Shown in pieces: positions 1 to 64,000 of a stretch of DNA of 64,000 nt (its first letter is position 1; each line of letters opens with the position of its first letter). Source of the DNA: Thermoanaerobaculum aquaticum. Lineage in GTDB: Bacteria; Acidobacteriota; UBA4820. The notes under the pieces were generated by a model. It was given only the letters and a program-made list of their open reading frames with translations, ran no database searches and was not told where the DNA came from. Both the position numbers and the translations under genes were made by a program. The stretch spans positions 1,144 to 65,143 of the forward strand of contig DYJZ01000001.1 of the NCBI GenBank assembly GCA_020722885.1, given 5' to 3'.

Positions 1-34
1 GAATAACAATTAGAACTATTTTTCCTTTCATCTT
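1..34 (-). CDS. 5' end of an unidentified gene running off the left edge (MKGKIVLIVI...)
   Basis: ATG at 32-34 on the minus strand, preceded at about 8 nt by a GGAGGAG Shine-Dalgarno sequence. Only about 11 codons are visible. Confidence 0.3.
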
Positions 35-82
35 ACTACTCCTCCAATAAGACCATACAACTTTTTTTAATCTTTGTCAAGT

Positions 83-2245
83 CTATTGCATTTCCTTTCC
101 TTTAGGTTTCCTGTTCTTAAGTTTAGCCTTCATATTTTGAAACCGCGAGAGGTCAATTCCAAACAACCAGTTTATCTTCTTTGGAGTTGCACCGGTAGTG
201 TAATAGTAGCTGTTACTGTAATAGTAGTCATAATAATAAGAGGATGATGTATCAACATAATTCATCACAACACCGGCTATCTGCGCTTTAAGTCTTTCAA
301 GAGTAATAATTGTGCGCTGGAGCAAAGGCTTGTGCGTAGATTTATGTTTTGCAACCAGCAAAACGATGTCACTGTATGTTGCAAGAATCTGAGCATCTGT
401 AAGGGAAAGAGCCGGGGGAGAATCAATCACAACCCAGTCAAAATCCTGCTTGACCTTCCCGATGAGTTCTCTAAACCTTTTCATTGAAAAAAGTTCAGGA
501 GGATTTGGGGGAATTGGACCAGAATACATAATCCACAAATTGACCCCTACAGGCGTTATAAAGTCTTCTACCTTCACCTCTTTGTCAGCCAGATAGTGAG
601 TAAGCCCTTTAACTGCTGCCTCTGGCTTAAATTTTCTGTGCATTGTAGGTCTTCTTAAATCGCAGTCCATAACCAGAACCCTGTCTCCGCCCGCAGCAAG
701 AACGCTACCCAAATTTATTACAACAGTACTTTTTCCTTCTTTAGGCACAGCAGAGGTAACCAAAATGACATTCTGCTGCTTGTTCTGGCTTGCATAAATA
801 AGAGCCGTTCTTAGAGTCTGATAAGCTTCAACAGAAGCTCTTTGCGACTCTTGACCAATTGCGGGAACCATGGAAAGCAAATTTAATCCAAGCCCCCACT
901 CAACATCCTCCATAGATTTGATTCTTGTGTCGAAAAGCTGCACCATTGCTATAACACTAATTGAAAGAAAAATGCCCAGAAAAAAACCAAAAATAATATT
1001 GAATCTCCTGTTTGGAAAAATTGGTGCAGAAGGAGAAACTGCAGGATTCAATATTCTAATATTGTTCGAAAGAAGCCCGGCAGAAATATTAAGTTCCTGC
1101 ATTTTACTGTAAAGAAGGTCCATATAATTTTTCAATGATTCAAGATTTTTTTCCAGAGAAGTAGACCTTGAGGAACTCTCCACAAAAGAGACTCCTTCAT
1201 TTTTGGCTCTTTTTATATCTTCTGCCAGTCCACCTTCTTCCTGCATATAGGCGCTCAACTGATTCTTGTAGGAATTTAGAATTATTTCCGCTTGAGCCCT
1301 TATCTTCTGGTGTAAATTCTCAATTTCAGACTGCTTTTTTAAAACATCTGGATGTTTTGGTTTGAGTTTTGTAAGAAGTTGATTCAATTCCCTTTCCGAA
1401 ATTACGAGTTGATTATTTAATGATTGAATGGCACTATTTTGAGCAACTTCAGCAACTGTCAAAGGGTCGCCTCCTTTAGCAAGAACACCTTGAAGTTGAG
1501 AAATTACTGCCCGAGCCTCATTTTGTCGCACCCTTACATCATTTATTCTGCTTTCCATCGCTCTGATCTTGTCGTCAATAATCTGTTTCTGATTTTCAGG
1601 AAAATAAGATTGCGAGGCAGCAATCTGCGTGCTGTAGGTTTGCTGTAATTTGGCATACTGACTCTGCATTTCATTGATTTTTTCAAGAATAATTGAATTT
1701 GCCTTGCTAACATACTCCATTGCCGTTCTTAAATTTTGGTCTTTATAAACCTCTGAAATTGTATTTGCCCACAAAGCAACATCTTCTTTAAAGGGAGCCC
1801 TTACTGAAATGTTAAAAAGAGCGCTTTCCTTAATTTGATCAACTCTAACATAACCAACAAGAACTCCAGCAGGGTCCTTTGCTCCTTTAAATGCTTTATG
1901 ATTTTGAAGATTTAACCTTTCCACAACTTCTTCCATCACTGCTCTGCTTTTTATCACCGCCTCCTGAGAATTATAAAACTTCAATTCTTCAGTCCACGAA
2001 CCTGCCCCAACCATATTTTGATTTCCAATTGGGGCTCTTGAATAAGTCTGGACATAAACTGTTGAAGTGGCTTGATAGGTTGGGGTTACAAGAAAAGAAT
2101 ATATCAGTGCCAAAAAAGTGGTCAAAGCAGTAGCGCCGATTATAAAGAAGCGGTGCTCCAATAACAAAAAGAACCACTTGGCAAGGTCAAATTCACTTGT
2201 TACTGTTTCTGTTTGAACTTTAGGAACAGATTCTCCTATAGGCAT
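83..2245 (-). CDS. wzc: Wzc-like polysaccharide co-polymerase / bacterial tyrosine autokinase (Wzz-type periplasmic domain, coiled coil, cytoplasmic CpsD-like P-loop ATPase, Tyr-rich C-terminal cluster)
   Basis: Two TM segments flank a long coiled-coil region. Walker A GKSTVV is present in the C-terminal ATPase domain. The tyrosine cluster SSSYYYDYYYSNSYYY is the BY-kinase hallmark. An unusual 38-aa basic tail follows the Tyr cluster. Confidence 0.8.
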   Translation of the reverse strand: MPIGESVPKVQTETVTSEFDLAKWFFLLLEHRFFIIGATALTTFLALIYSFLVTPTYQATSTVYVQTYSRAPIGNQNMVGAGSWTEELKFYNSQEAVIKSRAVMEEVVERLNLQNHKAFKGAKDPAGVLVGYVRVDQIKESALFNISVRAPFKEDVALWANTISEVYKDQNLRTAMEYVSKANSIILEKINEMQSQYAKLQQTYSTQIAASQSYFPENQKQIIDDKIRAMESRINDVRVRQNEARAVISQLQGVLAKGGDPLTVAEVAQNSAIQSLNNQLVISERELNQLLTKLKPKHPDVLKKQSEIENLHQKIRAQAEIILNSYKNQLSAYMQEEGGLAEDIKRAKNEGVSFVESSSRSTSLEKNLESLKNYMDLLYSKMQELNISAGLLSNNIRILNPAVSPSAPIFPNRRFNIIFGFFLGIFLSISVIAMVQLFDTRIKSMEDVEWGLGLNLLSMVPAIGQESQRASVEAYQTLRTALIYASQNKQQNVILVTSAVPKEGKSTVVINLGSVLAAGGDRVLVMDCDLRRPTMHRKFKPEAAVKGLTHYLADKEVKVEDFITPVGVNLWIMYSGPIPPNPPELFSMKRFRELIGKVKQDFDWVVIDSPPALSLTDAQILATYSDIVLLVAKHKSTHKPLLQRTIITLERLKAQIAGVVMNYVDTSSSYYYDYYYSNSYYYTTGATPKKINWLFGIDLSRFQNMKAKLKNRKPKGKEMQ

Positions 2246-2247
2246 AT

Positions 2248-3381
2248 TTAGAATAACTTCCTTTCATAAACGACAATATGGTCATTCGGGAATAGAGGAA
2301 CATCTTTCTCCTTACCCTTTTCTATCTTTGAGGCGTCTACTTTAATACTTTTCGTTTCACCGTTTTCAGAAGTTCTTAAAATAATAACTTTGTCTTTGTT
2401 CGCCCACTCGGTAAACCCTCCCGCTTTTGCAATGGCTCTAAGCAATGTCAAATCTTTAGTATATTGAATTGATTGCTCGTTTTTAACCTGACCTGATACA
2501 TACACAGAGGCAACCGGTAGAACATTTATTACATCCTGGTCGAAAACATAGATATTTTCATTCCCTTCGCCAGCACTAAGAAGAGCGTCTTTGGATATAA
2601 GAATTTTTTGAAGTGAACCGGTGGAATCTCTTCTTTGAACTTCAATGTCACCCGATTTTGCACTAAAACCCCCTGCTTCAGATATTGCATCAAGAAGTCT
2701 CAGCGCTTTCTTTAACGATATTCTTCTCGGGGAATCTACTTCACCAAGGACATTTACAAATCTGCTCCCATATTCTATTAGTTGAAGATTGATCTGGGGA
2801 TCCTGAATATACTCTGAATATTTTTCTTCAAGAGTTCTCTGCAACTCATTCAAAGTCATATTCTGGACTAAAATCCTCTCAACGAGAGGAAGAGTAACAT
2901 ATCCCTGCGGGTCAACAATCACTTCCTTTTTTATGTCTTCAACTCCATAAACCTCAACACTGAGCTTGTCTCCAGGACCAATGGGATAAACGGGGGGATC
3001 TTTGCCAAAGAAAATTGAATTTTCAACTGCCGTTTCTTTCCAGTTCAATTTTAGAGAATTTTGAGACACGAAAAATCCAGGTTCTTTTTCAATAGGAATG
3101 ACTATGGAAATAATATTTTGTCCTTCGTCTCTAATAAGGTTGTAAAGTCCTTGAGTTATTTCAGGTTTTTCCCCTCGATAAGTAATCTTAATTTCTAAAT
3201 TTGAAGAATTACCTGAAACGGAAAAACTTTCGAAATCTTGAAAAATCAAACTTCCAGCTTTTCCATCTATGCTAAAAGGATATTCCCATAGCTGGAAAAA
3301 CACAAAAATGAACACATAAAACAAACGGGCGGAAATACACCCGCCCGTTAAGTTAAAATTTCCAAACAAAACCCTTACCAT
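2248..3381 (-). CDS. wza: Wza-like polysaccharide export outer-membrane protein (Poly_export + SLBB domains)
   Basis: N-terminal signal/lipobox-like segment. Poly_export signature region PVYPIGPGDKLSVEVYG...QGYVTLPLV. Repeated soluble-ligand-binding beta-grasp-like segments. Lies immediately upstream of wzc with a 3-nt gap. Confidence 0.8.
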   Translation of the reverse strand: MVRVLFGNFNLTGGCISARLFYVFIFVFFQLWEYPFSIDGKAGSLIFQDFESFSVSGNSSNLEIKITYRGEKPEITQGLYNLIRDEGQNIISIVIPIEKEPGFFVSQNSLKLNWKETAVENSIFFGKDPPVYPIGPGDKLSVEVYGVEDIKKEVIVDPQGYVTLPLVERILVQNMTLNELQRTLEEKYSEYIQDPQINLQLIEYGSRFVNVLGEVDSPRRISLKKALRLLDAISEAGGFSAKSGDIEVQRRDSTGSLQKILISKDALLSAGEGNENIYVFDQDVINVLPVASVYVSGQVKNEQSIQYTKDLTLLRAIAKAGGFTEWANKDKVIILRTSENGETKSIKVDASKIEKGKEKDVPLFPNDHIVVYERKLF

Positions 3382-4694
3382 CCCATCTGAATCTGGAAAA
3401 CGAACCTGTTTTCTGAATAAGTGAATGGTTTTCTTAAAATATTATAAACATCAATATATCTGAGATTGCAGTCTCTGTCTTCGTAAAAGTAGTTAACCCT
3501 CAAACTTATTCGAGGCGTAAAATGATACCCCAATTCAGCAAGAAATTCTATGATCTCGTCCTCTCTATGCTGACCTCTTAAATACCAGAACATCGCCACA
3601 TCTGTCAATCCATCTCCATCAATATCGTAGTCAATTGCCTCAGGATAACTGTTCTTCTGATATCTTCCTCCAATTGTACCAAAAAGGCGCCTGCTAAACT
3701 GGTGATGAAACCTCAGGTCTGCTCCAGTTGCAGTATAGTAGTTGTTAACATTAAACGAAGATTGGTCTGCATGCCTGAAAAAAACTCCACTCAATTCAGA
3801 GAACTGAGCAACTTTTAAGGTCAAGCCTGCATCTGCCGCCAAACCCTTGTAGTCATCAAAAGATAGTCCCAAATATTTACCAAAATCCATCTCTTTATAC
3901 CCGATTTTTGCAAAACCAGAGAGTTTCCTCTGAGCATTGCCCTCCCATCCAATAGAAATTCTGTTTTCTCTGTAAGACTTTTCTGTAGTATAAGACCCCA
4001 CTACAGTGTAGTAATAATTGTCTTCAATGGGATCAGACTCGACAGTTTCCCATTCAAAAAGAAGCGAGGCAAGTGGTTGATAGTGATATCTCCAGGCAAC
4101 ACCTCCACCTTTCTGGTTATAACTAAAGAAAGGCAGAACACCAGAATCGTAATCACCCTTAAAATTAATAAAGTTGTGCCTCAAGAAAAAGCTAAGGGTA
4201 TTGAGTGAAGTCACTTTTATCAAGTAATCGATCTTTGCATCATTCCTTGTAAATTTCGCTGTTCCCCAGTAAACCTCCATATCTGGGTCAAATTGCTCTG
4301 TCTGCTGAACACCCTGAATGTAATGGTCCTTGATGGTTAGAACACTATTGTTTGAAAATCTAAACTGGGAATTAAATGTTCCTCCCCAGGTGTCGTTGTG
4401 CTTTAAATCATAATCATCGTAATCTTTGTATTCATAGTTAAGAGAAAAATTTACATAACTGTTTTCAAATGGAAATTCGATCCCTATTTGAGGCCTTATA
4501 ACCCAGAAGTTATCATTTAATTTCTCTCCCATCGAAGAATCTACCCTCATAATGTTATCTGAATGAGCATAAATGAATTCAATCGAAGGTTTGAAATATG
4601 AGTTTCCCCAAGGAATCCCCTCTTGATACTGCTGAGCTACCGTCCCCATAGTTAAAAAACCAAGGAAACAAAAAATCAGAAAAAATTTCTTCAT
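3375..4694 (-). CDS. Putative outer-membrane beta-barrel protein (aromatic-rich, signal peptide), possibly the export-associated OMP of this polysaccharide system
   Basis: Signal peptide MKKFFLIFCFLGFLTMGTVAQQ. Alternating Y/F/W-rich amphipathic beta-strand pattern. C-terminal aromatic residue (W). Overlaps wza start by 7 nt. Confidence 0.5.
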   Translation of the reverse strand: MKKFFLIFCFLGFLTMGTVAQQYQEGIPWGNSYFKPSIEFIYAHSDNIMRVDSSMGEKLNDNFWVIRPQIGIEFPFENSYVNFSLNYEYKDYDDYDLKHNDTWGGTFNSQFRFSNNSVLTIKDHYIQGVQQTEQFDPDMEVYWGTAKFTRNDAKIDYLIKVTSLNTLSFFLRHNFINFKGDYDSGVLPFFSYNQKGGGVAWRYHYQPLASLLFEWETVESDPIEDNYYYTVVGSYTTEKSYRENRISIGWEGNAQRKLSGFAKIGYKEMDFGKYLGLSFDDYKGLAADAGLTLKVAQFSELSGVFFRHADQSSFNVNNYYTATGADLRFHHQFSRRLFGTIGGRYQKNSYPEAIDYDIDGDGLTDVAMFWYLRGQHREDEIIEFLAELGYHFTPRISLRVNYFYEDRDCNLRYIDVYNILRKPFTYSENRFVFQIQMGW

Positions 4695-4878
4695 CGTTCT
4701 CTCCTTATCGACACATAAAAACAGCCACCATAAAATCTCCCCAGCAAAAGCTCCATACCATTTTTAGTCTATCAAATTTAAAATCCTTTGTCAAGTATAT
4801 GTAGAAGTCTGTGTCATAACTATATGATAATGTCCTTTTTTTGAGAAGTCTCATAGACTTAATCGCAAATAGTATTTT
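4695..4878 (-). promoter_or_regulatory. AT-rich intergenic region, probable promoter/leader for the OMP-wza-wzc export operon
   Basis: At 184 bp this is the largest non-coding gap in the first 9 kb. It is AT-rich and contains a short inverted repeat AAGTCTCATAGACTT (4846-4863). Confidence 0.25.
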
Positions 4879-6936
4879 TTATATTACAGTTTCTGACTTA
4901 TTTCTTGCGTACAAGACAAGAAATAAGCAAAGAGCAGTTAAGCCTGTAAGGGCGATTACTTCTCCTCCATTTCCTTCCCATATTTTTTCAGAGAGAAAAT
5001 GAATTGCGTTTTTAGGAGCAAGAGAGCCACCTGTCTTAACAATTATCGCGTTGATGATGGCATCCACAACCCCCATTATCGCCCCACCTGCCATAAATCC
5101 TGATGCTATCAATATCGCAACATCATTTCTTTTTTTTGGCACCTCTTCATTTTCATTCTTTCCCTTTCTCTGAACTATGTAGCTCAATACCCCTCCGAGC
5201 AAAACAGGTGTATTCAGTTCGATTGGAAGATACATTCCAAGTGCAAAGGCAAGTGCAGGCACATTTATCATTCTAAGTATTATAGAAAGGATAACACCAA
5301 GAGCAAAGAGAAACCATCTAAGTCCTCCACCGCCAACGCCAAATATCCCTACCAGAATTTCTTTCATTGCAGAAGCCTGCGGGGCAGGGATTGCATTTGT
5401 TCCAAAGCCCTGCGACGGATCTGTTTGAGACATCACCCACATAGAAATTCCGCAGAATGTGGCTGCCACAAGAGTTCCAAGAAATTTGAGCGCCAGTTGC
5501 TTTGCAGGAGTTGCTCCAAGCCAGTGACCTATTTTCAGGTCTGTGGATAAGGCGCCGCTTGCCGCAAGTGCCGTGCAAACGACACCTCCAACCATCATTG
5601 TGACAAACATCCCCTGTCCACCTGAAAGTCCCAATTTCAGCATCACAAATCCCGTAATTATAAGCGTTAGCATTGTCATCCCCGAGACCGGGTTCGTTCC
5701 TATAATGGCAATCGCCCTTGCAGCAACAGGAGCAAAAAGAAAGGCTATGGAAGTTACAAGAGCAACACCTGCAACAGATGGAAGAAGTGGGTTTCCAATT
5801 TTTAGACCGAATGCAAAAAACATTAGTGCTACAACAACAAAAGCTGCAAGCCCTGACAGAACTGTAACCCCTGAGAGACTTCTTTCCGTTCTCGGAATAT
5901 ATTCCCTTAGCCCCTTATTCTTGCTTTTCATACCCTTCAAATTTGCCGAAATTGACCTCAACATAGAAGGAAAGGATGTCACAACACCCATTATTCCAGC
6001 ACCTGCAATGCCCCCCACGCCTATTATTCTTACATAGTTTTTAAAAACCTGGTCAGGGCTCATCGCTGAAATCAAAATTTCTCCTGGTGGCAAAACAGTT
6101 GTTAGAGAAGCCCCTATTTTGTAAACAAGAGGAACAAGAACAAAAAAAGAAAGGAAGGACCCTGCCGCAATTACCATCGCATATTTAAGCCCTATAATAT
6201 ATCCTATCCCTACAATTGCAGCATTATTTAACATCCTGAATGTCATAAAATTATTTTGTAAAACCTTTCCTATGCCCACTGATTTTAGTGTTATTGTTTC
6301 AGCCATTCCGTGAAATGTTGTCACTATTCCATCATATAGAGCACCAATTGCGGCAGAAAGAGCAAGTATTCCTGCCTGCTTTCCCGCTCTTTCACCGCTT
6401 AAAAGTATCTGTGTTGTCGCTGTCGCTTCAGGCCATGGAAACTGTCCGTGCATTTCTACCATAAAGTGATACCTTAATGGAATAAGAAAAAGAATCCCGA
6501 GACATCCTCCCAGAAATGAAACAAGAATCACCTGCCAGATAGATGGCTGAGAAACACCAGAACCTGGCTGGGCAGCAAGCATATAAAGGGCTGGTATTGT
6601 AAAAACTGCTCCCGAAACCACATGGGAAGAGTTGGCACCTATCGACTGAATAATTACATTTTCAAGAAGAGAACTTTTCCTCTTAAAAAAAATACCCATT
6701 CCAACTGCAAGTATTGATATTGGTATAGCCGCTTCAATTCCCTGACCAACTTTCAGCGCAAGATAGGCAGCAGCCATAGCAAAAACAGCACAAAATATTA
6801 GCCCAAGCCCGACAGAGCGAACGGTAACTTCTGGAACACCTGTTTCGTCAGGAACAACGGGAACATATTTTTCCCCTTCCTTTAAAACCCTTCTTGCATT
6901 TTCAGGTAAACCTTTAATACTCTCCTCCGTTTTCAT
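4879..6936 (-). CDS. OPT-family (oligopeptide transporter family) integral membrane transporter
   Basis: 685 aa with about 16 predicted TM helices. The N-terminal region (...VRSVGLGLIFCAVFAMAAAYLALKVGQGIEAAIPISILA...) matches the conserved bacterial OPT-family opening. Confidence 0.7.
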   Translation of the reverse strand: MKTEESIKGLPENARRVLKEGEKYVPVVPDETGVPEVTVRSVGLGLIFCAVFAMAAAYLALKVGQGIEAAIPISILAVGMGIFFKRKSSLLENVIIQSIGANSSHVVSGAVFTIPALYMLAAQPGSGVSQPSIWQVILVSFLGGCLGILFLIPLRYHFMVEMHGQFPWPEATATTQILLSGERAGKQAGILALSAAIGALYDGIVTTFHGMAETITLKSVGIGKVLQNNFMTFRMLNNAAIVGIGYIIGLKYAMVIAAGSFLSFFVLVPLVYKIGASLTTVLPPGEILISAMSPDQVFKNYVRIIGVGGIAGAGIMGVVTSFPSMLRSISANLKGMKSKNKGLREYIPRTERSLSGVTVLSGLAAFVVVALMFFAFGLKIGNPLLPSVAGVALVTSIAFLFAPVAARAIAIIGTNPVSGMTMLTLIITGFVMLKLGLSGGQGMFVTMMVGGVVCTALAASGALSTDLKIGHWLGATPAKQLALKFLGTLVAATFCGISMWVMSQTDPSQGFGTNAIPAPQASAMKEILVGIFGVGGGGLRWFLFALGVILSIILRMINVPALAFALGMYLPIELNTPVLLGGVLSYIVQRKGKNENEEVPKKRNDVAILIASGFMAGGAIMGVVDAIINAIIVKTGGSLAPKNAIHFLSEKIWEGNGGEVIALTGLTALCLFLVLYARNKSETVI

Positions 6937-6939
6937 CCT

Positions 6940-7659
6940 TCACTCCTTTTTCATTACCGCTATAAAGCCATCAGACCCGACTCCTCCATGCCAGGGCATA
7001 ACCTTCTCAAAAACTATTCTAAATTTTTCAGAGTCTATTAAATCTCTTATACTTTTCAGGGTAAATGTATGTGGATGCTTAAGATCTCTTTTAGTATCCC
7101 TATCTCTTATTTCTACAACGAGGACAAAAAAACCATCGCAATTCAAAACTCTTTTTATTTCAGCCAAAGCCATTTTGGGATTTGATGTATGATCAAGAGC
7201 GTTTGAGCACAAAACAATATCAAAAAATCTGTCCTGAAAGGGGATTTCCTCGGCATGCCCGTGCTTAATTGTCAAATCAGCAGGATATTTATAAATTTTT
7301 TTATACTCGTTTCCAAGAGGATCTAAACCATACTTTTTTCCTTCCAGAATATGTAAAACCGTTGCTATTCCGCATCCAACATCCAAAACATTCTTTTCCT
7401 TATTAAAGTGGCATATTTTTAGGATTTCATCAAGGCATCTATATTTTTTCCACACAACAGTCAAAGCTTCCTTCAATTCTTCACTTTTTCCATTGTAAGC
7501 TTTAGCCCATCGCATTTGAAAGGAAAGTTCCGATGAGTGTTTATCGAGCATACTATAATATAAATTATTTAGGCCAAGACTATTCTTTAAAATGATTTTT
7601 ATTCGCTTCGGTAGTTTATCGAAAGCTTTCGCCAATAAAACAACAAATAGATATCTCAT
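6940..7659 (-). CDS. Class I SAM-dependent methyltransferase
   Basis: Motif I VLDVGCGIATV and post-I/II motifs (DIVLCSNALDH). Confidence 0.7.
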   Translation of the reverse strand: MRYLFVVLLAKAFDKLPKRIKIILKNSLGLNNLYYSMLDKHSSELSFQMRWAKAYNGKSEELKEALTVVWKKYRCLDEILKICHFNKEKNVLDVGCGIATVLHILEGKKYGLDPLGNEYKKIYKYPADLTIKHGHAEEIPFQDRFFDIVLCSNALDHTSNPKMALAEIKRVLNCDGFFVLVVEIRDRDTKRDLKHPHTFTLKSIRDLIDSEKFRIVFEKVMPWHGGVGSDGFIAVMKKE

Positions 7660-7704
7660 TCCATTTTACAAAAAATTCAACTTTAATATTTGGTCCACCA
7701 ATTA

Positions 7705-8034
7705 TTAGCGAACCTTTTTTAGACATCCTTTCGTAAATTTTCTACGCTTCAAGAAGGTATATCCCCCTTTCACATCTAAAAGTGATCTCTTTCCAGAACA
7801 CATGGCAAAACCGCCAAGGTAAATGAATCGTGGGAAAAACTTGCTGCCAAATATTTCCCTTGCTGTAATTTGAGGATTAAACTGGTTAAAATTTACTCCC
7901 CGATACGCCTCAAGAATAAGAGGATATCTGTGGACCATCATTTTTATTGCCTCTGACATATCCTTACTGTTACTTAATATAGAATCATAAAAATTAATTA
8001 TTTTTGTTTTCTGTAAAAAACTCAATTTCGGCAA
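7705..8034 (-). CDS. Hypothetical protein; possibly the C-terminal fragment of a disrupted gene
   Basis: ORF only. One of three short ORFs in three different frames that tile 7705-8628. Confidence 0.3.
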   Translation of the reverse strand: MPKLSFLQKTKIINFYDSILSNSKDMSEAIKMMVHRYPLILEAYRGVNFNQFNPQITAREIFGSKFFPRFIYLGGFAMCSGKRSLLDVKGGYTFLKRRKFTKGCLKKVR

Positions 8035-8066
8035 ATCAATCTTTACATCCGTTCCTATTGCATCTG

Positions 8067-8381
8067 CTACTTTTCCACACTGGATATTATTATTAAAAGT
8101 GAGCCAGCCTCTATAATTATAGCTTCTTTTATTTTATTCTTAACAAATGGATAAGAATAGTAAGCTGCTAATGTTACAAGATATATATTCTTATTAAAAT
8201 ATGGAACTACAGGAACATAAATCTCATAAACATCAATCCCATCAATCACATACCTATGGGGAATTATTCTTTGATGAGTTAATGCCCTTATGCTTATAAC
8301 CGTTGTCCTGAGAACATCCTGAAGGTTTAAAAGTGCTCTATGACAGTGAAACCCCCTTACAGGTGGATAACCACTGTTCAC
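8067..8381 (-). CDS. Hypothetical protein; possibly the middle fragment of a disrupted gene
   Basis: ORF only. Frame differs from both neighbouring short ORFs. Confidence 0.3.
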   Translation of the reverse strand: MNSGYPPVRGFHCHRALLNLQDVLRTTVISIRALTHQRIIPHRYVIDGIDVYEIYVPVVPYFNKNIYLVTLAAYYSYPFVKNKIKEAIIIEAGSLLIIISSVEK

Positions 8382-8400
8382 AAAAATATGTGGTATTCTT

Positions 8401-8628
8401 TTATGAATATTTCTTATAAACTTCTATAATTTTTTCCACTTTTTTCAAAAGAATAAGGTTTCCCATTACCTTTTCAAATTCGTTCTTGCTTATCAATTCT
8501 CTTTTTTCATCATTTTTAAAAAGTTCCTCAAGCAAAAACAAAAATTCAACTACACTTTGAAGTTCAAGATAGCCTCTATTGGTTTCAAAAATTTGCAGGA
8601 AGCTTTCCTCTTTTCTGCTAACTGACAT
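8401..8628 (-). CDS. Hypothetical small protein; possibly the N-terminal fragment of a disrupted gene
   Basis: ORF only. Confidence 0.3.
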   Translation of the reverse strand: MSVSRKEESFLQIFETNRGYLELQSVVEFLFLLEELFKNDEKRELISKNEFEKVMGNLILLKKVEKIIEVYKKYS

Positions 8629-8710
8629 TCCCTTGATTTCTTATATTTTTTTGTCAGAATTTAATTAGGGAAAATGTGCTCGTGCATACGAAAACGCTTA
8701 AAAATTTTTT

Positions 8711-9784
8711 TCATTTTTTTTGCGCTTCGAGTTCAGCCATTTTTGATAGTAGCTTTAAAGCCCTAACTTTCAACGAGTGGTTTCTTCTTGCCTTTTCATA
8801 ACCCGACATGGCAATATCAACTCTTTTTTTTTCATCATTGAGCAAAATTTCGAGTTTCCCGATCAATTCATCTTCTCCGTCAAACTCCTCATAATCCTCC
8901 CCTGGCATTAGAAATTCACGAAAATGCTCTTTCTTTTCAGCCAGCTGGCAGGATCCCGAACCCGGTATTGAAAAAAAAGATGGGTTAATTGCGTCAACGC
9001 TGTCATCCCTGTGAACGTTCACGCAAACTCTCGCCCTCGACTGTAGATTGGCAAGTTCCATAGGGGGTACTCTCTTGGCCAGCCAATCAAAATTGCCGAT
9101 GGAGACAGAAAAATCTTTAAGGGACGACCCTGTCGACCCTACAAACACACACCTGAATTTTCTCGACAAACCCGATCTGCCTAAAAATTCGAGAACATGC
9201 CTTCTCTTGCGGTAAGTGGAGTTTATCGATCCTGAAAGCAAGATGTCTATATCCTTGGTGTTACCTGAAGGTTTATAGATTTCGTCGTCGTATCCAAGGG
9301 GAAGCCACTCTGAATGACCGGGGAATACTGCACAATCACTTTTCCAGACACAATAGACGAAATCAGCCATTTTTGAAACTTCTTCCTGGAGCGGCGTTGA
9401 AGAAAGAGGGTCATAGAGCCAGGCAATTAGGGGGACTGTTCTTTCGGACAGCAATTTTTTGCTCGCTTTATCGAGAAAATTTCCTCTCATTACCAAAATT
9501 GAAGAGTATCTCCGTTCCTTTATCGCTTCGGCATATATTTTCAAGTACTTGTTGAAAAGCTTCCTTATATCCTCCTGATAACCCGGATCAAAAAACTTAT
9601 GATATGCTCTGCTCCATAGTGTATGAGGCTTAAATACCTCCCGGTTATAGACACAAAGGTCACAAGAACTACCAGCATTCAGAAATCCCTTTCTGAGACC
9701 TTCCGGGATACCGCCTGCCTCATGAGCGAGCACAAGCAACCGTTGACGTTTTTTTTCAGAGTCACAAACTTTTGAACTATCCAC
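8711..9784 (-). CDS. Putative glycosyltransferase (CgeB/DUF3880-like GT-B fold)
   Basis: 357 aa. The C-terminal half resembles the GT1-like CgeB family (E-x7-E-like acidic pair near the C-terminus). Weak assignment from sequence pattern only. Confidence 0.4.
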   Translation of the reverse strand: MDSSKVCDSEKKRQRLLVLAHEAGGIPEGLRKGFLNAGSSCDLCVYNREVFKPHTLWSRAYHKFFDPGYQEDIRKLFNKYLKIYAEAIKERRYSSILVMRGNFLDKASKKLLSERTVPLIAWLYDPLSSTPLQEEVSKMADFVYCVWKSDCAVFPGHSEWLPLGYDDEIYKPSGNTKDIDILLSGSINSTYRKRRHVLEFLGRSGLSRKFRCVFVGSTGSSLKDFSVSIGNFDWLAKRVPPMELANLQSRARVCVNVHRDDSVDAINPSFFSIPGSGSCQLAEKKEHFREFLMPGEDYEEFDGEDELIGKLEILLNDEKKRVDIAMSGYEKARRNHSLKVRALKLLSKMAELEAQKK

Positions 9785-9919
9785 CTGTCATCTCAAAAAA
9801 TCTATTGATGTCTGGCAACGAAAGCTGAACCACCTGCTTGATAATCTTTTTCCTGTCTCATTCCCAGAATTTATGCCATCAAATTATGTTAACAACTCTC
9901 CATAAGGGAATCCCTGCCT

Positions 9920-10099
9920 CTAACATTCTCTAAAGTATCCTTCCCGTACCAACAGGAAACCTTCCCTATTCCTAATTCCAGCGACACGTACCCCTCCGTC
10001 GTCTGGACCCCTGTGTTTGAGCATACCAGTCATTTTCAAGATCAAATCAGGGTTTTTGATTTCATTTTTGAAAGATATTATTCCCGCTATCACGCACAT
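9920..10099 (-). pseudogene. asnB: Remnant of asparagine synthetase B (N-terminal 59 aa of the class-II glutamine amidotransferase domain)
   Basis: Minus-strand translation MCVIAGIISFKNEIKNPDLILKMTGMLKHRGPDDGGVRVAGIRNREGFLLVREGYFREC* has the canonical AsnB opening (Met-Cys nucleophile, ...LxHRGPDxxG...). It stops after 59 codons with only 135 nt to the next gene, so the gene is truncated. Local GC is clearly above that of the surroundings. Confidence 0.6.
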
Positions 10100-10108
10100 T
10101 AATTATCT

Positions 10109-12013
10109 TTAAGACCTCATTTCTAAATTCCACTTTGGAACTATTTTCTTCAATCCTATTCTAATCTCTTTCTCATCTTCGCTCTCCATTCTTACCCTTA
10201 GTTCATCTATTAATTCCCGCAAACCACCGGGAAAAAAGCTTCTCGCTACCATAATTTTTTCCCTCACTTTTTGAGTTCTTTCCTCTTCCTCCGTCAATAG
10301 GTCTTCCTGAAGCTTTTCTCCCGGTCTCAATCCTGTAAAAACTATTTTTATATCCTGGTCAGGCACAAGTCCCGCCATCGTTATCATATGCCTTGCAAGG
10401 TCAACGATTTTAATCTGTTCTCCCATATCGAGAATGCAAAGTTCACCATATTTCCCGAGACCTGCAAGTAGAACAAGCCCTACAGCCTCTTTTTTTGTCA
10501 TAAAATATCTCTTGATTTCACGATGGGTAACCGTTACCGGACCACCTTTTGCAATCTGTTTCTTGAACAGTGGCACAACCGAGCCTGCGCTTCCCAGAAC
10601 ATTGCCAAATCTGACAGCACAAAAATGTGTCTCTTTTAGATGTGCTTTATCCCTGACAATAAATTCACCTATTCTTTTTGTTACACCCATAACACTCGTT
10701 GGGTTGACAGCTTTGTCCGTTGAAATGAAAACAAATTTTTCCGCCCTGCATTCCAGTGCCATATCCGATACATTTAGAGTTCCAAAAATATTGTTTTTCA
10801 CAGCCTCTTCAGGCGCACTTTCCATAAGTGGAACATGTTTATGTGCTGCTGCGTGTAGAATATCCTGAGGCATGTACTTTTCACCGAGTCGAAACATCTT
10901 GCCGCGGTCTCTTATATCCGCCACCTCCGGATAAATTTCAACCTCGGGATATTCTTCCTTTAAGTCCCTGTACAGGAAATAGAGTTCGTTTTCATTGATG
11001 TCAACAATTGTTATGCTTTTCGCTCCATATTTTGCTAACTGTCTTGCTATTTCACTTCCTATTGAACCTGCTCCTCCTGTAACAAGTGTCCTTCTTCCTT
11101 TTATTAAATCTCTTATCTCTTCTTCTTTAAATGGGATGCTTTCTCTTGGAAGAAGATCTTCTGGCTGAAGTTCCTGAAGCATTGAGGCGCTAACACTATC
11201 CTGAACATAGGAAAAAGATACAGGCAAGATCTTATATCTTAATTTTAAGTCCTGACACATATCGAGAATCTCTTTTACCTTTTTTGGCTCCAGTCTCGGT
11301 ATTGCAATTAGAATGTCAGTAATTTTTTGCTTTTTTGCAATTTCAGGTATTTTAACTATATCTCCTAAAACTTTTTGGCCGCTTATTATTTTTCCAATTT
11401 TTTGAGGATCATCATCAATAAATCCAACCACTTTGTAAGAATGCTCTTGAGACCTCCTTAGATCTCTCAAAAGAAGTTCGCCCGCACTTCCTGCTCCAAC
11501 TATCAAAGTCCTTTTTATGTTCTTTCCTCTCGACCTTTCAAGTTCAAGTTGAAAGTAGTTTATAAAACGCGGAATAAATCTATACCCCCCGAGGAAAATT
11601 GAGGAAATGAAAAACTCAAGGGCAACAACAGACCTCGGCGGATATGGGAGGTGAAACAAAATCACCGATGACAGGAACAGGAGCGTTCCTGCTGACATTC
11701 CCATTATCACTCTTATACCGTCGTGGAAACCTGAATACCTGAAAGACCATCTGTGCAATTGAAAAAAGAAGTTGCTTATTATTCTTCCCATCAAAACAAA
11801 AGGCAAAAGTTTGGCAAAATTTACCCTTTCAGGTTCAGGTAGATTTCCTTCAAACCTTAACTGATATGCAAAAAAGAAAGAGATGAAAATTAAAATGACA
11901 TCAAAGAAAAAAAGCATCATATATCTCAGGGCAGCACTTTCCAGAATTTTCACAACAATTTCTTTTCCATTACTATTTTCTTTCACCATTATAGCCTCTA
12001 AAAATTTCATCAA
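10109..12013 (-). CDS. Membrane-bound UDP-GlcNAc 4,6-dehydratase of the PglF/CapD/WbpM family
   Basis: N-terminal 4-TM domain. Two Rossmann-type glycine motifs (IVGAGSAGELL and LVTGGAGSIGSEI). SDR catalytic region with Tyr-x3-Lys. Confidence 0.8.
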   Translation of the reverse strand: MMKFLEAIMVKENSNGKEIVVKILESAALRYMMLFFFDVILIFISFFFAYQLRFEGNLPEPERVNFAKLLPFVLMGRIISNFFFQLHRWSFRYSGFHDGIRVIMGMSAGTLLFLSSVILFHLPYPPRSVVALEFFISSIFLGGYRFIPRFINYFQLELERSRGKNIKRTLIVGAGSAGELLLRDLRRSQEHSYKVVGFIDDDPQKIGKIISGQKVLGDIVKIPEIAKKQKITDILIAIPRLEPKKVKEILDMCQDLKLRYKILPVSFSYVQDSVSASMLQELQPEDLLPRESIPFKEEEIRDLIKGRRTLVTGGAGSIGSEIARQLAKYGAKSITIVDINENELYFLYRDLKEEYPEVEIYPEVADIRDRGKMFRLGEKYMPQDILHAAAHKHVPLMESAPEEAVKNNIFGTLNVSDMALECRAEKFVFISTDKAVNPTSVMGVTKRIGEFIVRDKAHLKETHFCAVRFGNVLGSAGSVVPLFKKQIAKGGPVTVTHREIKRYFMTKKEAVGLVLLAGLGKYGELCILDMGEQIKIVDLARHMITMAGLVPDQDIKIVFTGLRPGEKLQEDLLTEEEERTQKVREKIMVARSFFPGGLRELIDELRVRMESEDEKEIRIGLKKIVPKWNLEMRS

Positions 12014-12659
12014 AGTCAGGTTCTTTACACATTCCTGGAATTATAACACCTTCGAGAGTTTTAAAAATTATTTTCATATCATAAAAGAAGCTTCTTTTCT
12101 TAAGGTAGTCTATGTACCCTTCCGCCTTGTACCTGGAAAGAAACCTGCTATAAAACTCTTGAGGATTTTCGCTTTTTGCAAGAAGTTCTTCCTCATTCCT
12201 TAATCTTAATGTAACGGGGTCTGTTATGCCTGGCTTAACCTTTAAAATTATTTTCCACATTTCTGGATGAAGATCTGTATACTCTTTAACTTCCGGTCTT
12301 GGTCCTACAATTGCCATTTCCCCTTTAATTACATTAACTAACTGTGGAAATTCATCCAGTTTCATTTGTCTGAGCAGTTTTCCTATTTTTGTTACCCTTA
12401 TATCATTTTTTGATGTTATTTTTAGACCCTCATTGTTAACTCTCATTGTTCTAAATTTATACAAAAAAAAATCTTCTCCGTTCAATCCAACCCTTTTCTG
12501 CTTAAAAAAAACAGGACCTTTTGAGGTCAGCTTAATTAAAACTGCAACCATTAAAAAAAATGGAAATAGTATTATAAGTCCAATCAGGGCAGAAAGGAAA
12601 TTAAACCAGGAAGGAAGTCCTTTTCTAATTTCTATTTTCTCTGCAAATGTCTCTGACAT
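11973..12659 (-). CDS. Small bacterial sugar transferase (PglC/WbaP C-terminal-domain type initiating undecaprenyl-phosphate phosphoglycosyltransferase)
   Basis: 228 aa with a single N-terminal TM segment. Conserved KFRTM and VGPRPE motifs of the Bac_transf family. Confidence 0.8.
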   Translation of the reverse strand: MSETFAEKIEIRKGLPSWFNFLSALIGLIILFPFFLMVAVLIKLTSKGPVFFKQKRVGLNGEDFFLYKFRTMRVNNEGLKITSKNDIRVTKIGKLLRQMKLDEFPQLVNVIKGEMAIVGPRPEVKEYTDLHPEMWKIILKVKPGITDPVTLRLRNEEELLAKSENPQEFYSRFLSRYKAEGYIDYLKKRSFFYDMKIIFKTLEGVIIPGMCKEPDFDEIFRGYNGERK

Positions 12660-13806
12660 TTTTGATTACATACTCTATCTCTTCGTCTCTCATATCTGGA
12701 AATATCGGAAGACTTACCAATCTTTTGTAGACCTTTGAAGCAACTTCAAAATCTGATTCTTTAAAACCATAAACTTCTCTATAATAGGGATGCATATGAA
12801 GCGGCATCCAGTGGACCGAAGTCATAATGCCTCTTTCCTTGAGTTTTTCAATAAACTCATTCCTGTCTATCTTAAGTTTTTCAAGGTTAAGCCTTATATA
12901 AAAAAGATGCCAGCTGTGAAGTCTGTTACTATCTGTGGGCGGCAATTCAATTTCTTCTATGTCTTTCATATTTTCAATATATTTGTTTGCCACTTCTTCT
13001 CTCTTTTCTCTAAATAATTCCGCCTTCTTCAATTGATGCAGGCCAATCGATGAGGCAACGTCTGTCAAATTGTATTTAAAACCAGGAGCAACAATCTCGT
13101 AATACCAGCTACCAGAGGAGGTGAACCTTTTCCAGGCATCTTTAGAAATACCGTGAAGAGACATTATTCTCATTCTTTCAGCAAGATTTTCTTTGTGAGT
13201 CGTAGCCATCCCCCCTTCACCGGTCGTTATTGTTTTATTTGCGTAAAAAGAAAAACAGGTTACTTCAGAATCTCCTGAACCACAATATTTCCATTTTTCA
13301 TTTTCAGACCTTCTCCAGGCTGCAGGAAAACTGTGCGCTGCATCCTCTACAATCCAGAGATTGTGTTTTTTAGCAAATTCCTGAACTTTAAACATATCTA
13401 CCATCATTCCGCCTATGTGAACGGGAATAATTCCTACAATTTTTATTTTAGATTTTCTAATCCGTTCTTCCGCATCTTCGAGATTAATCTGGAGAGTATC
13501 TCCCAAAACATCGACAAGTACAGGTGTTGCATTAAGATATCTTACAACCTCTGCAGTTGCTGCAAATGTCATTGTCGGAACTAAAACTGCCTCACCTTTT
13601 TGAAGGTGAAGAGCCTCAACAGCAAGATGAAGAGCCGCCGTGCAGGAATTGACAGCCACCGCATAAGGGGCATGAACTGCTTTTGCAAACTCCTCTTCAA
13701 ATCGTTTAGTCTTCGCTCCCGTTGTAAGCCAGCCTGATTTTAAAGTGTTATTAACCTCGTTTAGTTCATCTTCCCCAACTATTGGCCTAAAAAAAGGTAT
13801 TTGCAT
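12625..13806 (-). CDS. DegT/DnrJ/EryC1/StrS-family PLP-dependent sugar aminotransferase (PglE-like)
   Basis: 393 aa. Characteristic N-terminus (...FFRPIVGEDELNEV...). PLP-lysine region SFYANKTITTGEGG. Confidence 0.85.
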   Translation of the reverse strand: MQIPFFRPIVGEDELNEVNNTLKSGWLTTGAKTKRFEEEFAKAVHAPYAVAVNSCTAALHLAVEALHLQKGEAVLVPTMTFAATAEVVRYLNATPVLVDVLGDTLQINLEDAEERIRKSKIKIVGIIPVHIGGMMVDMFKVQEFAKKHNLWIVEDAAHSFPAAWRRSENEKWKYCGSGDSEVTCFSFYANKTITTGEGGMATTHKENLAERMRIMSLHGISKDAWKRFTSSGSWYYEIVAPGFKYNLTDVASSIGLHQLKKAELFREKREEVANKYIENMKDIEEIELPPTDSNRLHSWHLFYIRLNLEKLKIDRNEFIEKLKERGIMTSVHWMPLHMHPYYREVYGFKESDFEVASKVYKRLVSLPIFPDMRDEEIEYVIKNVRDICRENRN

Positions 13807-13820
13807 CTTATCCTTCCATT

Positions 13821-14483
13821 TTAGAGTTTTTTCACCATTCCAATACTTCCATATTCGTCTTTATATTCTACATAACCCAGTCTCTTGTAAAAATTTATTG
13901 CCCTTAAATTATCTTTATGCACAGTTAACCGCATCATATCAAAGCCCAATTCCCTTGCTTTTTCCTCACTTTTAAGCATCATAGCCTGTGCAACGCCTAA
14001 ACCCTTAAATTGAGGAAGGACACAAATGGAGAGAATAGTAAAAGCTTTTTCCTCAATCTCACTCGCCTGTAAATCATTAGAAGTCTTTAAATAATGTGGA
14101 AACATCATTGAAATCAGTGCAATTTTAATTGTTGGGAAAAAACCCTTTTTAAATATGATAAAAGGTTTAAAAATTAAAAGTAAGCATAAGTAAAAGAAAT
14201 TTCTTTTTAAATATCCCCCAAGAGAATTTCTGTATACTCCACCAAAACAAAAACCTATTATTTTTTTTTCAAGAACTGCTACAAGTGAATAAACTTTAGT
14301 ATTGTTAATTGACTGGTAAAGGTAATATCTCTTTATCGCTTCCACTCCCAATGCTGTCAGAAAACTTTCACTAAAAGCAAGTTTGTGAATCTCAGCTATT
14401 TCCTTAAGATCATTATCTACGATCTCACGAATATTTATATCTGGCATATTTTTACTGCAATTATTTTTTTGCTCCATTTTCAT
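13821..14483 (-). CDS. GNAT-family N-acetyltransferase
   Basis: Acetyl-CoA binding motif region (...GLGVAQAMMLKSEEKARELGF...) and C-terminal ...INFYKRLGY typical of GNAT. Confidence 0.6.
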   Translation of the reverse strand: MKMEQKNNCSKNMPDINIREIVDNDLKEIAEIHKLAFSESFLTALGVEAIKRYYLYQSINNTKVYSLVAVLEKKIIGFCFGGVYRNSLGGYLKRNFFYLCLLLIFKPFIIFKKGFFPTIKIALISMMFPHYLKTSNDLQASEIEEKAFTILSICVLPQFKGLGVAQAMMLKSEEKARELGFDMMRLTVHKDNLRAINFYKRLGYVEYKDEYGSIGMVKKL

Positions 14484-14525
14484 ATTTCTCCTTGCTACTT
14501 TTTAAGATGGATTGGCAGATTTTAA

Positions 14526-15173
14526 TTAATCTTTAAAAGCTCTATAACTTTTGATGCTTCTCTTAATGTTTTCCGGCAGGTCTTCCTCTTCCTTTAGGTC
14601 AATACAATAAACTCTTTCTCCTTCCTTTTTATATCTTAAATTACTTTCCGGACAAATTGCAATTCCATCTTTGTCAAAATTCAATTTAATGCCATGTCTG
14701 CTCATAAAACCTGCAAGTTTACCTGGAACACCCACTATGAGCCCATAATCGGGGACATCTTTTGTGACAACACTTCCTGCTGCAATAAAAGCGTATCTCC
14801 CAATTGTTACTCCACAGACAACTGTCGCGTTTGCACCAATTGACGCTCCTCTTTTAATTAAGGTCTTCTCATATAATGAATGTCTGTTTATCTCACTTCT
14901 CGGGTTTGTGACATTTGTTAAAACACAGGAGGGACCAAGAAAAACATAATCCTCAATAATTGTTCCTGTATAAATCGAAACATTGTTCTGAACTTTAACA
15001 TAGTTCCCGATAACCACATTTTCAGCAACATGGCAATTCTGCCCAAAAACACAATTTCTGCCTATTTTTGCTCCCCTCATAATATGGGAAAAATGCCATA
15101 TCTTTGTTCCTTCACCAATTTCACAGGGTTCATCAATCATTGATGTAGGGTGACAATAGTAATTAGTCGTCAT
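14526..15173 (-). CDS. Left-handed beta-helix (hexapeptide-repeat) sugar N-acetyltransferase (WbpD/WlbB or QdtC-like)
   Basis: Tandem hexapeptide repeats ([LIV]-G-x4) across residues about 20-150. The roughly 215-aa size is typical of nucleotide-amino-sugar N-acetyltransferases. Confidence 0.7.
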   Translation of the reverse strand: MTTNYYCHPTSMIDEPCEIGEGTKIWHFSHIMRGAKIGRNCVFGQNCHVAENVVIGNYVKVQNNVSIYTGTIIEDYVFLGPSCVLTNVTNPRSEINRHSLYEKTLIKRGASIGANATVVCGVTIGRYAFIAAGSVVTKDVPDYGLIVGVPGKLAGFMSRHGIKLNFDKDGIAICPESNLRYKKEGERVYCIDLKEEEDLPENIKRSIKSYRAFKD

Positions 15174-16261
15174 TTTATCTCCTTCAAAAACAATTTTATA
15201 GTATTTGAAATGTGAATTCCACTTTTGCCATCTCCATACATTTTTTCATTAAAATAGATTTCCTTCTTTAAAATGGACTTAAATGCCTTTAGGATATTCT
15301 CAGGTTTTGCTCCACAAACCATATTTGCTCCACACCGCTGAAGCTCAATCCACTCTGTCTCATCTCTTAAAGTCAAACAGGGAACTTTATGAAAATATGC
15401 TTCCTTTTGTAATCCCCCAGAATCGGTCAGAACTACCAGTGCTTGGGAAAGAAGAGCCTGTATGTTAAAGTATGATAGTGGTTCAGTAATAATTAAATTT
15501 TCAATATTTTGTGGGACAATATTTTTTATTCTCGGATGCGCTGGAAAAATAAGTTTTATGCCATCCTTTAAAATCAATTTTAATCCCCCAATTATCGAAT
15601 TGAACCTTCCTAAATCATTTGTATTCTCTTCACGATGTACAGTTACAACACCAAATTCTTTCTTTTTAACTCCATATTTACACAGCAAGGCTTGTGAATG
15701 CTTTTTATAACGAGATTTAAACATCTGGAAGGTATCATACATTACATCACCGGTTTTTACTATTCCTTTTGTCAATCCCTCGTTTTTCATATTTTTAACT
15801 GCCTCCTCTGTTGGAGCAAAAAGCAATGATGACATATGATCTGTCAAAACTCTATTTATCTCTTCTGGCATATTCCTGTTGAATGACCTCAACCCAGCTT
15901 CTATGTGAAAAACGGGAATCTTTAATTTAACTGCCGCAAGAGCCCCTGCTAAAGTTGAATTTGTATCACCATAGACTACGACTCCAGCAGGTTTTTCTTT
16001 AACAAGCACTTCTTCAACCTTTTCCAGCATTCTTCCAGTTTGTGCTCCGTGCGACAAAGAACCAATCTTTAAATTGTAATCGGGTTCCGGAATATTAAAT
16101 GTTTCAAAAAATATCTTGGACATTTCATAATCGTAATGTTGTCCTGTGTGAACGATTATTTCTTTTATTAAATTATTTTGAAAAGCCTTTGTCAAAGATA
16201 TTGCTTTGATAAATTGAGGCCTTGCTCCCAATATTGTAACTATCTTATTAGCATATTTCAT
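15170..16261 (-). CDS. UDP-N-acetylglucosamine 2-epimerase (WecB/WbpI-type)
   Basis: N-terminal ...ILGARPQFIKA... then HTGQHYDYEMS, both hallmarks of the UDP-GlcNAc 2-epimerase family. Confidence 0.75.
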   Translation of the reverse strand: MKYANKIVTILGARPQFIKAISLTKAFQNNLIKEIIVHTGQHYDYEMSKIFFETFNIPEPDYNLKIGSLSHGAQTGRMLEKVEEVLVKEKPAGVVVYGDTNSTLAGALAAVKLKIPVFHIEAGLRSFNRNMPEEINRVLTDHMSSLLFAPTEEAVKNMKNEGLTKGIVKTGDVMYDTFQMFKSRYKKHSQALLCKYGVKKKEFGVVTVHREENTNDLGRFNSIIGGLKLILKDGIKLIFPAHPRIKNIVPQNIENLIITEPLSYFNIQALLSQALVVLTDSGGLQKEAYFHKVPCLTLRDETEWIELQRCGANMVCGAKPENILKAFKSILKKEIYFNEKMYGDGKSGIHISNTIKLFLKEIK

Positions 16262-17493
16262 TTATCTGGCTTGTTCACAAATCCCAAAAAATCTGCAGCA
16301 AGTTTGCCATAGTTGTGATATTTTTGAACATATAATTTTCCGTTTTTACCCATCCTACATCTTTCCATCTCACTCATATTCATTAGTGTTAATATGGCCT
16401 GCGCAAGTTTAGAACAATCCTCCGGCTCAACAGTTAATCCACATCTTGCTTCCTTAACAATATCGTTTCCTGCAGATATTCCACAAATAATTGGCTTGCC
16501 AGCCATCATATAGTCAAACAATTTTGTGGGACTTATTCCATATTTATATATATCTCTTTTTTTCCAGCCAATGTACAAAACATCCATTAATTCTAAGATT
16601 ACAGGAACAAAAGGCTTTTGAATATAGGGCAAGAAATGAACATTTTCTAATTCCAATTCATCTCTTAATTTTATCAAGTTATTCTTTTCTGGCCCGCTGC
16701 CAATAAGGACAAAAGAACAGTTTTCATTTTTAATTTTTTTTGCTGCCAATATAAATGTTTCTAAAGAATCAGATATACTGTGAGAACCAAGATAACCAAT
16801 CACAAAGTGCTTTTTTACTTTCAATTTCTCTATTACATCCTTGTAAGGATTCGGAACATTAACTTTTGTATCCCATTCTTCTATTTTAAGCCCATTAGGT
16901 ACATAAAAAATTTTTTCTGCATCAATTCCCTTCATGACACAGTAATCTTTTACAAAGGGAAGAACAGAAATCACCCTGTCTGCACTCTTTAAGGCATATT
17001 TCTCCGCATATTTTGTAAGAACTATGAACGGATGGTAAGGAGACATTCCACCAAGTTCAACAGGAGACAATGGCCACAAGTCATGGATTTCAAATACGGT
17101 TCTCGCACAACATCTCTTCGCAATAAAGTTCACAGCAAACATATCAAAAGGGTAAGTTGACGAACCAATAATAATATCAGGCTTGAAATCCAGAACTATT
17201 TTATTCCATAGCAAAAGTAATTTTATAACAAAAGAAGAAATATTTACAAATCTTAATATATTGTTTTTATTATAGGAGGGAACTTTTATCCAGAAATAGT
17301 CTATACCGTCTATTTTTTCCTTTTCATAAGATTTCTTTATTTTTGGTTGTTCCCCTCTTAAATGAGAAAAAGAAGCGGCTACAATCCTAACTTTGTTTCC
17401 CATTTCTTGCCACTCCTTTGCAAGATAGTAAGGTCTAAATTCCATACCCATTTTGGGTGATCCAGCATAATGATTAATAATTAGAATATTCAT
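16258..17493 (-). CDS. Glycosyltransferase, GT4 family (GT-B fold)
   Basis: C-terminal Glycos_transf_1-like region with the E-x7-E pattern. About 410 aa. Confidence 0.7.
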   Translation of the reverse strand: MNILIINHYAGSPKMGMEFRPYYLAKEWQEMGNKVRIVAASFSHLRGEQPKIKKSYEKEKIDGIDYFWIKVPSYNKNNILRFVNISSFVIKLLLLWNKIVLDFKPDIIIGSSTYPFDMFAVNFIAKRCCARTVFEIHDLWPLSPVELGGMSPYHPFIVLTKYAEKYALKSADRVISVLPFVKDYCVMKGIDAEKIFYVPNGLKIEEWDTKVNVPNPYKDVIEKLKVKKHFVIGYLGSHSISDSLETFILAAKKIKNENCSFVLIGSGPEKNNLIKLRDELELENVHFLPYIQKPFVPVILELMDVLYIGWKKRDIYKYGISPTKLFDYMMAGKPIICGISAGNDIVKEARCGLTVEPEDCSKLAQAILTLMNMSEMERCRMGKNGKLYVQKYHNYGKLAADFLGFVNKPDK

Positions 17494-17498
17494 CTTTC

Positions 17499-18209
17499 TC
17501 AGGACATAAGTCTCAAAACTTGTTGGACACCAATATTTGCAATGGCATCAACTATACTTAATCCTTCAATAAATTCTTCTCTGCGATATTGCTTATAAAC
17601 GACATTATTCCATTTTAAGTAGGTTAACTTTATCCCATTCTGAGCGAATAATTCTTCCCTATGATATTTTACTCCTCCAGCCCCTGAAATATATTCTTTC
17701 CCTCCTAAATGTCTTATTACAGCAACCAGTCTTTCTGTTGGCTCTTCATAATTTGGTAAATTTAATTGACTTGCTATTTTAAATTCTTTATCAAAACCAA
17801 GAATTTTGCATATTCTTTTTATAAACATCATATTAATTTCAGCAATATACCCTGTGTTTATGTCACTAAATAATTCAATTACGGAAGACAATTCCTTAAA
17901 AAAGGGATGTTTGCAGTAAAATTGACATATTGTTTTCAAATGCTTTTCTTTCCAAACAAAGTCTGCTACTTCAACATCCTTAATAAGTGAACCAAACTTC
18001 CCCTTTATTGATACCGGCTGAGTTAGCCATATTTTGCCATTATTTCCTAAGATGTTAGTTCTATTGATGTAACTGTTCTTGCTATACTGAACATTATCTA
18101 AAAAAACAAATACATCACTCCTGCTAATTTTGTTAAAATAACCAAGCCAGGGTAAATAATTGGGTTGATGAATTGCTATTTTCAATCTATTTTTTCCAAA
18201 ATAGCACAA
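17499..18209 (-). CDS. WbqC-like family protein (O-antigen cluster protein of unknown biochemical function)
   Basis: Opening sequence ...KIAIHQPNYLPWLGYFNKI... is the hallmark of the WbqC-like family. Confidence 0.75.
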   Translation of the reverse strand: MCYFGKNRLKIAIHQPNYLPWLGYFNKISRSDVFVFLDNVQYSKNSYINRTNILGNNGKIWLTQPVSIKGKFGSLIKDVEVADFVWKEKHLKTICQFYCKHPFFKELSSVIELFSDINTGYIAEINMMFIKRICKILGFDKEFKIASQLNLPNYEEPTERLVAVIRHLGGKEYISGAGGVKYHREELFAQNGIKLTYLKWNNVVYKQYRREEFIEGLSIVDAIANIGVQQVLRLMS

Positions 18210-18826
18210 TATGTTGGAAAGGCGTTATTAACTATTTTGCAAACAGTTAATGATGGATTCTTAAATCTAATAAGAAATTTTGAAGGATAAAGGAATTTTA
18301 TTTTATAAAAAGGAAAATAATTTAGGAGTTCATGTGGTCCATAAAGTTTAATGCTTAAAATAGAGTTCGGGGATTTTCTTCTGTTTCTTGAATTATCACA
18401 AGCATCTTTGATAATAATAATTTTAGGACCGAATTTACCTATTTCCTTTATATCTCTTAATGACCTTATGGTGTCTAACAGGATAATCGCATCAAAACTT
18501 TCCTCTATAATTTTTGATAAAATCTCAGCATCTTCAATATCTCCATAGAGAAAGCGGTTTGAAGACAATTTAAGTTTAGAATGTTTTTTCTTAAGTGCTT
18601 CAATTGGCAAGTCCAATCCCCAGGCATCAATTCCATTTTCCAATGCCTCTTCAACAAGTAGTCCATATGCACACCCTATATCAAGTGCTTTTTTAACATT
18701 AAGAGCAACCAGCAGGGAAACAATTTTTTTATATAATTGCATCCTTCTGACAAGGTAGGTTTCTTGAAAATCGCTGTTTTCTGAGAATAAGTCATCATAT
18801 TTTTTTTTAAAATCTATAGTATCCAT
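18182..18826 (-). CDS. Class I SAM-dependent methyltransferase
   Basis: Motif I ALDIGCAYGLL. Motif II region ...FDAIILLD. Confidence 0.6.
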   Translation of the reverse strand: MDTIDFKKKYDDLFSENSDFQETYLVRRMQLYKKIVSLLVALNVKKALDIGCAYGLLVEEALENGIDAWGLDLPIEALKKKHSKLKLSSNRFLYGDIEDAEILSKIIEESFDAIILLDTIRSLRDIKEIGKFGPKIIIIKDACDNSRNRRKSPNSILSIKLYGPHELLNYFPFYKIKFLYPSKFLIRFKNPSLTVCKIVNNAFPTYCAILEKID

Positions 18827-19449
18827 CTTATTACCTCGTAAGCTTCGGCGTATTTTTCTCCCACTTGAGTTCCTCTTGTTCTTGCGAGACTTTTCACAAA
18901 TTCTTCTGTGCAGTACGGCCTAAAAGATTGAGATTTATAGCATTTGAGCGATTCTAATTTAGTTGTTAAATGCCTTTCTTCCAGGACGCAGAATCCTTCA
19001 GTTGCAAATGTCAAATTGTTCCATGGAACTTCATAACCTAAAATACTTGATTTTTTAAAGGCACGAAAACCTTCTTCAGCAATTGTTTTGTGGTCCTGAT
19101 GAGTATCATATGTGGAGGGAAGCATCACAAGTTGAGGCTTTATATCATTTTTCAATTTTATCATTTCTTCAAGAATTTCTTGCCGTAGAAAAGGAAAAAT
19201 TCTTACTTCGAAATTAAACACAATTACATTCGTCCTTATGATCCCGAGAACTTTAGTGGCCTCATAAACTTCTTTTATTAAAATATCAGAAGGAAAATTT
19301 AAAGGAACAGATTTTTCAGCTGATGAGAATGCAACGTAAACTACTTCACATTTATTTTCTATTAGTTTTGCAATTGTTCCACCGCAACCAAATTCCCCAT
19401 CATCAGTATGGGGGGCAAGAATCAGACATCTTTTAATATCTTTTATCAT
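18814..19449 (-). CDS. PIG-L/LmbE-family N-acetylglucosaminyl deacetylase
   Basis: N-terminal LILAPHTDDGEFGCGG (Zn-binding HxDD motif) and a downstream H-x2-H region (YDTHQDH). Confidence 0.7.
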   Translation of the reverse strand: MIKDIKRCLILAPHTDDGEFGCGGTIAKLIENKCEVVYVAFSSAEKSVPLNFPSDILIKEVYEATKVLGIIRTNVIVFNFEVRIFPFLRQEILEEMIKLKNDIKPQLVMLPSTYDTHQDHKTIAEEGFRAFKKSSILGYEVPWNNLTFATEGFCVLEERHLTTKLESLKCYKSQSFRPYCTEEFVKSLARTRGTQVGEKYAEAYEVIRWIL

Positions 19450-19464
19450 TAGAGTTCCTTTATT

Positions 19465-20646
19465 CTATAAAATATTTTTGCTACCATCTTTTAAAACTTC
19501 ACCATACAAATCCAGTAATTTTGAAAAATCAACTTTTGCGTTGTAATATTTGAGGCAGGCCTCTCTACCTCTAATTCCCATTTTTAAAGATTCCTCTTTG
19601 TTGTTTAGTAAGGAATCTATTGCTTGATAAATAGAATTTGAATTTGTAGTGTCACAAAACACGCCACATTTATGATTTACAACTAATTCCCTGTGATTGG
19701 GACAATCTGGAACTATTATAGGAAGACCAGCTGCCATATATTCAAACATTTTGTTGGGCAAAGCTAACTGAACATTCTTTGAGGGCCAAAATAAGACAAG
19801 TCCAACCACAAATTCGTTCAGCTTTTGCAGAAAAATATTTCTTTCTATCCTTGGAAAAATCTCCAATCTTTGCAGGACATTTCTCTTTCTCCAATACTCA
19901 ATTAAATCTTTTTTGGTCTTTTCCCATCTAAATTCTCCTATCATACATACTTTTACATCATCATATTTTTTTGATAATTCCATAACAGCATCAGCAAGAT
20001 GAAATAAAGATCTTTGTTCCAAACTTCCAGAGTAGACTAATTTGTTATTTTTTTTATCGTAGGGAGAATTGGTCATTAAAGAAATAATATTTTCTGTATC
20101 AGGAAGGTTCCTTACCACAGCAGAAGGGATATTATAGTGCTTATATTTTTCAGATATCTGATTTGTAACATGAATTGTCCCAGATATCTTTTTCATAGCC
20201 TTCTTCTCAATAATATCATAAATAATGGACAACAAGGCACCGACAAATAATCCCGAGTTATTTCTTATAGTATTCCTGTAATCTTCATGGATGTCATATA
20301 TGCACTTAATTTTGTTTTTATGGCAATATTCAGGTATCAACAAAAGTAATTCTGGATCGTGCATATGGATTAAATCTGGCTTCAACAGGCTAATCTTTTC
20401 TTTAATTTTTCTTAAAACACCAATTCTTTTTGTTCTTCCTCGCGGAAGAGTTCCTTCATTAAATCCGATAAACTTGACTCCATCAATACATGCATCTGGT
20501 GCATCCGGCGCTAATACAATGACTTCCTTAAATAAATCCGCCAGAAGTTTTGCCTCTCGTAAAAATATCCTAGTGTCATTATAGTTATGTGCGGAAGTTA
20601 CATGAACAATTGTTCTGTCAATTTTTAAATTAGGAAAGTTTTCCAT
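19465..20646 (-). CDS. Glycosyltransferase, GT4 family
   Basis: GT-B architecture with a C-terminal Glycos_transf_1-like segment (...EYMAAGLPIIVPD...). Confidence 0.65.
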   Translation of the reverse strand: MENFPNLKIDRTIVHVTSAHNYNDTRIFLREAKLLADLFKEVIVLAPDAPDACIDGVKFIGFNEGTLPRGRTKRIGVLRKIKEKISLLKPDLIHMHDPELLLLIPEYCHKNKIKCIYDIHEDYRNTIRNNSGLFVGALLSIIYDIIEKKAMKKISGTIHVTNQISEKYKHYNIPSAVVRNLPDTENIISLMTNSPYDKKNNKLVYSGSLEQRSLFHLADAVMELSKKYDDVKVCMIGEFRWEKTKKDLIEYWRKRNVLQRLEIFPRIERNIFLQKLNEFVVGLVLFWPSKNVQLALPNKMFEYMAAGLPIIVPDCPNHRELVVNHKCGVFCDTTNSNSIYQAIDSLLNNKEESLKMGIRGREACLKYYNAKVDFSKLLDLYGEVLKDGSKNIL

Positions 20647-20660
20647 TGTTTTGCCATTAT

Positions 20661-21821
20661 TTAGGAATAATATTTAATTTTTTTACCTCGCCGCTTTTCC
20701 AATATTCTTTGTATTTTCTTGACAACATTATATAACACTAGATCAGATGGAAAATCTGTTTGTTCTCTTTTTGGAGCTTTCATATAAAGATAAAACTCTT
20801 CTTCAGAAATACCTAATTTTTTAATAATATATTGAGTATCTCTTTTTAACTCCATTTTATCGTATAATGGTTCTTTTAGTTCTTTTAGCGCTTCTTCTCT
20901 AGTTATCTGTCCAGACAAAATCTGACTTGATAAATGAGGTCTTCTTTTATCATAGCCATATCTTTCAGGTAAATAGTATCTCTGAAAAAACTTAGTAAAG
21001 ATCGATTCACAATGTTTACTGCCGTATTCTTTAAAACCAATTTGCCTCAATTCCTCTAATGCTTTCTTTCTGTCGTAACATAAATAATTTAAAGGTCTTA
21101 CTACTTTCATTCCTTTTACAAATGGATAATAAAAATAGTATTTTAGAAGTGAAATAATTGGAATTTTTTTTAGTTCACTACTTCCATAATTTTTGTGAAT
21201 TGCCTTTAAATTTTTTCCGTCCATTGCAGTATAATGCCACGACTGAGGGAAAATTGCCTCCGTTGCCAAATTGCCTCCACTCATAATATACTTTATCGAA
21301 TTATCAGTAGCAAAGTTGTAGAGTGCCGCAAAAAAAACATGGTCTTGCGGAACATCTTGATTAGCAACACCACTTTTTAAATAGGCAAGCTGAAGGTCTT
21401 TCATTTCTTCCCAATCCATCACCAAGGTGTGTAACTCCCACTTGCACCAATCAACAATTTTTTTTATGTTGTTAACTGCAATTTCACTGTTCCAGCCAGC
21501 ATCTACATGAATTACAAGAGGTTTTAGACCAAACTCCTTAACCTTCAAAGCCATAAAACTGCTGTCGACACCTCCGCTTAACCCAATAATACAATCATAT
21601 TCGTTTTTCTTACTTTCTTTTTTGATTTTATCTACAATTTGAGTTAATTTATTTTTCAAGATTTCCTTATCTTCCATAAGAATTGGTTTAACCTCTCTGT
21701 CAAAATAATGACAGTGCGAACAAACACCGTTTTCATCAAATGAAATCTGAGGGTCAGAAGTATCCATAACACATCTTTTACATTCCTGATAATTATTGTT
21801 TGTCGGCCTGAAAAAGTGCAT
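20661..21821 (-). CDS. N-acetyl sugar amidotransferase (WbuX/PseA-type PP-loop ATP pyrophosphatase)
   Basis: N-terminal CxxC...CxxC zinc ribbon followed by the PP-loop SGGVDSS. Genetically linked to HisH/HisF paralogs, as in the wbuXYZ clusters. Confidence 0.8.
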   Translation of the reverse strand: MHFFRPTNNNYQECKRCVMDTSDPQISFDENGVCSHCHYFDREVKPILMEDKEILKNKLTQIVDKIKKESKKNEYDCIIGLSGGVDSSFMALKVKEFGLKPLVIHVDAGWNSEIAVNNIKKIVDWCKWELHTLVMDWEEMKDLQLAYLKSGVANQDVPQDHVFFAALYNFATDNSIKYIMSGGNLATEAIFPQSWHYTAMDGKNLKAIHKNYGSSELKKIPIISLLKYYFYYPFVKGMKVVRPLNYLCYDRKKALEELRQIGFKEYGSKHCESIFTKFFQRYYLPERYGYDKRRPHLSSQILSGQITREEALKELKEPLYDKMELKRDTQYIIKKLGISEEEFYLYMKAPKREQTDFPSDLVLYNVVKKIQRILEKRRGKKIKYYS

Positions 21822-22587
21822 TTATCTCCTCCTCAGCTGGATAATTTATCAGAACAGCATTCCTTTTACCATAAAAAACAAAAAGGCTACCAGCGGCAGC
21901 TGCTGAAGCACCATAATATTTTATAACATTTTTCATGTCAAGAAGATCTCTTGCTCCCCCTAACGCTACAAGTGGTATTTTTATTTTATCTGAAATCTTT
22001 TTGATGAACTCAAAGTCGTACCCTTCTTTTGTCCCATCTTTAGAAATAGAGTTTAGAATAATTTCTCCAACTCCATAATCTGTAAGTTTTTTTACCATTT
22101 CTAATACCGTTATGCCAGAGCATTTTCTCCCATTATGAGTATATACTATTTTGCCTTCTTTTTTAAAGATCTTTGATTTATAATCCAAAGTTACAACTAT
22201 CGCCTGACTTCCAAAAATTCTACAAGCATCTTTGACAAAATGAGGATTATAAACCGCCTGATGGGAGATTGAGACTTTTTCTACTCCCAACCTGAACAAT
22301 CGCTCCATTTCCTGAATTCTCTTGACCCCTCCCCCATAACATACAGGAATAAATGCTTCCCCTACAATGTCCATAATAAATTTATAATTGGGTTCTCTAT
22401 TTTCCACCGTGGCATCAATGTCATAAATTACTATTTCATCAACTTCTTTTTGATTGAATATTTTAATAGTATTAATAGGATCACCCACATAAACAGGATT
22501 GCGAAACTTCTTAGTTTTTACAAAACCTCTTTTGTGAATAAGCAATGCAGGAATTAATCTTCCTCTTAACATTATTTTAGTTCCCAA
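21793..22587 (-). CDS. Imidazole-glycerol-phosphate-synthase cyclase-subunit paralog (HisF-like, WbuZ-type)
   Basis: (beta/alpha)8 HisF-like motifs (...DELVIYDI..., ...LGGARDLLD..., C-terminal ...AAAAGSLFVF). Confidence 0.8.
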   Translation of the reverse strand: MGTKIMLRGRLIPALLIHKRGFVKTKKFRNPVYVGDPINTIKIFNQKEVDEIVIYDIDATVENREPNYKFIMDIVGEAFIPVCYGGGVKRIQEMERLFRLGVEKVSISHQAVYNPHFVKDACRIFGSQAIVVTLDYKSKIFKKEGKIVYTHNGRKCSGITVLEMVKKLTDYGVGEIILNSISKDGTKEGYDFEFIKKISDKIKIPLVALGGARDLLDMKNVIKYYGASAAAAGSLFVFYGKRNAVLINYPAEEEINALFQADKQ

Positions 22588-23225
22588 AAGTTCTTAATCA
22601 TCTGCATTCCAAAAATATGACTTTTTTCTGGATGAAACTGAACTCCAATAATATTATCCTGAATGACAACAGAGACAAAATTATATCCATAGTTTGTCAA
22701 ACCGTACTCACAATCTGCTCCTTCACATTCCATATGATAAGAATGAACAAAATAAAACCTCATTGGATGTTTGATATTTGAAAATATCCTATGAGTTTTT
22801 ATTTCGTTTACCACATTCCATCCCATATGAGGAATTTTCAACCCATTCATAACTGACTCTTTTTCTCTGAACCTTACAACTCTTTTAGCAAGCCAAGAAA
22901 AACCCTTTAGAGAACCTTCTTCGCTTGATATTCCCATCAATTGCATCCCCAAACAAATTCCAAGAATCATTTTTCCTTTTTTCAAAACTTGCTCTTCTAA
23001 AACCTCACGAAAGCCATAAGCCTCAATGTTTCTAACGCCGGCATTAAATGCTCCTACTCCGGGAAGAATGTATTTATCTGCATTAATTATATCCTCTTCC
23101 CTCAAGGCTACAATGGCATTTGCTCCGATATTCTCAAGCATATTAATAACTGACCGAATATTCCCCAAACCATAATCAATAACTGCTATGTTTCTTTTCA
23201 TTCTTATCCATTTCTTTAATAACAA
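22572..23225 (-). CDS. Class I glutamine amidotransferase, HisH-like (WbuY-type)
   Basis: N-terminal IAVIDYGLGNIRSV. Catalytic GICLGMQ (Cys nucleophile) and a C-terminal His-containing triad region (GVQFHPEKS). Confidence 0.8.
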   Translation of the reverse strand: MLLKKWIRMKRNIAVIDYGLGNIRSVINMLENIGANAIVALREEDIINADKYILPGVGAFNAGVRNIEAYGFREVLEEQVLKKGKMILGICLGMQLMGISSEEGSLKGFSWLAKRVVRFREKESVMNGLKIPHMGWNVVNEIKTHRIFSNIKHPMRFYFVHSYHMECEGADCEYGLTNYGYNFVSVVIQDNIIGVQFHPEKSHIFGMQMIKNFWELK

Positions 23226-23258
23226 TCAATTTAAATATTGAGGCATATTTTTTATAAC

Positions 23259-24515
23259 TCACAGTTTTTCCAGAAATTCTGCAAATTTCGTATAATTTGA
23301 TTCCGCATCGGCTTCTCTAAAGAAGATCTCTATACTTTTATTCTTCATTGAGTTCAAAATTTGAGGATTTTTCCTTAAAAATAAAATTTTTTCGGCAATT
23401 TCTTTGGGGCAAACGTTAACTGGAAACAAAAACCCATTTTCTCCATTTTCAACCAATTCACTAACTCCTCCAACATTTGAACAAATAATTGGTAAACCAA
23501 CACTCAACGCCTCCATTATGGAAACGGGTCTACCCTCAGTTTCACTTAAAAGGATAAAAATATCTACTGGATTGGACTGATAATACTTGATTACTTCAAA
23601 ATTTTCCAACTCTCCCAGAAAGTTAATTTTAACATTTGAAGGACATTTATTTTTTACTAATTCCAAGAGAGAATTTTTCAATGGTCCATCTCCAATATGT
23701 GTCCATTCCCACTTAAGTTCTCTTGTATAATTCCCGAGAATCTCCATTGTCTGTATTATCAAATGAACTCTTTTTAATGGAACTAAAAAAGAACATGAAA
23801 CAATTCTAAAAACATCATCTCTTGAAAAATTAGAATATGCTTTTGCCTTCTTAACCCCCATAGGAAAATATTCAAATTTCTCAGCAAAAATTGGATACTT
23901 TTTAGTTAAATATTCCTTCCCATTTTTGGATATTAAAATTACTTTATCAAGCCACTGCAAAGATAACTTTCTATAAGGGATATAATTTTTTTTCTGCCTA
24001 TATTCATAAAGATCAAAACCATGAGCCCTTGCAATCGCAACAACCTGGTTTTTATTATCTTTTTTAAGCAATGCTATGGCAACTGCAGGGAATGTAAGCC
24101 AATAGGAATAAAAAATAATTTTTTTATAGCGGTTTAAGCATTTTCTTAATATCCCCTCTTTCTCCATCCATTTTTTCAAACTAATTGTATACACAGACAT
24201 AATTAGTAGGTTTTTCAAGCATTCAACACAAAACATTATCCTCAAATTTGAAAAAAATTCTTTTAAAAAAAAAGACCAGAAACTTGAGCTTGCAAGTACT
24301 TTTAAAATCATTATGTTTTTTTTTGATGTTAATTTTGAAAATTCTTTGTCTACAACTATCCCTTCTGGTAACACCTTTTCTTTTCCCCCCTTTCTCATTG
24401 GAATTATAGTTACTTCAAACTTCTTTTTAAGAACTTCCAATTCAGGGATAAGAAAGGAATCTTCTTTAGCTTTATCAAAAGGAAAAGATGATGTAAAGAT
24501 AAATATTTTCTTCAT
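23259..24515 (-). CDS. Glycosyltransferase, GT4 family
   Basis: C-terminal ...ETEGRPVSIMEALSVGLPIICSNVGG... matches the Glycos_transf_1 EX7E region. Confidence 0.7.
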   Translation of the reverse strand: MKKIFIFTSSFPFDKAKEDSFLIPELEVLKKKFEVTIIPMRKGGKEKVLPEGIVVDKEFSKLTSKKNIMILKVLASSSFWSFFLKEFFSNLRIMFCVECLKNLLIMSVYTISLKKWMEKEGILRKCLNRYKKIIFYSYWLTFPAVAIALLKKDNKNQVVAIARAHGFDLYEYRQKKNYIPYRKLSLQWLDKVILISKNGKEYLTKKYPIFAEKFEYFPMGVKKAKAYSNFSRDDVFRIVSCSFLVPLKRVHLIIQTMEILGNYTRELKWEWTHIGDGPLKNSLLELVKNKCPSNVKINFLGELENFEVIKYYQSNPVDIFILLSETEGRPVSIMEALSVGLPIICSNVGGVSELVENGENGFLFPVNVCPKEIAEKILFLRKNPQILNSMKNKSIEIFFREADAESNYTKFAEFLEKL

Positions 24516-25747
24516 TATCTACGAAGTCTTAGATTTCTTGCTGCACAAATAGAAAGAACAAACCAAGTGGCTTTAATATATAACATAGTTAAGTCCAAAC
24601 TTGCCACAAAAACTACCACCCATAAAGAAAAAGGAATACTTTTTAAACTTTCTTTTCTTTTATTGAACGCTGCCTTCCCACACAGAATAAAAGCAATCCA
24701 ATATGGCAAACCACCTATAAAACCAACTTCGTGAACAACCCAGATAAATGAATTGTGTGGATCTCTTTGCTCCCTCTGAGTTCTTCCCCCAAGTACATAT
24801 AAATGTTCACCTAAACCCCATCCCAAAAATGGTTTCTCTTTCATCATTCTGATAGATTCCGGAAAGAACTTTTCTCTTGAGCTCATATTCCCTTCTTCAA
24901 TTGTTGCCTGCCATCTCTTGCTCATATAAGGGTGAAAATAGGAGTAAATAACAAAAGACAAAGCTAAAACCATAAACAAACCTAACGCCTTCTTTTTAAT
25001 TTTCCTGTCGGCATAATTTCTTGTAAAAAAATAGGAACAAAGTCCTAAAAATACTGCTATTTGTCCACCTCTTGATTGTGTTTGCATTATAACATAAAAC
25101 ATATATAAACCAAGCAATGAAAAGAACTTGCTTAAACGTCTCGTCTGCTCATATTTAGAAACCAATACATCCAAAAAATAAATTAAAGCAATGCCTGCTT
25201 TTACTGCAAATCCATTAGGATCGGCCTCCCCTAATGTGGCTCTTTGCTCATAGGTTTCAATGGCAGTTTCTGAAAAGAAACCAGGAACTTTTAAATATGA
25301 CAGAGTAATACAAAAAGTTAAAGAATAGGAATAAAAAGCCAAAGCACCCCTAACTAATTGTTTATATGACAACAGAATTCCGCAAAGCCAAAAGAAAATT
25401 AATAACTGTCCTAACTGAATTACTCTTTTTTGCCAAACGCTGAATAAACTGGGATTTAACCACTGAATACTTAACAAAACTACAGAATAATATAAAGAAA
25501 AAAACCAGAATGGTCTTCTTGGCATTTCAAGAAATAATTTCCCTCTTGCTCCAATTACTATAATGAAAATAAGTCCAAGAATTTGAGATATTGAATAATT
25601 TTCAATTAATGGAAAAGTTTCTATTGGAATCGAAGCAATAAACAAATAAAAAGCAAGCCTTACATCAAGTGCAATTGGCAATTCTGAGGCAAAAGTATGG
25701 GACTTTACAGGGATGTTAGTTTTCTCAATTCTTAATGTTTCTCTCAT
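24515..25747 (-). CDS. Wzy-type O-antigen/oligosaccharide-repeat polymerase (O-antigen ligase/Wzy_C family)
   Basis: About 10-12 TM helices with a large periplasmic loop containing ...RDPHNSFIWVVHEVGFIGGL..., the Wzy_C-like signature. Confidence 0.65.
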   Translation of the reverse strand: MRETLRIEKTNIPVKSHTFASELPIALDVRLAFYLFIASIPIETFPLIENYSISQILGLIFIIVIGARGKLFLEMPRRPFWFFSLYYSVVLLSIQWLNPSLFSVWQKRVIQLGQLLIFFWLCGILLSYKQLVRGALAFYSYSLTFCITLSYLKVPGFFSETAIETYEQRATLGEADPNGFAVKAGIALIYFLDVLVSKYEQTRRLSKFFSLLGLYMFYVIMQTQSRGGQIAVFLGLCSYFFTRNYADRKIKKKALGLFMVLALSFVIYSYFHPYMSKRWQATIEEGNMSSREKFFPESIRMMKEKPFLGWGLGEHLYVLGGRTQREQRDPHNSFIWVVHEVGFIGGLPYWIAFILCGKAAFNKRKESLKSIPFSLWVVVFVASLDLTMLYIKATWFVLSICAARNLRLRR

Positions 25748-25783
25748 TTGTTAAACACCCTTGTAGAAACAAAATAAAAATTA

Positions 25784-26419
25784 TTAACTATTAGAAGAGT
25801 TTTGATTCTCATTCATAACCTCCTCAAGAAAAGCATCTATTTGGGGACTTGACAGGAAATGAACCCAATTTTTTATCTTTTTCTCCTCCCAGTTCCACCA
25901 CTGTATTTTTAAAAGTTTTTTTATTACCTCATCACTAAATCTCGATCTGATTTTTTTTGCTGGAACTCCCCCATAAATCGAGTAGGGATCTACATCTTTT
26001 GTCACAACCGAACCTGCGCAGATAACTGCACCATCTCCTATCTTGACACCTGACAGGATTGTAACATTTGAACCTATCCAGACATCATTGCCAACCACAA
26101 TGTCTCCTTTAGTAGTCGGCATACCATCTTCCTCTCTGCCGGGAAGATTCCATTGCGCCCTGAAAGGATAGGTGGATATCCAGTGCGTTGGATGAATGCC
26201 ACCTGAAATGAAAATACAGTTAGGTCCTATAGAACAAAATTTTCCTATTATAACTTTAGCCTCGCTTCCTTTAAAAACATAAACATCAGGCATTCCATAT
26301 GAATGTTTCCCCATAATTAAAAAACCCTTTTTAATGTTCTTCTTAAAAAGATAATATTTATTTTGTTTTAACAAAAACTGATAGAATTCATAAAATATTT
26401 TTTGAAAAAATTTTTTCAT
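25784..26419 (-). CDS. Hexapeptide-repeat acetyltransferase (sugar O-acetyltransferase, CatB/Mac-like)
   Basis: Left-handed beta-helix repeats ending ...[24 protein letters not shown]. Confidence 0.7.
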
Positions 26420-26452
26420 TTTAAAAAACCTCTAAGTGATATTCATCACAAT

Positions 26453-27799
26453 TTAATAAAAATTTTTAATGAAATCTATTGCTTTGTTAGTAGCAGTTCC
26501 TCGATTGACAATTGCCTCTGAAAGAAACACTTCCTGTCTTTCAAGAAACTTTTTTCTTTCTATGCTATCACCTCCTATTTCTTTTACAATATCTTTTATG
26601 TTATCACGATTTACATAAATCCCTCCACCTAAAAGTGGAATATCAGGAAAAGGATTCTCTTTCGCTCCCTCCTGCCACCCAACCGGTACACCTAAAAGCA
26701 TTGCCTCTAAAGAAGCCGTCGATGCGTTTGTATAAACAAAATCACAGTTAAATAAAAGTCTGTGAAAATCTTCATTAATATAAGCAAATTTAACCTTACT
26801 CATTAGTTCGCCCCCTAAAAACCTGTTATAAATTTTTTCATCAGCCTCTGCAGGATGTTTCTTTATTACCACCTCTATCCCGCTTTTGAGCATCTTTTTA
26901 AGTGTTTCAAAGAACAATTCAATACTTTCAGGATAAAGATTAAAAATGTGAACACCTGAAATAGCCAGAACAACAGGCTTTTTTTCTATCCCATATTTTT
27001 TAAAAAAATTGGGATCCCTCTTATCTTTTTTTATTTTTTCAATCACATCAAACCTCGGACATCCTATTGAAATTGACCTTTCAACTGGATGTCCATATTC
27101 CTCCGCCTTTTTGGAAAAATAGGGACCCCAATCAAAGTGATATTTTGAATGTATTGGAAAAAGTCTGTTATTAAAAAAACCGTGCTGCAAAATGGCACTT
27201 TCATTTGTTCCAAGAAAAAAACCTTTCCTGAACGCTTCTTCATCTGAATCAGCAAGGACAAATCTTGCTTCACATCTTTCTGCAAATTTTTTTGCCATAA
27301 GACCTACATAAATCCAGTTGTATTCTACATCAATCGATCCATTTAATCTTCTTTCAATTTCATTTGCAAGATCCACAGCTTTTCTTTTAATCTTCTTAAC
27401 AGTTTTAGAATCAAAAAATTTGGAAAACATAATATTGTCTATTTCGCATATATTCCCTTTATAATCATTTATAAGAGACCATGTACTTCTACTAACAATT
27501 AAATAAGGCTTAATATCTGTTTCCGATAAACCTTTAATAACCGGCATTAAGCTTCCTGATGTGGAAGGAGTTGAAGAATATATTAAAATAACTATTTCCT
27601 TTTTTCCCGGTAAAATTATTTTCTTTCTGCCATAAATTATTTTTTTTACAAAATCCTTTATAAACCTAAATTCATTTTTGCTCCTTTTTTCACCTTTTCT
27701 AATGTGATATCTCCAGGCACTGATGACTGGTTCTTCCTTTTCTAAATCTTTAATGAAAGGTGAAATTCTATCTATTTCTTCAACTGTAAGAAGTGCCAT
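26453..27799 (-). CDS. Hypothetical GT-B-like transferase; candidate nonulosonic-acid (sialyl-like) or TagF/Capsule_synth-type transferase
   Basis: 448 aa with two Rossmann-like halves. Acidic D/E-D/E-G-like segment (DSDEEAFRKG). His-Pro dipeptide in ...VVIKKHPAEAD..., reminiscent of bacterial GT-B sialyltransferase HP motifs. Weak assignment without a database search. Confidence 0.35.
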   Translation of the reverse strand: MALLTVEEIDRISPFIKDLEKEEPVISAWRYHIRKGEKRSKNEFRFIKDFVKKIIYGRKKIILPGKKEIVILIYSSTPSTSGSLMPVIKGLSETDIKPYLIVSRSTWSLINDYKGNICEIDNIMFSKFFDSKTVKKIKRKAVDLANEIERRLNGSIDVEYNWIYVGLMAKKFAERCEARFVLADSDEEAFRKGFFLGTNESAILQHGFFNNRLFPIHSKYHFDWGPYFSKKAEEYGHPVERSISIGCPRFDVIEKIKKDKRDPNFFKKYGIEKKPVVLAISGVHIFNLYPESIELFFETLKKMLKSGIEVVIKKHPAEADEKIYNRFLGGELMSKVKFAYINEDFHRLLFNCDFVYTNASTASLEAMLLGVPVGWQEGAKENPFPDIPLLGGGIYVNRDNIKDIVKEIGGDSIERKKFLERQEVFLSEAIVNRGTATNKAIDFIKNFY

Positions 27800-28752
27800 T
27801 AAACTTTGTAAATCTCCTTTATTAACTCCATAGTGTAAATTGCCTCATCAAGAATGGGAACTTCGCAGGTTTCAAAATTTATTAGTTTTACCATTTCTTC
27901 AGCCTGTTTCCTGAAACCTGGTTTAAAATTTTTATCCCAGATATTTACCTTCATCTCTACGGATTTTTCAAATCTCTTCTGGATTCTTCCTTCTTATAGT
28001 GGTCTTAGTTCAAACCTTATATCAGGTAAATGGACAGTAATAGCCCAGGGCCCTGGTTCATTCCAGAAGGCATGATAAATTCCTAAATCACCAGAATTAA
28101 ACTCAATATGGCTTTCAATAAAACAGGGTTTATTGAAATCAAGACTTCCAGATGTTTTAATTATTTTAAAATTTCCCCTTGCAAAGATTCCGAAATAGTC
28201 GAGGATGTGAATTGAATTTGCATACATCCACCTTTCAACCACCTCTTTCGGCTTTCCCATTGACAGAGCCCTTTCAGGATCTTCCTGATCTTGAGCAAAT
28301 ATCATTCTTTTTCCATCAATTTTCTCTAACTCCTTTTTAACAAACCCGGTCACTGAATAGCTACTTCTATTTAAGGCTACTCTAATCTTTTTATTCTTTT
28401 TGTTTGCAATATCCCTGATTTCTTTAGCATTCTCAACAGAAAGTGCTGGCGGTTTTTCACATAGGATTTCCCAGTCATAATCAAGGCATTTTATTATTGT
28501 TTGTGGCATACTCATTTCGTTAACGGCGATTACTACTATGTTTGCTCTTGTTTTGTCCCATAATTCCTAAAGGGTATCACAAACATTCAATATGTTATAT
28601 TTAGTCGCAAGACTTTCAGCCTTTTCTCTCGTTCTGCTGAATATCCCTGTAATTTCAACTTCTTCAATATCTCTAAATGCTTTCAAATGTTCATTTGCCG
28701 TATAACCTGCCCCGATAAGTGCCACTTTGATCTTCTCATTACAGTTTTCCAT
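27797..28752 (-). pseudogene. Gfo/Idh/MocA-family NAD(P)-dependent oxidoreductase interrupted by two in-frame nonsense codons (TAG at 28567-28569, TAA at about 27994-27996)
   Basis: The three segments (61 aa; 17 codons + 173 aa; 63 codons) are all in one frame. Read straight through they give a typical 315-aa Gfo/Idh/MocA protein (KVALIGAGYTANEHL...NVCDTL*ELWDKTRANIVVIAVNEMSMPQTIIKCLDYDWEILCEKP...ELRPL*EGRIQKRFEKSVEMKVNIWDK...PILDEAIYTMELIKEIYKV). The final TAA overlaps the ATG of the downstream gene (TAATG). Coordinates near 27800-28000 may be off by 1. Confidence 0.6.
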
Positions 28753-29506
28753 TAATTCTCCTCACGAAAAAAATCTACCACCATTTTTGCAACAATTTCA
28801 GCGTAAAGAAGATGTCCAGTAAAAGTTATATGATGACCATCGTTTGCGTTTATCAATTCATTCAAGTCGGATGACTTTACCTTTATTGCTCTGTTTATAT
28901 CCACCAGTTTGATTCGATTGCTACCTGATAAGGAAACAACTTCTTCGATCAGCTTGTTGTACTGTTCGATCGACCTGGAAAACCCAGGCGAATGGTCTTC
29001 AATCTTTTGATTGGTGGGCGCAATATTGATGATTAGGACCATATCGCTTGATACAGAAGCTTCTTTAATCCAGGTCATCAGGATTTTCTTAAACTTTGAA
29101 GGAGATGTAAGCCTTGTCCCGAAGCCTGCTTTTAAAATGAGCGCCCTGTTGTTATGAAGACATTTCACGACGGGTTTTCTCACGATCTCCGGTAAGTATC
29201 CCAAAATCCGCCTCATAAACGACGGTAGCGGCCTCGGAGCGCAGTCCACAACCCCACACTGGATGACGACAATCCCACTTCTCCGAGGTAATCCCTGTCT
29301 TCCCTGAACTGCCTGCTAAGCCTTTCAACCGTGGCACCTCCGAAAAACCTGTTATAGACCTGTACGCTCTTTCCGAGAATTGACTCTATTTCTCTTGCTA
29401 CCAAAAAACAGTATTCCTCTCCGTACCCGATTCCTTCAAACGGTCTTGGAAGGCTCAGGGAATCCCCGTAAATTTTCAGGGCGATTGGTCTTTCAAAATT
29501 TCTCAT
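28752..29506 (-). pseudogene. SGNH/GDSL-family hydrolase split by a frameshift (candidate glycan O-acetyl esterase/acyltransferase)
   Basis: Upstream ORF (29213-29506) carries block I ...IYGDSLS. Downstream ORF (28752-29249) carries block V ...NDGHH. The two overlap in different frames at 29213-29249, inside a GC-rich patch (about 50% against a locus average near one-third). Confidence 0.5.
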
Positions 29507-30917
29507 CTTCTTTTCTGTCCTTCAACCAAAAAAATCCTCCGATAATAGCAGCAGTTAACAACATTAAAATCTTCCATGCAAGTCCCACCTTAGGAGAATA
29601 GGCCAAAAAGAATGCCCCAGCCATCATCGCCGCTGACAGGATCAAAGGTGCCAATCTGTAACAAAGGGGATAACGAAAATGGCCCAAAATGAACGAAAGG
29701 AACGCCATTACGAAGAACCCGGCAGCAGTAGCCCACGCCGCAGTCATAACTCCCCAGCGCGGAATGCCATAAAAATTGATTGTAATGTTTGTTACAGCCG
29801 ATACTCCAGTAATGAGAGGGAAAAAATATGTCTTCTTTAGACGGTAAAAAGTCATTCCTGGAACTGAATACAATCCCTGAAAAAGGTAACCCAGAACCAC
29901 CGGTGAAACATATTTTGCACTTTCCTCGTATCTACCAGAAGAAAGAATAACAATCGCCTCTTTCGAAAAAAGAATCAATCCACCAGCACAAAGAGAAAGA
30001 AAAAAAATGGAGTAAGAAGCAGCCTTTCCAAGAACAGATTTTGCATCATCGCTTTTACCAGTCTCACTCATAAAGACAGGTGACCATATACTGGTAAATG
30101 CTCCCACAACCCCCTGCATAACCATACCCACTGCATACCCAAATGAATAAAATCCCAGATCTTTTAAGTATTCCTTCCCATAGTAAGATATCACCATTCT
30201 GTCACTTAAATTTAAGACCCACATAAATAGCGTGTGAGGAAGTAAAGGAATTGCAAATTTGCTGACATTTTTAAATAACTTTAAATCAATTGAAAAAGTT
30301 GTATCTTTAATCAAAAAATAGTAATAAACTATCAGGAACAATAAGGCACCAAGAAAAACTGCAACTATTTGACCTTTTGCCCCCTTTTTAAAATAAACAA
30401 CGAAAAGAATGATTAAACAAACCTGTGTTAAACCAAAAGCACTCTGGATAATTGTATTTAATGCAATCTTTTCTTTTGCAATGAAAAGAGCCGTAGGAAC
30501 CGTGGAGAAAGAAATAAGAAAGGCTGACAAACCGATTAAAAAACCATATGGGTAGAAAGGAAGTCCAATACTTCCAAAAATTTTTTCTATTACTATTTTT
30601 CCGACTGCAGAATAAATTAAAAACCATACTAAAGAATAAAAAAAGCATAAAACCGCTATTCCTCCAATATTTTTTCTTTGCTCTTTTATATCTTTATATT
30701 TCTGGTTATAAAAGAAAACGACTGCTCCACCAACGCCCATCGGCATTAACATCGTTAGAACATTTCGAAGTGAATTCGCGAAACCCACCACGGCGTATTC
30801 TTCCGGGTTCATGGCTCTGGCGTACATTGGAGCAAGAAAAAATGCAATCAGGTATGTTCCACCATGGCCGAGAATAGAATAGAAAAAACCTTTTCCAAGC
30901 CTTTTGTATATTTGCAT
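29493..30917 (-). CDS. wzx: Wzx-type polysaccharide flippase (MOP superfamily, Polysacc_synt family)
   Basis: 474 aa with about 12-14 TM helices. Typical length and hydropathy of O-unit flippases, in a glycan-cluster context. Confidence 0.75.
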   Translation of the reverse strand: MQIYKRLGKGFFYSILGHGGTYLIAFFLAPMYARAMNPEEYAVVGFANSLRNVLTMLMPMGVGGAVVFFYNQKYKDIKEQRKNIGGIAVLCFFYSLVWFLIYSAVGKIVIEKIFGSIGLPFYPYGFLIGLSAFLISFSTVPTALFIAKEKIALNTIIQSAFGLTQVCLIILFVVYFKKGAKGQIVAVFLGALLFLIVYYYFLIKDTTFSIDLKLFKNVSKFAIPLLPHTLFMWVLNLSDRMVISYYGKEYLKDLGFYSFGYAVGMVMQGVVGAFTSIWSPVFMSETGKSDDAKSVLGKAASYSIFFLSLCAGGLILFSKEAIVILSSGRYEESAKYVSPVVLGYLFQGLYSVPGMTFYRLKKTYFFPLITGVSAVTNITINFYGIPRWGVMTAAWATAAGFFVMAFLSFILGHFRYPLCYRLAPLILSAAMMAGAFFLAYSPKVGLAWKILMLLTAAIIGGFFWLKDRKEDEKF

Positions 30918-30925
30918 TATCAGGA

Positions 30926-31933
30926 TCAGGAAAATACTTTTTCATAAAAATCGTTATTCAGTTCAGTTACTATTCCACCATTCTCAGAAGAAAAATAACC
31001 TGCAACCAAAGTCTTAACTGCATATAAAGCATCTTCTGCAGAACTTCTTACATTTTCTTCCCAGTTTATAAGACCCATTACCATACTTTTTGTTAGTTCT
31101 ACAACACTTTCAGAAGGAATAGCCATTTCCTCTTCAATCGACTCAAGACCGTATCTTGTTGGAGGGTAAATCCCGTTTTCCTTTCTTCTATAACTCATTC
31201 TTAGAAGCCCTCTTATTAAATCTACTTCAATAATCCCATATCTGCAGGTTATTATCATCTTAATTTCATAGCCGCTGTCATTACCAATAACTACTACTAT
31301 CTTTTTGTTATTTGCTGTTCTTCCTATTAAAACGCCAACCGGGTCATTAAATCTATCACCCCTCGGATTTTGATGGTTTGAATCTTCAAATATGGCATTA
31401 ACATAACATATATTTTCATCCGTTATAAATCGTGCAATTTCTACTAAATGGCTTCCTATCATAGCGAATCCAACATTGGCACATACAAAAGCCATATTTT
31501 CTAAACCACCAAACCTCTCTTCGTTCACAATCTTTTTAAGAGTGATGTACCTTTGTGAAAATCTCTGCGGATGATTCACTGCCATTTTTATATTTTTTTC
31601 TCTGCAAATTTTCAGTATAGTCTCGCAGTCTTTAACAGATGATGCCATTGGCTTTTCGCATAAAATATATTTTGCATATTTTGACGCCATTTCCACAATG
31701 TCTTTGCGAGAATCACTGTTTGTAGCAATGATCACTGCTTCTGGTTTAACCCTTTCCATAAGTAAATACGAATCTGTAAAAAACAATTCTTTCGCAAAAT
31801 CAAATTTCTTTTTTGCTTCTTTTATTTTACTTTCCTCTTTATCACACAGACCACAAATTTCAAGATTCGGCTCTTTAATTGCCTGAATATACCTTAAGTC
31901 CATCGGTCCCAGACCAATTACCGAGCATTTCAT
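30926..31933 (-). CDS. Gfo/Idh/MocA-family oxidoreductase
   Basis: N-terminal Rossmann motif (KCSVIGLGPMDLRY...) and EKP motif (...ILCEKPMA...). Confidence 0.7.
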   Translation of the reverse strand: MKCSVIGLGPMDLRYIQAIKEPNLEICGLCDKEESKIKEAKKKFDFAKELFFTDSYLLMERVKPEAVIIATNSDSRKDIVEMASKYAKYILCEKPMASSVKDCETILKICREKNIKMAVNHPQRFSQRYITLKKIVNEERFGGLENMAFVCANVGFAMIGSHLVEIARFITDENICYVNAIFEDSNHQNPRGDRFNDPVGVLIGRTANNKKIVVVIGNDSGYEIKMIITCRYGIIEVDLIRGLLRMSYRRKENGIYPPTRYGLESIEEEMAIPSESVVELTKSMVMGLINWEENVRSSAEDALYAVKTLVAGYFSSENGGIVTELNNDFYEKVFS

Positions 31934-31936
31934 TTT

Positions 31937-33181
31937 TTATACCTTCTGTAAAGAAGTAATTTTCTCTATAACAAAATCTTGTTCTTTTTGGGCAAGTTTT
32001 ACAGAACAGGGAAGACATAAGCACCTTTTTTTCAATTTTTCTGCAACATCGCAAACCGTTTTTGGACTATTTTTATGCGGTTTTAAAAGATGCATAGGCT
32101 GCCATAAGGGTCTTGTCTCAATTTTATGTTTTTGAAGTTCTTTCATTAGGTTAACCCTGTTTAAACCATATTCTTTTTCTTCAATTTTTATGGTATACAA
32201 CCAGAAAGTTGTTTCGCAGTAATATGGCTTTGTCATTACACCAATACCAGGAATCTCTGACAGTTTTTCATTATACATTTTTGCTATTTCCCTTTTCTTC
32301 TCAATATAGGCATCTATCTTCTCCATCTGTGCACATCCCATTGCCGAAAGAAGGTTTGGAAGACGATAGTTGTAGCCTATTTCATTATGAATAAACTCGA
32401 CACTATCATCTTTAGCCTGTGTTGTAAGGTATTTTGCTTTTTTTGCAAGAACCGGATCATCGGTTACAATCATTCCTCCACCACCTGTAGTTATAATTTT
32501 GTTACCATTAAAACTAAAAACGCCCAATTTCCCAAATGTTCCGGCAAATTTCCCTTTAACACTTGCTCCGAGTGCCTCTGTAGCATCCTCTATAACAGGA
32601 AGTCCATAATTTCTGGAAATCTCCATAATGCTTTCTATATCACAACAATGGCCCAGAATATGAACAGGTAGAATAGCTTTTATGTATCTTTTTGTATCCT
32701 TATTCATCAATCCTTTAGCTGTTTTTTTAGTTCTTGTCTTTAAAAAGTAATTGAGTTTATCTACATCCAACTGGAAAGTATTGTAATCAGCATCTATAAA
32801 TACTGGATGGGCTCCAACATACCTGATTGCATTTGCGGGAGCAACAAAAGTTAAATCGGATGTTATTACCTCATCGTCTCGATGAATTCCAAGCAACAAA
32901 AGCGAAATATGCAACGCAGCCGTTCCATTGACACAGGCAACAGCGTACCTAACTTTTACAAAGTCTGCAACCATTTTTTCAAATTTATCAACAAATGGTC
33001 CTGCGGAAGAAACCCAATTCGTATCAAGGCATTCTTTTATATACTTCCACTCATTTCCAGAAAGATGTGGAACACATAAGGGAATGAATCCTTTTTCGGC
33101 AATGCCAGGTTCGACCTTTCTTTTCATATTTTCCTCATATATTGTAAATGTTTGTTTTGTAGTGGTGAAGATTCTGCTCAA
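31937..33181 (-). CDS. DegT/DnrJ/EryC1-family sugar aminotransferase (LegC-like)
   Basis: PLP-lysine region ...FSFNGNKIITTGGGG.... The start is probably the internal Met at about 33127, which removes the 47-nt overlap with the upstream gene. Confidence 0.8.
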   Translation of the reverse strand: MSRIFTTTKQTFTIYEENMKRKVEPGIAEKGFIPLCVPHLSGNEWKYIKECLDTNWVSSAGPFVDKFEKMVADFVKVRYAVACVNGTAALHISLLLLGIHRDDEVITSDLTFVAPANAIRYVGAHPVFIDADYNTFQLDVDKLNYFLKTRTKKTAKGLMNKDTKRYIKAILPVHILGHCCDIESIMEISRNYGLPVIEDATEALGASVKGKFAGTFGKLGVFSFNGNKIITTGGGGMIVTDDPVLAKKAKYLTTQAKDDSVEFIHNEIGYNYRLPNLLSAMGCAQMEKIDAYIEKKREIAKMYNEKLSEIPGIGVMTKPYYCETTFWLYTIKIEEKEYGLNRVNLMKELQKHKIETRPLWQPMHLLKPHKNSPKTVCDVAEKLKKRCLCLPCSVKLAQKEQDFVIEKITSLQKV

Positions 33182-34130
33182 GCCACTTAGCGGTCTTTAA
33201 TATTCCATTTTTCAGGTCAATTTTACTTTCCCATTTTAAGACATTTTTAGCCTTTTCAGGATTGGATAACAGAATCATTACTTCACTTTTTTTAGGTCTC
33301 AATCTCTCTTTTTTCGTAACTATCTCTTTTTTACAATTCAGTACTTCCATTGCTACATCTGCTATTTGTTTAATAGAGTAAGTTTTACCTAATCCAAGTT
33401 GTATGACTTCCCCTTCAATCTTCCTCGTAATCCCGGCTCTTATAAAACCTTCAACTGTATCCGAAACATAAGTCAAATCCCTCTTTGGATTCAAATTTCC
33501 CAATTCAATTTTACTTTTACTCGATAAAATCTGTCCTAAAATCGTTGGAATAACCGCTCTCATAGATTGCCTTGGTCCGTAGGTATTAAACGGCCGTAAA
33601 ACAATAACCGGTAAACCATAAGAGCAATAAAAAGCCTCACACAATTTATCTGCAGCAATTTTAGAAGCAGAATATGGGGATTGTCCTTGCAGAGGATGTT
33701 TCTCGGTTATTGGAATATTTTGTGGGGTCCCATAAACCTCACTCGTCGAAGTGTGAACAACACGCCTTACACCCTGTTTTAACGCTCCTTCAAGCAGGTT
33801 ATAAGTTCCAAGGATGTTAGTTTCAATAAACGAAGCTGGCGCAACATAGGAATAGGGAATTGCAATCAATGCGGCAAGATGAAATACTATATCAATTCCT
33901 TTCAAAGACTTTTCAACAAATTCCTTGTCCCTGATATCACCAAGAACTACTTCAAAAGAATCTTTTTTTTCCGATTTATCGAGCCATCCCCACGACCCAA
34001 AGGAATTGTAGAAACAAAAGGCTTTCACCTGTGCACCTTCATCCACAAGCCTTTCAACAAGATGGCTGCCTATAAATCCATCTGCGCCGGTTACCAGAAC
34101 TTTAATTCCTGTATATTTTTTTTCTCTCAT
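33135..34130 (-). CDS. NAD-dependent nucleotide-sugar 4,6-dehydratase/epimerase (extended SDR; LegB-like)
   Basis: VLVTGADGFIGSHLVERL Rossmann motif. Catalytic Y-x3-K (YSASKIAADKL). Confidence 0.75.
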   Translation of the reverse strand: MREKKYTGIKVLVTGADGFIGSHLVERLVDEGAQVKAFCFYNSFGSWGWLDKSEKKDSFEVVLGDIRDKEFVEKSLKGIDIVFHLAALIAIPYSYVAPASFIETNILGTYNLLEGALKQGVRRVVHTSTSEVYGTPQNIPITEKHPLQGQSPYSASKIAADKLCEAFYCSYGLPVIVLRPFNTYGPRQSMRAVIPTILGQILSSKSKIELGNLNPKRDLTYVSDTVEGFIRAGITRKIEGEVIQLGLGKTYSIKQIADVAMEVLNCKKEIVTKKERLRPKKSEVMILLSNPEKAKNVLKWESKIDLKNGILKTAKWLEQNLHHYKTNIYNI

Positions 34131-35182
34131 TCTTTTTCCCTGTAATGACCGCGTGCTTTACTTAGTTCGCTATGCCTCCCAATATCTATCCATTCTTCTT
34201 CTATTTGGTAAACTGACACATTTAACTTTTTCTCAGTTGCTTTATTAATCAAATCTGGCATTGTAAAAAAAGTTTTTTGGGGAACCAATTTTATCAATTC
34301 TGGAGAAACAACATATATGCCAGATGCGACAGGACAGGAACTAACCGGTTTTTCCACCACAGCGTATAACTTTTTTCGTTTGAGTTTTAGAACTCCATAT
34401 GGTATCTGATAAACATAGTTATAAGCCCCAACCGTTAAATGACTTTTCATTCTGTTGTGGTAATCAATCATATCCGAAATATTAACCTGAGTTACTAAAT
34501 CTCCATTTAAAACTACTATTGGTTGTTTAGTTTTAACTTTGATAAGTGAGAGGGAACCTGCTGTTCCCAATGGTTCACTTTCCACAACATATTCAAGATT
34601 ACATCCAAATCTTGCACCATCTCCAAAATAATCCATTATCTTCTCTTTCAAATAGTTCACCGACACATAGATTTTTCTTATTCCAAAACCAACAAGATGG
34701 TGAATAATCCTTTCTAAAATGGGCCTGCCTGCAACAGTCAACATAGGTTTGGGAATTTTTTCTGTTAGCGGTTTTAGCCTCTCTCCTCTGCCCCCCGCCA
34801 TAATGACTGCTATATTGTTTTTTTTCTCTACTCCTAAAATACCATAAAGAGTATGTATTCCCTTTATTCTTCGTTTATCATCCAGAATTGGAATAACATT
34901 TATTTTTCTTGCTTTCATAATGTCAAGAACATTCATCCTCGATTCGTTTTTATTTACCCATATAAAATTTCTGTTTGCATATTCGAGCACCGATGTATCA
35001 AGCATTTTGCCTTTTAACAGGGCTTTTCTTATATCACCATCAGCCAGACTGCCCAGCATTTCACCTTCTCTACCCGTAACAAAACAGATTTCTTGCCCTG
35101 ACTTTTCAAGGGATACAAGGGCATCTTTTATGTTAGATTTATAGTCAATAATCATATTTTTATAGAGGTTATCTTTATTCAT
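34127..35182 (-). CDS. CBS-pair + nucleotidyltransferase fusion (PtmE-like hexosamine-1-phosphate guanylyltransferase)
   Basis: N-terminal tandem CBS domains followed by a sugar-phosphate nucleotidyltransferase signature (AVIMAGGRGERLKPLTEKIPKPML). This architecture matches Campylobacter PtmE of the GDP-linked legionaminic acid pathway. Confidence 0.7.
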   Translation of the reverse strand: MNKDNLYKNMIIDYKSNIKDALVSLEKSGQEICFVTGREGEMLGSLADGDIRKALLKGKMLDTSVLEYANRNFIWVNKNESRMNVLDIMKARKINVIPILDDKRRIKGIHTLYGILGVEKKNNIAVIMAGGRGERLKPLTEKIPKPMLTVAGRPILERIIHHLVGFGIRKIYVSVNYLKEKIMDYFGDGARFGCNLEYVVESEPLGTAGSLSLIKVKTKQPIVVLNGDLVTQVNISDMIDYHNRMKSHLTVGAYNYVYQIPYGVLKLKRKKLYAVVEKPVSSCPVASGIYVVSPELIKLVPQKTFFTMPDLINKATEKKLNVSVYQIEEEWIDIGRHSELSKARGHYREKE

Positions 35183-35837
35183 TACTTTCCCTTTTCTTTA
35201 TTATTTTTGCGGGAACTCCAGCCACAACGCAGTTGTCTTCTATATCATTTATGACTACAGAGCCAGCTCCAACTATCACATTTTTACCAATCTTTATTCC
35301 CTGTATGATGGATGCTCCTGTTCCTATATGACTGAGTCCGCCAATTTTAACATTGCCAGAAACTGTTACCCCAGGAGCAATATGAACACTCTCCCCCACC
35401 TGACAATCGTGTTCAACGATAGCCCCGCTGTTTATTATGGTATTAATTCCAATTTTAGCACCAGCATTAACAATCGCCCCAACAAGTATCTGGCAACCAT
35501 CGTCTAAAGTTACCTGAGACGAAATCAAGGCAGTAGGGTCAACAACCGTAAATGGTTTTAGCCCCATTTCAATTCCTGAAATAAAAATTTTATGCCTCAA
35601 GGTACAGTCTCCAGTTGTACCTATTCCATTAATAAAATATTTTACACCCTTTTTGATAAGGTCTGGAACTATTCCATCTCCTCCTTTAACCTTAATCCCC
35701 CAAAAAAACCTATTCCACAGCTCGCTGTTTTTTTCAATGAAACAGTCTATCTCATACTCTTCATTTTTCTGTCTGTTAAACGATTCAAGAACAACCTTGC
35801 TATGTCCACCACAGCCAAAAATAGCAATTTTTTTCAA
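35175..35837 (-). CDS. NeuD/PglD/LegH-family sugar N-acetyltransferase (N-terminal Rossmann-like domain + left-handed beta-helix)
   Basis: MKKIAIFGCGGHSKVV N-domain followed by hexapeptide repeats. Confidence 0.7.
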   Translation of the reverse strand: MKKIAIFGCGGHSKVVLESFNRQKNEEYEIDCFIEKNSELWNRFFWGIKVKGGDGIVPDLIKKGVKYFINGIGTTGDCTLRHKIFISGIEMGLKPFTVVDPTALISSQVTLDDGCQILVGAIVNAGAKIGINTIINSGAIVEHDCQVGESVHIAPGVTVSGNVKIGGLSHIGTGASIIQGIKIGKNVIVGAGSVVINDIEDNCVVAGVPAKIIKKRESNE

Positions 35838-37036
35838 ATAATTTTATCTCCTTTTAAATCATAAAAGGCTTTTTGGGTTTTTATCCCTTTCTCCAGTCTT
35901 GACTCGATGAACTTCACAATAATTTTTGCTGCATTACCATCACCATATATGTTTTTGCAATTTTTTAACTTCTCTTTGAACTCAGAGGATGTCGCGAAAT
36001 TAACTGAATCCACTATTTGCTGTTCTCCAAAGTCACAATCAATAACATTTGTATTTCTAACTCTTCCCTCCTGTCTTTTCCCTATATTTATAGCAGGAAG
36101 TTTGAATGAGGCTGATTCTATTATTCCGCTCGATGAGTTCCCGATTACTGCCTCAGCAAGAGACATCAAACTAAAATAATTCTGCGTTCCAAGATTTTCA
36201 AAAAATATTAAATTTTTATTACTTTTAACTTCGCTCAGTATAACTTCCCTGATTTCACTGTTTCCTGGATCAGCGTTGGGCAGGGTTACAATTAATTGGA
36301 CATCAAATTCCCTTAGTGCTTTAAACATAGTTTGTGCGTTTTTTCTGTTATCTACTTTTCCTACAGTTTCCGGATGAAGCGTAACCAGAAAAAACCTCTT
36401 TTTTAAATTTATATTTAACTTTTTTTCAATCTCACTTTTAGAAAGAATTTTTATTTCTTTCAGGTTATCTAAAGAAGGTGCACCTGATATTATTACATTT
36501 TCAGGGTTCTCTCCAAGCTGTATTACTCTATTTCTGTACTCTCCTGTTGAAACAAAATGAAGATGCGAAAGTTTTGTAATCGAATGCCTTAAAGAATCAT
36601 CAATTGCTCCATAAGTCAATTCTCCACCGTGAATATGTGCAACCGGAATATTAAAAGGAAGAGCAGCAAGAGCAGCTGCGTGCATTTCAAACCTGTCACC
36701 TAAAACAAAAAGAAGGTCAATTTTCCTTCTTGAAAAAACTTCCGCAAAAAAATTTAACGCCAGTGCCATTGATTTGACCGTAGATGAGGGACTATCCGCT
36801 GCTAAAAGGATTTCACCTTTTTCCATAATTTTAAATTTTTCTTTCTCTATTTCTCTGATAGTTAAACCATATAGAGCGGATAAATGACTTCCTGTTACAA
36901 TAAAGAAGAACTTTATTTTATTGCTTTTTTTTAGTTCTCTTGCAACAGGAAGATATATTCCAAAATCAGCTCTTGATGTGGTCACAAGTCCTATAGTCTT
37001 CAATCGATCATCTGCCATTTTATTATTGTACCACAT
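35834..37036 (-). CDS. Hydrolysing NDP-HexNAc 2-epimerase (NeuC/LegG-like)
   Basis: About 400 aa of the epimerase_2 family (...IGLVTTSRADFGIYLPV..., ...HIHGGE...), adjacent to the NeuB-like synthase. Confidence 0.75.
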   Translation of the reverse strand: MWYNNKMADDRLKTIGLVTTSRADFGIYLPVARELKKSNKIKFFFIVTGSHLSALYGLTIREIEKEKFKIMEKGEILLAADSPSSTVKSMALALNFFAEVFSRRKIDLLFVLGDRFEMHAAALAALPFNIPVAHIHGGELTYGAIDDSLRHSITKLSHLHFVSTGEYRNRVIQLGENPENVIISGAPSLDNLKEIKILSKSEIEKKLNINLKKRFFLVTLHPETVGKVDNRKNAQTMFKALREFDVQLIVTLPNADPGNSEIREVILSEVKSNKNLIFFENLGTQNYFSLMSLAEAVIGNSSSGIIESASFKLPAINIGKRQEGRVRNTNVIDCDFGEQQIVDSVNFATSSEFKEKLKNCKNIYGDGNAAKIIVKFIESRLEKGIKTQKAFYDLKGDKII

Positions 37037-38046
37037 TTGATATTTATAAGTGCTTTTCTGCCTACAACTTTATCAATATCCGAAGGAGGAATTCCTCCTC
37101 TTGGCCTTTTAGCGGTAACCATCTCTTTAGTTATTTTGTCTCCTTTTTTAATATCTACTTTTGCAACAATTGACTTTCTTGCCTTTTGGAGTATTTCTTT
37201 TTCACACTGTTGTATATTTTTAGAATTTTTTCCGAGCGCTTCTTCCACATCTCTTATCTCTGTAACCATTTTTCTAAATTCTTCGGGCTCGAGAGAACAA
37301 AAATGGTCAGGCCCCGCCATAGACCTGTCGAGTGTGAAATGTTTTTCTATTATTTTTGCCCCGAGCGCCACTGCTGCAACAGGAATATGAATCCCAATTG
37401 AATGGTCTGATAACCCTATTGGAAAATTAAACCTAAACTGCAATTCAGGAATTACCTTCAAATTTATCTGGTTGTAAGGACAGGGATAAGAACTGACACA
37501 GTGAAGTAAAGCAATATTTTTTTCACCCAATTTTTTTACTCTTTTAATCGTGGTGTCAATTTCTTCCATTGTAGACATTCCACAAGATAATATAACAGGC
37601 TTTTTGAACGATACTATTTTTTCGAGAAGCAAAAAGTTGTCAAAGTCTCCCGAGCCAATTTTAAAGGCTGGAACTCCAATTTCATTAAGAAATGAAGCAC
37701 TTTCCTCATCAAAGGGTGTTGACAGAAAAGTAATTTTCCTCTTATCACACCTTTCTTTAATTTTAACAAAATCTTCAAACTTTATTTCGAGAGATTTTAG
37801 CATATTGTACTGGTCTTTGAATTCCCTGCTTCTTTTTTGATAATCGGCTTGAGGAGTACCTTTTAAGACGAGAGAATTTACCTTAAATGTTTGAAATTTA
37901 ACTGCGTCAGCCTTGCTTTCACAGGCTGCATCAACGAGGGCATAAGCCGTTTTCAGACTTCCATTGTGGTTAACACCCGCCTCTGCAATAATATAAGTGC
38001 TGTAATTTGATCCAATTTTTCTATTATCTATCTCTATAACTACCAA
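37000..38046 (-). CDS. Nonulosonic acid synthase (NeuB/LegI/PseI family, with C-terminal SAF domain)
   Basis: N-terminal ...YIIAEAGVNHNGSL...ADAVKFQTF... TIM-barrel signature. C-terminal antifreeze-like domain. Confidence 0.85.
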   Translation of the reverse strand: MVVIEIDNRKIGSNYSTYIIAEAGVNHNGSLKTAYALVDAACESKADAVKFQTFKVNSLVLKGTPQADYQKRSREFKDQYNMLKSLEIKFEDFVKIKERCDKRKITFLSTPFDEESASFLNEIGVPAFKIGSGDFDNFLLLEKIVSFKKPVILSCGMSTMEEIDTTIKRVKKLGEKNIALLHCVSSYPCPYNQINLKVIPELQFRFNFPIGLSDHSIGIHIPVAAVALGAKIIEKHFTLDRSMAGPDHFCSLEPEEFRKMVTEIRDVEEALGKNSKNIQQCEKEILQKARKSIVAKVDIKKGDKITKEMVTAKRPRGGIPPSDIDKVVGRKALINIKCGTIIKWQMID

Positions 38047-38834
38047 ATTGTAAATCCTCCATCAAGGACAATATTCTGTCCGGTCAAATAATCAGACATA
38101 TCACTTACAAGATACATTATAGTTCCTTTAATGTCTTCCTCCCGTGCCATCCTTTTCTGGGGTGTTTTTTTTATGTATCTCTCTACGAATTTAGAATCCT
38201 GATTTCTAAAAACACCTCCGAATGAAATGCAATTAACTCTTATATCAGGCGCCAATTTGGTTGCCAGATACCTCGTTAACTGAATTAAACCAGCTTTGCT
38301 CGCACCGTATGCAGCAGGATTTGCCATACCTGTTCCTTCATAAAGAGAAAAATCAGGTCCAACAATCCCATAAATTGATGAAATAAAAACTATAACTCCT
38401 TTCTTTTCTTTTTGATTATGTTTTGCAAAATCCTGACTCAATATAAATGCTGAAGTCAGATTAACCCTTAAACCTGCCTCAAATGCGTTTTCAGTTTGTT
38501 CTTCAAAGGGAACAGCCCATCCTGAATACTCTGTAGTCCCAACAAAGGCTGCTGAATGAACAAGAATATCAATTTTTTTAAATTTTTCTATCACCTTTGG
38601 AACAATTGTTCTGGTCTCTGCATTCTCCAAAAGGTTTGCCTCTATCGCTATCGACTTGACATTGTACCTTGTTTCAATAAGTTTCTTTAGTGGGTGGATT
38701 TTATTTTCGGAGATATCGTGAATAGCAATATTGCAGCCCTCCTCAGCAAGACTTTCACAAATCGCTCTTCCTATCTTTCCACCACCTCCAACAACAAGAG
38801 CCACCTTTTGATCCAATATTCTTTTTCTTTTCAT
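38040..38834 (-). CDS. Short-chain dehydrogenase/reductase (PtmA-like)
   Basis: VVGGGGKIGRAI Rossmann motif. Catalytic YGASKAG. Confidence 0.75.
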   Translation of the reverse strand: MKRKRILDQKVALVVGGGGKIGRAICESLAEEGCNIAIHDISENKIHPLKKLIETRYNVKSIAIEANLLENAETRTIVPKVIEKFKKIDILVHSAAFVGTTEYSGWAVPFEEQTENAFEAGLRVNLTSAFILSQDFAKHNQKEKKGVIVFISSIYGIVGPDFSLYEGTGMANPAAYGASKAGLIQLTRYLATKLAPDIRVNCISFGGVFRNQDSKFVERYIKKTPQKRMAREEDIKGTIMYLVSDMSDYLTGQNIVLDGGFTIW

Positions 38835-39568
38835 TTTTCAATCCACGGGAAATTTATTATTTTTGCTTCAAGTAAAACCCTCGCCTTCTCAAAATCTTCA
38901 ATATGGTCAATATGGATTGCTCTTATTTCCGGTATTTTAACAACACTATGTTTTCCCTGCTCAATCCAGTTAGATGCTTTTTCCGATAAGAGAAAATCTC
39001 TTCGCCATAAATAAATTGTTGCATTTATTCGATAAACCTGAGGCACTTCCTGCCTTCTTTTATACCTGCTCGCGCCCTCAATTAACGGCTTCATAATACC
39101 ACCTTTTAATATAACGCAATGCCACAGCGGATTAAATTCTGGTTCTGACACACCAATTACGCCATCAAGACTTTCATCATTCTTTAAAATATCTATGGCT
39201 TTTTCTATATCTTCTGGATATCTCCCAGGACTTGTTGGATCAAGCAGGAGAAGTGAATGATATTTATCTCTATAAATTTTTTCACACTCCACAAGTGCGT
39301 GTTGCAAAACAGGGATCATTGCTGCCTTATCGGTAGATAATTCCGCTGGTCTTTTAAAAGGTACATCTGCACCATATTTTCTTGCAACATCAGCAATTCC
39401 CTCATCATCAGTTGAAACAGCAATCCTGTCAATTTTTCCACACATTTTAGCACACATAATCGAATGGGCAATAAGAGGATGGGATAACAAAGGTCTTACA
39501 TTTTTACCTGGAAGCCCTTTCGAACCACCTTTTGCAGGGATCACACACAGCAAAGGATTAACTTCCAT
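38831..39568 (-). CDS. CMP-nonulosonic acid synthetase (acylneuraminate cytidylyltransferase, NeuA/LegF-like)
   Basis: N-terminal ...IPAKGGSKGLPGKN... cytidylyltransferase motif. Confidence 0.8.
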   Translation of the reverse strand: MEVNPLLCVIPAKGGSKGLPGKNVRPLLSHPLIAHSIMCAKMCGKIDRIAVSTDDEGIADVARKYGADVPFKRPAELSTDKAAMIPVLQHALVECEKIYRDKYHSLLLLDPTSPGRYPEDIEKAIDILKNDESLDGVIGVSEPEFNPLWHCVILKGGIMKPLIEGASRYKRRQEVPQVYRINATIYLWRRDFLLSEKASNWIEQGKHSVVKIPEIRAIHIDHIEDFEKARVLLEAKIINFPWIEK

Positions 39569-40541
39569 AATTTATTTTTACCTCTCTTTTTATTTTTTCA
39601 CTTTTTTTCCAGCTTTCAATTATTGAAAGGACATTAAGTGCTTCAAAATAATTACATAGACATCGAGGTTCTTTTCCCTTTATAATCGCTATGAAATCTT
39701 TGAGTTCTTCTTTATAAAGGGTATTTTCATCCCTTTTTACCAAGATAATTTTTTCTTTTTTCTTAGAAGAAATTGTAATTCTCTTTTTAGAAAAATCGTA
39801 ACTCAATGTTGTCGAAACAGAAGATAAAGTGCATTTTCGGATGTGGCTTAAACTTAAATAATCTAAAACGATTATTGAAGAACAATTTCTTTCGTATTTC
39901 AGAATTGCAGATGCATATTCTTCTTCAGCAATACCGAGTATGTTGTAGTTCTTTGCAATCCCGTAAATTCCATATGGTTTTTCAAAGAAAAAATTCAGAT
40001 AATCAATCTCGTGACTTAAATCAAGAATAACACCTCCTTCATCTTTTCTGGCTGAATAATTCTGAAGACAGTTTCTATTCTTACGCCAATGTGGTAAATA
40101 AGACCTGCATTCTGCACTTAAAAAATAAATTTCGCCAATATCCCCTGCAAGTTTAAAAAGTTTTTCAAATCCTCTGTCATATCTTAAATTGTATCCTACA
40201 TAAAGGTTGTTTTTTACATAATTTTTTATTTTCTCGGTTTGTTTTAAATTTGACGCAAGAGGTTTTTCACACAGAACAATCAGGTTTAGATCAAGGGCAA
40301 TGGAACAGTCTTCAATATGCCTCGATGTATCGGTACATATTATAACACCAATTGCCCCCATACTTTTTGCCTCTTCAAGATTTTTAGCCGTAGTGAATCC
40401 TTTTTTTTGCAACTCAACAATTCGCTCTTTTCTTACCGGAACTGCAATGGTTTTAATAGTAAGTGAACTTAAAATTTTAAGATGCCTTAGACCAATTGAA
40501 CCCGTCCCCAGTACTGCAATAACAATGTTTTCTTTATTCAT
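39558..40541 (-). CDS. Gfo/Idh/MocA-family oxidoreductase (PtmF-like position in the nonulosonate block)
   Basis: N-terminal ...IVIAVLGTGSIGLRHL... and ...VLCEKPLA... motifs. Confidence 0.65.
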   Translation of the reverse strand: MNKENIVIAVLGTGSIGLRHLKILSSLTIKTIAVPVRKERIVELQKKGFTTAKNLEEAKSMGAIGVIICTDTSRHIEDCSIALDLNLIVLCEKPLASNLKQTEKIKNYVKNNLYVGYNLRYDRGFEKLFKLAGDIGEIYFLSAECRSYLPHWRKNRNCLQNYSARKDEGGVILDLSHEIDYLNFFFEKPYGIYGIAKNYNILGIAEEEYASAILKYERNCSSIIVLDYLSLSHIRKCTLSSVSTTLSYDFSKKRITISSKKKEKIILVKRDENTLYKEELKDFIAIIKGKEPRCLCNYFEALNVLSIIESWKKSEKIKREVKINYGS

Positions 40542-41479
40542 TTTATTATCAGTGGATGCTCCTGACCTTTCTGAGGAGTTGAAAGAGGACTTTTTCTTAT
40601 CTTATAAACAACCTCTATCGATTTTCTGGAATCTTCTATTCCAAGTCCTTTTTTTTCCAACACTTCTTCATAAACCCTTGTATGAAGATTATTAAACCCT
40701 TCTGAAAATTCAATTTCTTTATTGTCCACTTTTATTGAACGAAAGGTGTTTCTGCCTTCTTTTTTTACATCTTCAGGAATAAAGCGGGGATTCAATGATA
40801 AAAACCATTTTACATCAGCCTTTTCAAGAGACATATAACCAGAAACTGTTTGTTCCTCCCTGTGAAAAATAAGTGTTTCCTTAACATTCCCAAACAGCCA
40901 TATCAAGAGGTCAAAAAAATGTATTCCGATATTTGTCGCCACACCACCAGAATACTCTTCATTCCCTTTCCAGGATACATAGTACCACCTTCCCCTCCCG
41001 GTAATGTATGTCAGTTCAACATTGAAATGCTGGCCCCTTTTTTCTATCTCCTGTTTGATATTTTTTAAAACTGGATGCAATCTTAGTTGCATAACTGTAT
41101 AAACTCTTCTTCCTGTTTCTTCTTCAAGTTCCTTAAGTGCATCGAGATTCCAGGGATTTATTACAAGAGGTTTTTCACAAATTGCATCACAATCATTTCT
41201 CAATGCGAGTCTAATATGGGCATCGTGAAGATAATTGGGAGTACATATAGAAACATAATGAACCTTTTCGTCGTTAGATTTTCTATGCTGTTTAAACAAG
41301 AATCTGTCAAACCTCTCGGTCTCGCGAAAATACATTATGTCAAGCGAATATCTGTCAAGAATTCCTACAGAATCCTTTGGATCAACTGCCGCAACGATTC
41401 TGTTGCCGGTTTGCTTTATAGCCTCAAGGTGCCTCGGAGCAATGTATCCACCTACCCCCATTACAGCAAAGTTATACAT
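40538..41479 (-). CDS. Gfo/Idh/MocA-family oxidoreductase, WbpB-like (UDP-HexNAc-uronate 3-dehydrogenase type)
   Basis: About 313 aa. ...FAVMGVGGYIAPRHL... and ...AICEKPLV.... Sits adjacent to the UDP-sugar 6-dehydrogenase, as in wbpA-wbpB. Confidence 0.6.
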   Translation of the reverse strand: MYNFAVMGVGGYIAPRHLEAIKQTGNRIVAAVDPKDSVGILDRYSLDIMYFRETERFDRFLFKQHRKSNDEKVHYVSICTPNYLHDAHIRLALRNDCDAICEKPLVINPWNLDALKELEEETGRRVYTVMQLRLHPVLKNIKQEIEKRGQHFNVELTYITGRGRWYYVSWKGNEEYSGGVATNIGIHFFDLLIWLFGNVKETLIFHREEQTVSGYMSLEKADVKWFLSLNPRFIPEDVKKEGRNTFRSIKVDNKEIEFSEGFNNLHTRVYEEVLEKKGLGIEDSRKSIEVVYKIRKSPLSTPQKGQEHPLIIK

Positions 41480-41493
41480 TATTTACCATCCTT

Positions 41494-42828
41494 TCACGAT
41501 TGAACAATGTTTGCCTTAACTTTAAGATTTTTATAAACTCCTCTCGTATCAATTATAAGCGGAACCACATTCCCGACCATCTTATAATCCACATTGGAAT
41601 GGTCGGTAATAACTATAGCAGCAGAATATTTTTTCAAATTTTTCTGTGTCAACTTTATAGATTTCATTCCTGCAAGATTTTTATGTTTTCTCGTTTCTGG
41701 ACAGATAGGCACATAAGAGTCATAAAAATCGATTTCTGCTCCTCTATCAATAAGTTTTTCAATTATTTCAAAAGCAGGGGTTTCTCTTGCATCGTCTATA
41801 TCTTTTTTGTAGGCAATTCCCAGTATGAGAATTTTTGTCCCTTTTATTGGTTTCTTCATCTGATTTAATCCAAGAGTAAGTTTTTCAATGACATATTCAG
41901 GCATTCTCCAGTTTATCTCTCCGGCAAGTTCTATGAATTTAGTGGAAAAACCGTACTCTTTTACTTTCCAAGAAAGATAAAATGGGTCAAGGGGAATACA
42001 ATGTCCTCCCCAGCCAGGTCCAGGATTGAAACGCATAAAGCCGAATGGTTTTGTGCTCGCTGCATCCAAAACTTCCCATATATCTATCCCCATTTTATCG
42101 TAAGCCATTTTTAATTCATTTACAAGAGCTATGTTTACCGCCCTGAATATGTTTTCTGTTAATTTTGTGGCTTCGGCAGTTTTTGAATCCTTAACCGAAA
42201 CGACTTTCTGGACAAAAGTGGAATAAAATAGAGTTGCAAGTTCACCCGATACTTTGCTTACTCCACCAACCACTTTTGGCGTCGTTGTTGTTGTGAAATC
42301 CTTCCTTCCTGGGTCCTCTCTTTCAGGAGAAAAGGCAAGAAAAAAGTCTTTTCCTTCTTTTAGACCTGTCTTTTCAAGAATATCTTTCATAAGTTCATCT
42401 GTTGTTCCAGGATAGGTTGTAGATTCAAGAATAATCAATTGTCCTTTTTTTAAGTTATTTTTTATAGCCTCAGTTGTAGCCAAAATGAAACTCATATCAG
42501 GTTCTCTTTGCACTGTTAGCGGTGTTGGAACACAAATCACGACTATATCCATTTCAGAGAGTCTGCTGAAATCGCCTGTTACATCAAAATGCCCCGATTT
42601 TACCATTTTTTCAAAAAGATTTTTGTCTAAATGTTTAATATACACTTTCCCATTTTTTAAGAGTTTCACTTTTTCCTTGTCAGTATCAAATCCACTTATT
42701 TTAAACCCTTTTGCGTTAATTGCAATAGCAAGGGGAAGTCCCACATACCCCATTCCGATTATTCCGACCATTGCATTGAAACTTTTAATTTTTCTTTTAA
42801 GTTCAATAAAAGTTTTACTCATTCGCAA
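41494..42828 (-). CDS. UDP-N-acetyl-hexosamine 6-dehydrogenase (UDP-glucose/GDP-mannose dehydrogenase family; WbpA/WecC-like)
   Basis: N-terminal ...VGIIGMGYVGLPLAI... Rossmann motif. Central catalytic Cys region (...GGHCIPLDPFYL...). Confidence 0.8.
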   Translation of the reverse strand: MRMSKTFIELKRKIKSFNAMVGIIGMGYVGLPLAIAINAKGFKISGFDTDKEKVKLLKNGKVYIKHLDKNLFEKMVKSGHFDVTGDFSRLSEMDIVVICVPTPLTVQREPDMSFILATTEAIKNNLKKGQLIILESTTYPGTTDELMKDILEKTGLKEGKDFFLAFSPEREDPGRKDFTTTTTPKVVGGVSKVSGELATLFYSTFVQKVVSVKDSKTAEATKLTENIFRAVNIALVNELKMAYDKMGIDIWEVLDAASTKPFGFMRFNPGPGWGGHCIPLDPFYLSWKVKEYGFSTKFIELAGEINWRMPEYVIEKLTLGLNQMKKPIKGTKILILGIAYKKDIDDARETPAFEIIEKLIDRGAEIDFYDSYVPICPETRKHKNLAGMKSIKLTQKNLKKYSAAIVITDHSNVDYKMVGNVVPLIIDTRGVYKNLKVKANIVQS

Positions 42829-43759
42829 TCCTTTCTTTCATTTTCTCAAAAGTAATTTTTAGCCCTTCCTTTATAGCAACCTGTGGTTCATAGTTCAAAT
42901 TAATTTTTGCTTTTTCGTAGCTTCCGCAGGATCTTAAAATATCATTTCTTCTGCCACTAATGTGCTCGATTTTAAGCCCGTTTATTATATGAGACATTTC
43001 AATTGCAAGCTCATTTATAGATGTTTCTTTTGCCGAACAGATATTATAAACTCCATAAGATTCGTTACTTTTCTCAACAGCAAGAAGGTTTGCCCTTGCA
43101 ACGTCATCGACAAAAACAAAATCTCTTGTCTGTTGACCACTTCCCTCTACGCAAATCTCTTTTTTTCTTAACCCTTCATTCATAAATCTGGAAATAACTG
43201 CGGAATACATTCCGTTGGGATTCTGACCTGGTCCATATACATTGAAATACCGCAGTATTTTAACAGATACATTTGTTCTTAAACTGAATTCTCTCAAAAT
43301 TTCTTCTGCAACTATCTTTGAATGAGCATAGGGAGATAAAGGATTAATTGAAGAATTTTCATCAAGTGGAATTTCTTTGTTATCTCCATATAAAGCACAA
43401 GAGGAAGCAAAAATAATTTTTTTGACGCCACTTTTTTCGGCAATTTTTGCAACTTTTATAGTTCCTCCAACATTTACATCATAACACTCTGAGCAATTTA
43501 ATTCAGATTCTGGAACGGAGATGAAAGCAGCTTGATGAAATACGACCTGAGCGTTTTCAAAGGCTCCAAAAAGAGAGCTTTCTTCTCTTATATCTCCTAT
43601 TATAAGATCAATATAAGGTTCAAAATCCTTTATATTATGAAGACTTCCAGTAGAAAGATTATCCACAACAGAAACTGCCCATCCCTGCTTTAAAAGCAGA
43701 TCAACTATATGACTACCTATAAAACCACAACCACCTGTTACGACTGCTTTATGTGCCAT
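42815..43759 (-). CDS. NAD-dependent nucleotide-sugar 4-epimerase (GalE/WbpP-like extended SDR)
   Basis: ...VTGGCGFIGSHIVDLL.... Catalytic YAHSKIVAE (Y-x3-K). Confidence 0.75.
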   Translation of the reverse strand: MAHKAVVTGGCGFIGSHIVDLLLKQGWAVSVVDNLSTGSLHNIKDFEPYIDLIIGDIREESSLFGAFENAQVVFHQAAFISVPESELNCSECYDVNVGGTIKVAKIAEKSGVKKIIFASSCALYGDNKEIPLDENSSINPLSPYAHSKIVAEEILREFSLRTNVSVKILRYFNVYGPGQNPNGMYSAVISRFMNEGLRKKEICVEGSGQQTRDFVFVDDVARANLLAVEKSNESYGVYNICSAKETSINELAIEMSHIINGLKIEHISGRRNDILRSCGSYEKAKINLNYEPQVAIKEGLKITFEKMKERIANE

Positions 43760-44858
43760 TAGCCATATTCCATAACATCCGGGTCAGTTTTGCAATAAGT
43801 CTTGTGTAATAGATAATGTATAAAGAAAAAAACCACCTGTTTTCACCATACCTCTTTTTAAGAAAAATTTTATCCGGGAAAAACCATATCATAAGCCAGA
43901 GCAGCTTACTCTTTAAACCTTCTATGTTTTTAAACTCATCAACTAATTTGTAGTATTGGCTTCTAAGTGGTTCACTGTTTTTTACAAAAGAGAAAGAATT
44001 GTTTTTTTTATCTTTCAGAAAAAAATCCAAAACTTTTTCTCCATAATCTATAGTCTCTTTCATATTAGAACTTTCTGCAATTATATTTAACTTATTTTCA
44101 TCTAATTTATTTCTTAAAAGTAACAAATCCAGTATCCATATTAGACGATGACAATTAAAGTGACTTTTAAAAGCGTGATAACAAAGGTAAACATAATTTG
44201 CCTCTGCTGAAAAGCCATAATAGCTTATTTTACCATTATTGTGCAAAATTAAATTATCACCTTCAAAGAAGATTCTGTCTGAGTTTCTTCTCCTGTCATT
44301 GGGTCCAAATCTCAAACTATGGTGCAATTCTATCATTAATTCTTTTTTATCATCGGAAACTAAAACAATGTCTTTGGAAAAATTAATGGGGTAAGCTTTT
44401 GACCTGTACAAATAATTTTGATAATTCATTCTGTAAATTTCATTTAATACTTTATAAAAGTCGTCCCTGCTCAAAATCATAATATCGAGGTCGCTTGAAG
44501 GTCTTAATTCAGGTTTAATATAAAGATTTTCCTGCAGGTCAATTCCCTTTAATATTAAAGGAGTAAAACCAGCTCGATTTAAAACACCAACAATTCTTTC
44601 AACTTTTCTCCTATAAATTTCATTGGCCCCAAAAAAATGAAAATAATAACGTTTCAATTTTTCTATGAACTCAATAGAGTTAAGCGTATTCTTACACCTA
44701 TCATAATAAAAAGAAATAACTTTTTCTTTGATAAGAAACTCAAAAAAATTTTCTTCGTTTACCTTTGTCTCATTTTCTTTTATGCACATACCACAATCAA
44801 AAAAAAATTTTTGCCATAATTTAAGTTCACTTGAATTTATTGTCCAGTTTCTTTCCAT
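43749..44858 (-). CDS. Uncharacterised nucleotidyltransferase-family protein (NTP_transf_5-like)
   Basis: Segment ...TPLILKGIDLQENLYIKPELRPSSDLDIMI... resembles the conserved core of the 'uncharacterised nucleotidyltransferase' family. Tentative. Confidence 0.45.
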   Translation of the reverse strand: MERNWTINSSELKLWQKFFFDCGMCIKENETKVNEENFFEFLIKEKVISFYYDRCKNTLNSIEFIEKLKRYYFHFFGANEIYRRKVERIVGVLNRAGFTPLILKGIDLQENLYIKPELRPSSDLDIMILSRDDFYKVLNEIYRMNYQNYLYRSKAYPINFSKDIVLVSDDKKELMIELHHSLRFGPNDRRRNSDRIFFEGDNLILHNNGKISYYGFSAEANYVYLCYHAFKSHFNCHRLIWILDLLLLRNKLDENKLNIIAESSNMKETIDYGEKVLDFFLKDKKNNSFSFVKNSEPLRSQYYKLVDEFKNIEGLKSKLLWLMIWFFPDKIFLKKRYGENRWFFSLYIIYYTRLIAKLTRMLWNMANGT

Positions 44859-44862
44859 TTTT

Positions 44863-45717
44863 CTATAGTTGCTCGTACTTTCTTACCAAATAAAGGTTTA
44901 TGTCTTTGGCAAAAGGTTTATCACTTATGACAATTATGGAATTAAGAACAAAATAGTTTCTTTGATACATTTGAGTGAATATTTCCATAGTTTTCTGACT
45001 TTGAGTGTACACTTTAACATTCCGGTAATAGCTACAACTATCGTTTGTTCCAATTATCACAATATTATTTTCTCTTTTCTCTGAACTAACAATTAAATCA
45101 AAGGCTCTTGTCCCCTGTGGACAACCAATTAAAAGTGGATAATAAAGACCGAAATTTCCCTCTGCAGGAAGGTCTCCCGCTTTTAGATAAATTAAATTGC
45201 CTGGATATTTATATAGCTCTGTCTCCTGTGGTAGTTTCCGATAAAGAAAAATGGGAGAAATCTTAGGAGATTCAAGCCAGAAAGTCCTCTTACCATTTTT
45301 ATAAATTAAAGGATATGAGAAAGTGGTTAGTTTTCCCTTACTTTTATTTAAGACAAAACTTTCTACCACAGTTGCAGTTTTATCGAAATTCTTTGCGAAA
45401 AGCGAGTATGCAGTGAGTAAATTTAAAGCGCTTTGGGGTTCCTTTTCTATTATTTCACAACCCGCCGTTGCAAGCCGCGTTTTAATTCTTTCATATACGC
45501 CATTCCTGCCACATCGTTTGGATCTCATCATTGCTATTTTAAAACACTCAACAGCCTCATCTACTCTACCCTTTAAAACATACTCTTCAGCCTTTAACAG
45601 TATGTTATAAGCACCATTTGCAAAATCTTGAGGAAAGGGCCTATCGAAATAATTAAAATTTATTATGATGGCAAACAATGAAATAACCACAGTAAAAAAA
45701 GAAAACAATTTCTTCAT
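44863..45717 (-). CDS. Hypothetical membrane-anchored/secreted protein
   Basis: N-terminal hydrophobic anchor MKKLFSFFTVVISLFAIIINF. No recognisable motif. Confidence 0.4.
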   Translation of the reverse strand: MKKLFSFFTVVISLFAIIINFNYFDRPFPQDFANGAYNILLKAEEYVLKGRVDEAVECFKIAMMRSKRCGRNGVYERIKTRLATAGCEIIEKEPQSALNLLTAYSLFAKNFDKTATVVESFVLNKSKGKLTTFSYPLIYKNGKRTFWLESPKISPIFLYRKLPQETELYKYPGNLIYLKAGDLPAEGNFGLYYPLLIGCPQGTRAFDLIVSSEKRENNIVIIGTNDSCSYYRNVKVYTQSQKTMEIFTQMYQRNYFVLNSIIVISDKPFAKDINLYLVRKYEQL

Positions 45718-47075
45718 TCTCTGATTTTTCCAATTGCTATTGCATATAGCAACACAAAAGTCGCTGCAAGAGGAATTATGTGAAATGTCATATCAAACCA
45801 AACTCTGACTATTTCCGCTAACATGGCTGCTGAAAGAAAAAATCCTTTATCATAATTTTTTAAAAAGACAAAATTTTTATAAATAATTGAAAATGCAACC
45901 GCTGAAACCAGAATAAGTCCTACTATGCCAAATTCAAAAAAACTCTGAAGGTATTCATTTTCGAGAAAGACATTTCTCATCTCAAAAAAGATAGGCCAGT
46001 CTACTATTTTTGCAGGAAACACATCCTCAAAAGAACCTATTCCGTAGCCAAGTAGATTAAATTCTGTGAAAACATTTGGATTCATTCTTATCCTGACAGA
46101 ATCACTAATTAATCCACTTTGAACTAAAAATAAAGATAATAAAAGAACAACCAGAAAATAGAACGCTGCTAAAACATTAAGCAGTGCTTTTCTTTTGTTC
46201 AATCCATATTGCACCAGAAAAAAGAATGGCAGAAGAATAAGATAAAGAAAGTTACCTTTTGAAGTTCCGCTCAAAACGAGAGCCCCCTGTAAAAGTAAAA
46301 GGGCACCTATTAAGACAAACATACCAATTTTGTCAATAATGATTCTTGTTCTTAAAGCCTTTTTCCATACAAGGTAACATAGTATCGGAAAAGTAAGATT
46401 TATAAATGCTTCTCCATGGTTTGCATTCACAAAGGGACCAAAGGCAAATGAAGCCCTTGTACTTTCTCTAAGCCATAATATGTGGGTTCTATGCTCAATT
46501 CCCTTCTCAATAAGGGCTATTATTCCAATTGCCAGTCCAATCAAACCTACAAAAAGGGCAAGCTTTCTTAGCTCGCTATTGCCCTCTTTAATAACATCCT
46601 CAAGTAAAAGCAAAAAACAGAAAAAAGAGAGTAGAGCAATAAGGGCTCTTATTGTCGCAAAGGGTGATCTTGTAATGGTAAGAAAAGATGGTGGTTCAGG
46701 TGTAATTCTCTGGCTTTCATAAGGGATCTCGGTTTTCATGAAAGGATCAATTCTGTATTTTTCACTCTGAAGTAGTTCTTCTGCCTTTGCTCCATCTTCA
46801 TACATTTGAATTCTGCTTTTGTCAATAATCCTGTAAACCGAAACTGGAAAAGGTATCAATTGAATCAGGCATACTACAATAAGAAATGAAACAAAGAGAG
46901 CCAAAATGTTTAGTTTCTTGGGCCACTGCAAAAATTTCTCATCCACAAAGGAGGCTACACCTGCCCCTAAAAAGAGAATGACTTCACAGGTCGCAACAGC
47001 CCAGTTTTCCGTGCAACCAAATGCAAAAGAGGAAAAGAGAAAGAACACTGATAGAGCAAGAAAAGATACTGTCAT
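45714..47075 (-). CDS. Polytopic membrane protein, O-antigen ligase / Wzy-like (second copy in the window)
   Basis: 453 aa with about 10-12 TM helices. Loop motif ...FGPFVNANHGEAFINL... resembles the Wzy_C/O-antigen ligase signature. Confidence 0.5.
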   Translation of the reverse strand: MTVSFLALSVFFLFSSFAFGCTENWAVATCEVILFLGAGVASFVDEKFLQWPKKLNILALFVSFLIVVCLIQLIPFPVSVYRIIDKSRIQMYEDGAKAEELLQSEKYRIDPFMKTEIPYESQRITPEPPSFLTITRSPFATIRALIALLSFFCFLLLLEDVIKEGNSELRKLALFVGLIGLAIGIIALIEKGIEHRTHILWLRESTRASFAFGPFVNANHGEAFINLTFPILCYLVWKKALRTRIIIDKIGMFVLIGALLLLQGALVLSGTSKGNFLYLILLPFFFLVQYGLNKRKALLNVLAAFYFLVVLLLSLFLVQSGLISDSVRIRMNPNVFTEFNLLGYGIGSFEDVFPAKIVDWPIFFEMRNVFLENEYLQSFFEFGIVGLILVSAVAFSIIYKNFVFLKNYDKGFFLSAAMLAEIVRVWFDMTFHIIPLAATFVLLYAIAIGKIRE

Positions 47076-48094
47076 TTTAAAAGTGTTTTCTTTCTTTTTT
47101 CTTTTTCAATAAAAACAACCGTCGGCATCTCTGGAATTGTTTCATCTTCTAAGGTTCTTTTCTCTCTCTTAATTTTTAGATGGCTACTGTCATCAAGACC
47201 TTTGCCGAAAACTCCTGAAAAAATTCCTTTAACTATACTGAAGGCACATTTTAAATGAAAAGTAATAAACGCTCTTCCAATTTTAAAAGGGTATCTACCA
47301 AAAAATGAAAAAAACAGAAAAACCGAGTATTTGAAAAAATTTGCATACAATCTTTCAACCCATATCTGGTTTCTTATTGAAACATAATTGATAAAAGGTT
47401 CGTACAAACGCTCTTTAGTTTTATCTTTGTGAAAAACCCTCGATTTAGGAATCGCAACAATTTTCCAGTATTCCCTTTTTGCCCTCAATCCAATTTCAAC
47501 ATCTTCGTAATAGAGAAAAAACTTTTCGTGAAAAAGACCGGCGTCTTCAAAAAACTCTCTTTTAAAAGCAACTGCGTTTCCCTCAGGAAAGTCAACATAC
47601 TCAAAATCACTTTTTAAACTTTCAATCTCTTTATTATAAAACCTTCTTTTGGCTCTTCCTGTCCATAAGGAAATATTTCCCCCAAGAGATTGAATCTTCT
47701 TTCCAGATTTTGACAGCGTTAGCGGACAGGCTATGCCCGTTTTCTTCTGAGCCTGCAGAGCAATAAGTAGCCTTATCAAGAATTCTTCATCGACATCTAT
47801 ATCTGGATTAAGAACAACAAAATATTCCGCTCCCCATTCGAGACCTTTTCTTATTCCAATATTGCAACATGCTCCATATCCGAGATTCTCTTCAGCCTGA
47901 ATAAAATTCTCTTCTTCCCGAAGTTCAGGCTCAATAATTTCCCTTGCGTTTTCTGTGGAACAAGAATCGATAATATAAATCTTTTTCTCGCCTCCCCCTT
48001 TTACCTTTCTTAACTGCTTTAAAAGTGAAATTGTATCTTCACTGCTGTTGTAGTTAACAATGACTATACATATTTTTGAAAATTCAATCTTCAT
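47072..48094 (-). CDS. Glycosyltransferase, GT2 family
   Basis: N-terminal ...IVIVNYNSSEDT... and DxD-containing ...VVLNPDIDV.... Confidence 0.7.
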   Translation of the reverse strand: MKIEFSKICIVIVNYNSSEDTISLLKQLRKVKGGGEKKIYIIDSCSTENAREIIEPELREEENFIQAEENLGYGACCNIGIRKGLEWGAEYFVVLNPDIDVDEEFLIRLLIALQAQKKTGIACPLTLSKSGKKIQSLGGNISLWTGRAKRRFYNKEIESLKSDFEYVDFPEGNAVAFKREFFEDAGLFHEKFFLYYEDVEIGLRAKREYWKIVAIPKSRVFHKDKTKERLYEPFINYVSIRNQIWVERLYANFFKYSVFLFFSFFGRYPFKIGRAFITFHLKCAFSIVKGIFSGVFGKGLDDSSHLKIKREKRTLEDETIPEMPTVVFIEKEKRKKTLLK

Positions 48095-48095
48095 C

Positions 48096-49271
48096 TTAGT
48101 TCAATATTTCTATTATTTCTCTTTTAAAATTTTCAGCCACTGCCTGAAACGAAAATTTTTCTGTAATTGCTTTTCTACCATTCATTCCCGCTCTTTTATT
48201 TAGCTCGGCGTTTTTAAAAATATTTATAATTTTATTCGCGTAATCTTCAGGAGTATCAGCAATGAAAAGTCCATCCTCTTCTTTCAAATCAAGACCTTCT
48301 GCCCCCTCTTTCGTGGAAACAACAGGTATTCCAAAAGCAAGGGATTCAATTATTTTGTAGCGACTTCCGCCTCCAGTAAGAATTGGAGCTATTGAAAGAA
48401 ATGCTTCTTTGTAAACTTCTTGAGGTTCATCAAATTCACCGTACAATACAACCCCACCGTCTTCAATTTTGAGATTTTTTGATCGTTTTCCAGCAACTAA
48501 CAGTCTTATATCTTTTATTCTTTCCTTTATTTCAGGAAGTACATTTTTGACAAAATAGGTAAGTCCTTCGAAGTTTGGCTCATATCCAAAATCACCAGTC
48601 ATAACAAGCGTTCTTTTTTGAGTATTTGGAAGAAGTAATGGATACATTTCGATATCAACAACATTTGGAATTGTTTTTACATTCTTTAAACCGTAAATTT
48701 CTTTATGCTTTTCTTTATCATCTAAAGAAACCACAAAAATTCTCCTCGCTTTTTTAAAATGCTTTTTTTCAAATCGTTTTTGTTTTAAAAAATCAAGGTT
48801 AAAAAGTATATTTAAAGGAAACGGCGAATTGAGACTCCTTTTCTTAAGAACAAGAGAATCAAGATTGTGCTGGTCAAGAACTATTTCTCTCTTTTCATTT
48901 TTTTTTAAAATATCCATTAGCCAGATTGCTTCAAGCCATAAAACCGCACCATCATACTTTCCTCGAAGAGAGTAGAGTTTTTTCCTAAAATCAGCAATAT
49001 TAAGATGTCTTCCCGAAGCGGGGAAAAAAGTGAATGGCTCCTTTAACCTATTAAATATTTTTGAAAAAAACCCATTACCTCTACATTTTATTAAATATGC
49101 ATCAGAACAATATTTTTTAGCCTCTTCAACATCACTTAAATCGTTCCCCTGCGCAATCAAAACAACTTCTGTTAGAGAAGACAAAGTTTTTACAATGAAT
49201 GACACTCTTTTCTCTGCACCAACTTTTGAAGGAAAAGGGAAAAAATGTGAAAGAACAATCACAGGTTTCAA
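48096..49271 (-). CDS. Glycosyltransferase, GT4 family
   Basis: C-terminal ...GGGSRYKIIESLAFGIPVVST... Glycos_transf_1-like region. Confidence 0.7.
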   Translation of the reverse strand: MKPVIVLSHFFPFPSKVGAEKRVSFIVKTLSSLTEVVLIAQGNDLSDVEEAKKYCSDAYLIKCRGNGFFSKIFNRLKEPFTFFPASGRHLNIADFRKKLYSLRGKYDGAVLWLEAIWLMDILKKNEKREIVLDQHNLDSLVLKKRSLNSPFPLNILFNLDFLKQKRFEKKHFKKARRIFVVSLDDKEKHKEIYGLKNVKTIPNVVDIEMYPLLLPNTQKRTLVMTGDFGYEPNFEGLTYFVKNVLPEIKERIKDIRLLVAGKRSKNLKIEDGGVVLYGEFDEPQEVYKEAFLSIAPILTGGGSRYKIIESLAFGIPVVSTKEGAEGLDLKEEDGLFIADTPEDYANKIINIFKNAELNKRAGMNGRKAITEKFSFQAVAENFKREIIEILN

Positions 49272-50155
49272 TTAAAAACCTTCTCTCCCTCTACTCTAAA
49301 AGCAAAATCTTTTATTCCCTCAAGAACTGATAAAATTTTCTTTCTTCCTTCTCTTCCATAAAAGAAAAACCACAAGAAAAATATGCGCATTAGATTTATG
49401 GTAAAGAAAACAAGAGGAATTGGAATTAGAAAGCAGGAACCATTTTTAAAGAGAAAGCGAAGATGATTTCTAAAGTAGTAGTAAAGGTAACTTCTTGACT
49501 CCAGGGTGGTCGATGCTGAACCAATATGATTTATCTTTATATCAGGCATCACAAAAAGTGAGTAACCATTTCTCTTCAATCTTAAAGACCAGTCAACATC
49601 CTCCCAGTAAAGAAAATATTCTTCATCCATCAATCCCGCATCATCGGCAACTTTCCCCGGAAAACACATTGCACAACCTGTCAGATAATCACTTTTCCTT
49701 TTTTTAAAATCATAAACTTTTTTTGGAGACTTAATGTGTCTGGCTCTTCCAGTCAGCCTCGAATACTTTCCACCGCAAAACCATACTTTTTCACCATCTT
49801 TATCGTAAATTAGTGGAGAAAAAACTATTTTTGACTCTTTAAATTTAGAGATAATTTTTTTTGTTTCCTTACAAAAATTTTCACAACACTCCACATCATT
49901 GTTTAAAATCATTACCCAATCTGCACCGTCTTTTAGCGCTTTTTTTATCCCTTTATTCATTCCTCCAGCAAAACCAGTATTCTTTTTTAAAGAAATTTTT
50001 TCTATAAACGGAAATTCTTTCTCAAGAATATCTTCAGCCAGCTTATCTTCCCCGTTAATGACGACATATATCTTTTCATCACTTGTTTTTAAGGATTTGA
50101 GGCACTTTCTTGTAATTTCAAAGTCTCTGTAATGAAGGATTATATAGGCTATCAT
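49268..50155 (-). CDS. Glycosyltransferase, GT2 family
   Basis: N-terminal ...IAYIILHYRDFEIT... and ...VMILNNDVE... (DxD). Confidence 0.7.
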   Translation of the reverse strand: MIAYIILHYRDFEITRKCLKSLKTSDEKIYVVINGEDKLAEDILEKEFPFIEKISLKKNTGFAGGMNKGIKKALKDGADWVMILNNDVECCENFCKETKKIISKFKESKIVFSPLIYDKDGEKVWFCGGKYSRLTGRARHIKSPKKVYDFKKRKSDYLTGCAMCFPGKVADDAGLMDEEYFLYWEDVDWSLRLKRNGYSLFVMPDIKINHIGSASTTLESRSYLYYYFRNHLRFLFKNGSCFLIPIPLVFFTINLMRIFFLWFFFYGREGRKKILSVLEGIKDFAFRVEGEKVFN

Positions 50156-50162
50156 CTCTTTA

Positions 50163-51731
50163 TCACATATAGCCCAAATTTTTGAGCTTCTCCTTTACCT
50201 GCTCTTCATCTATGTTTTGACTGTTTAAATCAATTTTTCTAATACTACCATAATCTTCAAATTTAATTTTTTCTGGTTCTTTCACATACCCAATAAGCGG
50301 TTTACCATCCATCGTTAGCCCAACTGGCAAACCCAGAAGATAGAGAATGGTCGGACAGATATCTACTATTTCTGCCTCCTCAATCTTCTCTTTCTGCTCG
50401 AAAGAATTTCCATACAAAATCAGAAAACCATTTTTTCTATGAGAACCGCTTTTTATAGCACCATATTGAGAGGATACTTTAATTTCTTCATATAAAGACC
50501 AATCAGTTTTGAAGGCGTATCTTCCATCCTCTTCAAGAATCAAATCTGGAGCGTTTTCAAGCCACTCTCCCTTGTAGACTTCCTCTTTCTTCCAGACTTT
50601 TACAAAAGGTCTGTTTTGAGTTTCTTCATCGATATAGTTCATAAATCTCTCTTTAAGCTCATTTGCTATTTCATTTTTTCTTTTCTCATCAAGGATAACA
50701 ACAGACCTGCCAGAAACACTTGTAAAGACAGCACTCGATTTTGTAAAGTCTATAAAACCAAGAGGATTTGCAAGCGGTGAGCTTTTAATATTTTCTCTCA
50801 AAAATTTCCTGATTTTAGGTGGAACAACCGATTTTAAAACTTTTTTTATTGGAGACTTTTTTAAAACATCTTCAGCGTATTCATTAACTTTGAGGTATCC
50901 CCACTTATGAAGAAGTTTGTTTACATACACATCTTTGTAAAGCGGACCAAAACCGTGGTCTGAATAGATTATAAGGTCACAGTCACCAAACTCTTTTAAA
51001 AAATTTTGAATCCCCTTTTCAATTCTCCTGTAATATCTTAAAATTTCATCTTTAAATTTAGTTCCATCGACATATTTTGGATGGCTCTCATCAAAATCGT
51101 GCCAGTAAAAATGCATAACTCTATCAGATTCGTCGTAAATATGCATCATAACTAATGGATTGATTTTTTTCATTAGTTCTACTGATATTTTCTCATCAAT
51201 CTCCGTAATTTCATAAATTTCTTCTAAAAATTTGACTCTGTTTCCTTTTTCAAGATGGAAAGTGCTTGCCCCAAACTTCCCATTTTTTTCTTTTTGAACA
51301 TACTCTTCTACCTCTTCTGGATAAGCATAGGATGCACTCTTTGCTGGGGTAGCCATTCCTGAAACCATAAAGCCGTTTACTTTATCTACAGGATATGAGC
51401 AGGGAACATTGTAAAAACCACATTTTATATTGTGGTAACTCAATATCTCCCATATAGCAGGATATTTTCTGTCCATCGAAGAAAGAAGCCTTAACGATTT
51501 TGAATTTTTGTCAAAAACAAAAAAATCAAAAATATTGTGCTTTCCAGGATTCACTCCTGTAAAAGATGAGGTCCAGGCAGGGGGAGTTAGCGCCGGAACC
51601 GTGCTTTTTAGTTCACCAGAGCAACCCTCTTCCATAAGTTTTTTAAAAAAGGGAAGTTCTCCGCTTAAAGTGAATTTCTTTATTAGATCAGGAGTTCCGC
51701 CATCAATTCCAATAATCAATATCTTTTTCAA
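50163..51731 (-). CDS. Alkaline-phosphatase-superfamily protein (NPP/type-I phosphodiesterase-like, COG3379-like), paralog 1; carries the conserved C-terminal tail ...EEQVKEKLKNLGYM
   Basis: N-terminal metal-site motif ...LIIGIDGGTPDL.... Nucleophile region ...STVPALTPPAWTSSFTGVNPGKHNIFDF.... C-terminal tail motif shared with four other proteins in the module. Confidence 0.7.
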   Translation of the reverse strand: MKKILIIGIDGGTPDLIKKFTLSGELPFFKKLMEEGCSGELKSTVPALTPPAWTSSFTGVNPGKHNIFDFFVFDKNSKSLRLLSSMDRKYPAIWEILSYHNIKCGFYNVPCSYPVDKVNGFMVSGMATPAKSASYAYPEEVEEYVQKEKNGKFGASTFHLEKGNRVKFLEEIYEITEIDEKISVELMKKINPLVMMHIYDESDRVMHFYWHDFDESHPKYVDGTKFKDEILRYYRRIEKGIQNFLKEFGDCDLIIYSDHGFGPLYKDVYVNKLLHKWGYLKVNEYAEDVLKKSPIKKVLKSVVPPKIRKFLRENIKSSPLANPLGFIDFTKSSAVFTSVSGRSVVILDEKRKNEIANELKERFMNYIDEETQNRPFVKVWKKEEVYKGEWLENAPDLILEEDGRYAFKTDWSLYEEIKVSSQYGAIKSGSHRKNGFLILYGNSFEQKEKIEEAEIVDICPTILYLLGLPVGLTMDGKPLIGYVKEPEKIKFEDYGSIRKIDLNSQNIDEEQVKEKLKNLGYM

Positions 51732-53326
51732 GACATATACCCCAAACTTTTAAGTTTCTTTTGAATCTCCTCTCCATCAAAATCAATCCTTTCTCTTTCA
51801 GGCTTCTTCCCTTCGCAAAACTCTATTTTATGTTTTTCAAGATAGGAACTTTCAACTATTCTCTGGAAAACCTTTCCATCAAGATTATCAGGAATTTTTT
51901 GACCAAGAAAATAAAGGATTAAAGGTGCTATATCCAAAACAGAAATTTCACCCTTTTCAATTAACTGAGGAGTAATGTTTCTGCCATAACATAGAAAAAC
52001 ACCAAATAGTGAATGAATTCCTCTATCCACGAGTGCAAAGGGATTTTTCTCCAGCGTCCTTACTGCTGAGGAATAACCCCACTCAGAGTCGCCAAAAATC
52101 AGGTCAGGAGCATATTTTAAAAATTCTCCAGAATAGGTCTCCTCCTTATAAAAAATATCCCTGAAAAGTTTCTCCCCACCAAACTCAAGAGAAAGAAGTA
52201 AATTTTTCAAACTATCTCTTACCTCTTCTATGTCACATTCATCAACAATACCATCTTCAAATCTTAATTTGTCGTTTATGGTAACACCATATGATTCAGA
52301 AGTCATCATCAGCGCTTTTGATTTTAATGGATTTGCTTTGAGAAATAGAGGGTATGGGTATCCAAATTTTCTTAATAATTTAATAAATTTTCCTGCAAAT
52401 GGATTTTTCATTCCCATCTTCAGCCATCTTTCACTCACTTTTTTGAAATCACTTCTGTCAAATAGACCCTTTTCCATTTTGTGGCTTAAAGGTGGAGAAG
52501 GGTTTTCGTAATCTGGCTCCAAAAAACCATTTTGGAAAAGAATTTCATTAAAATGCAATATCCCTTTTGCTTTTTTGAAACCGTGATCGCTTACGATCAT
52601 TAAACAATCATCTTCACCAAGACCTTTTGCTGCAAAATATATCGCTTCGTCAAAAAGCCTGAATATTTCGTATGCTTCCTCTGGAGCAACTCCATCAAAC
52701 ATCTCCCCAAAAAATTCGTGGCTAAGCCAGTCCCCACCCGAGAAAACAATAAAAAAACAGTCCCAATCTTTGTGCCACAAATGCTTCATTGCCTGAAATC
52801 TTATTCTTTCAATTTCGTAAACACCTTTAATGTAGCCTTTTAAATCCCCTTTTCTCAAAAGTGAAGTGTCAGGAAATATCCTGTAGTTCTTAAAAATATC
52901 CACTTCTTCTTTCAAACTTTCTGGAAAAACGCAATTTTCACCCTGCGTTAAAAGTGAGGTAATTGTTATTTCTGATGTAAGGGGGGGATATGTTCCTGGA
53001 AGATTTATTAAAATTGTTTTCTTTCCGTTCCTGCTTAATATTTCATAAAATGTCTCTGTCTGTATGTCCCATGATTGAAGAGGTCTTATTCTTGAAAGCG
53101 AATTTTCCGCTTTGTTAAAATCAAAACAACCGTGTTTTCCAGGATTCACACCTGTTGCCATTGATATCCAAGAAGGTGCCGTAACTGGCGGATATGTTGA
53201 CAGAAGTTTTCCCCTTGCTGAATCTTTATACAAATCATTTAAGCAGGGCATAATATTCTTTTCCATAAGGACCTCAAGAAGATCCCATGTTGCCCCATCA
53301 ATACCCAAAACGACTACTTTTCCCAT
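51728..53326 (-). CDS. Alkaline-phosphatase-superfamily protein (COG3379-like), paralog 2; C-terminal tail ...GEEIQKKLKSLGYMS
   Basis: ...VVLGIDGATWDL..., ...STYPPVTAPSWISMATGVNPGKHGCFDF..., and the conserved tail. Confidence 0.7.
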   Translation of the reverse strand: MGKVVVLGIDGATWDLLEVLMEKNIMPCLNDLYKDSARGKLLSTYPPVTAPSWISMATGVNPGKHGCFDFNKAENSLSRIRPLQSWDIQTETFYEILSRNGKKTILINLPGTYPPLTSEITITSLLTQGENCVFPESLKEEVDIFKNYRIFPDTSLLRKGDLKGYIKGVYEIERIRFQAMKHLWHKDWDCFFIVFSGGDWLSHEFFGEMFDGVAPEEAYEIFRLFDEAIYFAAKGLGEDDCLMIVSDHGFKKAKGILHFNEILFQNGFLEPDYENPSPPLSHKMEKGLFDRSDFKKVSERWLKMGMKNPFAGKFIKLLRKFGYPYPLFLKANPLKSKALMMTSESYGVTINDKLRFEDGIVDECDIEEVRDSLKNLLLSLEFGGEKLFRDIFYKEETYSGEFLKYAPDLIFGDSEWGYSSAVRTLEKNPFALVDRGIHSLFGVFLCYGRNITPQLIEKGEISVLDIAPLILYFLGQKIPDNLDGKVFQRIVESSYLEKHKIEFCEGKKPERERIDFDGEEIQKKLKSLGYMS

Positions 53327-54799
53327 TTATGCCAGTTTAACTTTCTCAATAAGTTTACCAAACAATTCTTTATCCTCTTTTTCCATACCTAAAAAAATTA
53401 TACTAATAACAAACAAAATCAAAGAGACAAGCAATGAAAGTAATGGAACTATGTTGTAAAGCAAGAAGCCTGCAATTAAAGATAAAGATACAGAAAAAAG
53501 AGGCTTTAAAATTGATTTATTCCAGGGTGATATTTTCAATATTATATTAATTTCGATAGATCTTAAAAGATTGACAACAATCAAACTCAAAGCCGACCCG
53601 AGAGCAGCACCTAAGGCTCCATACTCTGGAATTAAAATAACAAGCAAAATAACATTAAAAATGCCCACAAATATCGCATTTACAAGGTTAACTTTTGGAT
53701 GACCTGTCTGCGTAATAAGCGTGCCATTTGTTCCAAAAGCAGCGCTGAATAACTGCCCTGCTGTTAAAACAGATAGCGGCAGTATTCCTTCTTTAAAATC
53801 TTTTCCAAAAAGAGAAAGTATCAATTTTGATCCAAAAATAAGAACTATTGCCGCTATTGATGCAGCAATAAAAATCCACCTTGTTGAGGTCTTGTATAAA
53901 TTTGAAAGTCCCTCCGTGTCACTTTTACCTGTTAACGCAGAATATTGAGGCGCAAGTGATGCCCCAAGAGAATCTGCAGGCATTCCAACACCGAGAGCAA
54001 GCCGTGAAGCAATTGCATAAATTCCAACCTCCTTTGGCTCTCTAAAAAAACCCATTATAAGTATGTCAGACTGAAGTATGAAGAAACTTAAAAAATTTAA
54101 GAAAAGAATTGGAATTGAGAAAGAGAATAATTCTCTGTATCTGTTTTCTTTAAGAGGCGGTAAAGGTGGAATTTTTTGCAGTTCTTTTCTCACCCAAATA
54201 TATGAGAAAAGAAAAACTATTGCCGCTGATAAAACATAGCAAAAAAGAACAAATTCCATTTTCCTTACAAATAGTGCCCCAATAAGTAAAAAGAGAGAAA
54301 AGATTAGAGGATGGGCAATTTTTTCGATAAAGACCCTTTTTCTTATCCTCATAAAGCCCTGAAGAATACTGCTTTTTACATTGTATAATGAGAGAAAAGG
54401 AATTGAAAGACCAAGCCCGATTAACGGCACAACAAGGCTTTCTTTCTTATAAACTTTATTTGCTATAAACGGCGAAATAAGAACAAAAAATGATAAAGAC
54501 AGAATACCAATTATCAATGTTAGTTTTGTTCCATTTTTTATAAACCATAAAGTGGAAGAGTAATTTTCTTTCTCCTTTTCTTTTGCCACAAAGTGAACCA
54601 TTGCCGATGGGAATCCAAAAGAGGTCGCTATTGTAGTTACTGTCACAATGGTATTTGCAAGGGCGTAAATGCCAAAACCTGCGGCTCCAAGAATCCTTGT
54701 CAGGATTATGTTGTTCCCATAGCGAACAAAAGCTCCACCCAGACTGAACAGCCATGCAAAGCCGCCTTCTTTCGCCGCTATTTTGCCTCTATCTGCCAT
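53327..54799 (-). CDS. wzx: Wzx-type polysaccharide flippase (second copy in the window)
   Basis: 490 aa, about 14 TM helices, Polysacc_synt-like. Confidence 0.7.
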   Translation of the reverse strand: MADRGKIAAKEGGFAWLFSLGGAFVRYGNNIILTRILGAAGFGIYALANTIVTVTTIATSFGFPSAMVHFVAKEKEKENYSSTLWFIKNGTKLTLIIGILSLSFFVLISPFIANKVYKKESLVVPLIGLGLSIPFLSLYNVKSSILQGFMRIRKRVFIEKIAHPLIFSLFLLIGALFVRKMEFVLFCYVLSAAIVFLFSYIWVRKELQKIPPLPPLKENRYRELFSFSIPILFLNFLSFFILQSDILIMGFFREPKEVGIYAIASRLALGVGMPADSLGASLAPQYSALTGKSDTEGLSNLYKTSTRWIFIAASIAAIVLIFGSKLILSLFGKDFKEGILPLSVLTAGQLFSAAFGTNGTLITQTGHPKVNLVNAIFVGIFNVILLVILIPEYGALGAALGSALSLIVVNLLRSIEINIILKISPWNKSILKPLFSVSLSLIAGFLLYNIVPLLSLLVSLILFVISIIFLGMEKEDKELFGKLIEKVKLA

Positions 54800-54802
54800 A
54801 TG

Positions 54803-56080
54803 TTATAAATATCCGAGAGATTTAAGTTGTTTTTCAATCTCTTTACTGCTTTTTCCTTCGCTTGAGGGTAAATCAGATTTATAGTTCATTGATTTGAGAA
54901 AATCATCCATTTTCTTTTTCATAGTTTTTTCTAAATCTTTGTCGCAATAAGGCTTCCCGCTCCTTTCAAAAAGATTTTCTTCTTCCAGTTTCATCTGCCA
55001 TTTATTTTCAACATAACCATTTCTTTCAACATAAATAAAATTTTTATCCCTTATAGCCTTCATAAAGTTGTCAACATGTTCTGAAAAGGAAAAATCTCTT
55101 ATTTTGCCTTTCCCGCTTAAAAGTTTTGAAAGATCTATTCCCTGATACCTTTCTTCCTCTATGTTTGCATACCCTGCTATTGTAGGAGCAATGTCAGTAT
55201 GCTCCACAATTTCATTACATTCTTCTCCTCCATATTTATTTTCTGGGAATTTTACAAAAAGCGGGACATTCACTGTTTCATCAAACAATTTCTTATGGGC
55301 ACAGAAAATATTATGGTCTCCAAGAAGACATTCACCATGGTCTGCTGTTAGAAAAATCAAACTTTCTTTATACAAATCCAATTTTTTTAAAATGGAGAAA
55401 AAGACATTCAGTTCGTTATCTATATAACTTATCGCTCCTTTGTAGCATTCAGGGAAAAAAGAAAGGTCAACTTTTTTTTCATATTCTTTAAAATACGGCG
55501 AAAACCAGCCCTTTGAATCTATCTGCTCTTTTACACTATTTTTTGCTCTGGTTTTATTTCCTTTAAAATATTTCTTGGGTGAGTAATAAGGCATATGGGC
55601 ATCAAAAAAATGAAGCCATAAAAACTTATTATCTCCTCTCCCTCTGTCAAGAAGCCATTTTAAGCCTTTCGAAACAACATTTTGAGCCTTTCTTCTTTCG
55701 CCCATTAACTTTTTTATAATTTTTTTTACTCTTGAATTATAAGGGCTAAAAATGTCATCAGTTTCACCAACTTTGTTCCCGAGTTGATTTGCAAGGAATG
55801 AAATTCCGCAAACTGCTTTTGTTTCAAAGTATTTACTTCTCAATCTATTATCCAGTGAAAAATCTGGCAGGGGTACAGAAGTGTAATTTGAATAGACACC
55901 GTGCTGAAATAGATATTGTGATGTAAACATTGTGTAATGGGATGAGAGCGTATTCTGGCTCTGAGAAAAAGCGTTTGAAAAAGAAACCCAATCCTGTTTA
56001 TCCTTAAAAAATTGTGGCATCAAATCAGGATTGAAGTAATCTTTTCTTACACAATCAAGGGTAATTAAAATAACAATCAT
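54803..56080 (-). CDS. Sulfatase-fold (AP-superfamily) hydrolase/transferase lacking the C/S-x-P-x-R formylglycine motif; C-terminal tail ...SKEIEKQLKSLGYL
   Basis: N-terminal ...MIVILITLDCVRKDYF... aligns to the sulfatase metal-binding start, but the formylglycine position reads ...NTLSSHY.... Downstream ...LWLHFFDAHMPY... matches the sulfatase metal ligands. Carries the conserved tail. Confidence 0.65.
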   Translation of the reverse strand: MIVILITLDCVRKDYFNPDLMPQFFKDKQDWVSFSNAFSQSQNTLSSHYTMFTSQYLFQHGVYSNYTSVPLPDFSLDNRLRSKYFETKAVCGISFLANQLGNKVGETDDIFSPYNSRVKKIIKKLMGERRKAQNVVSKGLKWLLDRGRGDNKFLWLHFFDAHMPYYSPKKYFKGNKTRAKNSVKEQIDSKGWFSPYFKEYEKKVDLSFFPECYKGAISYIDNELNVFFSILKKLDLYKESLIFLTADHGECLLGDHNIFCAHKKLFDETVNVPLFVKFPENKYGGEECNEIVEHTDIAPTIAGYANIEEERYQGIDLSKLLSGKGKIRDFSFSEHVDNFMKAIRDKNFIYVERNGYVENKWQMKLEEENLFERSGKPYCDKDLEKTMKKKMDDFLKSMNYKSDLPSSEGKSSKEIEKQLKSLGYL

Positions 56081-57108
56081 TGAATTTTAACCAGATTTTT
56101 GTATTTTCTTTCAATATCCTCGCTGTTTAATCTTGGATAGATTATTCTTAAAGTCCTTGTCCTGTAAAAATTTATATCAACGCATTTCATTGCCTGCACC
56201 TCGTTTCCACAGGCACAGACTGAGTGTGGACAGATTCTGTAATTTAAGGAAAGTTCAGGAAAACCATCTAAAAGATTTCCAATTTTCTCCTTTATAATTC
56301 TTTTTTCAACCATTTTTTTCCCGAAAGATCTGTTAATTTTATAGGCTACCTTCTCAAAAAGAGTCCACTCTGGATATTTGTCAACGCCACATTTATAAAT
56401 ATCTCCCTTATGGTCAATGTAAAAGTAATCTTCACCTGCTCCACAGGCTTTTCCCTTCGGCGAATCTCTTTCAACAAGCATTCTGTAATAATGGTGGGAA
56501 AAGAAAACTTCTTTTAAAAAATTTCTCTCGCTTTGAGTATATGCATCGGGATAGGTCTTCCCGTTATACTCACCATTAAGTTCATTGAGAATAAAGGGAA
56601 CGCCCATATCATCCAATCTTTTCTTGTACTCTTTGATTTTTTCAAACCTATTGGGAATAGCAACATATCCGACATAAATTAAAACTCCCATATCATTTAT
56701 TCTTTTTACCTTTTCAAAAAAATCTTCAATATTATTGATAACGGTATCGTGCAGGGTACAACCCATTCCCAGTTTTTTTAGATTGACTCTTTCAAAAAAA
56801 TCATTCATACAACTCCAGTCCGCCTGAAGATTTGACGAGAATGAAACTCCAAGAATGCTGTCACTTTTGCTCAGCTCAATTACCCCCTGCTGCAGTTCCT
56901 TTGAAAGAAAGAACTCCCCCTCCACACCAATCCTCAAAACTATTTTTTCTTCTGCCTTCTTTAAAACCTCAACGCACCTAAAAAATTTTTGAGAATCGAA
57001 TTCAACCTTTCTCTTCGGCCACTCAGCAATACAGTAAGGGCATTTCAGGTTACATTTTGTAAATCTAACCTGCCATCTGATTTTAACAATCTTCTTTGAG
57101 TCAGTCAT
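56077..57108 (-). CDS. Radical SAM enzyme with a C-terminal SPASM/twitch-like cysteine cluster
   Basis: CNLKCPYC (Cx3Cx2C) at residues 19-26. C-terminal ...GKACGAGEDYFYIDHKGDIYKCG... and ...ICPHSVCACGNEVQAMKC... auxiliary-cluster-like motifs. Confidence 0.7.
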   Translation of the reverse strand: MTDSKKIVKIRWQVRFTKCNLKCPYCIAEWPKRKVEFDSQKFFRCVEVLKKAEEKIVLRIGVEGEFFLSKELQQGVIELSKSDSILGVSFSSNLQADWSCMNDFFERVNLKKLGMGCTLHDTVINNIEDFFEKVKRINDMGVLIYVGYVAIPNRFEKIKEYKKRLDDMGVPFILNELNGEYNGKTYPDAYTQSERNFLKEVFFSHHYYRMLVERDSPKGKACGAGEDYFYIDHKGDIYKCGVDKYPEWTLFEKVAYKINRSFGKKMVEKRIIKEKIGNLLDGFPELSLNYRICPHSVCACGNEVQAMKCVDINFYRTRTLRIIYPRLNSEDIERKYKNLVKIQ

Positions 57109-58393
57109 AGATTTTCTTTAAAATTATAGAGCCAACATCTTCTATGTGAGGTTTTTTTGTAAACTTTTCGTCCGTAATTAAAAATGCATCGTCTCTCGTG
57201 TGCATTCCGGTGAAATGGGTTTTCGCAAAAGGTTCGGTGCTTCTGGGATTTCCCTTTAAATCAAAGCCATAATTTGAGAGAAGAACCATATCAGGTGCGT
57301 TTGAAATGTAGTCTCCCTTATAAATCTCTTCTTTATAGAAAATCTCTCTAATTACTTTTTTCCCGTTTCTTTCGAGAGAGGAAAAAAGTTGCTTTAAATC
57401 CGTTCTGATTTTCTCAACATCATTTTCTTCAACGCTGCCTTTAGGATACTTATCTTTTCGGTGGATGTAAATTCTTGAAGGGTCCATAGCAAAAGCCCTG
57501 CTTTGAGAATCTATTTTGCCAAAATCCGAAGGGGGATCTTCCTCCCATTTTAAAAAGCCATTCTGAACAAGAATCCTGTTTAAATAGACTTCTTCTTCTA
57601 TTTTTGTAAAGCCGTGGTCGCTCATCATTAGAACGGTATCTTTCTCATTTGTTCTGTCAAGTATTTCACCAACAGCCTCATCAACCTTCTTATAAAACTT
57701 CATTGCTGTTTCAAATCTCTCACTCTTTTCATCCACAACAACATCATATTCAAAATGCTGTAAACGGTCAGTATCTGTAATTACACCTATAAAGAGGTCA
57801 CACTGTTCATTCCACAACTCACTGAAAACTTTTCTTCTTTTGTCAAGGGTATCAAAAAGATCATCGTAAAAAAACTTTTTGTCTTTCGCTTTTGTAGTGT
57901 CAACATCAATTTTATAATCCATTTTTTTCAATTTTTCGTAAAGAGTTTGAGGATAAACAGATTTTTTAAGGTCAACAGCAACAAAGCCTGATATCAAAAT
58001 TCCGTTATGCTCTCTTGCTGGATATGTTCCGGGCAGGTTGAGAACTGTGCTCTTCTTACCATTTTCCCCGATTTTATCCCAGATAGTTTTTTCTTTCAAC
58101 GAAAGATAGTTAGGAAAAGTTATCGAATAAGAATTGGGCTTAAGTTCAGTAAAACCGAAAATTCCGTGTCTTGCGGGATTTGTTCCAGTCATAAATGAAG
58201 CCCACGAAACAGATGAAATCTCAGGAAGTGAAGCATCCATCTGCATAAAATTGCCTTTCTGACATAAATTCTTTATATTGGGACAAACTCCTCTTTCAAT
58301 AAGGTTTTTTAAAAGTGAAAAGGGAACTCCGTCAAGTCCAATCATTACAACTCTCTTTTCCCTTTTCTTGAGAATATTCTTAATAAAATTCAT
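57101..58393 (-). CDS. Alkaline-phosphatase-superfamily protein (COG3379-like), paralog 3 (no tail motif)
   Basis: ...VVMIGLDGVPFSLL... and ...SWASFMTGTNPARHGIFGF.... Confidence 0.7.
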   Translation of the reverse strand: MNFIKNILKKREKRVVMIGLDGVPFSLLKNLIERGVCPNIKNLCQKGNFMQMDASLPEISSVSWASFMTGTNPARHGIFGFTELKPNSYSITFPNYLSLKEKTIWDKIGENGKKSTVLNLPGTYPAREHNGILISGFVAVDLKKSVYPQTLYEKLKKMDYKIDVDTTKAKDKKFFYDDLFDTLDKRRKVFSELWNEQCDLFIGVITDTDRLQHFEYDVVVDEKSERFETAMKFYKKVDEAVGEILDRTNEKDTVLMMSDHGFTKIEEEVYLNRILVQNGFLKWEEDPPSDFGKIDSQSRAFAMDPSRIYIHRKDKYPKGSVEENDVEKIRTDLKQLFSSLERNGKKVIREIFYKEEIYKGDYISNAPDMVLLSNYGFDLKGNPRSTEPFAKTHFTGMHTRDDAFLITDEKFTKKPHIEDVGSIILKKIYD

Positions 58394-58395
58394 TT

Positions 58396-59238
58396 TTAGT
58401 TTCCTCTAATCCTTGAAAAGAATTTCTCTGCAACCCAATCGGGAATCCTCATATTTCCTTCACCAATTCCAATGAATATGTTCGGGCGATTGCTTCCGTG
58501 GAAATCGCTTCCACCAGTTACCAGAAGGTCCAATTCCTGTGCTATCTGCAGGAGGTTTTCCTCATCCTCCTTTGTGTGATTTCTGTAAAAACATTCCAAT
58601 CCCTCAAGTCCACTTTCTTTAAGTCTTATTACAACTTCCCTGATTTCACTAAAATTCAATTTTAAAGATAATGGGTGAGCCAGAACGGGAACCCCTCCAC
58701 TTTCGAGTATTATTCTTATTGCTTCTTCTGGTTCAAATCTAAATTTGTCCACATAGCATTGCGCTCCCTTTTTGAGATACCTGTCAAAAGCCTCCTGTGT
58801 GGATGATACATAGCCCTTCTTTAGCATTACCGAGGCAAAATGGGGTCTTCCAACCACCTTTCCCCCTGCTTCTTTTACAACATCTTCATAACATAAATCA
58901 AAACCTGCCTCGTTAAGTTTTTGAACAATTTTGGGGTTTCTTTCCTCTCTCGCTTTTCTTAGAAACTTAAGTTTTTCATTCAGAGTTTTATCTCTGTAGT
59001 CAATGCCATAGCCGAGAATGTGCATTGTTCGGTCTTTAAATTCTGCAGAAACCTCTACGCCTCCCGCGAACTTTAGCCCTCTTTCTCTGGCATAAAGTAG
59101 AGCACTCTCAACCCCATCTATCGTGTCGTGGTCTGTAAGTGAAAGATGTGTTATCCCCTGAGATATTGCATAATCAACGAGGTCTTCCGGGTGAAATGTC
59201 CCATCAGATGCTGTTGAATGAGTATGCAGGTCAATCAT
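58396..59238 (-). CDS. PHP-family metal-dependent phosphoesterase (candidate 3',5'-bisphosphonucleotide/pAp phosphatase)
   Basis: N-terminal [13 protein letters not shown]...[11 protein letters not shown] motifs. Immediately downstream of and overlapping cysC. Confidence 0.7.
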
Positions 59239-59882
59239 CCGAGGTAACCAAGGTCCTTCAATCTTCTGGCAACTTCTTCTTCTTCCTCCTTTGAATAATC
59301 TGAAGAAGGATCGGCTGGGATCAGTTTCATCATCTCAAGAGTTTTGATAATTTTGTTTAAAGATGTTTCCACGCTCTCTTCTCCAGTTTTACAGATAACC
59401 TCAGGATTTAAAGGCGGTTCGTAAGGATCTGATACCCCCGTAAAATTCTTTATCTCACCATTTAGAGCCTTTTTATAAAGTCCTTTCGTATCTCTTTCAA
59501 TCAATTTCTCTAAAGAGCATTCACAATAAACTTCAACAAATTTCGCCCTTTCTTCTACAAATTTTCTCACTTCGTCTCTTATATCTCTGTACGGAGATAT
59601 TGCAGCAGTTATTGCACAAACTCCATTTCTTGAAAGAAGTTTTGCAACATATCCAATTCTTCTTATGTTGGTATCCCTATCTTCTTTTGAAAATCCAAGA
59701 CCTTTTGAAAGATTTGTTCTGACTTCATCTCCGTCAAGAACTTCAACTTTAACGCCTCTTTCAAGAAGTTTTTCTTCAGCAAGTTTTGAAAGTGTTGATT
59801 TTCCTGAACCTGATAACCCTGTAAACCATAAAACGAATCCTTTGTTGTTCATGCTCTCTCCTTTACTCGATAATTTTTCCAA
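59235..59882 (-). CDS. cysC: Adenylylsulfate (APS) kinase; C-terminal tail ...[17 protein letters not shown]
   Basis: P-loop ...[15 protein letters not shown]... and full APS-kinase length, followed by an acidic linker and the conserved tail. Confidence 0.85.
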
Positions 59883-61245
59883 TCATTCCTTCTTCTTTTT
59901 TTATACCGAAAATATTTAGAATGGTGGGAGCAATATCGTATATTGATATGCTCTTCCTCCTTCCTTTGCTAATTCCATTGCCCTTCATTATGAAAAGCCC
60001 GTATTGGGCGTGGTTTGCATCGTCAGGTCCCGTATCATTTTCGAATGTGTGTATCGCTCCTCCACCAACGCTTCCCGCGCTTCTCCAGTTGAGATCTCCA
60101 AAATACACAATCAGATCGGGCGGTATATTTTTTACCTCCCTGTAAACTTCTTCAGGTTTAAATACTTTTGTTCCTATCGGATTTCCATTCTGATCTCCAA
60201 GATTTTCAAGTTTTGATTTTATTTCGTCTCTTACTTTCTCATATTGACTTTTTGGTATTATTCCTGATGGTTCTCTTCCTTCAACATTCATAAAAATTCT
60301 TGAATAGTATCCTCCTTCACCCCAGCAGTATGTCTTATTCCAGTCAATATCTGAAACCCTGAGTTTCTGCTGTTTATCAGGTTCTTCTTTAAGTTTTAAA
60401 AGCCCTTCCCTTCTGAAAAATTCATTTACACATATTGCCCCATGCATTGTTTTAGCACCATGGTCTGAAACTACAAAAATAATGGTATCATCATCAAGAA
60501 TTTTAAGGACAGAACCTATCTCGCTGTCAAGATAAATATAGTAATCTCTTATCGCATACTCAAATTTGTGCCCCTTTTCATAAAGTCTGTGGTTTTTATC
60601 ATGGTATCTCCAGAATGCATGGTGAATTCTATCAACACCCATCTCAACAAAGATAAAGAAATCCCATTCTTTTGACCTAATAAACTCTCTGACAACTTTA
60701 AACCTTCTTCTTGTCATCTCATAAATTTGTTTTAAAAGTTCTTCTTTGTTTTCTGTCCTGAAATCTTTTACATCAATAATGTAATCCCCCCCTGCAGCCA
60801 TATCTATCTCTTTAGCGGCTTCTTCAGGATATGTCCATACCCCATTTTTGTCGGGAGTCAGAAAACAGCCTGCCATTATCCCGTTTATCGGTTTTGGTGG
60901 ATAACTCTGGGGAACGCTTAAAACTATTGACGAGAGACGGTTTCTCGATAAAATCTGGTAGAGTGTTTTCTCTTTTACATAAGCACCGTTAGCAAAATAA
61001 AGCTCCTCGTAGCCGTAAGACTTTCTGTTTCTAAAACCATAAAAACCAAGTTGCCCAGGGTCTTTACTTGTCATCATCGATGTCCAGGCAGGAACCGTTA
61101 TTGGAGGCAGTGTAGATTTCATTTCTCCATAGCAACCTTCGTTCATAAGTGAGCTAAGATTGGGAAGCAGATTTCTCCATTCTCCAAAGACCAGAGATGG
61201 CTCAAAGCAGTCTATTCCAAAAACAAACACCTTCTTCTTTTTCAT
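59863..61245 (-). CDS. Alkaline-phosphatase-superfamily protein (COG3379-like), paralog 4 (no tail motif)
   Basis: ...[12 protein letters not shown]... and ...[28 protein letters not shown].... Confidence 0.7.
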
Positions 61246-61261
61246 TTTTTCTCCGATTTAA

Positions 61262-61294
61262 AAAGGTCATATAAATGGGCTAAAAGTAGCCCAT
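61262..61294 (-). terminator. Candidate intrinsic terminator/attenuator at the 3' end of the RHH gene
   Basis: Perfect 8-bp stem ATGGGCTA-AAAG-TAGCCCAT (61275-61294). On the minus-strand RNA it is followed by a U-rich tract (UUAUAUGACCUUUUUAAAUC), then the start of the next gene. Confidence 0.35.
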
Positions 61295-61495
61295 ACTTTT
61301 CAGCCGCTTTCTTATTGCCTCAATCTCTTTAGCAGAAAGGTTTGAAGTACTTTTGTCGCTTTCCTGATGAGAAACAAGATCTCTTAAAACATAAACGACA
61401 AATTCCGTAACTGAAGAAAAACCACTACCTTCAATTGAAACTTTCAATTTTTCATATAAAGGCTTTGGAATTTTTATTGTAACTTTGTTTTCCAA
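61280..61495 (-). CDS. Small ribbon-helix-helix (CopG/Arc-like) protein carrying the same C-terminal tail ...KEIEAIRKRLKSMGYF
   Basis: 71 aa. N-terminal beta-strand/helix/helix pattern (VTIKIPKPLYEKLKVSIEGSGFSSVTEFVVYVLRDLV), then a Ser/Asp-rich linker and the conserved tail. Sits at the head of the tail-tagged module. Confidence 0.4.
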   Translation of the reverse strand: MENKVTIKIPKPLYEKLKVSIEGSGFSSVTEFVVYVLRDLVSHQESDKSTSNLSAKEIEAIRKRLKSMGYF

Positions 61496-61504
61496 AAAAT
61501 CCTC

Positions 61505-61939
61505 TTATCCGCCTTGTTGACTGTTCTCTGCTGGCTTATTGGTTGCAGACTGCGGAGCCCCGCCTTTATGATCTTTTACCTGAAAACCTGCTATTTTTCC
61601 AGTGTTGTCAACCGCAATATGAAGATCCACCAACCCTTTTTCAAACTTACATACAGCTATAACAAGAGTAAAATCATTTTTGAATTCAGTCTTACTTTCT
61701 TTAAATTCCACAAAATTTCCTGCTTTTGAAGTTAGTTGATTCCAGAGGATTTGTAAATTTTCTGGCTTCGCTTTAAAACCAAGATCAGAATTTAATAAGA
61801 GATAAGCCTTCTGAAATTCTCCTTTGCTCATTGCGGAAATGAAATCATGAGCCTTTTGAGACATTGGATCCTGGGCAAATAATAAAAATGTTCCAGATAC
61901 TAAAATTAAAACCAGTGAAATTTTTGCAACAATTTTCAT
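61505..61939 (-). CDS. Secreted/periplasmic hypothetical protein (DUF3887-like)
   Basis: Signal peptide MKIVAKISLVLILVSGTFLLFAQ. Roughly 120-aa mature domain. Confidence 0.5.
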   Translation of the reverse strand: MKIVAKISLVLILVSGTFLLFAQDPMSQKAHDFISAMSKGEFQKAYLLLNSDLGFKAKPENLQILWNQLTSKAGNFVEFKESKTEFKNDFTLVIAVCKFEKGLVDLHIAVDNTGKIAGFQVKDHKGGAPQSATNKPAENSQQGG

Positions 61940-62299
61940 TCAAAAATCTCCTTTAACAAACCTGACCTTTTACGGTCAAAACAATATTACAAAAAAATAA
62001 ATCGCCTGTCAACATCCATAGCCCCCTAAAATTTTAACAAAATTATTTCACATGTGTTCATCTATTTTCTTTGGCAGTAATGCTTTTAACTTTCAATTTC
62101 AACATCCACACATTTTCAATTTTTCTTTATTGCTAAAATATTTTCTCCTCATATTATCAGGATTATCCTCGAGATGGTTGATCATCACATTCAGAGCATG
62201 AAGTTTCTCCTCAAATGATGATGCTTTTTCAATCATACCGAATGCAACAACGCTTTTATAAAATATGTACTCATCGCTCGAGGATAACGGATTGACCTT

Positions 62300-63700
62300 T
62301 TAAGCGGCAGTGCCAGAAGGTATGAAGTAAAAGGTCAAGTTAAGAGGCTCACTTTTTTTATAAATCATATAAATAATTTCCTGATCAGGAACTTGTTCTG
62401 TAAGTTCGTTAGTTTGAAACTCTTGCCCTATATTGATGTTTGCAGCTCGTGTGGTAATAATCACCTTATGGTGATTTGTATTTAATTCTGATATAAATTC
62501 TACTATTTTGTCTTTTTCTTCTTTTGGAAAAGTCTCAAAATCATCAACTACCAAAAAAACTTTCTTCCCGTCAATTTGAATAATTTGTTTAGGGTCATCA
62601 CTTTCAGTATTGAAAAGAATTTTGTTTACTCCTTTTATTAAATCTGAAAATGTAGCTATTCGGTCAGTAATTTCTTCTATTTTACCTGTATAATAATCGT
62701 ATTTTCTATCTTTTGCTGATAAAAATATAATGTAGTCAAAAACCTTTTTTTCGTCATTTGCTAAATCTTCACAGAGGCTTTGAATTGTAGCTGTTTTACC
62801 TACTCCTCCATGTCCCCAAACTGTGGCACAAACAAAAGCATTATTTCTAATGAGAAATGTTTTTAATTTTCCCTTAATACCTATATCAATATACTTTCGG
62901 TAGTTGTTTTCGTAAATATTGCGAATTGTACCGTTATGGCTTTTTACTTTTACTCCGTCATTTGTAACGTCTAATTCACACAATTCGTCCCACTCTTTAA
63001 AGTAGATACCTGTGACAAGCAACCTGTTGTACTTTACTTTTCCAAGAAGTTTTTCATCAATACTGTTGAAAAAGTAAAGCTCATTTCCGTAAAAAGTGAT
63101 TTCAATAAAAGGCGATAGCCTAAAATATGTATTAGACTCTGTGCTTGCGTACAAACTGCCTAATTCAAAAGAACCAATCGTTTTTGGACAACTCCAAGGG
63201 GCATAACCTGCCCCGTCACTTTTGTATAAAATGCCTTTATAGGTTGTATTTTCTGTATTAGTTACATATACTAAATCTACGTTGTCTTTAAGGATTGGTA
63301 AATCTTCTGCCAAAACGAAGTCGTAAAGCTCTTGTAATGCTGAAAGTAATTTTTCAGGTGCATCTTCATAAACAAATCCGTGTCCAGGCAATTCATTCCT
63401 AACAGATGGATATTTGTCTAAGGCTTGGCTTAGTTTACTCTTTTTGAAAATTTCTTTTTCTGTGTCAAGTTTTCGGCAAATACCAACTATACTACCAATT
63501 GTAGGTTTTATAACTGACTGAAAAACAAACTCTTTATCTTCGTAATCAAGTTCGTCTAAGTTCTTGTTCCAAAGATAAGCCAACAGGTAAACCAACACAT
63601 ATTCAAACCTTGCTTGAAAGTGCTGGTTTAAGGCGTTTTTGTCGCCCATAGTTTGTAAGAAGTCTATTCGTTGGTCAATCTGTTTTCTGATGTAATCCAT
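62300..63700 (-). CDS. NB-ARC/STAND-type P-loop NTPase with an N-terminal domain of unknown function (candidate defence/signalling NTPase); possibly disrupted, since an in-frame TAA is followed by 57 more plausible codons down to about 62126
   Basis: Walker A GHGGVGKTA. Walker B KVFLVVDDFE. NB-ARC motif HHKVIITTRAANI. The roughly 290-aa N-terminal region has no recognised motif. After TAA the frame continues KVNPLSSSDEYIFYKSVVAFGMIEKASSFEEKLHALNVMINHLEDNPDNMRRKYFSNKEKLKMCGC*. Confidence 0.55.
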   Translation of the reverse strand: MDYIRKQIDQRIDFLQTMGDKNALNQHFQARFEYVLVYLLAYLWNKNLDELDYEDKEFVFQSVIKPTIGSIVGICRKLDTEKEIFKKSKLSQALDKYPSVRNELPGHGFVYEDAPEKLLSALQELYDFVLAEDLPILKDNVDLVYVTNTENTTYKGILYKSDGAGYAPWSCPKTIGSFELGSLYASTESNTYFRLSPFIEITFYGNELYFFNSIDEKLLGKVKYNRLLVTGIYFKEWDELCELDVTNDGVKVKSHNGTIRNIYENNYRKYIDIGIKGKLKTFLIRNNAFVCATVWGHGGVGKTATIQSLCEDLANDEKKVFDYIIFLSAKDRKYDYYTGKIEEITDRIATFSDLIKGVNKILFNTESDDPKQIIQIDGKKVFLVVDDFETFPKEEKDKIVEFISELNTNHHKVIITTRAANINIGQEFQTNELTEQVPDQEIIYMIYKKSEPLNLTFYFIPSGTAA

Positions 63701-63726
63701 TTGTTATTTATTTTTCGGTTTCTACA

Positions 63727-63802
63727 ATAGCCCACAATGGTTTCGGGCTATACGAAGTCGGCGTAAGCCGATTTGGGTAAGCGTAGCGAACCGCATAGCT
63801 AC
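63727..63802. other. GC-rich structured intergenic element (three consecutive hairpins; possible structured RNA / regulatory leader)
   Basis: Hairpin 1: ATAGCCC-ACAATGGTTTC-GGGCTAT. Hairpin 2: GTCGGC-GTAA-GCCGAT, with a GNRA loop on the plus strand. Hairpin 3: GTAGC-GAACCGCATA-GCTAC. About 50% GC within a roughly one-third-GC locus. Lies between two minus-strand genes. Confidence 0.3.
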
Positions 63803-63835
63803 TGTTAGGCAAAGTGCATATATACATGGTTAAAC

Positions 63836-64000
63836 CCCCTTAATGATATCAAGTTCATCTAATGCTCTATAAGATATTGCTGCATAAGGTATATACCCTT
63901 TATTCAGTGCATCTTTTCTATAGTCATCTATCCTTTCTTTATTAGTTCCCAAGTATCCAGAACCATTATCAACATAATCCACACTAAATACTGGTTTGCC
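63836..64000 (-). CDS. 3' end of an unidentified gene entering from the right edge (...GKPVFSVDYVDNGSGYLGTNKERIDDYRKDALNKGYIPYAAISYRALDELDIIKGV*)
   Basis: Open minus-strand frame from the window edge to TAA at about 63836-63838. No motif recognised. Confidence 0.35.

Follow-up and report, generated by a model that had tools for sequence, protein, structure and literature searches.

A Twitch-type radical SAM enzyme encoded among sulfation genes in an acidobacterial polysaccharide locus

The gene studied here lies in a 64,000-nucleotide (nt) stretch of acidobacterial DNA, hereafter called the window, which is a large polysaccharide locus of the Wzx/Wzy type. Wzc, Wza, and an outer-membrane barrel are encoded at 0 to 4.7 kb, and the window also holds genes for glycosyltransferases, for Wzy, and for sugar nucleotides. 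At positions 29493 to 39568, the minus strand encodes another Wzx-like flippase together with a complete nonulosonic acid pathway of the NeuB type (NeuB, a cytidylyltransferase, a 2-epimerase, a PglD-like acetyltransferase, an aminotransferase, and a dehydratase). A gene for a STAND/NB-ARC-type NTPase with a truncated C-terminal region was found immediately upstream of the polysaccharide locus (62300 to 63700, minus strand).

Between 50 and 61.5 kb, a module has the order RHH(tail)-AP4-APS kinase(tail)-PHP phosphatase-AP3-rSAM-SULF(tail)-Wzx-AP2(tail)-AP1(tail). Here, AP stands for alkaline-phosphatase-fold proteins, SULF for a sulfatase-fold protein, rSAM for the radical SAM enzyme, and "tail" for a shared C-terminal sequence. 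The start of the rSAM gene overlaps the upstream AP3 gene by 8 nt (ATGACTGA), and its end overlaps the downstream SULF gene by 4 nt (ATGA). Thus, the junction sequences confirmed the arrangement given in a preliminary description of this DNA, which had placed the gene between an AP paralog and the sulfatase-fold gene, overlapping both. The features are listed in Table 1.

Table 1. Positions in the window of the genes of the module and of the motifs in rSAM
Feature	Positions	Strand	Basis
rSAM, radical SAM enzyme, 343 aa, Twitch-type; uncurated subfamily linked to sulfation	56077..57108	(-)	
CX3CX2C motif of rSAM (C19, C23, C26), SAM-binding [4Fe-4S] cluster	57031..57054	(-)	55-sequence alignment
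Twitch auxiliary-cluster region of rSAM (C222-x13-G-x4-C240 hairpin, then C293-x4-C298-x-C300)	56209..56445	(-)	
Subfamily-specific C-terminal motif of rSAM, GNExQA..V..Y.RTRTLRI.YP (R316, R318, R321)	56134..56208	(-)	
AP1, PF01663, tail-bearing	50163..51731	(-)	
AP2, PF01663, tail-bearing	51728..53326	(-)	
Wzx-type flippase inside the module	53327..54799	(-)	
SULF, PF00884 sulfatase-fold, Thr replacing the FGly Cys/Ser (QNTLSSH), tail-bearing	54803..56080	(-)	
AP3, PF01663 alkaline-phosphatase-fold, no tail, invariant Ser at the nucleophile position (PEISSVSW)	57101..58393	(-)	
PHP-family 3',5'-nucleoside bisphosphate (pAp) phosphatase-like protein	58396..59238	(-)	NF041577, 214 bits, below cutoff 400
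APS kinase (makes PAPS), tail-bearing	59235..59882	(-)	NF002059, 268 bits, above cutoff 244
AP4, PF01663, no tail, Thr nucleophile	59863..61245	(-)	
RHH-like protein, 71 aa, tail-bearing, first gene of the module	61280..61495	(-)	RHH_1, E 0.014

The identity of the protein as a radical SAM enzyme is secure, despite a sub-threshold match to Pfam Radical_SAM (22.9 bits). It rests on the match to the NCBIfam model STM4011 (E value of 1e-27), on 71 homologues and the cysteine conservation in an alignment of 55 sequences, and on an AlphaFold2 model (pLDDT 94, pTM 0.91). The protein has a partial TIM-barrel core fold and a GGE-type SAM-binding motif, and its residues 19 to 26 read CNLKCPYC. In the alignment, C23, C26, C222, C240, C293, C298, and C300 were invariant, and C19 was conserved at 90% or more.

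Beyond the SAM motif, five cysteines are conserved, a count that the preliminary description had called for; C310 varies. The first two flank the hairpin CGAGEDYFYIDHKGDIYKC (C222-x13-G-x4-C240), and the other three form C293-PHSV-C298-A-C300. As the mark of a SPASM domain we used the seven-cysteine motif CX9-15GX4C...CX2CX5CX3C...C. Its first half is present as the hairpin pattern; its second half, CX2CX5CX3C...C, is absent from the window protein, which has CX4CXC instead, and the SPASM model TIGR04085 scored 16.9 bits versus a cutoff of 27. By its sequence pattern, a β-hairpin with two flanking cysteines and at least two cysteines downstream, the region is of the Twitch type. Given the hairpin pair, the CX4CXC motif, and the missing second half of SPASM, one auxiliary cluster and one surplus cysteine are expected. 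The preliminary reading of a radical SAM enzyme with a SPASM- or Twitch-like auxiliary domain was borne out. An N-terminal RRE is not present in the window protein, since CX3CX2C begins at residue 19, after 18 residues, and the model contains no extra N-terminal domain.

An HMM search with an rSAM profile, covering 1.84 billion cluster representatives, returned 197 clusters with an E value below 1e-30 and 1751 with one below 1e-10. The C-terminal ~45 residues (GNExQA..Y.RTRTLRI.YPK) were matched in the closest members only; more distant, STM4011-like relatives lack this motif, and their matches stop at profile position ~280 to 295. STM4011 (NF038073) was the best NCBIfam model both for the window protein (97.2 bits) and for five tested orthologues (74 to 87 bits), with E values from 1e-21 to 1e-27, versus a cutoff of 200. 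No curated family includes the window protein and the tested orthologues. Our literature searches returned nothing relevant on this family or on STM4011, STM4012, or STM4013. As a side observation, NeuB is present in several loci of distant STM4011-like rSAMs (L037, L039, L046, and L054).

Exact-protein look-ups, together with scans of GTDB genomes and of metagenomes from JGI, supplied the related loci. Once dereplicated at 90% rSAM identity, they numbered ~40, 13 of clade A (11 informative) and 29 of clade B (24 informative). Clade A comprises Acidobacteriota with an rSAM at least 45% identical to the window protein. Clade B, with ~37 to 45% identity, comes from Desulfobacterota, Syntrophia/Smithella, Methylobacter, Omnitrophota, Bacteroidales, and Planctomycetota/Brocadia. 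The order AP3-rSAM-SULF and the tails were found in all 11 informative clade A loci; in this clade, AP3 is always directly upstream and SULF always directly downstream of rSAM. The clade A gene set includes the APS kinase and the pAp phosphatase, and a canonical sulfotransferase was detected in none of these 11 loci. In clade B, a sulfotransferase of PF00685 and/or PF13469 was located less than 3 kb from rSAM in 15 of the 24 informative loci; these Pfam-confirmed genes mostly adjoin rSAM, often as a pair. Three further informative loci of this clade contain AP or sulfatase-fold genes. The clade B enzymes keep every cluster cysteine and the C-terminal motif, and they are surrounded by glycosyltransferases, Wzx, or Wzm/Wzt with a Wzt_C domain.

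This comparison shows the subfamily to be genomically coupled to sulfuryl-transfer enzymes and glycosyltransferases. The constant partner of rSAM is the sulfuryl-transfer machinery in glycan assembly rather than the tail or any one AP-fold protein.

In two clade B loci (L004, 6498-8348, and L057, 12377-14287), rSAM occurs with a sulfatase-family protein of ~620 to 640 aa and is not paired with a sulfotransferase; in L057, genes for an MBOAT protein and for a second SPASM radical SAM protein are also present. Locus L033 (8829-10289; Acidobacteria MAG BP9.bin43) looks like a natural deletion variant. Its rSAM is cut to ~38 recognisable N-terminal residues in a 105-aa ORF, SULF is missing, and an unrelated 238-aa ORF is inserted. 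The RHH, AP4, APS kinase, PHP, AP3, Wzx, and AP2 genes of this locus are intact, and RHH, APS kinase, and AP2 keep their tails. The clades also differ within the enzyme: a helical (two-helix) insertion of ~30 aa between the Twitch hairpin and CX4CXC (residues ~243 to 275; window positions 56280 to 56380) is present in clade A and not in clade B. In clade A, this insertion may be a docking element for AP-fold partners.

Some members of the subfamily are fused to glycosyltransferases. One ORF of 1152 aa on a complete Smithellaceae chromosome (OY821638) contains GT2 (residues 166 to 292), GT4 (619 to 755), and, as its C-terminal domain, the rSAM orthologue (841 to 1152). Two sulfotransferase genes follow this ORF. 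The architecture GT2-GT2-GT4-rSAM is found in two relatives at a greater distance, P0158 and P0205. Fusions to B12-dependent and SPASM radical SAM domains occur in further distant relatives; P0075, P0077, P0084, P0109, and P0195, of 1100 to 1500 aa, carry two to four fused radical SAM domains, B12-binding and SPASM types among them. Tandem duplications of ~600 aa also occur in the wider STM4011-like family (e.g., P0070 and P0076). In P0061, a C-terminal extension of ~200 aa contains GLGKSGTT and RDPRD, a weak hint of a sulfotransferase. It was not accepted as one: phmmer gave no match to the neighboring sulfotransferases, hhalign matched the PSB loop only (probability of 46%), and Pfam Sulfotransfer_1 matched over the RDPRD region with an E value of 0.047. 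A 133-aa ORF downstream suggests a possible frameshift in P0061 in place of a true fusion.

The distribution of the tail bears on one of the roles that the preliminary description had considered, an MftC- or RiPP-like modification of the shared tail by rSAM. The tail has the consensus ..LKxLGY[LMF]. MftC decarboxylates a C-terminal Tyr, and the Tyr is not the last residue in any of the tails. Tail-bearing proteins do co-occur with rSAM in 11 of 11 informative clade A loci; however, a tail-bearing ORF was found in 2 of the 24 informative clade B loci and was absent from the other 22, though the rSAM cysteines and C-terminal motif are all kept there. SkfB, a peptide maturase, has an identical CX4CXC pattern, but the position of CX3CX2C makes an N-terminal RRE impossible, and an MftB/PqqD-like gene (small RRE) is not present. 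The MftC model TIGR03962 did not match the window protein, and P0066 reached 22.8 bits versus a cutoff of 265. In L033, the tails have outlived the truncation of rSAM. No precursor peptide gene was found for the window enzyme, and the tails, as candidate substrates, do not co-vary with it. The tail-less clade B loci, the nonterminal Tyr, the lack of an RRE or a PqqD-like partner, and L033 thus make a modification of the tail highly improbable, and this proposal of the preliminary description was not sustained.

The 71-aa RHH-like protein, whose match to the ribbon-helix-helix model is weak and whose gene is the first of the module in at least 11 clade A loci, ends in ..EIEAIRKRLKSMGYF, the same tail as in the APS kinase and the AP-fold enzymes. 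That a DNA-binding protein and enzymes have the tail in common suggests an interaction or localisation motif instead of a substrate.

Next to rSAM, the operon is predicted to make PAPS, because its APS kinase exceeds the curated cutoff, and the PHP phosphatase-like protein probably removes the pAp. Still, Pfam revealed no canonical sulfotransferase in the 64-kb window or in seven clade A loci (L001, L003, L009, L013, L016, L017, and L033), and profiles made from the clade B sulfotransferases and run without filters revealed none either. A 284-aa ORF without a Pfam match (44863 to 45717) was considered as a hidden sulfotransferase and dismissed; a PSB loop is missing, and the N-terminus has a hydrophobic segment. 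The positions of the clade B sulfotransferases are taken here by four PF01663 proteins and by the Thr-type SULF. For this reason, and because a canonical sulfotransferase is missing, AP1 to AP4 and SULF are probably the sulfating partners, that is, candidate AP-fold sulfotransferases fed by the APS kinase of the operon. If true, an AP-fold replacement of canonical sulfotransferases would be a new fold class in sulfuryl transfer.

In a rival reading, AP3 and SULF would be the targets of rSAM. As an anSME-like maturase, it would introduce an aldehyde or ketone by oxidising the nucleophile of one of them (Ser in AP3, Thr in SULF), and the AP-fold enzymes would thereby gain sulfatase- or sulfotransferase-type chemistry. 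This is consistent with the invariance of the AP3 Ser in clade A and with the constant position of AP3 ahead of rSAM. However, C/S-x-P/A-x-R is absent from both proteins: at the site of the sulfatase motif C/S-x-P-x-R, SULF reads T-L-S-S-H, which is kept in its orthologues, and AP3 reads S-S-V-S-W. In addition, rSAM has only five auxiliary cysteines versus the two auxiliary clusters of anSME, the anSME model gave no match at E ≤ 0.01, and some orthologues are fused to glycosyltransferases. In the 15 clade B loci with a sulfotransferase, the partner is a P-loop enzyme with no AP-fold gene nearby, and AP3 persists in L033 without rSAM. The missing target motif, the single expected auxiliary cluster, and the P-loop sulfotransferases without an AP-fold gene in most clade B loci weaken the maturase role, which we regard as quite unlikely. 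The preliminary description had also doubted an anSME role, with reason.

We propose, with a probability of roughly 0.55, that rSAM is a sugar- or glycan-directed tailoring enzyme that acts together with sulfation. The preliminary description had named a radical sugar modification as its second alternative. Three observations fit this: sulfotransferases adjoin rSAM, fusions with GT2 and GT4 occur, and the nearest structure is that of BlsE; orthology of the window protein to a characterised sugar-modifying radical SAM enzyme was not found. Thus, the observation of the preliminary description was confirmed and its interpretation partly supported. The substrate would most likely be a sugar residue in the lipid-linked repeat unit of the glycan, in the cytoplasm, or in the immediate precursor of that unit, and rSAM would work in constant association with the enzymes sulfating this glycan. 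At the SAM cluster, a 5'-deoxyadenosyl radical would be formed and would abstract a hydrogen from a sugar carbon; the substrate radical would then be resolved by the auxiliary cluster or by the one surplus conserved cysteine.

Whether this chemistry takes place on the assembled glycan was weighed against a soluble small molecule as the substrate, either an NDP-sugar before its transfer, as for BlsE and DesII, or a nucleotide related to the sulfur donor. Among the structural neighbors of the rSAM model are BlsE, DesII, viperin, and MoaA, whose substrates are all nucleotides or nucleotide sugars. Diphosphate or sulfate might be bound by the Arg-rich C-terminal motif. However, the fusion to polymerising GT domains favors a late step, rSAM is found among late-acting genes (flippase and sulfotransferases) and not among NDP-sugar genes, and nothing ties it to PAPS chemistry. 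We therefore consider a small-molecule substrate unlikely.

For a glycan-directed rSAM, several outcomes can be envisaged by analogy. Late-stage epimerisation, with the fifth cysteine as the hydrogen-atom donor, is our leading, though tentative, suggestion; NeoN, HygY, and EpeE are epimerases of this type. Oxidation to a keto sugar, the reaction of BtrN, appears improbable, and we would rate a BlsE-like decarboxylation or a sulfate-assisted deoxygenation just as low. A UDP-sugar dehydrogenase, sought as support for a uronate substrate, was found in none of the related loci, so that a uronate-specific reaction is not supported.

Bacterial sulfated polysaccharides are poorly understood. We know of no radical SAM step in their biosynthesis, and the literature searched describes none; our searches also returned no pairing of a radical SAM enzyme with a sulfotransferase in polysaccharide, exopolysaccharide, or O-antigen/glycan synthesis. 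That rSAM accompanies sulfotransferases in at least six phyla, at times fused to glycosyltransferases, points to a missing and probably new glycan-tailoring reaction. A more far-reaching combination is conceivable but rather doubtful. It would join a previously undescribed radical transformation of a glycan, tied mechanistically to sulfation, with a PAPS-dependent sulfation by AP- and sulfatase-fold enzymes (Thr/Ser nucleophile) that replaces P-loop sulfotransferases in Acidobacteriota. The radical step could be, for example, a late-stage epimerisation of a residue that is later sulfated, or a radical elimination with sulfate as the leaving group. If true, the rSAM reaction and the AP-fold sulfation together would be a novel type of machinery for sulfated polysaccharides. 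The Smithellaceae genes, which encode the fusion of GT2, GT4, and rSAM (L026, 7505-10963) and the two sulfotransferases downstream of it, are a compact set suited to heterologous reconstitution.

Four known systems can be compared with rSAM. The STM4011 family matches across the core and the Twitch hairpin, and both groups are uncharacterised; the window subfamily differs by its additional C-terminal motif (RTRTLR), its sulfation-based genomic context, and scores far below the cutoff. The nearest structure is that of the cytosylglucuronate decarboxylase BlsE (PDB 7vob; PMC3715490), with 14% identity and a sequence-profile E value of 0.21. BlsE belongs to a nucleoside-antibiotic pathway, whereas the window enzyme has no conserved link to uronic-acid genes. 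The Twitch sactisynthase SkfB (PDB 6efn) is aligned by the family profile over residues 9 to 279, and its Twitch domain carries the same CX4CXC motif (PMC6231123). SkfB acts on a peptide and carries an RRE of ~100 residues at its N-terminus, whereas rSAM has 18 residues ahead of CX3CX2C and lacks a precursor peptide gene. Finally, anSME (PDB 4k36) has a complete SPASM domain that holds two auxiliary clusters, and its targets need C/S-x-P/A-x-R; the locus described here has neither feature.
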